Below, in pieces: positions 1-64,000 of a DNA stretch of 64,000 nucleotides. The stretch spans positions 26,226,001-26,290,000 of the forward strand of contig OZ004609.1 in the NCBI GenBank assembly GCA_963924565.1. Reading direction: 5' to 3'. The stretch is from Ascidiella aspersa (taxonomy: Eukaryota). Numbering within the stretch: the stretch's first letter is position 1; the number at the start of each line of letters is the position of its first letter. The notes under the pieces were generated by a model. The model saw only the letters and a list, made by a program, of their open reading frames with translations, searched no databases and was not told the origin of the DNA. The translations under genes were made by a program, and so were the position numbers.

Positions 1-1116
1 GGTATTATATTCCTAATAGCAATTGATTGTAATTGTTTTTTTCTAAAAAGTACATTGCAGTCTATAGAAGTGTGGTAGTTTGCCTTTAGCAACCAAGTAA
101 ACTTTCGGCTTGACGTTAGGACTGACGTTTTAGGCTTAGACACACATGGGTCAGTACAGAAAAATAATATTGAGAGAGTGAGTTAGCATAAGCCCGTTTT
201 TGGTGATAAACATGAAAATGAATTTCCTAATATCAAACGAAGTCGAAAGAGAAATGGCTACGATCATTGCTGTTATTGTGATTGTGAAATCAACTTAGAG
301 GCTAAAAACAACAATAAGTACCCAATGTTACGACAAAACACAACAATCTTGCTATTTAAAGCATTACAGTAAATCTTTTAATGAAAAACTTTATTACAAG
401 CAAAACGCCCCTCCCTGGTCTTTCAGTAGCGTGTTTATTTTTTGGAGTAGCCTGCTTATTTTTTAGTCTGGGCAGATGGTACCCTGATTATAGGGTTTAG
501 TGGTCAAATGACGAACTAGGGTTCATGATGGTTGAGCTTAAAATAAAAAATAAGAATTTGCAAGACTACCTTGAAAAAATGTGAAAATATATATTAGCTT
601 CAGAAAGTTTTTGCCACCATGTTATTGCTTTTGATGGAAAATTTTGTTTGTGGAATTTTATTTTTCTTTTTACCCCGTAGTTTTTTTTTTACTTTGACAA
701 ACCTGTTTCGAGGCACGATAATATTTCAACGAACGTTGGACTATAGTGACAGCACAGTAAGGGACAAAATTTAATTACTTGTATACCCCTTTGAAACAAA
801 AAGGTTGTGGAAAACTAAAGGATGTGTTTGACTATGTTTTTCAACAAAAATTATTCAACTAATTACTTTTGGGTTATTGCACGCAAAACCCATACAAAGT
901 TGATCAAAATGAAAATTGCACTGACGTGAAAAAATGTTTCTCGTTTATCCACTAATATGTTGTTATTTGTGCCAAAGATTGGTGGCAGATATGCCAAGGT
1001 CTTAAGCGACATTTTACATATCAAAGCAGTAACGCTAAAGTTGTACTTCAATTACCTCAACCAGAATGCAACGCAGATTTTACTTAATAAAGAAACTTTA
1101 CAAACTTTTATCGTAC

Positions 1117-4100
1117 CTTGTTTCCCCCGTCAAAGATATCACCGCCCCCGTCAAGTATCTCTTTCTTGCTGTTGTCGTCATATTGGTACGAGTTCCAATT
1201 CGGGATAAGCTTAACAATGCTACTCGACTGTTTTCTAACTTCGTGCATTAATTTGTTTATGTCGAAGCTCGTCGTCGCAAAGTCTGTATAAAAAGTCAAA
1301 TATCTATGTTCATATTAGTCCTGTTTTACAAACCTTACATTTTTATCACGGTTTTGATATGTCATTTTAGCTATACAGTAAGCGGAAAATACAAAAAAAT
1401 GTTTTCTTCAAAATGCTTTTTAATTTCTTTAAATTATAGTGTCAGATTAACCTTGGAGAAAAATTAAAGGTTTTCGTTGATGTCATTTTTTGTTCATTTC
1501 TTCATGGTTTGAATACATAAATTTAGCTAACTTGCCCCACGGCGATTTACGTTTTTCTAGTGCTATAGACTAGAGACAATGCAAATTGCACAACAGTGAA
1601 TAGCCATAAAATGCATTTTACGGCCTTTCTAGCAGCGTAATCCCACGAAATCTAAACGCAACGGCCGCGAGCGAGTTTTACCGTCAGCTTTAGCCCGCAG
1701 AGGATAATGTTCTTTGTATAAATTCCTTATATTGCCTCCGTGGTCGTCCAGAAATCCGCTAGTTGTTTTGTAGGCGAGCGTCGACAATTGCTTGTAGTCT
1801 TGTGCTGGTGAATTGTTAGGAACGTGCCAAATCATCAAGTCAGTTCCCTGGTATTGCGTTGTATTTCGTAAAACGTATACAGACAGTTTATCCTGCATGG
1901 TTCGTCCTAATTACGAAACTAACTCGTTAAGAGAAGTTTTGGTCCTTTTTAACTAAATTAAGGTAACAGACAAACGAATATTTAATAAAAGTATACAGTG
2001 TTTTTGTGTTAGCTGGCGAACAGCCGACAATCAATTAGAAACTTACTGGTTATTCAAAAATAAATGCATTTTTGCTGGTATACCATTTCATGCGAAGTAG
2101 TCAAATTTCACTGGATAGGCCTAACCAAATTACAGTTGACGTAATAAAAATGCGAACTCTTTCACCATACACAATTATTATCTGCGTCTTTTGTGTTTTA
2201 TACCTTGGTAAGAAAATACGCCCGACTCTTGTAGTCGTCACTTGTGGCAGACTCGACATTCCCGAATACGTTCGTGTTTTCCCAGTTTTTAGCACCTACA
2301 TTAAAGCAAAACGCAACATTTTTCAACGATATAATTTATCGGTCCACATAATACCATATGATGTTAATAATTATAAGTGAACTACAATAAAGCTTATGTT
2401 CTGCTTACTAACTCACTGTATGCTTGACCACTAGCCGATTGCTCGCTTGACCACTTGTCACCCAAGGAGCATCCAGGTTGAAAGTCGTTTTCGTGGACGC
2501 TGGCAACTAATGTCCATGGTCCCCCAGGTGTTGTCATGTCACAGTACACCTTATTAATAGTGTGTTTAGATGTGTGATTGAATTTTTGATCAATTAAGTG
2601 GGTTACCTCAAAACTTGAACCGAAGCTGCTAGGTTTGATTGTATAAATGCCATCGCTTTGAATACCATTCTTCTTTATCGCAGCACAAGAAGCAGGCAAA
2701 TCGAGAACAACTGGCAAATGATCCATATATAGTTTAAACCAGGGGTGTCCAACTCAACATGCCGACGTGCCAATTTAAGTTTGGCAACTATTTTTTTCTA
2801 ATATTAAAAGCGCTTTTATACAATAAAATAAAAACAGTATAGTGTTATAATATCAGAAGTACTTGTTGGGGTGGCTTACGGGCAATTTTAATTAGGTCGC
2901 GTGCCTCATGTTGGACACCCATGGTTTAAACCTTTGCAACACTCAAATATATAAATTATAATTGTTTTACGAAAAAGTTTAATTTATATCTCTTTGCGAG
3001 TTTATGATAAAACCCTTTACGGCAAAACTTTACAAATAGTTTGCCATCGCCGCACTACAACAAGCGATGTGGCGGGGCTCTACTTTCCTTGCCTGCTTTG
3101 CCGGGTGGTCCTGATTCTCCCTGTTAACAATAATGCCAATGTTTAGTCTAAAATTTAGACTCTTTAAAGGGGTAACGATTTAGACTCTTTAAAGGGGTTT
3201 TAAAGGGGTAACTTTAAAGGGGTAAATCTAGACTCTTAAAGGTAAAAATTAAAGGGGTAAAGGCCTTAGGTGCGTTATATCGTGACATCGTAAAACAATT
3301 TAACTTTTAAACACCCGTTCTTCGAAAGTGAACTCGTGCGCAAATATGCAAGTAAATCTCGGCCTTATCGCGCAAAGCGCGAAAAGTTAAGTTTACATAC
3401 CGTATTATGCCATGGTACGACACATTTGGCTGATATATTCTCTTTGAACAGTCCACAAACACACATTTAGAAAAACACACATCTTGCTCAACAATGATAG
3501 GTGTACAAGTGTTCGTTGAATGTTGAAATGTGATATTATACTCGATTGTAGTCTCAGAAAAAGTATGAGGTTAGGCTTACACCAAATACTGGGGACACAA
3601 CGTTTTGATGATGGCCAAATAATTGTTTTAAATGAAGGCTACTGAAAGTGAGAATAAGTGGTGGGCCGCACGTAAACATCAGGAGGGCCGCAATGCAGAC
3701 TGCGGGCCGCGGGTTGGACAACCCTGCTCTAAATCATTGGCTGTCAACCTTTGTAGTGTTATAAACCCTTTTAAAGGTTTCGCTCAAGGCTGTTGTCCCC
3801 AAATAAAACCTGTTGACTGGAGTGGCAGATTTATAGTTTTGTATGAGGGGTGGTTGTTTGAAATGACGTTACAAAGCTACGTCATGTTATGCTGCAAGAA
3901 CCCCTATAAAAGCTCCTGTTGTAGGTCAAACTAATGCTAATTATTTAACTGAACGGCATAGCCTAATGCTAATTATTTAACTGAACGGCATGAAGTTCGC
4001 ACCAAGCGCGAAACAACTGCGGTGTGTTGGATTATTCTACAAAACTTACAATTTTGAACAATGCGTTGTATACGCATTATTCACACAACAAATATTCGCA

Positions 4101-5128
4101 CATTTCGAATATTGGGTGTCCAAGAAATCTTTCAAAGGAGTAAATTGAATTAAATACACAGAATAGAGGTGAAAGTAGCGAATACGATCTCTGTCAATCA
4201 GGGCCTAGATCAAAAATTATAATAAATCACAAAGTTGACAAATGCGAACTTACTTGAGAACCGCGCTTTCCTGGGGCACCAGTCTCGCCTTTTGGCCCGG
4301 TAAAGGGAACCGCGTCTTCTTCCTAAAATGAAAATGACCAACGTTGCCATGTTAAAACCTAAAAAAATCATAATTTTAATGCTTTATTTAATTGTTAGGC
4401 TAAATTCAAAATATTTGACAGCATTTTCGGCACCATTTTGCTTTTATTAGTCCAGTCAAAAAGAAAGCACAATTAGCTTGCTGAAATATCAGATTTAAGA
4501 GTTTTCTTAAGCGCCATACAGACATTCATAAAAATGGTAAAATTAATTCAGATTCACTTGTTTTTGTTTTTGTTTTAATGTATTTACATCTATTATCGTG
4601 TTTCACGTTGGATGCTAACCTAAGAATTAATTTTTTCCCACTCCTGGAGAATGCGCTATGACCAATAGAATTTTTAGGTGGAAATTTAAAATATATAGTT
4701 TCGTTAGAGAATCGTCCAGAGGTCGCCGGGCTAAATGTGGCACATTTCTATGCTCCCAACATTTAAGGCTATTCGATAAATAGGTACGGCAACCCTGCTT
4801 AAGTTGGAGCCATAGCTTCAATATGTTAAATAGTAAGAAATAGGCTGACAATAAACTGCTAATAAATCATTCTGTTTAACTATCACCAAACTGTAAACAA
4901 GGCCACTCTGTTTCAGTTTGTTTGCCTAACTTTTTACTTTACTCCGTTCTTTTATTATGTTTTTGGATTGAAAATAACGCAAACAAACAACTGAAAAAAC
5001 AATTTTTTTAAATTACTTACGTCCCTACAAGAACAAGAGCATTTGCCAAAGTCCAATAGATGGCCTTGAGAATGATGAAGGATAAACAGCACAACACAAA
5101 AGCGCAGCAATATACTTTGAACTTTCAT
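1117..5128 (-). CDS. Collagen-intelectin-like secreted lectin, copy A (3' part lies outside the window). Exons 5021-5128, 4254-4322, 3093-3120, 2607-2710, 2417-2549, 2204-2295, 1682-1847, 1117-1283
   Basis: Spliced translation gives signal peptide MKVQSILLRFCVVLFILHHSQG, then CSCSC, 8 Gly-X-Y triplets (GPKGETGAPGKRGSQGESGPPGKA), then intelectin/fibrinogen motifs [63 protein letters not shown]. Exon sizes and phases are identical to copy B. Confidence 0.9.
2740..2923. mobile_element. hAT-type MITE
   Basis: TIRs CAGGGGTGTCCAAC / GTTGGACACCCATG, with perfect 8-bp TSD GTTTAAAC (2732-2739, 2924-2931). Confidence 0.85.
3154..3261. repeat. Degenerate minisatellite (TTTAGACTCTTTAAAGGGGTAA-like units)
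   Basis: Several imperfect copies of tagactct and ttaaagggg(t) in the intron. Confidence 0.6.
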
Positions 5129-5289
5129 CTAAATCATTATTTTATTAATACTTGTCCAACAACATATTTAACATAACCAGTCATCAACTAATTATAGGTC
5201 TGCTCTAAAATAATTAGCTGTCTCCTTTTTCCACTTCCAGTGCAGTTTAGTTTGATTACCTAAAACTCTGCATCAGTTTAATAGCACAA

Positions 5290-5385
5290 TACCGAACAGA
5301 AATGACCTGGAGGCTTGTCATTTCTTTTCGGGCATTTCCAGAGCTCTCGGCGCAGTTTAAGTCACGTAGTCGCATATTTCTTGCG
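5290..5385 (-). promoter_or_regulatory. Probable short non-coding first exon/core promoter of lectin copy A (paralogous block at ~15868-15935 for copy B)
   Basis: Non-coding blocks conserved between the paralogues: gaaat(g/a)acct(g/c)gaggctt, which contains a minus-strand AG|GT donor, and gtcgcatat. Both ATGs are directly preceded by an acceptor AG (tttag|ATG, ttaag|ATG). Confidence 0.45.
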
Positions 5386-6502
5386 GAATTGGTCGCTGGC
5401 AAAGTGAACAACACAAGTTATTGTTGTTGATAGGTACTTTAATACTTTTACGAATAATTTTCACGGGTTTATATTCAAACTTAAATACTTGGTTCACAGT
5501 AACTGTAATCGCAACTTCGTAAAATTTAGTAAATTTAGTAGTAGGATGAGTTATTTTACGGGGCTGTGTTATAGTTACATCGGTGCTAAAAAAAACATTA
5601 AAGGACGGTTTACACATATTTTATTGTTAACAAGAAAGACGTTATGCTACAACATCGACTAAAAATAATAGCCTACATAAAATAATATATAAAATGGTAC
5701 GTGACATGTTAGACATATAACAGAGATAGCATTTATAGTTACATTTAACAAATATTGCTCTTCATAGCGTTTATCAGTTTACACGGCGTATATAACCCAC
5801 AAATGCACACATGCCACATAAAATAACATGTCGCCCTCAAAGATCATTGCATAAGTAAGCATAATTAAATCGTATTTTGTTGAAAACCGCTTGAAATTAA
5901 TAAACACACATGGAGAGGCGAATGTATGATTTTTGTTTGGGGGGCATAAACTGTTTTAGAGATTACGTCACAATGTTACGTCTTGACGTGACATCATAAA
6001 ACAACTAATCTTAAAAACCTTGTTGTTCTCGAGCGAACTTGTGCAGATGAATCTGTATTTTTCTTATTTGGTTTAAATTGGCAAACTTTAAATCTTAAAG
6101 GATATGTGACATATTGGCAAATAAAGCTGATTTGCATATTGCTCGTAAACTAGCATTTATAGTTTAATTTAGCAAATACTGCAGTTTATAAGTTAACACG
6201 GCGAAACAAGCTATAGTATTTATGGCGTCTTAGGGCAGAATAGAATTGCTAAAAATAGACAAAATCGTAATAAAAAAGGATAGCTTTGTGTTTACATAGT
6301 AAAAGCTGGCGAAAAATACAGTTTGGGGGGCTTGGCCTGATGCGAATCGCTTGACACACAAATTAGCACATTATGCCACAAACAATAAGAAAATAATGCA
6401 GTAAACTGAAGTCCACATCATCATTTGGCAAAGCTGTGTGCATCGATAAATGACACCAAAAATAATAACGTTGTTCACATAAAAGCTTGTTAAAGCACGT
6501 GT

Positions 6503-15754
<9,252 letters not shown>

Positions 15755-18753
15755 CTTAAAAATATTTTTACAAAAACCAATAACTGTCCTAAATAACCAC
15801 CTATAAACTAGTGTATCATACAGTTGTGCCTGATTTTATTGAATTCTGTCCCTATTTAATGCTCACTGCCGAAATCGAAATAACCTCGAGGCTTATAAAT
15901 CACCTAGTATTTCATGTAACCGCGTCGCATATAAACCTATCGTTTTTGAGGCACTGGTTGGCGTGGTAAAAGTAAACATTACCCTTTATAAAATTTCAAA
16001 AGTATTTTCGTTTTTTGCTTGGTTTTAATGACAATATCATGTATAAGATGAAAAGAGTTCGACAACCTAAAATATCGTCACGAAATTAGGTAATAATTTG
16101 ACAACATGAAACAAGTAACTTACAGCATACCTGCTGTTTCTAGTCGAACTTGTTTTATTGTTAAACTAAAATTGTGTTTAATGCATTCTGAATAACAACA
16201 CTTTATAAAACTAGAAAGTCAAGCGATAATTTTTTGCACAAAAAATTGCATAAAATTTCCCATGACGTCTTAAATCAGTTATATGTATTCAAAATGGATG
16301 AAACGTTTATGTACGTAAGTTTAAACATACCACAAAAAAGTTGACAGTCGTTTATTAACTAAATGTAGAATGTGACATATCAAACAAACCTAATTTGGCG
16401 AAAGGGTAACTACAAAATACTAACTACAAATAACATCATAACATTACCTACCCGAATCCTTGTGTTACATTTACGTTTTGCTTAAAGTAAAAAAAATGGC
16501 ATAGGTTAAATCATACATGTTCGCCAGCTATCGGGTCGTACAAACAAACTATAGCAACTGTGGAACGTGAATGATTTAATCGGTTTAACAGCTAGTCAAC
16601 TTCGAAACCGAAAAACAATGTTTTCCTAAGGTGGCAAGAATTGCTGTATTGCGTATGCCAGCAACAAAAAACACGACAGCGAAACTCATGATTTATTTGG
16701 AATAATCACCGAAACCGTAAAATTACCACCAGTTAAGAAACCGAAAAAAACATAAATTAGATCACCTTTCCTCATTTTCGACATTAGCATTGCCGGGGAT
16801 TATGCTTCATATTAATGTTGAATAGGCAGAATGCGAAATTTGTATGACTTTTATTTCCGCCCTGGGGCTGTTAGACACGGTGTGCGTTGTAACAAAGTTG
16901 TGATTTGAAACTGTGGCTAACCGGCGGCTATTTTCATCGTAAATACGTAAGGTAAGTATAATAATTATATCTGTACAAAGACACTGACGTAACTTCGAAT
17001 GTTTTTTATGTTTTACATAATAAACGATTGTTGTGTAATGCTGCTGTTTTGTAACTGATTTAAATGTACGAAAACCAAAGTGTTTCTTGACTTGGGCAGA
17101 TCATAGTTGGTGTGTATTTCTGTTACTTGTTAATGTTGTTTTCTTTAACGCCCATTCGTTTTCTGAATAAAAATCCGCGCTCGGGGAAATAACGTGTGTC
17201 TTTCACTATGTTTATATATTGAGCTAATAACGCGCCTGACGCCTATAAGCGGTCCCAAGCTACGCCATTAAGTATCGGGCGACGTAACAGGAACAATTAC
17301 CTACGATCGGCAGGTATATTTTTTCAGTATAGCAATTGCATAAATCATAAACGAACGCTTTTATACTTTTTATAATAAGTCATCTGAAAAACGGAGTTTA
17401 GTACATAGCAAGAGTAACCGTCCTTATGCACATTCTTATATGTGCATGATAATTTAATTGTCAAGGTTCTCAATCAGGCGCTGTAAGCGCGTTCATGACA
17501 AATACCTCTGATGCATCACTGTTTTTAAGCACTTTTTTGAAAAAGCGCGACCATGGTCGAACTAGTTTATTTCGAAGTCACGGCAAGAGCAATGAATTTC
17601 AATAATTGAGCGTTAGTTTTTTAAGACAAGACATTTAATACGTGAGTCGTAAACCCTTCATCGTGAAATTACGACAAGTTGTTTTGGTTTATTTTGCAAA
17701 CGCTAACAAAAACTAAAAAGGTACATTACAAATCGCGTCAAAGCGTCAAAGGCCGTCTTATTTGGTTAAATTATACGAGCTGAACCGCAACTTTTAAAAT
17801 GCTAAAAGCCGAAACCGGAACTGAACGGGATTCCGAAAAAATACTTGAACCCGAACCGAATTTGAACCGCAAAAGTCAAACGATTCGACTCCCTGTGTAA
17901 AACACTTGATCAGCAAAAAAGGGGACATTTGCGATCGAAAAACTGTGTCACTGCACGATAAGTAATTTGTAAAGTATCTAGTAGAAGAAGACAAGTGTAT
18001 AGTTGAAAGGTTCGGTCCGCTGCTACAGCATTCCAAGTTTAAAACGGGCGGTAAAATAATACTTCGGTCAATTTTTAGGAAATACAAGGGCGCGCTTATT
18101 TTGGTTTGTAAATTTTATCTTTATATATTCAGTTTGGCTTCAGGGCCACAAAATGAGAAACCGCATGGTATGAAACGTAAAAATATGGATTTTTTATGCA
18201 GTTATACTTGCCTACTAGTGAAACCAATGTAAAATTTATGTTTTATAAAAACGTAAAAAAATCACCTAGAAATCTTTAGCGTTCCCTGATTGAACCTGTC
18301 CACAGTAAAGGTGAAAATAGCATTGCGAAACATCATGGCTTTTATTCCGCTCTGCGGGGCTGTAATGGCGAAGGTTAAACATATTGCAATATACTTGATT
18401 AGCAAGAAAGGGAACATTTGCGAACAAACATTGTGCACTAAAAATGGATGTCCGATATTTCGCATTTTATTGCAAATCTAATTCCCAATAATTTGGGCAT
18501 TTTATTTCTGACATCATATCTACGGTCATAAAAGCAAAACAGATTTCCTGAAAAACATTTTGAGATAGAAACACTGTGTCAGATTGCAAACCAAGACAAC
18601 ATGCACAAATCAATTGTAATGGGACCACCACCTACACCACCATAGAATCGTTCGAGAAGCCAAACTACCACCATAAGGGCATCGGCTCCAATACGAAATT
18701 ATAGGACATTTTTAGTACTAAACAAGAAACCAATTGGAAAGTATGTTTTAAGA

Positions 18754-19435
18754 CAGGGGTCGGCAAACTTTTTCTAGTCGCGGGCCGAAACCAAACTTGA
18801 AAAGGTCTCTGCGGGCCGCACAAAATTATAACTAAGAATTGTGTTATTAAAATGTTATAACAACTGTGAATCAGGCAGGCCTTGGGAATTTTTTGCACTT
18901 AAAATCGTTTTTAATTCCATTTACAGAGGTAGTAAAGTGTTGACGCAAAGCGAATTAAAAGTGTAATAAAACTACTTTGAGGGATCTAACATTTAAAGTT
19001 AATCTAGCTCAGAGTTTGTTAACTGTTTTAAGTTAAGGCACACCTGGCGAGCGAAGCGAGCGCGATTTTTTTGGTATAGCCGTATTTCTTTTAAATTTTG
19101 GGCAATTTTTCATTACATTGCCGAAAATAGAAAAATGTTAAAAAATATATATCCAATATTTTTTTGATACTTTTTCCCATTTTACGCTACGCACTTGGCG
19201 GCTTCCATAGCGCAACGGTAAAGAATCGCTGATCTAATTGACAAGGCAGCATCAAAACGTAAACAAACCGGACGTAGAAAAACATTTGCGCTAAGCGCGA
19301 AAATTTTTCGCAATTACGTTGTTATAATAGTCATAAAGTATGTAAAATAAACTCGTGTCTAATTTGTCAAAGAGGCGGCGGGCCGGATGAATTACATCGG
19401 CGGGCCGGATCCGGGCCGTAGGTTGCCGACCCCTG
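18754..19435. mobile_element. hAT (Charlie/Buster-like) non-autonomous element
   Basis: TIRs CAGGGGTCGGCAA / TTGCCGACCCCTG, subterminal GGGCCG repeats, TSD TTTTAAGA / TTTTAGGA (7/8). Confidence 0.85.
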
Positions 19436-20396
19436 TTTTAGGAGAATATGCAGTGTACTGTGAAAGTTATACCCGATTCACCGCTATTCAAACTTACAAA
19501 AACAGAAAAACAAAACAGTGTCGTCAAACACATTTTGCGTAATGACATGAACATAAGCTGATCAACAGTGTCGGTTAATCCGTAATGCTGAGCAGTGCGT
19601 CGGGCAACAGGAATGGTAGGCCTATTAATAACTAAAAACCACACACCCGGGTAGCAGTGGAAACATTATTCTTGTTGCTGGACACATTTAACTTAGGCAA
19701 ACAAATATCAACAGTATTGACAACGATAACAAAAGGAACAAAAAGAACAATGGCATGTATCCGTCGGTCAGGTATATGCAGAATGGCAAATTTGTACAGC
19801 TTTCATACTTTTTATACTGACGCCGTATAGTACTGTGGTCTAATTTTAAGTAAAGCATTCGAAATAAAAGGGCGAGTGTATAAATTAAAGTGACGAGTGA
19901 ATTTACAGAAGAAAATGTCGCGAACAATTAAAGATCGAGTCGTGAACTTGTACAATAATCATAAATACGATGGGATTTTACCAAATAAACGCGTTTAGCT
20001 GCAAAGGAAAACATTTAAACCCAAGTCGCAAACTTTATATTAGGTAGTTAAAAAGTAAATCGCCAGAAAGCTGAATTTCGCGGGGATCGCAGAAACAATA
20101 AGTTGCAAAACACTGATAAAGACAAAATCTGGTAACCGATTTGGTGACGCAAACAGACTTCTTTGGTTAATTAGTATGACACAGCGCACGCATAATTTGG
20201 TTGTAAAACGATGTCTTTATACATTCAGCTTAGACGCAATAATTGTACGACCACAGAATGGAGAGAAAACGCAAATGTGACCCCAAGTAATCAGTGTGAC
20301 ATTAAGCGTTTACATGATGTCAGTGTTGTCATCAAAAAACGCTACTGTACTCCAAGTAATCAGTGTGACATTAAAGAAACCGACGCAACTGTACTC

Positions 20397-23300
20397 CTAG
20401 TAGTCGGTGTGACTTCTTCCCCTCGAGTTGAACTGCTTTCGCTTTTGCGACGGGTTGGGCGTGGTGGGGGCGGAACGGTTAAGGTCAGGCGACGATTGAG
20501 AAACGGAAATGCTGGACACTGAGGAACGGTTGCTGCCGCCTAATGTGCTACCGGCGTAACCCGATTCACCGTCGCTGTGAAAATTATTGGAAAGGGTTAT
20601 AACTAGGGCGAATATTTTTGACCTAAAAAATAGGAAATTTTGACCTGAAAAATTAAAATTTTAACAAATTTTAACCTAAATATAATTTATTTTGACAAAG
20701 AATACATTGATTTAAATGAGCTAGGCGACATTAATCACGCGTTTTTTATACCGTATATTGCTCTTAATAAAGATATAATACGGTTAAAATGACTTTGAAC
20801 ACAAATCAAAACTATTTTTTTTTAAATTGAACGATAAATTTCAAAACAACTTAACGACGAATTTCAAAAAGCTGACTAAATATTTTTTTTAATTTTGTAA
20901 ACGATGTATGTTCATTTTTATTTGATTTTGAATTTTGACCCGTGTAAATTTTGACAAAATTTTGACTTTTTTTAACAAGCCAAAAATATTCGCCCTAGTT
21001 ACAACTTATAACAGTTGTTCTTGGACTTTTTGTTTCGTTACCACTAAGATATTAATGGATATGTAAATATCAACTGAAAGTTTAAGTGTTGACCAGCCTA
21101 GTATAAGTGTTGTGAAGGTTAACAGCTGTTGAAAACAGTTGTTGAAAAGGCTTAGAGAAGTGGTTATTAGACAAAAAATCGGTTACCCCTAAGATAATAC
21201 CAACTGCAAGTAAAAGTTTGAACAGAAATTGATGTTAAGAAACACAAGATTTGCGTAGTAGGCTAATCAGAATTGTAATTTTCAATAAAAAATCACTAAT
21301 TAAAATACTGATAAATAGTTGCTTACAAGTGGCCACGATAGCATCCTTTATGAACTCTAACATAACCACGATAAAAAAAGCTATCCCTTTGTGGTAAATC
21401 ACATTTTAAGAAGCTGCAGGTTAGATGAAACCCTTATGCTATTGCTTGGTTTGAAATTACACTGGGTGTTGTTGAAAGACGAAAAAACACTAGGTAAGCA
21501 GCTTAGAATTTTAACGCAATCAAGTAAGGGTAGTGTGACAAACGATCAACTGTACTTGTGACTTAACGTTTTTGTTAAGCGAATAGGCGTGTTTAGAAGA
21601 AACCTCTGTTTAAAATGCGTCCTGCTGCTGAAGTCCGCAACAGACCACTTAATCCTAACGCAGTCGTTAAATTGTCAATATCAATGTAGTGCAGTTAGTT
21701 AGTAGGCTACGGTGGTCATTTTCCCTGTGTTGACTTATATTCTGAAAAAAGCATTCCTGCGGTGAGATTTAAACTTTTGCCATAGACGACACATTAAGCC
21801 ACGCAGGCGCAGGGTTGACGAAAACTGGTAATTTATACTAATGTTCCCTGTTGAATACTGGCCGTACTCCATAGGAGTAAAACAACCAGACCAGATTAAG
21901 CAACCGAATATTTATACATAACTATGCTAAGTGTCATAACTTACTCGAAGGAAACAATGCTGATGCTTGGTCTTTCTCCTTTGTGCTTCTTGCTCTTTTT
22001 CTTTGTCATTTTCTTATCCTTTGAGTTTGACTGCAGAAATGTACAATAAATTAAAAAAAGTTTATTTTCGGTAGGTTCCTTGAGATATTAGAATATTAAC
22101 GTTGACGTGATAATGAGAAAATTGGATAGTTTAATTTTAAGAGTCAGTGAGAATCAAAATGTTCAAAATGTTACCATACTTCTGCATGGGTTTTGATATG
22201 TTTGTACGAAAAATGTAGTATTTTAATAGATTGCTTTCTCCAGCTTACCAATTCTCATATCGTTACAGTTAGGTTTTACATTTTTCTACTAGATAGGCCG
22301 ATATGTTAATTTTGATCGTACCTTGTGACATAACATTTAATAAAAACGTCGGGACAACAATTATAATCTATAATTGCCAGTGAATAAACATAAAAATTCA
22401 AAATAAACGTTTTTAATCATCAACCAGTAATCATGTAAAAATCACGGATTTTTCGCAAGAGGGTAAGACATTTTCCAGTCAAATCACGGAGAAATTTAAA
22501 ATAAAAAAAGATATAGAACATAAACATAAGTGTTACCGATAAACATGCCGATGGGATGGGATTTAATATATAAGCTGAACTATCGCTATGTAAATCAAGC
22601 CCTTGTGTACTTGCTTTATCGCAAGTGATTTTTTTCTGTGTCATTTTACCAAGGCGCACAGCTAACGTTCGGCCTTCAGGTGGCTGGTTATGGGGTTGAC
22701 ACCAGAGACCTAATACTAATTGTACCATTCTTAATTAAAAATGGAAAAAAAAGCTTTCATCGAAAGTCGTTTATACTGCTCATTTTTTTGACAAATATAA
22801 AAGAAAAAAATCTTTTTTTAAACTTCTTTGCGAAAATTAGCTTTCTTCTCCCAGTGTGAAAGTTAAGCAGTGGTGACACCAACAGACAAAAATTATCTTC
22901 TAACCGCTTTTAGAAAGTTTTTTTTAGAAGTTTGTGAGTTATGTTTTATTTTAAACTAATCATTCCTCGCACTAGTAAAGCGCCGTCTGTAGAGTATAAA
23001 CCAAGGAAGTAAAAGGGAAGAAAGGAAAGTGGTAGTGAAGGAAGGGGTTTCGTTTTCATGCGTGCAAATCGTTAGCAGACCACGATTGTTCGATTACGTT
23101 TTTCCCAGCATTGCAAGTGATCAGTTTCACAACGTAAGGAAAACAGGTGAAGGAAAGTAATCCGAACACTGCAACCGCTTTCGATTTAACCGACCCCTCT
23201 CCTGTCTGGACTAGGACTACCGTCCTGCGGTACCTTCGACAAATCTTCAGTGGATTTTGACACTAGAGGGCCAATAGAGCCGAAACCGCCGCTAATGGCG

Positions 23301-26300
23301 GCAGAGAGTCGATCAGGGTTACGTACCGAGCCAAGACGGGGTCGGAGACCGGCAGCAAAATCTGAAAAAATAGGTTCACATAAAAAAATAAAAAAAAGCA
23401 TTTTGTTTTGGGCTAGTAAAACAAATTCAACAAAAAAATATTACAAGGTTAAAAAGGTGTATTAACTCGGCTTTTAAGTTGAATATATAAAGCTACTTTA
23501 CATTGACAATTCAGGAAACCTGTAAGCGTGTATGAGTTAAATAAGCTCACTGTTATAAAACACTTAGAATAGCGTCTACGTTTCTCACCTTTAATTGGCC
23601 CTTCGCTACCAAACAGGAGCTCTGCAAAAACAGGTAACTGTTAACCTTCATATTTTGATCAATATTTAAAAAAAGTTACGCGGGTAGCGCAATTTACACA
23701 CTAAACGTCTGCGTTAGTTTGGAATGCGGACGAAAACTTTTTTTGGCAAAGTTATTAGGTAAACTTAGCAGATAAGTCTTTAAAAGCTTGATAATAAATT
23801 GCAAAGCGAAAAAGGTCGAGTAAATCGACAGCATCTTGATTAAGACGTTTCGATACGAGCTTCTATCATCTTCAGTTAATGTGCTGAAGATGCTGAAACG
23901 TATTTAACTGAAGATGATACAAGCTCGTATCGAAACGTCTTATTCAAGATGCTGTCGATTTACTCGACCTTTTTGGCTTGGCAATTTATTATCAAGTCTT
24001 TAAAAATATTGTAATTTCTCAACTGCAAAATAACGTTAGATCTAAAACGGACTTTATGCGGACACCGTGTAATTGTAAAGTATAGGCAATCGTTAATATG
24101 CATTATGCAGGTCAACTTTAGCTGTTAGTATTCAACATTAGTAACTTCATTAAATGCCGTTTTGCATTTCTATATCGAAAAACCACGAACTATAAAGGCT
24201 AAAAGCATCTACATTTTAGAGTTCTCACTTTGTCTATACTCGTAGTACTGTTTTTTTAATATAGCAACTCATGAACCGATTCACCCGTATGTCAATACAT
24301 CGGTTAACAAAGAATAGTAGTATATCGTGATTTCATTAAAGGTGTCCGTGGCCCAGTTTTGGGTGGTCCATCATGGTTTTAACAACCCGCAAATGTATTT
24401 AAACGATTGAACAAAAGTTTGCGGCCAAACTGAAGATAAATTCACCCCTAGGGAGAATTTATCCCCTGTATTACGATTAGTTGTATTAAAAAGCAAGTTT
24501 TCTACACTTAGTTGGTTATAATTTGTTTAATTGTAAAAACGTAGCGTCGGGCTTGTATTTTAGCATATAAAACCGGCTTGCACTGTTAGTTTGTAAACGC
24601 GAATGCCATGCATATCCGCGTTCAAGGTCGTTCAGTATTGCATCGATGAAACGCAAAAGCAAACCTTCCCTTTCGCCAGCAAGCAAAATAAATGCACCGC
24701 CATCACCACAACATGCTACAAGACGAAGTTCGTGTATTCCAGTATATTTGATATGTATAAGTTGCAAGCAAAATAGAAAAAAATACAGCAGCCGTGATGC
24801 GGCGTCGTCTTAATAGAAAAACGAAAATTCAATAACAACGGCAAACATATGTAAGTGAAACGGCTTTTAAATACTTTTGGAATTCGGTCAAATATGCATG
24901 GTAAAACGGGATAAAGTATAATTTTATTAAACTTTTTTGACTTTGTTTGGTTTGTTTAAAGCTCTGTAATTGTTTATTGCTATAACTTTAAGAACTTAAG
25001 GTCAAAAAAGATAACAGTTCATAACGTTTTAGATGGGCTTATCGCATTGTTTAAGTGCGGTATTAAAGTATTAAATCAAGGATTTTTTTACAAAAACTAA
25101 AACGCATCGATGCAAGTTAAATAAAGGCACGTGCATTTGGATAATACGCTATTCGTGCGACTTTAAAACGATGCAACTGCAGTTCAGGGTGACGTTGCAA
25201 ACAGGTGCGATGACGTCACAAAAGTAATGAAACAAAAAATAAAAATATGATGATGATGATTGTCATGCATCCTTTCTGATTGTACTGATTGCAAGGGACA
25301 AAAAAAAAACGATTTTAAATTAAAAACGTGGCATAATGTCGACGATCGAAATCACAAGAGATTTTTTTTCGGGGGGCAAACAAAATGTTAAAGCAAATGT
25401 TCAAAACACAAACTGTTAAACAAAGCAGTCAAACATACTCCCAGGCGATGTTCAACGGGTTGCGTTAGTTACTCTTTTAGTGTCTACTCAAGCGTCCACA
25501 TTCACCGCGTTACACCGGCAAGTAAGCTAATCGCTACGCGCAAATGTTAGAGCTCGTTTCTCAACGCAAGCAATAGGCGACAAGGGGCAAAGTATTAGAG
25601 CAAATTCGCAGGACAGTGGGCAAAAAGAGGGATTAGCATACGAGTTGTGGCACCATTTAATTGAAAACGAACTTTATAGTAAATTAATATCTAAACTCAG
25701 CTATATTCCGAAATCGAATATTGCGCAATTTAGGATTTTGAACTTCAACGTGACAGTATTTTAAAATTTGGCCAACTTTGAGCAGATATGGTTAATTGTA
25801 AGCAGTTCAACGTTAACAGGATTGCAGACCGGTCGATTTGCACACAAAACCTATCTGGTTTTCGGGCCGGCGGGCTTCCACATTGGCGGCGAGGCCTTGT
25901 ACGGCGGCGACGGGAAAACCCCCCTATCATGCACCCTCTCCTCCCCCCCGGGCGCGTGGCCCCCGTCAGGGGTCCTGGCCTTTTTCTGCGAGGGCCGGCG
26001 CATGAGATTTTTCAGCACCGACTCCTTTCGCGAGACCTTGCCCTCTTTCGACCCCCCGTTTGCAGAGCCCCTTCGCCCCGAACTACCGCTGCTGGAGCGA
26101 CGGACCCCAGCGGGGGCGTGCATGTGGGGCTCGGGGGGCAGGACCCCGTGGCCCTGGTGAGGCGCCTCCCAAGCGATGCTGGCCTTGCGCTGCTTATTAG
26201 TGGCGTGCTTGGCGCCGGCGTCGAGGCGCTCATGCGTGTCCTCGTAGACTGCGTGGCCGTGACGTGTGCCCGAGAAAAGGTGACGCTTCCACTGGGGCGC

Positions 26301-29300
26301 CCTTTCGTGCATGGCGCGCGTGTGCTTACTCTGCAGCGGCAGCGAGACGGACTTGAGGTAGTGGATCGGCTGGCGACCGCTGTAGTCGCGGATCGACGGG
26401 TCGGCGTCTGTCGAAATAGAGGAAAGTAGGGTTTTTTGTGGGGGTGTGAACATGACGTAACACGAGTGGCGTTCGGCTAAGGTTTTTAACCAACACCTTG
26501 ACGTCGACCAAAATTTTTTTCTGAACTAAAATGCCTTTCTAACGAAGCGCATTTTATACGTGGATCGTTTAATTTGATCCTTATCAATTAACTAAGTAAT
26601 CTCCTTCCATGGTTTGCCCAATGATACAATAAAAAGCGTACGTGATTTGTAAAAAAGAAACGTTAATTAGATTTCTGAACAACGGCACATGAAAATATTG
26701 GTCCGATCTAAACTTGAGAAAATTTCCTTACCGCGTTTTCTAACTTTACAATCCCTGTGTAGCATTTTGTCTCACGTGGAAAATCGTTAACAAGAGGTAA
26801 TATAATTGAACACGTCCACGTTAAAATATACCTTTATAACAGATCTTTTTGAAAGCAGTAGGTCGCTGGCTTAAAATTTGCTGGCGAGTCGCAAGTTTTA
26901 AAAACACTTAAACCACCCAAACTAGCTAAGGGTGTTGGTCGTAGTCAGATTCTTACCACTTCCACAGAGTGTTTACCAGTATAGATAGACTATCACATGG
27001 CGAAGGAAGTGTATTCCGTCGGTGACTCACCGTAATCGAGGAGGTGGGTGATGACGTGTTCTTTGCCATGCATAGCAGCTAGGTGGAGCGGCGTGTAGCC
27101 CTGGAAAATCACAAGAGTTTAGCTTACTGCTCCTACCTCCGTGGCGGCACCTGCTTCCTAGGGGAGACAGGATATCGGAGAAATGGGCTCAGACCACTAC
27201 TGACTTGGTGGAATTCCCGGTCTCTTTCTTGGCCAATGGGAAGAATCGAGCAACAACCCTTATTTACATTCTTTACTTTTACATACTTTCGCTTAGTTAA
27301 TTTAACCCAGTGGTTTTCAAACTGGGGTCTGCGAGACAATTTTCCGGGACCGCGAAGCACCTAACAAAAAATCAGCACGGCGCCGCGAAGAAGAAAATTT
27401 TTGTGCAATAAAATTTTCAGGAAACTTACTTTTCCAAACCAGGCTTAACAAACAATAAAAATAACTATGCCGTACATAGGCCTAATTGTGTGACAAAAAA
27501 GCTAAACTCAGGCTCGACCTATACGCGCAAAGTGACAATACGCTAACGTAATTCCAACGTGTTTGCGCTCGTCGTCACAAGCTACAATTAGTTATTCATT
27601 CACGTGATTGCAAAATTTGAGCGGAATTGTGCATTGTGACGTCATAGTGTTGCGTTGTGCTAATGAGAATTACGTCTTTACAGATTGCTGCGCTGCCACT
27701 GTGATCTGTACTGTCACGGTTTAAAAATTGTTCGTGATTGCTTCACTCAAGCAAAGTGATTATTTTGTGTTTATCTGTGTATATTTTTAAGGGGTCCGTG
27801 AGCAACTTTAAGTTGCTAGGGGGCCGTAGCGTAATTTTTTAAAAAAAGTTTGAGAACCACTGATTTAACCATTGGTGGACAAAACCAAATTAACTATTGG
27901 AGGACAAAACGCTTACTGTTACCATATAAAGTTATCGTATTTTGATTACTTAATTACAGGTTAATTACAAAATGAAAAATTCTACTACAGTCTTTGTTCG
28001 CCTTGAAAGCAGTCGGCGATGAGTCTGTTTTGTTTTGTTTTGCTTTAAAATCCACAAGGATCCGCTATTTTTTTGGCGTGTAAGCAAGGCAAATGTTTAA
28101 AGCGCTTAACGGTGTACTTAAAATGGAGAGACGGGTATTTTTCACACTGCTGTAAAGTGGCTTCGTGTACAAGTAACCTATTAATTATACCAAGAAAACT
28201 CAACCTACCCCGTTCTGTGTGTTGTAACATCGATCATCGGTGTGCAGAAATAACATGAAACAAAAACAATAAAGTATACGGATTAGTTACTTGTGGTCAA
28301 TAACCAGGACACTCTGTTTTCAATATTTATTGCCCCCAATTTTTTTTTTCTTCAAACTGTCCAAATAGCCACGAAAATTGAATTAAAGTCGTGCAGTGAA
28401 AAGTGCTACCCATAACTGTTAGACAAATGTTATTACAAAATAGTGGTAATTTCAGACTCAGCATGGATTTTGTCGCTCATTTTATTCAGAGCCCAGTACT
28501 CCATAATCTCATCAAAGTCTGTAAGGTAATATTTTTTTACCAAGTAGACAGTTGACACCCAACGCAAGAATCGAACCAACGACCCATAGTGCAAGGGTCA
28601 ACACCTCTAACCATTACGCCACTCTTCTCGACAATGAGCAAAGAAATAAAAACTATTACATTAATAAAAAAAGTTTACGAACCGATCTGGCGTTGACGTC
28701 GATTTTTTGGTCGAGCAGCATGTTAACCATGTCGATATTCCCCTTCTTCGCTGCCCAATGCAAAGCAGTCTAGGTAAAAAAGGTTACTTTTTACGACAGA
28801 AATATCATAATACTACACAAAAAACTTCTTATTTTACTACAAGTGTGTTTAAGGTTGGGTAGTTGAATAATAATCGATTAAAAACAATAAACTCAAAAAT
28901 AGATGAGGCACAAGGTCAAACAATTTTAGGAAATTAAAGATAATAAACCTCATTTGTTACAGAGAAACATTTTAACTGCTATAAATTAAAAATTCGAATT
29001 AAGCAACACATTTCCCAAAATACTTACATACTATAACAGTTGGAATTTTCGTCAACAGGTGTCACACAGAAGCACACAGCAGAAAACATAAAATAATAAG
29101 GATTAAAGTGAGAAAAGACAATATTAGGTTCAATGACTGAGTTTGTTTTAGAATAAATATCAAAAATTTAAATTTATTCTTCGGTAGACATATTGGGTCA
29201 TCGCTAAAGAGTAGGTAATTATTAGATGTCTTTATAACGCAGAGCTTTTTTACTACACTGTGCCATGAAAAACATTGGTATATTATATTTAGGCAACTAA

Positions 29301-32300
29301 ATAAAAACATGAGCATACATTTTGTTTGGGTTATAACTATAGAGTAAAACAAAGCCCACTGGCATAATATTTAAGAGAGCAGTTAAGCAAAATTTAAAAA
29401 AACAATTCCGAACACAGTTAGTAAAAAATCCTGTACAGGAAGTACTAAATTATATAAAGAACAACAACAACAGCATCTAATAAAACTTACGCCCTGTCGT
29501 AAATCCGATGGTATTGGATTGATGGTTGTCGAAATATCCACAAAGGCAAAAAAATAAAACACATGACAGTTTAGGAAATTGTTTGTTGAATATATCAGAG
29601 TGGTTAACGCTATTATGTGCTATTTTACAAGATAGGCTATTAATGATATTTTGTTACCCGACAAAAATACGTCAATACTTCTATAAAGCTAATAACAACA
29701 CGACAAGAAAGGAACCACTCACCATGATGAAATCCTAAAAATAAAACAAACAAAATTTAAAAAAACTTAGAACATGCACAAAACGAGGCAATACGTGAAT
29801 GTAAATAGACGTTCTAAACAGAGTTCAGTAAAGAGATCTTACCAAAGCCTTTTTAATTTGTACTTACCCATTAATTTAAAAAATCTGCAAATATTTACAA
29901 TTTATGATATTTGAATACACTAAAGCAAATCTGCTGTACAGTATCAAACCCAGCAGGCAAACAGCAGAAAAATAATCTTACTCTTGAGCCTACAGGTTAA
30001 TGTAAGCGAGTTTGCACCTATTTTATTATATACTGTCATTTTGTTTTAAATATATTTGAGTCCTATATCAAAAGTGGCATCTCCAATATAGCGATATCCC
30101 TTTCATAAATATCACCAAACGTAATAGTCGAAATACCAGATAAAGATATGAAAATATTCTCACCTTTGTTGGTGCCAGGTTCGGCTCGATGTCTAAAAGC
30201 TTCCGCATCTCAACCATGTCGCCTTGACACGACTTTATGATCCACAACTTCTCGTTCGGGTCCAACTGTCAGAAAAGCAGCAAAATTATCGGATGGCCAC
30301 AGAGGCCTGTCGCATAGGGCGTGTCAAAACACAGGCGTTAACAGTGAACTAGCATATAATGGACATGGTACATATGATTTCAGAGATCCGCTTGCTTTAT
30401 TGGGTTTTAGTATATAGACAAATAAAGTACATAAAGGGGGTTTTTAATGCTGAGAATGTTTTAAAGAGCATGCTTATTTTAGGCCTGTATTCCTTGATGA
30501 ATTAATAGAATTAGTCGCAAAGTTTACCAAAACATAAACCAAGGCGCATTGACTTCACATATAGGATATCGTTCTTTTTACGCTTCTCAAATGTTTATAC
30601 ATCTGGTCACGGTTTGTTTCTAAATTGTTATACATGGTGGATTCGGCAAGTGTGACAGATGTAAATTTTACTCGCGCTGGAGCTGTGCTATTGCAGTTGC
30701 GCGCTAAGAGTGCACACTGTTGAGAGGCCGAAACTACAATATCGAAAGGAAAACTTACACTGATAGGAGGCGCCGTTCTCTCCTGGTCGTCATCGCCTTC
30801 TCCCTGTGACGTAACAATGCTATGAACAACAACAGCTCTCACAAACAGAACTTGAATTCAAATCCATAACAAATCGAGCGCAATATATTCTAGCTTACCC
30901 TTCCGCTATCCAGCGAGAGGGCGAGGGACGCTGTGTCTTCGCTTGGTCGCTGTTTGTGTTGGAAGTTCAGACGAGCTCTCTCTACCGAACCCACGTAGCT
31001 CGTCTAAAGGGGAGAAAATGTGAATTATGAACAAGTGCGTGAATTATCGCAAGTTTTTGTCCTTTTCAAACAATAATGTTTCTATCGAAATAGAAAATTT
31101 CTTGATCAAGAAAGGGAATTAAGCAAATTGCAAAAATATTTTCATTATTATTGCAATAGACGAGCCGTGCAAGCTAAGCTGTCTGATAAGTCAGCATTAC
31201 GTTAACGTTATATAGTAGTGGTTATCAACCTTTTCTGGACGTGTACAAACGATAGCGACGTTTACTGTCTTTGTGTCGCAACTGGTTTCATAAGAGTCAT
31301 TTTGCTCATATGCTTATTTTCCAAAAGAAAAACTATAAATTGAAAACCTCGCTCCTAGCTCTAGCAGATTTATAGTGGAGATCGATTTTATGTGGTAAAA
31401 TGGATAACTTACGGCAGACGCAATAAAATTACTCGTGGTATTTGGACCTAGTTAGTGACTGCATGTCACAAGTAGTAAGTGTACCACAGTTTGAGAACCA
31501 ATGTCACACAATGTAGGTTTATATAATTAAAAAATATGGCCACCCAAAGCAAGGGTAGAAGACTCTTCTAAATCATAGAGGCAATTACTTTTAGGCGGCT
31601 TTGAACTTGAAAGCAAAAACTGTCACAAGATGCGTTTTTACCGAACACACACTGGTTCGCTTACCCTTCTCACTAAGTGCTTCGGTCTCGGTGCCTGGCC
31701 CTTGTTCAGGCTTTCCTCAACCCGTCTCAGCTGAACGCTAAAGCTGCGCATTCGAGTCAGGCGCTTCGGCGGTTGTGAAAGAGCCGCTTCCATGTTGTGA
31801 CATTACAAACCAAAACTGACAAAAAGTAACCGGGGGCTCCGCGTCTAAACAAGTCGCCAGAAGAACAAAACAGCTGACGTCGCTTACAACGGAGAGCTGC
31901 TAATTGAAGTGGACAACGTTTAATCACTGCGGCGTCAGTAAAACTAAGCTTTACTAAGTGCAATTGAAGTCACATTTTAAATGAATAATACCAGCAATAA
32001 AAACACACCTTCACCCCAGCTCTTTTTAAAAGCTAAACTGTTGCAGTGTCTTTCTAGAGCTGTGTCTAAACAACGCGGACCGTTAGATATCAGTGCTTCA
32101 ATTTTCGGGAAACATTAGGCAGGGTTGGGTTGCTAATTGGAGTAGACAACGTTTAATAACTGCGGAGTCAGTAAAACTAAGGATTCCCACAGAGCAATTG
32201 AAGTCATATTTTAAATGAATGGTAGTAATGTAAACACACCTTCACCCCAGCTCTTTTTAAAAGCTAAACTGTTGCAGTGTCTTTCTAGAGCTGTGTCTAA

Positions 32301-35300
32301 ACAACGCGGACCGTTGATATCAGTGATTCAACTTTCCGGAAACATTAAGCAGCGTATGGCGTGGCATTAGCTGTTAAATCTAAATGACGTGAGATAATTA
32401 AGGTGGCTTTGTAACTCTTTACGTACTAAAAGCGCTTCTAATAGATTTATCCTAAAATAATGTTGAATAAACGGCTGCATCTTTCACCAGAAAACATTAT
32501 AAACATACCCTGAAAATCTAAGTATAACACAAAATTCGGTATTCCGTCGTGCCACGAAAAACATAAATCCGTATCCAACAAAAACCCCTAGCTTTTTTCA
32601 CGCTCGAGTTTTACGACGCGAGCGAACCTTGCATCACAACCCGGATATGGCAACGTAAAACAGGTAGGGTATTTCCCCGGCCAGATCGGCTTATTCATTT
32701 ACAAGGCAAGTTCCGGAATAAAACCGTGACTCTTTTTTGCGATATAACAGCGGCGCCGGCGCAACGGACGAAAAATCGTGAGGCAAAACAATGGGCGAAA
32801 TACACGAAAATATTTATATAAATTCCATATAAGTAACGATCAGAGGGCTTTTATGCACTAAAACATTAATACGGATAGCTTATCGACACAACTAAGTTTG
32901 GATCGGATGACGTAAGTCTTAAGGGAACCAAAATCTAATCGAGTCAGGTTATCTAGGGCCGCTCACTGATATTTTTTACAAGGACTTTCAAAAAGTAGAA
33001 AGACACAGAACAGGGGTTTTACAACCTTTTAAAACACCTTGGCATAACAACAGAGAAATTTGTGTATTGAGAGCAGTTCGGCAATTATATTGCAACAATA
33101 TAGCCAGGGTACCTGAACTTTTTCTACTTGCGTTCCTACAAAAAGTTTTTTTTTACCAGGGTCGCGTATCCCCTTCAGTCTGACCAGGAAAGAGAAGGGG
33201 TGGGACGCAAAAAGCGGGGGCAGTCGTCAAAAGTTTTAAACCATATACCAGATATTTTGTTATATATATTCTATAATAATTTCGGTGTTAATACGCCTAT
33301 TTCTAATGCAGACATTAATATTGGGATTACATGTTGGGGCTCCCGCATGGAGACTGTTCTGACTCTTAACATGACTAAAAAGTATAAAACGGTTTCGCAA
33401 AGACTGACATGCAAATCACACTTGAAACACCGACAGTCGACACCAAAAACAGCGAAAAAACTAATACAAGCTAAAGATACGCTGTTGTTTACTTCATTCA
33501 TTTAATATATATTTCATAATGTAAAGTCAGTGCCTGATGTTATGCGCCTTCAGTTCTACAAAGCAACGTTAGAGACATGCACGAAAGTCGTGACTGATAT
33601 TTCGTTAAATATTTTACAAGTGGTGGCTATATATACAGGGCACAGGCCTATCGTAAGCCACAACAAGTATATTGTTTTGGTACTGCACCAGGTTTAATAA
33701 CGTATATCGCTATTTGGCATGGCCTTGATGAAAACCAATAGCGAACCAAAAGGAAAAACGCATAAAAAGAGTATATATCATTTCATTTTTTACACAACAA
33801 ACTATACACGTTAAGGCTAACACCAACGCACTTACTTCGAAGTAATAATGCTATAACGCTATTTATCAGAGGTAACTATGCCATTTACACTGCAGCTATA
33901 TATAAAAGGAATAATCTAAACGCAAATCGTTATAACTTTCAACGCAAAAGCAGTGTATTTGTGCCAACACAAAAACAAACAACCTTTCACAACAATTTAG
34001 GCTAAAAACAAACCTTTCACATTAATTTAGGACCAGCGACGGACCGCACGGAAAACTTTGGTCGAGTCTATGTATCACGCTAACCTACCATTATTACAAC
34101 GGGACCGAGCGGCAGCAAACCAAATACGCAAAAAGGCTCGATTGTGGAATTGATTGAGCTCGATATCGCTTGACAAGTACGGCAAAGCGACGTGCCGCAG
34201 TGGCGCATATCCGCTCGTAATACGACAAACGCAGACTGATGAATAAAGCGCAAACGACCGACGACAACTTTCGACAACAACTCACAGTTGGTATGTGGCT
34301 GGGCAGTTTGTGCGACCGGCGCAAAAAACAATTAGCGTTCGATTTATTCCACAACTAGCAGAGCTTACGAAAACGATTTGTATAATCGAAACGCGCGTTC
34401 TCACTTATTTACATTTACCAGAAGCTAACCTGCAAAAAAATCGAAATAGAACTTGACTTTCTTCCTGTGTATTGCATGAGGCTGACAACTTTAAAAAAAG
34501 GCGCAAAACAATTCCGGACTTGCCACATTGCGTTCCTTAAAAAGGTGCGTTTTCCACGGCCGCGTGAGCAGCCAGCCTTAAATGCTCTTCGTGTCTTGGC
34601 CTTCCAATTATAAACCCGACAAGCAACAAGTCGTCCTCAAGGGCTTTCGAGCGCACAGCTAAATCCACAGGGCCACTGAAGCCACAACAGCGTCGTTTTG
34701 CACGGCATAGTTTAGCGCGACAGGGCAGAAAAAAGGCGGCAAAGACCGTTTTCACCTGTTTGTCGACCACGCGATTTTTTATCGATCGCGATCACCGGGT
34801 GACCGCCGGGGCCGAAAGCAAAGATTGCGCCCCTTTCAATAACGAAAGGGAATTCGGCAATTTCTTATTATGGCGCTTTCACAATTATTCGCAGGTCATG
34901 GATGGTTGGCGCACAGTGCGTATTGTTTGGAAAAGTCGGAACTCGGGAGTCGGGACGCATTCCAGTGGGCTCTCGCGCGGCATTTTTTTGCTAATCTGAG
35001 ATTGCGATAGGCTGAAATCTCTCGATTTTGTTTTGAGCTCTGCTCTCCTGTTTTAACTAAAAGAATCGCTTCGCCGAGGTTGGAGATTAGCGGGTGGTGA
35101 AACGCTAACGCAGCATCAACAACGTCAGACCTTAAGCTTGGTTTTAGCAACATTGAAGGATTATATAGTTTGAATTAAGTAGTTGTAACGTAACGGTCAT
35201 TTGAATCAAAACGTCTGTATGCGCTTGTATTTACGGCTTTTGTATGAAACTAACGCATTTGACAGGCTCTAATGCGTTGAACGTTTTGATTTCACCTAAA

Positions 35301-38300
35301 TTTAACAAACAAAATTAAAAAGTAGAAAAAATCAACTAATCTCGTCAGATAACGGGCGACATTTAGAAAACAATAAAGAAAACATTCATGTAACGTCGAC
35401 CGATACCTAGTTTTAATGTAATATTTTCTTATCTAATATAACGGCCTCCAATAGAGATTCAGATAGTCCAGACAACGTTGCGTGGTTTATCAGCGCCAAA
35501 GCATCACGGCAAACATTGTGGGCCGATCTAGGTGCGGGTGTTCAGAAACTAACTAACGAGTCTGCGCACGTTTGGCAAGCGTTCGCGCTAACCTGGAGGA
35601 AAATGCTTATTAGTTCGACCACTCTTCCTGTAAATTCGCGAAACCGCTAGCGCTCAAGTGCAAAACAGCCACAAAACTAACTATCCTGTACATAGACGCT
35701 TGTGATTCGGACCCAGCACCAACCACTGAGTGCATTCGACGACAGCTAGCAAACAGTCGAGTAAGTCGACTAATCAGATTCGTGCGCGCTTCCTAAATGT
35801 CCTGTCCATTATCTGCTTCCCCGCAAAAAGCGGGAAGCCTCTGTGCCGTTGGTTCAGGCGCCCGCAGCAAAACCGCTAAAATCAATGGCGGCTCTCGGGA
35901 ATTGACACAACGGGATCGGATTGAGTGCCAAGGATTGCCTACATGTGTAATATATTTTTTCGTCTCTGGCATGACCTTTACATTTCCGACTAATCCCGAG
36001 ATAAGTGTTTCCTACAAGTGTACATTCGCACTTGTTTGTTGATTTATCTTTCAAGGGCGACACAGAAAACATATCATGTATAATAGCGCGGGTAAAAGAG
36101 CCAGCTGCAAATAAACTAGGGGAGTTGGGTCGATGATGTAATTTGCTTAGTTTTATAGGCTGCTGGTTTTTTTCAAGATGCGGAGATCGATACAACCAGA
36201 TAGTAGAGATCAATAGTTTTCTTTATCACATGATGAGGTTAATGGACCTGTTTTAAATGCAGTATAAATCCACAGACATATTTAGAAAGGGTAACTGTCG
36301 CATGTTCAAAACTGACAAAAATCACAGTCAAGCCGGATAAAAGCCTCCCGGTCAACCTAAAAACGTCTCTTACACTATAATCCCAGAGAAACAAATTGCT
36401 GTTTATCTTTCAATGCGTTTTGAAGAGCAAGGCTGTTGGCGCTAGTAGAGTAAACTGTGCTTTTAATACTAGAAGCATGTCCGGTTGGAAATCGAAAATA
36501 TTAGCTCAAGCCGATAACAGGTTTGTTTATCGTTGGGAAGTTGCGCTGGGACCGATTACATAAAATGGCGCGCAATCGATCGGTGGCCAGGAAGTTACCC
36601 TTAACATTTTAAAGGATTCGTACCTGCGTAACGCATATTACTTGTCGATCAGGACTAAATATATTGTGACGTAACAAACCACAAAATTATTTTAAAGAGC
36701 CGGATGGAAGTACCCGGTAACATTAGTACTCCTTGCTGATACAATTCATTAATTCTTGATTTATCTTACTTACTTTGTTGCAATTCTGCTACTTCTAACT
36801 AATTTTTCACTCGGTTAGAGAGCCGCAAAATGTACAGTTGAGAATCACTGCTGTAATGTGCAATTTACATCGATTGTTTACCGAATCCCTTGCCGTATAT
36901 GAGAAAACTGTTTGAGTAAGCTAGCTCAATATGCGCATTGAAGTGAAAGTGAGCAACTGCCACATTCTTTGTATATCCTCAAATCTAAGATAAGATCTTG
37001 ATTGCAATTAGACAAGTGTGCTCTATCGCGAAACGAAATCGTTCTGCGCCTAAACTCTCTCATCAACGAAACGTGTCTGTAATCACACGCAAGGTCAACT
37101 CCAAACGCATCGACAGCTGAGGCCGTGCGTCGATAGAAGTTCAACTCTTGATCTAATATCAACAACGTGAGCTACTTTCTTTACAATTCCGTCATATCTC
37201 TGACGGTAAAAAAAACACATTTTGGCGTGCACTCTTAGCTGATCAACAGACACTTTTAACCTGACAATTAAAACTATACGAGCTTGGAAGCCGACAGTTT
37301 CACAAGTTTGATATAAGATACAACAAAAATAATTCGAAAAACATACACAGCTCGTCAAACGGAACACCTGGAACAGCGTCCTCCAGCCACGCGCCGCATC
37401 GAATGGCGCTCGCAGAACGACGCTACAAAGGCAGGAAACTGTTTAATTACAAGCAGAGCCGAGAAGCAAAACAGTGTCGGGTATAAATAACGCCACCCCC
37501 AGTGTATTGATGCGCGCGGAGCGGCCTGGTTTGCGGTAAAAATTGTGCGAGGGCGTGCTGAAGCGGCTGTTGTGCTGTTGTTGAAGAGGCCCCGAAAGCT
37601 GTCCCGGGAATGGAGCCGGCCGTTGTTAACGTGGCCGTAAAAACTGTTTGTGGCACTGCGCGCTTGGTGGTTCGGTACACACGTGCGCTCAACCACATGC
37701 CGCCTACGCATTTTAAACTTTGATTAAAATTGATTAACAGCTCGAACAAGCTTGATAAGGCAAAATATTTTCCACATACGAGTTCTGATATTAATACGTG
37801 TTAAAAACATAGGTTTTGGTCGTTTTACGATAAGGCAAATACATGACGTGTGCGCGTTACAATTGTATACTTGGAAATATAATTCATCCAAATGCCAGTT
37901 CTTGTTCTTTCGCGACAGCCGAGCCCAGTTGATCTAAGCCTTTTTACAGGCAGTTTGCAGATACGCTCTAATCTTTAGACTGCGATTTTAGGTGTTTTTT
38001 CTTCAAGTATAACTTGTGTTGCCTAAACAGGGAATAGAACCCAGGGCCTGTGGGTTACTGGGTTGGCTGCAAAATACAAAATCTAGCGCTCGAAAAGACT
38101 TTTGCCAAATCGAAGATCAAATAGCGTTCACCAAACATGTAGTATGACGTCATAGCATAGACACGAATAATCTCATATGGACATAACTTGAATCAATTGC
38201 AACAGGTAAAGTAAACAGGAAACTATATTAATCGGAAGTTGCTATCTCATTTCCGCCATAGCCAATTGACATAACGAAGCAATAAAACTTAAAATAACCA

Positions 38301-41300
38301 TTAACTTAAAACGTCTCAGTGGCTACATCTAGCGGACAAATTATTTTAATGCAATATTGCTAACGTCAAGACCGTTAGTTTACATTAAACAGCAGTTCAA
38401 ACAAACTCGATAAAACGGCACTATATTAGATAACAGGTCGTGCTCGTGACAGACTTTCTGTACTTTGTAAAGGCTGTTACTTTCCCACAATTCGAGCCAT
38501 GTTCTGTTCTGTCCTTTACAATTGCTGCTTTCCCAAAAGTTTTACGACTATAGCTTTCTCGTTATTGAGGTAGACACACAGCGATGATAAGGATCACACT
38601 TGTCAAAACTTTTTGCAAATTTCAAAAGCAAAGAACATGATGGTTCGTGGCCTTAATTTAGCTTTGAAAAAAATAATAATAGGTAAAATATATAAAAACG
38701 CTGATGCAAAACCGCCATTTACGCAACAAACTACTAGCTCAACTATCACAAACGCAGTTTTAGTTCGCCATAACCGTTTATCCAAGTGCCCTAAAGTGTA
38801 GCTTCTGACTGGTGCCACGCAACACTGTAACGCCACTGTATTAATGAAGTGCTTCGGCCTAGACAAAGCGGTAGCTATTCGCGAGTTGACGTTAGTTACG
38901 ACAGATCAAAGGTTATCAAACAAATCCGACAAATGTGCGCGGCCTTCGACACAACTCGAGATTTAATCTCTATGAATATCGCAATACGTGTCTAAATAAG
39001 GTTACAAAACAATCTCATTATCAACTAAAAAAAATTATGAGCTGCTAACCAGCAGTGTTGCTAAAAGTGGCACGTTTTTATCTAACCTGCATAAAAACTT
39101 GAAAAATTTTTCAGACGAAAAAAATGGACCTTACATTTTGCCTGTAGTGTAGACACAAGCATTTTCCTGAAATTCGTAATATACTTTGCAAGAAAACTTT
39201 TGCGTTGCAAGTTTGCAACACTATAGTGCAGGGTTCGGGAACCTTTTTACCTAAGGGAGCCATAAAAGCGAAATACCTTTGGTTGTGTTTCGGTGAGAGT
39301 CATATAACATGTTTGGTTTATGTTGTGTTAACATGTTTGGTTAATAAAATGGTGATTTGGATAGGGCTCATTGTTCTGTTATTATTTAAAATTCAGGGCA
39401 TATTAAGTAGGGTTGGCAAGCCTGTCAATTGACCGGTCAAATACGGTCAATTGACCGGACAATTGACCGCAGTTTATTTAACCGGTCAAATACTAATATT
39501 CGATTCAAATAGTGTAAATTTTTTAAGGTTTGTTTTGTGATTTGAGTTGTTAATAATCTTGATTGTAACTTTTTTAAAGAATTCAAATATAAAATTGTAG
39601 GGTTTACCTGATGCAAACACATGTTCTGTGGTAATAACAAAGTGTTTCTAAAAGTAAAGTAGATTTATTTTGTTTAGAACTTTAGAATAAATGCACGTAT
39701 ATGATGAATCGCGTTTGTCATAAAAGGAAACACTAGTTGGGGTGTACCACAATCTTAGGCTACTTAGAAATTTAGAAGAACCAAATCCCTTGTCCTTAGT
39801 GAATCCTGGTGTTGATTTAGAAAAATCAGATAGTGACAAAAGTTGTGACGAGGAGTAATAATACTTTTTTACCTGATGCATTTACTTATTGTTAAATTTC
39901 GTTAATAAACTTGGTGGTTCTAGTAGTAGTCAAAATTGCTACAGTAACTGCTACAGTATTGCTATAAGATGGGCATGGTTTTGCAAAAATTCTTATTGAT
40001 AGTCAAAAATAAATTGTTTTTGTTTTACAAACCATTGTATCTGAGCCAAAACGTTCATATATTTATTTAAAGTTGAAATCAAGGTTTATTTTTAACTTCA
40101 ATTGCATTATGATAGTGTTTATAGTATTTGACCAATATTTGACCTATTTGACGAGTATTTGACCGGTCAATTGACTGGATTTTATTTGACTGGTCAAATG
40201 CCCAACCCTAATATTAAGTGCAAAAAAGTGCATTTCATAAGTTTACAAACTTTAATTACAGAATGCTATGATACTAACATGACCATTGGAACAGTAAGAG
40301 ATTCCGACAAACGGACTAAAAGCCACGAATAGACAAACAAAATTCGCGCTAAGCGCTGAAAAAAGTCCTGCTCGTCTTGTTTCAAAAAATGATAAGTACA
40401 GTTTGGAAATGGGCATGGCCGCGTGCAGTTTTATTTGCATCACGCTAGAATGATAGCTTTGATTTAGCCGCGGGTAAAATTCTCTTATTAAAGGTGCCCT
40501 ATGGCGTCAACAAAAACAGCAATAGGTTCCCGACCGCTGCTATAGTGTAAGGAAAGAAAGTCGATTGGTCCAAATTAAATGGGCGATGGGGATGTGGGGT
40601 GATGTTTGCAACAGACCTGCATGATACTGATGGGTCGGTTGCGGCTCACTCTCCCTTGGTCGTTGGCGGCGTTTTGCAGACCGACCTTGGCGCGATCGAC
40701 GGAGTGCGAGAATCTCTGGTGAAATTACAAGGCAAGTGTGGCGGTGTCGATTGCAAAATAATTACGCGTTGGTTGAAAACTGTAGGGTGTTTCTCCATAA
40801 ACGAAACAACGCAACCTCGAGAGTTGAAAATCGACCTTTTAGTTTTATTAAATAGGTTTATAAAGACACAGATATTTGCACCGGAATTTAAACGATCTGG
40901 CAAAATAAACTCTTGCAAGGTATTAAATGTCACGTAATTCTTATTTAAAAAAATACTGAATCTACTTTTTAAAATGTTCTTTCAAACGAAATAAACCCTT
41001 ATCGGTTTAACACATTAGATAAAACGTAAATTTAATACAAAGATAAAACTTAATCGCATTTAAAATATTACTGAATCCATTTCTTAAAAAGTTACATATT
41101 TGCAACTCTCTGGTTGTTTTTATGGAGGTTTCTTTATAAGTGACTATGTAATTAATCCACGAACAATTACAGTGATTACAACAATGTACGGAAATTAGGA
41201 TACAAAAAGATTGGGAATTATAAAGGGAAAACCCGTAAAAGGAAAATATGACGAAAACCTTGGTTTTTGTCCGCCTTTAAGTTGCAAGCAGCTGAATTGG

Positions 41301-44300
41301 CGCGCGAACAAGTAAGCTAACATGCGACAATTAATAATTTAAATTCTAGTTGGGCGCGGTAATTACGGATCTTGAAACAGATCTTACGCTTTCCAGACTG
41401 GGCGAAGGCGGTACGTTCTCCTTGCGGTCGATTTTCTTGCGACGCGGCGCGGCCGGCACCGCAAACTCACCACTTTCCGGTTTGATCAGCGACGTTGAAA
41501 GCGGTCGGGGCGGCGGTAAGCCTGGTAAAGGTGAAAGGCCAAAGTCAGGAGATGTTTTTAAAACTTACAGTGCAGCTATACCAGATTTTTCAACAACTAG
41601 GCCACTTAGTAAATCTGACAAAAGAACACCAAGATTGCACCCCTGCACAACAAAGAACTCTTCTACTAAAATTTTTGACCAACCTACAGATACAAACAAT
41701 GCAAAAACAGATTTTAATGGTGAAACAAAAAGTAGGAACTTCATCAGCCCATTCAATGGAACAGGTACAGCGAGTATAGGCTAAATGTAACACTTTTTCT
41801 TATTCAGGTAAACGGCAATTTGCAAACGATGTTTATCTATTACCTTGTTTGCTTGGTTCTGGCTCGTCCTCAGTAGATTTGGTCAGGGGAGCAAGTTTCT
41901 TGGGCGGTCCACCCCTTGTTGTCTGCCTCTCCTTCTCCGGCGAGGCATGTTGTGATTTGCGGTTTTCTGCTTGTGCTGATTTTCTTTGCTCAGGAGCCTT
42001 CACAGGTGGCTCCGAAGGAGGTTGTGGTGGAGGTGGTGTGGCGGACCTTTGGACCTCTTCTGGAGTGTCAGGGTGAGGTTTGACATTGTCATAGGTTTCA
42101 AGGGATTCCGGCGGTGTTGGGGCACTGTGGACTGGGAAGTCGGTTGTTTCATCGAGGCCCGGGGAATGAGCCTTATGAGAAGCCCCATCGGCATAGGGTA
42201 GGTCAGCTTGTGGTGTAAAGCTGGTGTTGTGGGTGCTTGGGGGCTCTAAACAAAATACACACTATTGGGTTAAACTCGGTGGTTCTCATGGCAGATATTT
42301 ATAAATCTTTGGGAATCTGATTTTTACTTAACTCTTACAACTTTTTGTTCACAATTGGTGTGAAATAAAACCAATTATATTTTTTTATACACTGTGTAGG
42401 TTTGATGTGTGTTGTTCCAGTTTAGTTTATTGTGGCATTCTAGTAAATTACTTTATGGAAATCTTATAGGGGTGCCACAATTTATTTATTGTTATGAGGG
42501 GTGCCACAAGGAAAAAAAGACTTAAAAACACAGGCTTAAACTTCATATTTCCTGGGACTAGAGAAACAACGCAACTTCAAAAAGTATGAGGAAACATTTA
42601 ATACACATAGCAAAATGCTTTTATGCTTTGTTTCAAGCATATGAGGATGAAACTTTGAGAAACATGCATTTTCACTAAAGACATTACACAGAACAGGAGG
42701 GGCACAAATGTATCACTGCAATAAGATGTATACCCTCGTCGAACAGAGCGTACAGCCATAACAGCATTTCAGGTGAAAGTGATGAAGTATTGTGAGGCTC
42801 TGTGTGGTTTGTGTGAGTTTGTTCAGTGTTATGTGAACCTTGAAGTTAGATTGTAAGAAGAATTGTGTTAGATCCTGTGACACGTTTTTTGCTGAATTTT
42901 TACTAAGCTGCACACTCAAAGTAAAAATATTGTTATACTCCTGCTTATTTCGTAGAACAAGAAGCAGATGTTATTCTCTGCAATGTGTGGGTTGAATGAT
43001 AAAGTGGACAATTAATAATAATAATTATTATCACCATTTTTTTAGACACAACTTCTATAATGGTATAAGTTGCTTGTACTAGATAACCTGTTTTAGTCCA
43101 ACAAATAAGATATTGCCTGTGGAAATTTCCCAATTTTTAAAACCCATTCTCACAAATGAGAAATGATCAGAAGTTTAATCATTCAAGTTGACTGAGTGGC
43201 ATAATTTTAGCATGGCCAGGTTCATGTAAACAATATTATTTCACATTTAATCACAAATTCAAAATAAAATACAATTACCAACCTTCCTGGTGTTTTTGTG
43301 GTGTCTGGAATGTGGACATGGGTGCCTGTTGGTCAGACGAAGCAATGCTGGAAGCATCAATTGAATCGCTATTAACTGACGACATTGATGCAGATAGCGA
43401 GGGGGTTCTGTACTTCTTTTTCAGCTGTACAAATTTATCTCCCTGCAAAAGACACAAGGGTTGTCAATGTAATTGAGGTCTAATCAGAATTTGTTTAGGG
43501 TCGAATTTGTTTTAAGACCAATCAAACTACAATTACAACTTTGCTATATTCTATTCAACATAAAAGTCTTGGGTCAGTCATTATTCTAATTTGCCATTCA
43601 CTATACGATAGAAGTCCTACAAAGTGTGTTAGCATTTAATTTTAAAAGCCATAAGCTAACACAATATGCTTTATATATTTAGTATTATCAAAATATTTTT
43701 GTTAAAAAAAGTTTTTAAACTTGCTTGTTATGTCACATGTTTACTTTAATATACATATATAAATGCTTGTATTAAAACTTAAAACAAACAGGCAAGTTTA
43801 AATGCCCTGCTTAAGACATAAATATTAAGACTACTGCCATGGGTAATCGTATGCAACAATGCTGAAATGTTTTTGATTTATCAGTAAACACTCAAGCTTA
43901 CACCACATTTTTGTGAAGAAGAGCTTACAAAAACATATTTACAAAAGGCAATTCTAAATTACTAGATGCTCTCTGTATTGTATAATAACATAGAAATAGT
44001 TTAGTTAAAAAAACAATCTATCATTTATGCAACATGGCTTAGGCAGTATAATAAACAAAAATACCATAAATAGACAAAAACAATAAATTTAACTCTAACA
44101 ACCGAAACAACAACGTCTTTCATATATATCTTTTTTAAGGTGATTAAAATGCAAGTGAATTCCTTATGTATTTTGCTACTGTTAAAAAATGCTATTAAAG
44201 CATAATTAAGTACATAACATATCTTAATAGCCCAAAAAGTAAATAGGTTTCAAAATATTTACAATTTAGTCCTAACCACCAGGCTCTGTCTAGTTAATCA

Positions 44301-45532
44301 AAAAATATGCCTTACTGAAATTGCATACGGCACAATCAAAAGAAGGCTACAGCAGTCTCATTAAAGAGTAAACATGACAAAATGAAACTAAATTTCTACT
44401 AAATCGGACAGTCTACCTTCAGTAAACACATGTAAACAGATTTTGTATACAATATGTACAGTAATATGTTTTAAATAGAACAGAGGAAGGCAGGTGCAGT
44501 GCTGAGATTAAAAACATAAAAATAAAAAATATACCGGTTAAATTGAATTAGGAAACCAAGAACATTAGACTGTAAACATTACAATTTATTAAAATGTTTA
44601 AATCTACTTCCAACAAAATATTGGGCCAGAAATTTTAATTTCAGAGCTGTTATGTATTAATCATTAGTTTGCAATAAACTAATGTTTGACCAAAATATTT
44701 TTTTTAGAAAAATGCAATGTATACTTGTTGACAATAAAAATGAGTTAAAAAAACTATTTGTATTTTTAGTTCAACAAACTACATTTACAATGAATTTTGT
44801 AATTATGCAGCACATGGTATAAATGCAGTTGTTTAGCAAATAGGATTCTAATTTACCGCACGGTATGGTAAGTGTGACTCACATTTTCAGTCTTCACCAC
44901 CGCTACTGTGTTGACACATTCCTTGAACTTCTGGCGTGCAACATCTACCAGAAAGCAATACAAAGGTATTATTATTATTATTTCAGTGGCGGTTACAGCA
45001 TCATTTAGCACTTCCTGTATTGTCAAGGTTCACATGACATGCCGTTCCACAATGAATGTAAAGCAAAAAAAACACAATGGGTGTACTCTACTTGTATACA
45101 TGTATTCAATATAGTTTAAGTCAGTGCTTCTCAACCTTTTTTCGCGGCGACCCAAATATCAAGTATGACCTTGGCGACCCAAATGTTTTTTTTCTGTAAG
45201 CGAAATAAAAACTAGCTTCTTGTAAGCAAACAAAAAATAGGCATTAGCATAAAGAATTTTGAATTTTAATAATTAATTATAAGACATTATTTGTATTGCT
45301 TCCTGAATTTTCATAATTAAAAAGAAATCTTTCTCAGAACCAATCTCAATTAGTATAAACATGTGACTACTGCTATCGGCAACCCAACCAAATCAAACAG
45401 CGACCCAATTTTGGGTCGCGACCCATAGGTTGAGAAGCACTGGTTTAAGTGATATCACTTTTCCAGATCGATACCACACCAATATATATATGATTTTTAA
45501 GGTTTTTGCCAACAGCTACCCGATACTGATTT

Positions 45533-45564
<32 letters not shown>

Positions 45565-46188
45565 CGTTGAATATAGTCAAAATTTGCCAAAACTAAAAAG
45601 AAAATCCAAATAACATTTCCATTTATCTATCTATAGTTATTAAAATCTTGTTATCCATAATAACTTTGCACGATACTAAGCAAATTTTCTTTTAGCCAAA
45701 AGCATAGGAAAGTTGTTTAATCAGGGAAAAACAATATCATATTTTCTTAGTAAATATCGACTGAAATTTACTGATACCAATATATAGGTAAAACCAATTT
45801 ATTAGCCGCTATTATCAAGTCCTTTTTTACACACATTAGGGCAACTTCTTGATGTTTTTTTACAAATCAACCATAGTTGTCAGACATAGACAAGGAATGT
45901 TATAGATGTCGCTGTTTTAGTTTTAAAATGTGGTATAGGTATGATACTAAAAAGTGATTTTGGTCTACCTCTACTTTACAGACTTAAAAAAATCAAACTA
46001 AAATATGAGCAACTTAATGTTAATAATGTATTTAAAACATAAATAACAATAACTCATAATAGTTTACCTCTGCTTTCTGGGTTGTTTAAAGCCTTTTTGA
46101 AGTTAGAAACAAGAACAGAGTTTTTTACTTTTCCTCCGTGTGATGCAATAAATTGACACACAGTTTCCACACTTATCTCTGAAGCCAT
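20397..46188 (-). CDS. SOWAH: Sowah (sosondowah/SOWAH family) ankyrin-repeat protein. Exons 46068-46188, 44883-44944, 43283-43442, 41844-42245, 41388-41521, 40650-40715, [31665-31730], [30899-31003], 30759-30803, 30164-30265, 29723-29734, 29491-29493, 29028-29030, 28683-28769, 28209-28214, 27031-27100, 26330-26407, 23589-23621, 23234-23361, 21945-22030, 20397-20574 (648 aa if all are included; bracketed exons may be isoform-specific)
   Basis: N-terminal family motif FIASHGGKVKNSVLVSNFKKAL..ARQKFKECVNTVAVVK..KFVQLKKKY, a Pro/Ser-rich linker, then [75 protein letters not shown]. Phases are consistent throughout. Low-complexity middle and C-terminal exons are less certain. Confidence 0.88.
20604..20997. 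mobile_element. hAT-type MITE
   Basis: TIRs TAGGGCGAATATTTTTG / CAAAAATATTCGCCCTA, TSD GTTATAAC / GTTACAAC (7/8), subterminal TTTTGAC repeats. Confidence 0.8.
23787..23996. mobile_element. Penelope-like inverted pLTR remnant (fold-back) with hammerhead motifs on both strands
   Basis: ~93-bp near-perfect inverted arms, each containing CTGAAGATGATA..TATCGAAACGTC. Direct repeat AAGTCTTTAAAA at 23774-23785 and 23994-24005. Confidence 0.7.
23839..23880 (-). ncRNA. Minimal type-I hammerhead ribozyme motif (second copy on + at ~23904-23944)
   Basis: Minus strand reads ATTAA-CTGAAGA-T-GATA(GAAGCTCG)TATC-GAAA-CG-TC-TTAAT: intact core, GUC triplet, 5-bp stem I, 4-bp stem II, palindromic ACGT stem III. 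Confidence 0.65.
25851..26407 (-). CDS. Extended (alternative terminal) form of the last Sowah ankyrin exon, adding ~160 aa ending ..PPMWKPAGPKTR*
   Basis: The reading frame stays open through the internal donor at 26329 (A|gtaagc). The stretch is strongly GC-rich and encodes a basic/Ser-rich sequence (RRSSSGSSGRRGS, RKESVLKNLMRRPS). Confidence 0.65.
27308..27862. mobile_element. hAT-type MITE
   Basis: TIRs CAGTGGTTTTCAAAC / GTTTGAGAACCACTG, perfect TSD ATTTAACC. Confidence 0.88.
28209..28214 (-). CDS. Sowah 6-nt microexon (Asn-Gly)
   Basis: acacag|AACGGG|gtaggt; restores [14 protein letters not shown]. Confidence 0.75.
28554..28625 (-). mobile_element. tRNA-derived SINE head or tRNA pseudogene
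   Basis: Minus strand: A-box TGGCGTAATGG, tRNA-like spacing, B-box GGTTCGATTC. No intact acceptor stem. Confidence 0.55.
29028..29030 (-). CDS. Sowah 3-nt microexon (Tyr)
   Basis: gttatag|TAT|gtaagt, with ~100-nt AG-free upstream zone. Confidence 0.8.
29491..29493 (-). CDS. Sowah 3-nt microexon (Gly)
   Basis: acgacag|GGC|gtaagt, with ~110-nt AG-free upstream zone. Confidence 0.8.
29723..29734 (-). CDS. Sowah 12-nt microexon (Asp-Phe-Ile-Met)
   Basis: tttttag|GATTTCATCATG|gtgagt; matches the family DF(I/V)xG(Y/F)TALHW motif. Confidence 0.85.
31665..31793 (-). CDS. Probable alternative first coding exon of a short Sowah isoform (MEAALSQPPKRLTRMRSFSVQLRRVEESLNKGQAPRPKHLVRR)
   Basis: ATG in acaacATGG context, 22 nt after a tttttgtcag acceptor, with an in-frame upstream stop. 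Open frame to a gtaagc phase-0 donor that joins exon 30899-31003. Confidence 0.65.
31898..32352. repeat. Tandem duplication, ~233-bp unit x2
   Basis: Units start tgctaattg at 31898 and 32131, with a long identical core (cacaccttcaccccagctc...aacgcggaccgtt). Confidence 0.9.
39229..40539. mobile_element. hAT-type MITE (outer element of a nest)
   Basis: TIRs CAGGGTTCGGGAACCT / AGGTTCCCGACCGCTG, perfect TSD CTATAGTG. Confidence 0.85.
39408..40210. mobile_element. hAT-type non-autonomous element nested in 39229-40539
   Basis: Termini TAGGGTTGG / CCAACCCTA, subterminal TTGACCGGTCAA repeats, perfect TSD ATATTAAG. Confidence 0.85.
45122..45442. mobile_element. hAT-type MITE
   Basis: Perfect 16-bp TIR CAGTGCTTCTCAACCT, GCGACCC subterminal repeats, perfect TSD GTTTAAGT. 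Confidence 0.9.
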
Positions 46189-46849
46189 TCTGGCCTTAAC
46201 TTAATAAACCTTAAAACAAAACATTTAGAATAAAAAATGGTTATTTGCCACGATAACTTGGTTACTCATATTCCTGTTCATGATTATTTGTTGATTCGGG
46301 TTCAAGTCAATGCAATATTAAATTTAGTTTCTTGCACATTATTTATATGATTTATTTCCTAATCTTTTTAAATTACTTGTTACCTTAATAAATAGCCTCA
46401 ATAAAGACCCCAGCTAGGGTACACATGCACCCATCATTCAGTCTAATAAGTATAGCAGATCTCATGTGTGTACAGCCAACAAATCGGGATGTTAGGGTGC
46501 ACCCAGTAGTGCAACAGATATAATATAGGGGTGAATAATTGATTTTTTTAGGCACAGCTGGGTATTTCAATTGCTTTATGACTATTATTTTTGACAATTA
46601 TCTTATTCAAAATAACATACTGTTTATCATTATGGATAGTTAGTTTTAGAGCCTATATGTTTACTTAAAAGAACAATAAGCCACCAAACATTGTTAGTGT
46701 TCCTCAAAAAAAAAAAATTGACATGTATATCATCAAACAGTACAGTGTGTATTTTTCACTAATGGGATTCCGAATTGGAGTTTCAAAATATTACTGATTT
46801 TAACAGTAAAATTCAGTTGTTGTTGTAAACACACACAACTGTGCAAATG

Positions 46850-47040
46850 TATTTACCTTTTTGGAACAAGAGATAGAGCTAAACCAAACGCCCAAAAGGA
46901 AAGTAAACATAAGTTGTTGAACCAATTAGTATTTTATTAGACGCCATTTTGTGTTTTTGGAAAAACGTTTTTTTGTTAGTCAGAAATGAGTTACACAGGA
47001 TCTCAAATCAAATATAAAAGTGTGTATAAGTTATTTTAAG
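46850..47040. promoter_or_regulatory. Candidate bidirectional promoter of Sowah and the ISOC2-like gene
   Basis: Head-to-head ATGs at 46188(-) and 48055(+). YY1-type CGCCATTTTG at 46942-46951. A minus-strand donor near 46856 and acceptor near 46211 suggest a Sowah 5'UTR exon. Confidence 0.4.
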
Positions 47041-47758
47041 CTTTTAAACATAAAATAATAAATTTAATGCGAAGTTGTTTAGATTTATTTTAAATACATT
47101 GGCTTTGTTACTGTTAGCATAGGGAAAATCCCTGTAGGGTAAACATTTTCCATGTTATTGTAAACGTAAACAGCACAATAAACAAGTTTATAACTCCTCT
47201 TTTTATCAAAATTTTTCCGAAAAATAATTTTTCCTAACCTAATATAGCATTTCAACGTTTTCTTAAAGTTGCTTTGCCTACCCTTACACGATTTTTATGC
47301 AACCTCAGCATTTTTGAAACTTCTTTCAACAACGCTGTTGGTTGCTGTGTGAAGGCGTTAGTTCGTTCTTGTAGATGTTGACCAGTCTGCATTCTGTGGC
47401 AGAGATTTTTTGAAAGCAATTTATGTCCACACTAGAATTAGGAACTTGTACCCCTAAATCCCAGCACAAGGTTGAGTTGTGCTAGATCCCCTAACATCAG
47501 GTGTGCATAGAGGCTTAATTGCACACTGTACACCTCCAAGTTTGGTGCTTCCATTGTACACCCAAAATATTGATGTGATGTGTTATGGAATGCAGTGTGG
47601 CACATAGATTAAACATCATATACAAACTGATAAACACAATGCCATCAAACGTAAATTACTTTTTATTTTTAAAATATAAGCCTTGCTGCTGCATCTTAAG
47701 GTTACAATAAACTCCTGATTTATGAATTATCCACTTCCATTTATGTTATGTCACTCAA

Positions 47759-47972
47759 CCAGTCTGCATTCTATGGCAGGTCCACACCCGAGGTTTTTCC
47801 AAAGCAGTTTGTGCATAATTAGTAAATTATTTGACTAAATTTTGGAGAAAGGTTGATTTGTGGTAGGATTCTAAACCTCAGGTGTGCACAAAACATGATT
47901 GCACACCGACACACCTCCAAATTTGGTGCTACACACCTAAGATCTTGGTCAAAGCCATAAAATGCAGACTGG
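47759..47972. mobile_element. MITE (a partial second copy lies at ~47381-47575)
   Basis: 19-bp TIRs CCAGTCTGCATTCTATGGC / GCCATAAAATGCAGACTGG. Internal caggtgtgca and acacctccaa..tttggtgct blocks are shared with the upstream copy. Confidence 0.7.
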
Positions 47973-48054
47973 ACAGTCAGTTGTTTAACTAGTGTTTTGT
48001 TTTATATAGAATTGCTTTTTATGTATAATAAAAACTTGTATTTTCAACAACAAT

Positions 48055-50123
48055 ATGGCTTTGAGAAAATTGGGCAGACTATCTGAAAAGTCCTGTTCTT
48101 TATTCCTATGTGACATGCAAGAAAAATTTCGACCGAATATTGGTAGAGCATCTGTCTATATTATGTAACTTGAGTTTTGTTGTGTTAAATAACATCCTAA
48201 TTAGACTAAAATAAATGTCATTAAAACCAAATTATTTGGCATCTGGGCATCCAAAAAAGAACTGATTAATTAGAGTCATCATTAACTAGACTTGTATTTC
48301 TTTATATATGATGAACATATTTGCGACGTAATTTAATAAATATATATTTTTAGTTTACTTTCCACAAATTATCGAAGTCTCCCGCAGAATGAAGGAACTT
48401 GCAAAGATTCTTTCTATTCCTACAATAGTAACTGAACAATATCCAAAAGGTTGTAGAAGTTATATTTATATGTATAACCTTACTGAGTGGTGGCTATCTT
48501 AATTCTCAGTTTTAACTTTCTTTTTTGGTATTAAAGAGTGCTATCAGTGCATGTTCGAAATGTGACAAATTACAAACTTCAATACAGTGTACATCTTGTT
48601 TCGAAATTACTGTGACTTATTTAGGTTTGGGACCAACTGTTGCGGAGCTGGGTGATCTAGGCCATGCAAAAAAATTTTCCAAGACATGTTTTTCCATGGT
48701 TTTACCTGAAGTGGAAGAAGAACTAAAAAAGAACAATACAAAATCAGTAATTCTTTGTGGAATTGAAACCCAAGCTTGCATTTTGGTGTGTATCTGAAAC
48801 TAATGATTGCATTAACTTATATACCTAATAACTGTGTTGTTATGACTTAAGTTATTGACTTGTCTTAACTGCTTTTTAATCACCGTTTTCAAATGACTTG
48901 ACTTGACTTAAGTTTTTTGGACAAAGGACTTGACTGAGACTTAATTCATTGTGTGAAATAACTTGTGTGGAAATAGCTGTTATTATTTAACATTTTTTGT
49001 AAAATTGAGTTATTTATTTCAATTGTTGCATGTAAAACAATCATATTTCTAAAATTATGTTTTTTTTTCTATTTGTTAATTGACTGATTGCTCCAAATCA
49101 GACGATTTAACAATTTTAGGTTTATTGTTTTATTTTGATATAGGTGATTTGACTTGGAGATGACTCACGTTCTAATAATAATGACTTGCCTGGAACTTGA
49201 CTTGAGTAACTGATGACTTGGACTGGGACTTCACTTTTGATTTGACTTAAACTGAGGTCATTTTGAAATGACTAGTTTATAACACTGCCAGATAACCAGA
49301 TGCAGACATCAAAAAGAGTGGATATTTTTAAGGAACATAACTTTTTTATTTGAACTTTTTAGAGAACCACAACTGATTTACTGGAAAAAGATTTTGATGT
49401 GCATGTTGTGGCTGATGGTGTGTCATCAAGAAGTCAAGTAATGATTTTTTTTAAATAAAAATATAAAAGTAAAACTGAAATTATTATTTGGATAATATTA
49501 ATTGCTACTTAAAAAAAAAAATTAAAAAAAAAATATTAAAAAATTTCACTAGATCTTTTTGTCAGGTTGACAGGCTTTTTGCATTGGCTACTATGAGGCA
49601 AATGGGAGCATTTATTACAACATCAGAAACAGTACTTTTGCAACTGATGGGCAACGCTAAACATCCCAAATTTAGAGAGGTGGTTATTTTGTTTTGTATT
49701 TACTATTTAGTAAATGGCATCATTTAAAAACACAAATTGTTTGGCTTAGTGAGGTATACCAAATGATTTATTAGACTTGATTTTCATATATGCAATTTCA
49801 TATATCTTGTAAAAAAATGATTCTTTTTATTTTGGGTAATTCTTATAAACAAGTAATGGTGTTAATAACTTTTAAATATGAGATAAATATGCAAATTGAA
49901 GAATTATAAACATCATGTGACATTCATACTAATGTATTTTTTTACACTAAAAATCAATGCGGTAAAAAGTTATACCCAATATTGTTTATGGCATTTAAAA
50001 TGGTTAACAAGCCAAGTGGAGAAACACATGTTGTAATCTTGTTTTTCTTTATAGGCCCAACAGCTGATCATGACATCAGCACCAGACAGTGGTTTGGTGC
50101 AAGATATGCTAAAGAGTACATAA
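48055..50123 (+). CDS. ISOC2: Isochorismatase domain-containing protein (ISOC2-like), 200 aa. Exons 48055-48142, 48354-48449, 48625-48785, 49363-49437, 49566-49679, 50055-50123
   Basis: [78 protein letters not shown]. Short N-terminus without the ISOC1 extension. All introns GT-AG and in phase. Confidence 0.9.
48832..49287. mobile_element. Degenerate hAT-like MITE with GACTTG subterminal repeats
   Basis: Ends ctgtgttgtta / ttataacactg, multiple gacttg units at both ends, imperfect 8-bp TSD CCTAATAA / CCAGATAA. Confidence 0.55.
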
Positions 50124-50150
50124 CTGAAGGATACACTCAAAAATAATTTT

Positions 50151-50346
50151 CGCGCTGTTCTAGAATTCCACCACATTTTCGTTGGGTATATAAAAATGTT
50201 TTGATTAGGGTGCTAGTTAATGTTTGAGTGGGTCAAGTATTATTATTAAATTTATTCTTACACATTATGCATTCCTTGCAATTTCAAATTACTAAACTCG
50301 TTTTGTTACTGTTAAAATAAATGTGGTAGGATTTTAGACAAGCGCC
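50151..50346. mobile_element. MITE just downstream of the ISOC2 stop (same family as 51320-54788)
   Basis: Imperfect TIRs cgcgctgttctagaattccaccacattt / aaatgtggtaggattttagacaagcgcc. Confidence 0.6.
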
Positions 50347-50636
50347 CTAATTTTTTATTTATGACAAGTGATAAAAACGTTGAGTGCATTGTGTTCAGCT
50401 TCAACGAAACTCTTTGTTCAACCTTGTCATTCGTTGGATCTTTTACGTAATTTATATAATAATTATACTAATTGTTATTTTTTTATTTGAATGTATTTAA
50501 AAAAATAAACTGTGCAATTGTCATGTTTTGTTTTAGTTATGATGAAAGAAGTACATTTGCTCTCACATAGCTAGTGCATATAAATTACAGATATTGGCTT
50601 ATTTAATGTCCAGCGTCCTACAAATACTAATAGAGA

Positions 50637-50812
50637 TCCAAACAGAACCACAAAGGTTATTAAAAAAGATCTAGAACAATTTTATTCAAAAAGAACAGTG
50701 AAATCATTTCGAATTAAGGTTTTAAACAGAACCTATAATGCAGTTTGCGTATAGTATGCTGTGCAAAAGTTGTTATAGATTTTTTTATAACCTTTGTGGT
50801 TCTGTTTGGATT
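50637..50812. repeat. Inverted-repeat (MITE-like) element
   Basis: atccaaacagaaccacaaaggttat ... ataacctttgtggttctgtttggat. Confidence 0.7.
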
Positions 50813-50901
50813 TCATGATATGGATAAAAGATGAACAGTTTTTTAAGTTTTAGAACAGGCTTCCCAATAAATTCCAATATAAACAATAAATAAAATAATA
50901 A

Positions 50902-50982
50902 AATAATATTGTTATTATTTTAATAATATTGTTATTATTTTAATAATATTGTTATTATTTTAATAATATTGTTATTATTTTA
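50902..50982. repeat. AT-rich 20-bp tandem repeat x4 (AATAATATTGTTATTATTTT)
   Basis: Directly visible. Confidence 0.9.
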
Positions 50983-51447
50983 TCAACAATACTAATAGAT
51001 ACGTTTTTTAGCAGGTTCTCTGTAAATTTATTCTCCCTTCGTTAAGATTTCTATCTTATTATTTTTAACATGGTCCGGCGATTCCTCAGTGAAAAGTTGG
51101 CAGCGGTAGGAAACTTAGCTTAGCTTTAATTTATTATGGTCGCATTTGGCCTTTAATTAAGGCAAAGCAACATGATTTCATTAAAATCCAAGATTTACCT
51201 AGTTGCCGGGAGCACTGTGGCCATTTTGTTGACTATGAGGTAAATCCGCGTTTGTTTCGATCTACTTACTTTAAGTTTTTAACTAGTCGAAATTCGTGAT
51301 TGGCCATATTTGCGTTGGCGGCGCTGGTCTGGAATCCTATAACCCACTGTGGAAAGTATGGCAACTGCACCCGCGATTTTTTTTTGACCTTTAAAAGTGC
51401 ACCCGGAAAAATATTTTAAGTGCACCCCAAATATGTAAAATGCTTGT

Positions 51448-54431
51448 GGGTCATTCCATCCTTAATTTAAAGGCCCGGAACCCATGTTCTTAGATTTTCT
51501 TTAAACTTAGTACAATTGAAGATCTCTTTTAAAAAATAAGAATGCAAAAAATTTGAGCGTTCTGTGATAAGCGGTTTCGAAGATATGGCAGTTTAAAATA
51601 TTTTACCACTAGGTGGAAATGGGTACTTTTTGGTTCCGCTTGAGCGCTTTTTGCTCTGTTGTGGCTTAATTTTGCAGTAGAAGCCTGAAGTAAAATTCTA
51701 TTCCACCATTTATGGGGTTGCTAATTTCAAAAATGATGATTAAAACTATATGTGATGAATTCTTCTACATGTAATTTACATTTAAAGTTTTCTGACTTCC
51801 GAAGACTTTTCCGAAGCTCTCTGCAATTTTTTTTCAATTTTTATGCTGGAAAAATAATCTTGAGACATCATAGTATTTGGAATTTTTAAAGTGATTCTTG
51901 GTTATTTGCAATTAGTAATTGGTTTTGGTTTTAATGTTTTAAATTTGTGTTAAATTTAAAACACTAAAAAGTTACAACTGATAACTAGAGGCAGTAAAAG
52001 TCATACTTTTTTGGTGTAAAATCAAAAAATATTGTTATGAGCTTCATGTAAGAAGGTTTAAGGTCATATTCTCTGTTTGTAGTCATAAAATATGACCTTT
52101 TGATTTTACTTAAACTTTAAAGATTTGGTCCTAGTAATTTTGTAGACAAAGTTAAAGCAGTCCCCTCTAGAAGTATTGCAATGAGAGTTCTCATGCTGAA
52201 TTTCATGAAGCATTTAAAGCATGATTTTCATTGTTTTCTGTACTTTAATGCTTACTGTTTGATTTCAATTTACATTGTGACATTATCTTGACACATTGTT
52301 TTGCAACACACAGTGTTGAATATTATAAACACATGCCATAGGTCAGCTCGTACAGTCAGTTAGATCAGAGTTATAACTTCTATGGTCAGCCAATGTTAAG
52401 ATCTTAAGAGCTCCGGGTAGTTTTTAGCCTACAGCTCAATAGTGTATTTAATTTCTCAGTGCCTTTTTCAGGATTTAGTAAATTTGTGTAATCTTTACGT
52501 GTACATTTAGCCTTGCTAGTATCTGTTTTTGAGCTTTATAACTACACAGATTTGTAAAAAATGGAACCGTGTACTATAGGCATTTTAAAAGGGGTAGTAA
52601 AAGAGTGTCACAGCAACTCAAGAATTAGTAAACAAGGCATGACTAATTTCAATACAATAAGCGATGAGGAAAGAATTATTTATTTATGGCGAGCTGGACT
52701 TTGCACAGAAATTCGTGGAAGAGATAGCAAAATTTGCAACCACCGCAAAAAGCAGTTAGGGGACTACTTTTTATCTAGAAAGATGAAGTGCACTGATGTG
52801 TATGGAAGACATAAGAAAAAAAAGCCTTCAGGTAGCCGAATCATCAGTTTGGATACGGCACTCTACCTGAAATCACAGGAAATTAACAGCATACCAGGAG
52901 ACAAATTGTGTCGAAATTGCTGGGGCTTGTTGTTCAAAAATATGCAGGTTGAAAAAGATCCTTCTGGTAAGTCAGATTCAAGTACAACAGAAAGTTTAGA
53001 TAACTCTTTTAACCAATCTAATTCATTAAAAAGGTCAAATGAAGTACTAAAGCTATTGGGAAAATCACCTGTTAAACTACATTCCCTCAAAAAACGCCAA
53101 CGCCTATCTTATGTTCAAAACACGGTATCTAATGTAGTCCGGAACATCCAAGAAAATTTATCACTTGCAATACCAACAGAAGATGAAGAACAAGCATCAA
53201 CTTCACAGTCAAAAAAACAACAAGAGGAAAATGCAATTAAAGCAAATGATTTGGATATTTTAATGAACGAGCTTAACGAAAAAATAGTAACTGCTAATCG
53301 TGACGAAAAACTTTCCATTTTGACATTAAAGCCGCACTCCTGGTATTTTGAAAAAACTCGTAAATTTTTTGGAGTGTCTAATTATTATGTTTCGTATCGG
53401 CTAATTTAAGACTGGAGAAAGGAATTTTGGCACCCCATTGGAGCTAAATATAAACTAACAGATGAAACAAAACAGCTGATTAAAGATTTTTATTTGGATG
53501 ATAACCATTCATTTTTTAGAATCCTGCCTGGCCGAAAGGATTTTGTTAGCATAAGACCGAACATACATGAGCAAAAATGCCTTTTGCTGTGTAATATTGA
53601 TGAACTATATGTATTGTTTAGACAAAAACATCCCTCTTTCAAAGTACGTTCATCCATGTTTTATAAACCTCAACCAAAACAATGTATTACTGTATCAGCA
53701 TCAGGACAAAATCTCTTCTAAATTTCATACTTTGTCTTCTGAATAAAATTGTAACTATTAATTTTTTCTAGAATCCTGTAAAGAATGTTAAATGTAAATA
53801 TATTTTCCAATGTATATTGTATGTCAGTACAATAGTTGTACACGAAGTTGTGACAGTGTAGCGCATCAATTGATTTAAAGTGTCACCATTTTTTATTGTT
53901 GTATTTTAATTTGTTCCACAATTTGCATGAATTTGAAACTTGATAACCAACTACTAATTGCAAATAACCAAGAATCACTTTAAAAATTCCAAATACTATG
54001 ATGTCTCAAGATTATTTTTCCAGCATAAAAATTGAAAAAAAATTGCAGAGAGCTTCGGAAAAGTCTTCGGAAGTCAGAAAACTTTAAATGTAAATTACAT
54101 GTAGAAGAATTTACCACATATTGTTTTTATTATCATTTTTGAAATTAGCAACCCCATAAATGGTGGAATAGCATTTTACTGCGGGCTTCTACTGCAAAAT
54201 TAAGCCACAACAGAGCTAAAAGCGCTCAAGCGGAACCAAAAAATACCCATTTCCACCTAGTGGTAAAATATTTCAAAATGTCATATCTTTGAAACCGCTT
54301 ATCACAGAACGCTCAAATTTTTTGCATTCTTATTTTTTTATTAAAATCTTCAGTTAACTTAAATTTAAAGAAAATCTGAAAACATGGGTGGACAAATTTC
54401 TGAAAACTTTAAATTAAGGATGGAATGACCC
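51448..54431 (+). mobile_element. Sola2-like DNA transposon, internally deleted
   Basis: ~470-bp highly similar TIRs starting GGGTCATTCCATCC, 4-bp TSD TTGT, transposase N-terminal remnant inside. GRG termini, long TIRs and a 4-bp TSD are Sola2 hallmarks. Confidence 0.8.
52561..53721 (+). pseudogene. Truncated, frameshifted Sola2-like transposase
   Basis: Intronless 282-aa ORF with a Cys/His N-terminus (IC.H..C.D..RHKK..IPGDKLCRNC) and LTLKPHSW..FGVSNY. It continues in another frame as FYLDD..RILPGRKDFVSI..QKCLLLCNIDELY..HP..KV..F. No catalytic core before the right TIR. Confidence 0.75.
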
Positions 54432-54891
54432 TTGTGTGACATACATTTACAGTGCAATGTATGCAAAATACAGTGCATCGGAAAAGCATAAAGTGCACCC
54501 GAGGTGCACTTTATTGACCTTTGTTGCACCCGGTCACCCAGATTTTTTTGGCCGTGCACCCACGAGATCTCATCGAAATCTGGCAGACTTTTCAGCAGTG
54601 CCTATAACCACAGCGTTGAAACAATCATTAAAGCAACGCACAATATTTGGGTTGGGATGTCGGTTAGTGTTTAGGTGAGGGTGGGTCCAGTAATATTATT
54701 TTGATTATTTAATAATATTGCTAAACCTACGCAGACGCTAACCCTAACCCAAATAATGTTTTATGTGGTAGGATTCTAGACCAGCGCCACATCGGCTTAC
54801 ATGTAAACAAGCGCAATTCTGTGTTAAATTTTTATACAATTAAAAACAATTTGACTACATCACATAAAAAATTGCAAAGACTATAAGGCGA

Positions 54892-57800
54892 ATGATACAA
54901 ACATTGATCATTTCATCAGTTGTACACTTTTTTTATTTTGCTTTAATTTTATTGTAAGACAGATAGTCAATTTTTGTCAGAAGAACATCATTTAAAATTA
55001 TGCTTTCTTTACTTACCGGAAGTCCATCTTACATATTCTATGTTGAAGTGTTCTTAATACTGTATCTTTAAAACACAAATATATTTCAATGTTACAAAAA
55101 ATGAAGAACATTTGTAAAATAAACAAATTGATTAATGATTAATACATTTCATCCTTTTTCTACGTATTTCCTAAATGTGGTTTGTTTTGCAGTATATTTC
55201 ACTTCATGCTGCTATTTTGGACATTTTTTGCTGGCGTTGCAGTCTCTGTAATCATTTTGAGGTGAATATTTTTGCTTAACCAGTAGCTTGTTTATTCGAC
55301 AATGGTGATTTATAAACAAATATTTTTAGACCAGGCTATGAAGTTCCCAATCTTTTGCTGTCATTCAGAAAACAAAACCAAGTTTGTAGTGTTTTTAGTC
55401 TATTTTTTTACAATAAAAATATTTATGTTTTTTCGTGACAAACATGTTGTCCCTTTTTACTTTTATGTAATTCATTTATTTTTAGAGTGTAAACAGTGTT
55501 AAAGAAAAGTCATCCAAGTGCAGTGTTTGTGCCAAAGAGAACTGCAACAGACAGAGGTACCACTGAATCGTTAATAGGAGAGTAATTTTTATAAAAATAA
55601 ATAAATGTAGCAATTGAATGAAAGATATTGTAGCGACTTTTTAGTTATGTTGAGAATATCTTAAGGTAGTATCCTATAATCGTTTAATAAGTAACAAAAC
55701 CTAAAGTCGCTGAGTGAGTCCTATCCGGGTAATTATAAATTCTATTCTGTTTAGGAATAATCAAACAACACAAATGTATCTCTTTAGTATATATTGGGTT
55801 AAGTGTAAAAGATGAGCGTTAATAACTATCACAAACAAGAGTTAGCATTAATATCGGCATTACACGAATCTACTTACAATATTATTGTTAAATCATAACA
55901 TGTTACTGCAATAACCACGAATCAAAACTGGCATATTAGAACCGAATCGTTCTCAAATATATAGCACAAAATGCAATACAATTTAGCAAAGTCATCACGC
56001 TAACAATTCTATTTCTGGCCAAGTTGGTAATTGAGAAACACAAAAAAGTCCATCAGTCGTTCAAAGACCTGCAGACTAGGCCAGCAGGAATTTGCTAAGA
56101 TAAACAGTACACGGGACTGGGCGCCCACTTATCTCGCCCGAGTAACCATCGCTTCGGGCAGCGAATGTCGCACGCACAGGCTACATTAACATTGTATGCT
56201 CTAAATGACCGAAATAAAGTCGTGGTAATGTACACCTGAAAAAGATAGAAAGGAACAGACAATAACTACATTAATTTCGAAATACGAAAAACTTTAGAAT
56301 TATCGCCGTCTTAAAACCTATTTAACAATTCTAATAACTCCTAATGATAGTGGAACTTTGAGATTATATGCTTATGGCAATTAACAAATTTAGGTGTTTA
56401 CTGTGTTGATAAACACGTAACAGATATACACACACAGGTTTTTTTTAAGGTTTGGTTTGGGTGACCGCTAAGTAGTTTTAAGAGACCGCAAGTGTTTCAT
56501 TTAAATCCAAAACGTTGCAAGTCCAAAAGGACCGTTTCGGTCCCCCAAAACACCTTAAAAAAAACACTGTACACACATAAGTGTTCAACAACTGTAATCT
56601 AGCCCTTCTAAATCTGCTTTTTGACCAACGATTATGTCTTATGTATTGTTAATATACCGAAAGCCATCGCAGACTCACCGAATCTGTCGATCAATGCAAA
56701 GTAACTCAGTTGGTAGAGCGGCGGTCCTGGTATGGCCCGAGGTTGTTAGTTTGAACCTCACTGCAGGCTAGTTGTTTTTTAAGCCTGCTTTGATTGCATC
56801 ATTGATCAAAATATTCAATTATGTCTTTGGCTGTACTGTTGTAACAATTGGTCATCCTTTAACGATCACCACAACAAGTTATATTGCTTTCTTTGTTTCA
56901 GACCCGAAGAACAGTTTGAAACATGGCAGCCTTGGGTAGACATAGAGGTCAATGAGAAAGTTGATGTAGCTGTGACTGAGGTTGGTTAAATGTAAATTGC
57001 ATTTATTTTGTTTTAACATAAGTATACCACTTTAATTGTTTTTTTGTAGTTTCTGGAAATTCTTCTCGAGAAGTACATTCAAAATTGGTATCAGTAAGTA
57101 TTTATTTTTCTTAGATGCAATATGTGATAGCTAATGCTTTCATTTTTTATGACAGAGAACTGAGCGACAATAATGATTTTGTATTTGAGCTGAAAGGTTG
57201 TTTGCGGCATTGTTTAGCGGTCCTGTATCGCAGAATAAACAAGGTATCACTTTAAAAATTAAAATATTGTTGTTGTTTCAAAAGTGATTTTAATTTTAAG
57301 GTTTCACAAATTTCAAATTGTCTACAGGTTGACATGCCAGAGATTATTATCCAAAAACTTGTACGTGTTGCAATTTTTCACTTAAACATATGCCTTGTAG
57401 CACAAAAAAAAGGTTAGTTGTAAGTTATTGGAATAAAACAGTGTTACATTTTTTTAAAGTTGGTAGAGTTCTGTCCATTTTGTTTTGTTGGTTGGCAATT
57501 CTCTTATCTGTTTTAGGTTGCCAAAGTGAGGATGATATTCTTCTATTCTATGGAACAAAAATGCACTTGGCTTTACAAAGTAGGCGCTCTGAACTTAACT
57601 ATTTAAGAGGGTTGTGTGATTGCTTGTTTCCACTTATTCTTCCAAAATCATTCGTCAAGAGCAAGTAAGCAATCTGGGCATAATATTGATTTTGTTTCAA
57701 GATTATTGGAAAGGAAAAAAATATTTTTTTAACCAATAAGGACTGGATATCTCTATATTTTACTATGACTGACATTTTTCAGTTTACCTGTGATGTTTGA

Positions 57801-60800
57801 TTTTTTTTAACTGGTCTATTTTTTTCATAAATGTTCTTTAACTACTAACTCAATTTCGCAACAAAGTATGTTGCACTGAATATGTGAATAATAGAAATCA
57901 CCTTGACCCTTGCAAGATAAATGTCGACCTTAATTCCTGATCAGTAACAGCAAAATACTCTAGCAAAGCTAGCAATTCAGGTCAGACACAATAAACAGAT
58001 CTCAAAGAATATATATTTCGCCAACTAAGGCATCGTCAGTATATCTTAATTCGAATGAATCTATTTCATTATACCCCATATACCCCATTTGCATTGCCTA
58101 AAACTATTGTTTTTTGAATCAATTGTAGAATTGGAAAAACATTTCTCCGAGAGGTTTTAGCCTCAAATGTTATTTTGCATGGAATTGACAGCATTGATGA
58201 TCCTGTAAGTATAACAATATTTTTAAAAACTGAATATTTCGTTTGTCATATGCTTATTTTGAACTAGCATGTCATGAAGTGTAGATTAAATTGAATTTTC
58301 ATAATCCCAATTTGTGTTTGTTTGTAGGATCGAATCAATTTGCTGCTTCTCATCTTTTTTGACAAATCATTGGCAAGTTTACTTTGTTTGTTCTTTAGGC
58401 TGACCTTTAAAGAAAATACTGCTTCAATAATAGTTTTTTAAAAATATCATGATCTTATTCAAAATAAAGTAACATCATTAGTTTGGTAAATTTGCCTACC
58501 ATATAAGATTGTATTAATGACTTTTAGGGTATTAAGCTGAAAGGAAAGCCAATTTATCTTTAATTTTTATGTAATATTTTACCCTTTGAAGTAGAAAACT
58601 TATAGTGGATTGTAAAACTTGACAGAAATGTCATTTTCTGTTCTTATTCAATATTATCAGACATTTTTATAAATAACTATAATGTTATTTGCAGCCCCAA
58701 AAGGCAGATGGTCCACCTTCACCACTTGTTCCATTTCTTGCTGAATTTTCTTCTCAAGATCAGAACCCCTCTACTTCTGTAAGAAAATTTGTTTTTTTGT
58801 ATAATCCAGATTTCAGCTGATAAATAAAAACTTTTTTATTTTTATACAGCTTCTTCATATTGATCTGCCAAAAATTATGGCAACACAGGATTTACTATAT
58901 CAGTTCATGTCCTTTTTGAAAACCATCCGGGCTGTCCACTATTTACAGTTTTGTCTTACTGTTTGTAAGTAAAGCATCCCATCTTTAATGTTACAGACAA
59001 ATTTAGTTTAATGTTAGACTGAAATAAACTAGGAACCACACAGTTATAGTCCTAGGCCTCTAACTGGTAAACCATTAAATTAATAATCGAGAGTTGAGAT
59101 TTCAAAGAAGTGTCCTTATACTGTCTGTGTTTTATTCCTAAAAAAATATTCTGGTTGAATATACAAATGCATAATTCCAGAACAGCTACAAGTAGTGGCT
59201 TTAATTTTTGTCAGGTGATTTTAATCGACGTTGTTTGGCCCCGGAGCAAAACGAAGCTCAGCAAAGAAGACTCCATGAAGAAGCGCGTAACATCTACCTC
59301 TCATATTGTGCCCCGGACTCTGCTACCTTTATTCATTTTCAACCCTCTATTGTCGAGGATCTTAAAGAAAGTATGAATATATTATTTGTATTATGGATTA
59401 AACTTTTTTTAAGTTTAAAAGTTTGATTATGGGATAAAAATATGTGAGTAATGAAAATTGACTCACCGTAATAAAAATTATTAAAAGAGTGGGTAAAACT
59501 TGGTGAATGTTGTTAGATGGTGTAATATTTCCAAGAAAATAACACAACTATGTGAGAGACTGAGGGTTATAAACTTATGATAGAAGCTAGCAGCTCTTTT
59601 TCCCAATAAGTATAGAGCTATTTTATAACATACAACTTTAACATAACCCGTTTTCTGGAAGCTAGTTATTTTTAACTTGTAAAATGACTAAAATGACACT
59701 TAAAGATCACAATTGTGTGCAATTTTCAGTTTATTTTTGATTGGTGTGTAATTCAGCTTTGACCAAAACTAAAAATTTACACTGTAAGACCACTCCTTCC
59801 AATGCATTAATTAGCCTATTTGCTCTTAAAGTTGCGAATGGACGATGGGATGAGGTTTGCAGACTTCGGACCAGCACTCCGTTGTTTCAAGCATATGACC
59901 ACGTCTACAATTTGCTGGAACACCTCTACTGCCCTTTATTCTATCAAAGTGACAGCGTAAGGCAATTTCTTTATCAACAAAAAAACAGAACCCTTACAAG
60001 GCTCTTATTTTACCTATATTGCAGTATTATGAAATGCTTTGTGGAAAACGGGCCCCTACAAAAAACAAGAAGGCATTTAGCAGGTGAGGACATTACTTTT
60101 GCGCATTATTGCTCGGATATATTTAATCAATTTTATCTTCAAACGCAGACAAATGATGAAGGGTGGAGACGGGGGCTCTGTGAAACAGATTGGCAAAAAG
60201 ATCAAGGATGCATTCAAGCCAAATCAAGGTGCTTGTTTTTATGCTAGACTAAATATGTACAAAGACGACTTATATTTTACATACTACAAATGGGATAAGT
60301 GTTCAAATACATTAAGTTGACGCACACAAGGCTAATTCTTGTTGAAAATACATTAATTCAAGTTTGTGTGCAGATAATGAAAACGACATGCTTGAGGAGA
60401 GTACAACTGATGCTGATTCAACCTTGGTAAGTTGACGACTTTCGTTATTTTTCTTGTTTAAATTTGTGTAGGTTACTTTCGACTTTATAACCTTTTCGGA
60501 GTATGCTGAGTGCACCTTTGTAACAATCAATTCCTGACGGTCACACTGTATTTTTGGGATAATTGTTTCTTGATACATTTTTAATAAAGCGCTTCCCAAG
60601 CATTTCTAAACGTTGCAGTTTTCCATTAGATCGGGAAATTATTGCATTACCATTACGTAACATTTATGTAACAATGTAACAAATACGTAACAATTAGACG
60701 TGTTGTGTCGCAGTAACTATTTCAGTACATACTGCCAGCAAACCGCTTTAAACAAAGCTTGCAAATGTCTTTGTACCAGATGGAAGGAACAGCGCAACTC

Positions 60801-63800
60801 CTTCTGGAAGATGAAGTGGTGGAGGACCTGCACATTACTAGAGATGTGTCTGCGTGGAGGATCGAGATACCGAGGGTGGAAGATTTGAAGAGGGAAGATG
60901 AGGGAAAGTTGTTTGTCTTCTGCGTTGAAGTCAAGAGAGTGAACATTTCAAATGGTGAGAGATTTGCAGCCAGTTTCTTAACAAAATCTCTTGTTTTGAA
61001 AATCGTAAGAAAAAACTCTTTCTTGTTTAAAACTTGTATAAATGGTGTTATTGTAGAAAATGTCTTCTTGGTAATCCTAATCATAAGAAAAAGGTGTTTC
61101 CTATTGAATTTTTTTTATAAATGCTGTGACTGTAAATGGGATTATAGCATTACATATCTGTCGACTGTGGTTAACTTACCCACTGATCAGACTTAAAAAT
61201 GGCCCAATATTGCGAATTTACTAGTGTATGTAATTTAGTTGACTTCAGTACTGTGTTTACTTCTGCAGATGGCGAAGAACGAGGTGATCATAGCATTACA
61301 TATATGTTGTTTACTTATCCCACTGATCATACTTTTAAATGACCTGATATTACGAATAGTGTATACCTGACATTTTAGCTGACTTAAGCACTGTGTTTAT
61401 TTTTGCAGATGACGAAGAACCAGAGCAGTGGCATGTCTTAAGGCGCTACACTGAATTTTATGTCCTTGAAAGCAAACTGATCGAGTTCCACGGATCTCTG
61501 GCGCCAACTGGCTTGCCACCAAAGAAGCTGTTTGCCCCAAGTTTTGAATTTCTTGACCTGAAAAAGTCTGAATTTGAAAGGTTTTTGAAGGTAATTCAGT
61601 TTTATATGAATAATTCTTTTTGTGAAATACATTGATTCTACGTTTTAAAACAGGAATTGGTTACTAAACCAGCTTTGCGACACAGCGAACTTCTCTATGA
61701 CTTTCTTCTTCCATCTCGAGCTGAGGCAGTTTCAAGGTAATAGCAGAGTGTGATATTGGTAATGTATATTTCGACTAATTGCGTTTTAAAACCTTCTTTG
61801 TTGTCTCGTATACACAGTGTGTCCACATTTTCTTTGCAAAATAGAGAAATGATGTGCGTGATAATTGGGAAATTTGGGAAACCCTACCCCGAAGAAAAAT
61901 TGCAATTTAAACTTTAAAATGAGAAAACAATTTGTTTCAGGTTTGAAAAGAAAGCACTTCCAGATGTTAAGATCGGAAAGTTTTTTCGTCGTGTGCCAAA
62001 CAAGCTGGTAAAAGAAAAGGGTCAACATTTAGAAATGTTTTTCAGCTCAGTCATGCAGCAGTGTGAAGCGCCAAAACCCAAACCAGGGTAAAATTTGTGA
62101 AAATGTATTTTAATTGGTTTTGATTTAATCATGTTTTTTTATTTCACCCAACGTATATACAAACTGAATGTCTTGACTGGTTTCATCTGAATTCAATTGA
62201 CTGGTTGCTTCTGAAACGGGGCTGTATTTTATTTTTATACATCGCTATAACTTTTTAAAACCAAGTGTGTCAGTATTTGATATACTTCTTTATGCTAGTG
62301 ATTTTGAACCAGTATTTACAAAGCCAGAAATATGTAAAACACTAGTTTATTTAGTTACTGGAAACTTTGTGGTAATACGTTATAAATTAAACACAGCACA
62401 CAGATGTTCTCAAGATGTTTTTTATTTTGCAGGAATTATGAGCCTATAACGGACAATCCAGACATCCAAATGGATCAAAAGGTGGGTGACATCAAATTTA
62501 ATGGTTTACTGTTAATGCCGTAGCACCAATGAAATGGTATTCTTTGAAAGCTTGAATTGGAAATTAGGTATTTTTCATGTTTTTTTCCAGCTGCACAGTG
62601 AGCTTTACCCTGAAAGTGACTGGCTTTTCGATTCATTTCCCTCCAATTCTCCTGAAATCACTGGGAAGTCGTACCTCAATGGAGTCTGTGACTATCTCAT
62701 TTACCTTGGTAAGGGTAATAGAAACGTTTTTTTCTTTCAATTCGTTTGTTTATATATGGTATCTAAAACAGTAGTTTTCGTTTGTTTGATGCAAACCTTT
62801 TTTCTTTTTTGCTTTAGCCACACAAGTGTTCGATGCTGGAGAACGAGCTCACAGAGTGATGATAGCTGCAAAAACTATTTTCAGGAACACCCTGGAGCCG
62901 TTTGCGCACAAGTACGATTATTCTGGTGACCTTTTGATGTTTTGTTACCTGTAAATTCTACAGTGCAGCGTAATATTAAACAAAATGAACCACTAAAACG
63001 CGTTGCCAATGGAAATTTTGGTTGTTTTTAAAGTACCTTTGTGTTGTTTTTAGCTATCTCAAGCAGAAAATCGACTGTTATCGGCAGGAGCATCACGTTG
63101 TGTCGCTGATTAACCTATTTCGGGACATAGTGTTCTTCAGTAACGACCCACCAAGGTAAGACTGATCACATTGTAAACCTACTGTTTTCGCTACAAGCAA
63201 GTTACCATTTTATATGTTTTAATGTCGAACTTTTTGCATTTTGGTCCGAATCCTGTTTTTATTCTTAGAACCGAAAGAGAGAAAAACCTTCGACGACATG
63301 CTACTCTTTTAGCTTGGAAAGAATTTATTCCAAGTAAGATCAAAGCTATTTCACCTTGCACATAATGTAATTTTACTATTGTTTCTCAATTTAGGCCAGT
63401 TTGTTCGTTTAATTGGAAAAGAAAAACATGAAGCTGGTTGCAAAAAAGTATTTGACGTTCTTCAACAGCCCAAACTTAACAAACAGGTACTGCATTCTAG
63501 TCTGTTTGCGTTGGTTTTCAATGTGCTTAGAAATTGCTAAAAATAATGCTACTTTACATACTTGAAAATACGTTTTTAGTTTTGGTGCCTTTTAAATTTC
63601 TTTCTAAAAAAACTTTGGCCTACATGTAATATTTTCTCATTGGAATTCATTTGGCTACTAATATACACCTTCGAATAAATTGTTCTTTTGGTTTGCAGCG
63701 GTCAGGTAATGTTAATCTTCTGAGCTCCAATAAACCGGCGTATGTAATTGTTGAATTCTTATTAACACATATTCCTCTTTTTTATCTTTACAGCTTGGGT

Positions 63801-63853
63801 ATATGCTTTTGGATACATTAGTATTGGAACTATTCCCGGAGCTTAAGTCATGA
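54892..63853 (+). CDS. SNX14: Sorting nexin-14 (TM-PXA-RGS-PX-PXC), ~29 exons; first exon (54892-54953) less certain
   Basis: HFMLLFWTFFAGV, CSVCAKENCNRQRP, WQPWVDIEVNEKVD, RGS-like YQFMSFLK..YLQFCLTV..IYLSYC..FQAYDHVYNLLE, PX WHVLRRYTEFYVLESKLIEFHG..LPPKK, KLVKEKGQHLE, C-terminal LQQPKLNKQLGYMLLD..ELFPEL*. Confidence 0.92.
56435..56569. mobile_element. Short hAT-type MITE
   Basis: Termini CAGGTTTTTTTTAAGGT / ACCTTAAAAAAAACACTG, perfect TSD TACACACA. Confidence 0.8.
56695..56772 (+). mobile_element. tRNA-derived SINE head
   Basis: A-box TAACTCAGTTGG and B-box-like GTTTGAACC at tRNA spacing; cloverleaf decayed. Confidence 0.55.
61145..61423 (+). repeat. Diverged tandem duplication (~146-bp unit) of an SNX14 3' splice-site region
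   Basis: tagcattacatat..cccactgatca..ctgtgttta..tgcagATG(G/A)CGAAGAAC present twice. Confidence 0.85.
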
Positions 63854-64000
63854 GATAAATCAAAGGAATGAATAAAGCACTCGTTGTCCAAAACCTTTCC
63901 TATATACAATTTAATAGCAAATTAGTTGTTATAGATTTTACGTTGTGTCTTAATAATTAATCTAACATGCGGTAAATTTATTGGTGCGAGATGTCATATC

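Follow-up and report, generated by a model that had tools for sequence, protein, structure and literature searches.

Likely constitutive microexons of 12, 3, 3 and 6 nt in a predicted Sowah gene of the ascidian Ascidiella aspersa

Can an ankyrin loop be spelled by consecutive exons of a single codon each, and are such exons skipped one at a time or joined as a rule? The question is raised by a gene on the minus strand of a 64,000-nt stretch of Ascidiella aspersa DNA (contig OZ004609.1, positions 26,226,001 to 26,290,000; below, the window, in whose coordinates all positions are given). A preliminary description had placed three microexons within 29028..29734 and proposed that subsets of them are skipped to edit the loop. 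We consider it likely (probability about 0.7) that four microexons, of 12, 3, 3 and 6 nt, are all contained in the normal mRNA and are spliced downstream intron first. The arrangement probably represents a fixed layout of long standing, not a switch for changing the protein residue by residue.

Identity, layout and neighbourhood of the gene

Judged from its sequence, the minus-strand gene is the ascidian ortholog of Sowah. Its top matches are proteins named SOWAH, the nearest homolog being that of Phallusia, and the DFxxG(Y/F)-TALHW and xGGYTPLH motifs of the Sowah (sosondowah) family are present together with ankyrin repeats. A local Pfam search did not detect the SOWAH winged-helix domain (PF25877) on the A. 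aspersa gene; the first exons of this gene are 70-95% identical to homologs that bear this domain by precomputed calls, and residues 7-68 of the Phallusia AlphaFold model, at the N-terminus, form a folded helix-strand domain. The domain order is shared with Phallusia mammillata SOWAHB-like (P0008), Ciona XP_026690322.1 and XP_018667679.2, and Clavelina XP_076809700.1.

The gene spans 20 kb, with all exons on the minus strand. The 5' coding exons were located by tblastn with Phallusia, Ciona and Clavelina proteins, with up to 95% identity, at 46188-46068, 44944-44883, 43442-about 43283, 42245-41844, 41521-41388 and 40715-40617. They encode an N-terminal winged-helix-type domain and a low-complexity linker; the borders in 40617..46188 were read from the sequence, the inner ones without an RNA check. 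An alternative first coding exon (31665..31793, ATG at 31793) is joined to 31003: the transcribed region extends past 32000, contig record 24 of run X3 (see below) exits the genome at 31665, its overhang of 29 letters being the predicted value, and in the Ciona isoform P0003 the N-terminus differs at the equivalent joint. Two ordinary exons (31003-30899 and 30803-30759; tblastn, splice sites and X3 depth) are followed by the exon LDPNEKLW...LAPTK (30164..30265; tblastn), which has one copy in the genome and encodes the helices preceding the first canonical ankyrin repeat. Ankyrin repeats are encoded by the exon TALHWAAK...VNARS (28683..28769; Pfam Ank, E = 3.8e-9), identical to Phallusia at 29 of 29 residues, and by the exon GYTPLHLAA... 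(27031..27100; Pfam Ank, E = 7.1e-6), and the last coding exon, with the stop codon, lies at 25851..26407 (tblastn to Phallusia, E = 6e-39; X3 record 19).

Linkage to Iroquois genes, the hallmark of the Irx-Sowah regulatory block, was detected: two Irx-type homeoboxes lie on the same contig, about 124 and 160 kb from Sowah. Their assignment comes from comparing the translated homeodomain with what we take to be the Irx motif. Iroquois genes lie near fly sowah too, and the large introns of the fly gene contain Iro-C enhancers, according to PMC12311624. In A. aspersa, by contrast, Irx is not the immediate neighbour of Sowah, and ABC-transporter, TPR and fibrinogen-domain genes lie between them.

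Four microexons rebuild two ankyrin loops

All elements of the three microexons described previously were found on the minus strand within 29028..29734. The LAPTK exon ends at 30164 with the donor gtgaga and the TALHWAAK exon begins at 28769; between them are a 12-nt exon encoding DFIM (29734-29723; tag/GATTTCATCATG/gtgagt), the 3-nt exon GGC for Gly (29493-29491; cag/GGC/gtaagt) and the 3-nt exon TAT for Tyr (29030-29028; tag/TAT/gtaagt). Every border from the LAPTK exon to the TALHWAAK exon is in phase 0, as had been claimed, and the introns are 429, 229, 460 and 258 nt long. A fourth microexon, AACGGG (Asn-Gly; 28214-28209, minus strand; cag/AACGGG/gtaggt), had been overlooked; by the homolog motif it is required for the second loop. 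With 12+3+3 nt upstream of TALHW and 6 nt upstream of GYTPLH, all in phase 0, the gene carries a cassette of the fly type, and the proposal that DFxxG(Y/F) is assembled from microexons in a Sowah gene with introns is supported. Homologs of the 12-nt exon read DFVM, DFIS and DFVL, and read-through models stop at both of its borders. The loop had been described as a beta-hairpin. Residues 405-410 and 440-441 of the Phallusia AlphaFold model are indeed high-confidence inter-helix loops, but DSSP assigns no strands in them, so the label rests on ankyrin convention.

Dinucleotide shuffling of the 1394-nt interval yielded a Gly site followed by a Tyr/Phe site in none of 5000 shuffles, with codons picked from the homolog motif, and at least two 3-nt sites of any codon in 2 of 5000. 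On both strands of the window there are 7 comparable 3-nt sites, including the Gly and Tyr exons. Other AG..GT candidates of 1-30 nt in the first intron (8, 17 and 21 nt) do not fit the homolog motif. A repeat occupies 27130-27860; 10 further AG..GT candidates in or beside it are likewise at odds with the motif.

RNA-type contigs end on microexon donors

Run X3 has no record as RNA, and its RNA nature is suggested by depth confined to exons and by breaks on donors. Junctions were deduced from overhang lengths, the overhanging letters not being displayed, and the contigs, which are not single molecules and lose rare forms, are evidence of presence, not of absence. Record 21 exits the genome exactly at 29028, the Tyr donor, with 27 letters over, as predicted for inclusion of Gly and Tyr (26 if Gly is skipped). 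Five skip forms of the first loop were tested, for which 25, 26 or 30 letters are predicted; inclusion and skipping of the 12-nt exon both predict 27 and are indistinguishable by this measure. Similarly, record 20 exits at 28208 with the 22 letters predicted for Asn-Gly inclusion, versus 28 for skipping. As a control, the overhang at an ordinary junction was 29, in agreement with prediction. In the raw-read run X4, of which 6% was read, almost no reads fell on Sowah exons.

The contigs ending on the Tyr and Asn-Gly donors still have the upstream intron attached. Depth over the introns upstream of these two exons is 7.36 and 5.13 (16.7 over the last exon), while the unique parts of the two downstream introns have zero X3 depth. 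The two contig ends would fit intermediates in which the upstream intron is retained. X3 contigs likewise cover the ordinary intron 31004-31664 (depth 3.2 and 2.7), so introns next to microexons are not the only ones retained.

Inclusion in the fly and in homologs

The statement in the preliminary description that tiny Sowah exons occur in other bilaterians proved right: in FlyBase, fly sowah has annotated exons of 12 nt, GGC, TAT and AACGGG, arranged in the same order (PMC8042270 Table S4). Pang 2021 classes all of them as 'constitutively spliced' (PMC8042270 Tables S4, S5), a call resting on data from head, body and gonad. The fly gene (Drosophila melanogaster sowah, FBgn0036302; microexons ME119, ME3, ME2 and ME19) shares the 12/3/3/6 nt sizes and the order with A. 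aspersa. GGC (ME3), TAT (ME2) and AACGGG (ME19) are letter-identical in the two species, whereas the 12-nt exon (ME119) differs in sequence from the DFIM exon; the introns flanking the microexons are 1-3 kb long in the fly (PMC8042270 coordinates) and 229-1108 nt in A. aspersa.

Gly and the aromatic residue are kept in 46 of 46 de novo-assembled homologs holding the region, although some members of this class, namely intronless vertebrate copies and those of fused-exon lineages, are uninformative about splicing. Asn-Gly is missing from one (P0150) of the 44 de novo-assembled proteins with that region. In contrast, 53 of 133 annotation-derived models with the region lose residues exactly at microexon borders. 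Most Sowah 'skip isoforms' are therefore likely to be mapping failures, which bears out the view that annotation pipelines miss microexons. None of the 15 listed poeciliid RefSeq models has Gly-Phe, and in 4 of them intron-derived Val-Ile takes its place, whereas assembled poeciliid sequences do carry it, which points to mapping failure. RefSeq isoforms without Gly, Tyr/Phe or both were found in Ciona, bees, wasps, a caecilian and fishes, and some of these could be real.

Ascidian Sowah models break at the same borders as the A. aspersa microexons: the Ciona models have Gly or Tyr, never both, the Clavelina model has neither, and the Phallusia record, with DFVM-G-Y and NG, is the sole complete one among the proteins named above from these three genera. 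The Clavelina and Hydra gene models are split at microexon borders. All six loop residues are kept in six genomic contigs (L028, L034, L071, L074, L085 and L088), where the loop is fused and other introns are present. Tetrapod SOWAHA-D, retrogenes according to Maeso et al. 2012 as cited in PMC5803294, belong to the same family, and the copies seen keep the full loop; being intronless, they have no microexons, unlike A. aspersa. No tunicate genomic ortholog was present among the 27 of 80 metagenome-scan loci examined, and a profile search of representatives, dominated by giant ankyrin proteins, was left out of the results. Constitutive splicing of the fly orthologs, contig ends that fit Gly plus Tyr and the 46 of 46 homologs speak against the earlier idea of a loop edited by the regular skipping of subsets. 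In-frame skipping could in principle occur, and skip forms would be of minor level.

Acceptor architecture and a proposed order of splicing

The three smallest exons hold the three longest AG-free zones among 15 acceptors (114, 104 and 73 nt versus 14-67 nt, the last exon having 67 nt). Displaced U-rich tracts, with a putative role in splicing, lie on the minus strand before the Gly exon (29547..29561, starting at -68; AG-free zone 114 nt), the Tyr exon (29081..29095, starting at -65; 104 nt) and the Asn-Gly exon (28258..28272, starting at -58; 73 nt), versus tracts at -18 to -24 in 10 of the 12 other acceptors. At two ordinary acceptors, 30803 and 28769, the best U-tract is distant as well, and the 12-nt DFIM exon has an ordinary acceptor with the U-tract adjoining the AG. 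Single-codon candidates in L034 show the same acceptor pattern, with AG-free zones of 90 and 126 nt. RNA folding of six acceptor regions gave nothing beyond shuffles (z from -1.1 to +1.8).

We propose that each microexon would be too short for exon definition, and that its strong donor (GTAAGT, GTAGGT) would for this reason first be joined across the short intron to the next large exon, yielding a composite exon of normal size. The weak acceptor of the composite exon would be used next, aided by a U-tract and a branch point displaced 55-110 nt upstream, beyond a spacer free of AG. Closure of the chain would begin at the 3' end, with Tyr followed by Gly and then DFIM, and the product would be complete DFxxG(Y/F) and xNGGY loops, skip forms being minor. 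According to Yu et al. 2022 (PMC8831610), detention at plant microexons affects the upstream intron more often than the downstream one, so that the downstream intron likewise tends to go first. The plant constitutive microexons described there are likewise very short, in a conserved domain and missed by annotation; they belong to unrelated genes and are backed by fractionated RNA, in contrast to two contig ends here.

Alternative explanations

The exons could be constitutive while slow upstream introns hold a regulated, unproductive pool that sets Sowah output. Such control would explain why the microexon layout was kept, and it accords with the partly spliced contigs (depth 7.36 and 5.13 versus 16.7 for the last exon) and with upstream-intron detention at plant microexons (PMC8831610). 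However, the contigs come from one run with flat depths and no tissue contrast, and they cover an ordinary intron too. The Gly, Tyr and Asn-Gly exons are identical between fly and ascidian including third codon positions, but splice-site constraints can account for this, and several lineages have the exons fused, which makes the layout dispensable. We regard detained-intron control as unlikely.

It is quite improbable that the loop is tuned residue by residue through tissue-dependent skipping of subsets of these phase-0 exons, controlled by an eMIC-type factor (SRRM2/3/4). Phase-0 borders throughout allow a regulated cassette, nearly every exon subset is present in RefSeq isoform sets and P0150 lacks Asn-Gly, but sowah microexons are constitutive in fly head, body and gonad, and the poeciliid discrepancy between RefSeq and assembled sequences on Gly-Phe suggests mapping failure. 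The acceptors resemble the eMIC code of PMC8797185 (long AG-free zones, weak AG-proximal tracts, UGC motifs), and a long AG exclusion zone and a weak acceptor are both seen at Sowah microexons. However, the UGCs lie 32-55 nt upstream and occur at ordinary acceptors as well, the Sowah donors are strong where, in the same study, fly eMIC exons have weak ones, and the single sowah row in Table S2 of that study (PMC8797185) is a different, 46-nt exon. Dependence on SRRM3/4-type factors, raised in the preliminary description, is not supported, and is less likely because the microexon borders are present in Hydra and sponge records while PMC8797185 describes the eMIC domain as bilaterian. Neural eMIC/SRRM3/4 microexons (PMC8797185; PMC12871342) have 3n length, a long AG-free zone and an extended branch point-to-AG distance in common with those of Sowah; they are tissue-switched, mostly lineage-specific and bilaterian, whereas those of Sowah seem to be constitutive and older, and their donors are strong. 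PF15230 gave no match at E ≤ 1 in the A. aspersa genome, in which a split exon may escape. Motifs that we presume to be eMIC-like were absent within 20 kb behind the RS-rich cwf21 gene, with the same proviso for a split exon.

That the AG-NNN-GT matches arose by chance, as 5 other 3-nt sites in the window show such sites can, and that the flanking exons are linked in the real mRNA either directly or via other sequence, is already contradicted by the ordered pair in 0 of 5000 shuffles, the identical fly exon letters, the contig ends on microexon donors and the Phallusia protein with DFVM-G-Y and NG.

Age and use of the layout

Hydra and Ephydatia models break at the microexon borders, and a sponge-like genomic contig has candidate AAT and GGG single-codon exons. 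These records suggest that the borders may predate bilaterians, and we find it probable, as to age alone, that single-codon Sowah exons go back to the origin of animals; should the sponge evidence be borne out, constitutive exons of one codon would be older than the neural microexon programme. Much less likely is the proposal that the exons predate the sponge split, neurons and the eMIC programme and were also kept for a detained-intron control point on Sowah output. If true, Sowah would be the prototype of an ancient class of constitutive 3-nt exons independent of the eMIC programme; a regulatory purpose of the retained layout is speculative.

Maeso et al. 2012 are said to describe Sowah gene structure. 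Our full-text literature search, in which subscription journals were mostly missing, returned no paper joining Sowah with a microexon and none on ascidian Sowah exons. The existence of the microexons is already known from FlyBase, and what is new is the correct gene model for one more lineage. Given the border losses in 53 of 133 models and the split Hydra and Clavelina models, Sowah is well suited as a test case for aligners, and it counsels caution over database 'isoforms'. With introns of 229-1108 nt, the compact gene of this ascidian is a handy minigene for the splicing of consecutive 3-nt exons without tissue-specific regulators.

Sowah Microexons

The preliminary description had placed microexons of 12, 3 and 3 nt between an exon ending LAPTK (30265-30164, minus strand) and an exon starting TALHWAAK (28769-28683, minus strand). 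These were confirmed by sequence, phase and shuffling: tag/GATTTCATCATG/gtgagt (29734-29723), cag/GGC/gtaagt for Gly (29493-29491) and tag/TAT/gtaagt for Tyr (29030-29028) were all read on the minus strand in phase 0. Dinucleotide shuffling of the 1394-nt interval (5000 replicates) gave no ordered pair of Gly then Tyr/Phe, and a pair of 3-nt sites regardless of codon in two replicates. The set was one short, since a fourth microexon, cag/AACGGG/gtaggt (Asn-Gly, 28214-28209, minus strand), had been missed in the intron after the TALHW exon, where it is the only candidate giving the two residues present in homologs.

The LAPTK exon has one copy in the 308.6-Mb genome; searching with it led to Ciona SOWAHC, and with the latter as a query, ascidian Sowah proteins ranked first. 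A Phallusia Sowah record aligns one exon after another between 46188 and 25860 of the window, is identical in the TALHW exon (29/29 residues) and has DFVM-G-Y and N-G where the microexons fall. These matches point to a phlebobranch ascidian as the likely source. In an AlphaFold model of this protein, the microexon residues form high-confidence loops between ankyrin helices.

The Sowah exons are a further instance of a layout already known and annotated. Among the FlyBase-tagged entries of Table S4 of Pang et al. (2021; PMC8042270), Drosophila sowah has exons of 12 nt, GGC, TAT and AACGGG in the same order, three of the four letter-identical to those in the window. The study files all four among its 128 constitutively spliced microexons, drawn from head, body, gonad and developmental samples. 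The one sowah row in Table S2 of the eMIC study (PMC8797185) is a different exon of 46 nt. Main-text literature searches returned no paper on Sowah microexons by name; Maeso et al. (2012) or its supplements may describe them.

Probable Inclusion of the Microexons in RNA

The proposal that skipping edits the loop combinatorially was not supported, given the constitutive fly orthologs, RNA-type contigs matching inclusion and the complete assembled homologs described below. The DNA-like runs X1 and X2 traverse the microexon region without a skip, and exon coverage was near nil in the raw RNA reads of X4 (about 6% examined). Run X3 consists of contigs whose depth peaks on exons, repeat region aside, and which depart from the genome at donors; its record does not state RNA, and from these two features it is probably an RNA run. 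A high-copy repeat (27130-27860) lies in the intron between Asn-Gly and GYTPLH, with DNA contig depth several hundred times that of its flanks.

Because adjoining contigs of the DNA runs share 30 letters, the length of an overhang was read as the number of letters common to the competing path. The overhangs predicted for the first loop were 27 (Gly and Tyr), 26 (without Gly), 25 (Tyr alone) and 30 (without Tyr), those for the second loop 22 with Asn-Gly and 28 without, and that for an ordinary control joint 29. X3 records 21, 20 and 24 depart from the genome at 29028, 28208 and 31665 with 27, 22 and 29 letters over, so that, compared by length, all three equal the inclusion or control predictions. 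The first-loop value is common to forms with and without the 12-nt exon, to which the test is blind; X3 contigs are not single molecules, and rare forms are dropped from them.

Beyond their microexons both contigs continue into the intron upstream, for Tyr over 29028-29624 (depth 7.36) and for Asn-Gly over 28208-28522 (depth 5.13); in the introns downstream of both, the unique parts have zero residual X3 depth (binned). An upstream intron attached with the downstream intron gone is the intermediate expected of downstream-first splicing; an ordinary intron also carries X3 contigs (depths 3.2 and 2.7).

Splice-Site Anatomy

Strong donors (GTAAGT, GTAAGT and GTAGGT) follow the three smallest exons, and the acceptors before them combine pyrimidine-poor AG-proximal regions (47-53%) with AG-free zones of 114, 104 and 73 nt (the longest among 15 acceptors), U-tracts 58-68 nt upstream and candidate branch points of the CTRAT type (-105, -97 and -72). 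The acceptor of the 12-nt exon is ordinary. Splicing is probably intron-defined and stepwise: the microexon donor would be joined to the next large exon, and the weak acceptor would then be used on the enlarged exon, the displaced branch region allowing U2 and U1 to fit at the two borders of a three-base exon. Two studies describe preferential detention of the upstream intron for plant microexons (PMC8831610) and, for neural microexons of vertebrates, a branch point lying far from the AG (PMC12871342). A contribution of SRRM factors is possible because the acceptor anatomy resembles the eMIC code as set out in PMC8797185; however, constitutive splicing of the fly exons, the strong donors and the apparently pre-bilaterian borders speak against it. 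A PF15230 profile gave no eMIC match in this genome at E<=1, and no eMIC-like motif was seen in the 20 kb behind the RS-rich cwf21 gene, a search that could overlook a domain divided between exons.

Survey across Animals

Names, Pfam lists and motifs marked 69 of the 268 collected proteins as ankyrin proteins other than Sowah; the 199 Sowah records left comprise 53 from de novo-assembled short contigs and 146 annotation-derived or unplaced. Among the former, 46 cover the first loop (seven are fragments) and all 46 have Gly and an aromatic residue before the helix, a count that overstates the number of splicing tests because intronless and fused-exon genes are included; one record is a residue short within the four-residue part. 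Of the 146, the region is absent from 13 and complete in 69, another 11 are odd or substituted, and the residues missing from the other 53 correspond exactly to one or more microexons: Tyr/Phe in 21, Gly in 12, both of these in 9, all three microexons in 9, and the 12-nt plus one 3-nt exon in 2. At the second loop, Asn-Gly is missing from 1 of 44 assembled records (P0150), and 17 of 130 annotation records are short by one or two residues. Aphid models (P0194-P0196, P0446-P0458) have Ser in place of the first-loop Gly.

The Hydra RefSeq gene is split at DFIM and ahead of GYTPLH, and assembled Hydra records are complete. Ephydatia models are of two kinds, those missing Gly-Tyr and Asn-Gly and those that continue from DFIF-G into an intron. 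The metagenome contig L034, a sponge-like genomic contig that matches Ephydatia Sowah best with a modest lead (145 vs 121 bits), has a fused first loop and candidate single-codon exons tag/AAT/gtaag (2569-2571) and cag/GGG/gtgag (2735-2737) in the second-loop intron (0/3000 shuffles), with long AG-free zones like those in the window. In five further genomic contigs with introns elsewhere, the loop is fused and complete. The borders therefore seem old and repeatedly lost, with all residues kept on loss. The remaining interest lies in this apparent pre-bilaterian age and in a compact gene for testing how 3-nt exons in a row are spliced.

Putative Alternative Ends and Neighbourhood

An alternative internal first exon on the minus strand (from 31665 to 32000 and further) would yield Sowah lacking the winged-helix domain; a Ciona isoform begins differently at this joint. 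Upstream of the exon, about 240 nt are imperfectly duplicated in direct orientation (31940-32330), as seen by eye. The tunicate-like Sowah proteins P0009, P0010 and P0193 have two different C-terminal tails past the last ankyrin repeat, which suggests alternative last exons.

The contig carries two Irx pairs, at G000:C3:26091483 and 26127471 (loci L010, L008) and at C3:16752089 and 16792997 (L006, L011). One pair, with homeoboxes of Irx type about 124 and 160 kb from Sowah, is separated from it by unrelated ABC-transporter, TPR and fibrinogen-domain genes (60 of 292 open frames scanned), a loosened form of the Irx-Sowah linkage. A full ABC transporter, an uninterrupted frame of 1402 codons (L106:2543-6748; G000:C3 ~26178543-26182748) in an intron-rich genome, is possibly a retrocopy or transfer. 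A fibrinogen-domain frame at 2394-2753 (minus strand) is presumably intelectin-like, by its motif. Two adjacent long frames (283 and 103 aa; 52558-53721), neither matching Pfam, give the impression of a decayed transposon.
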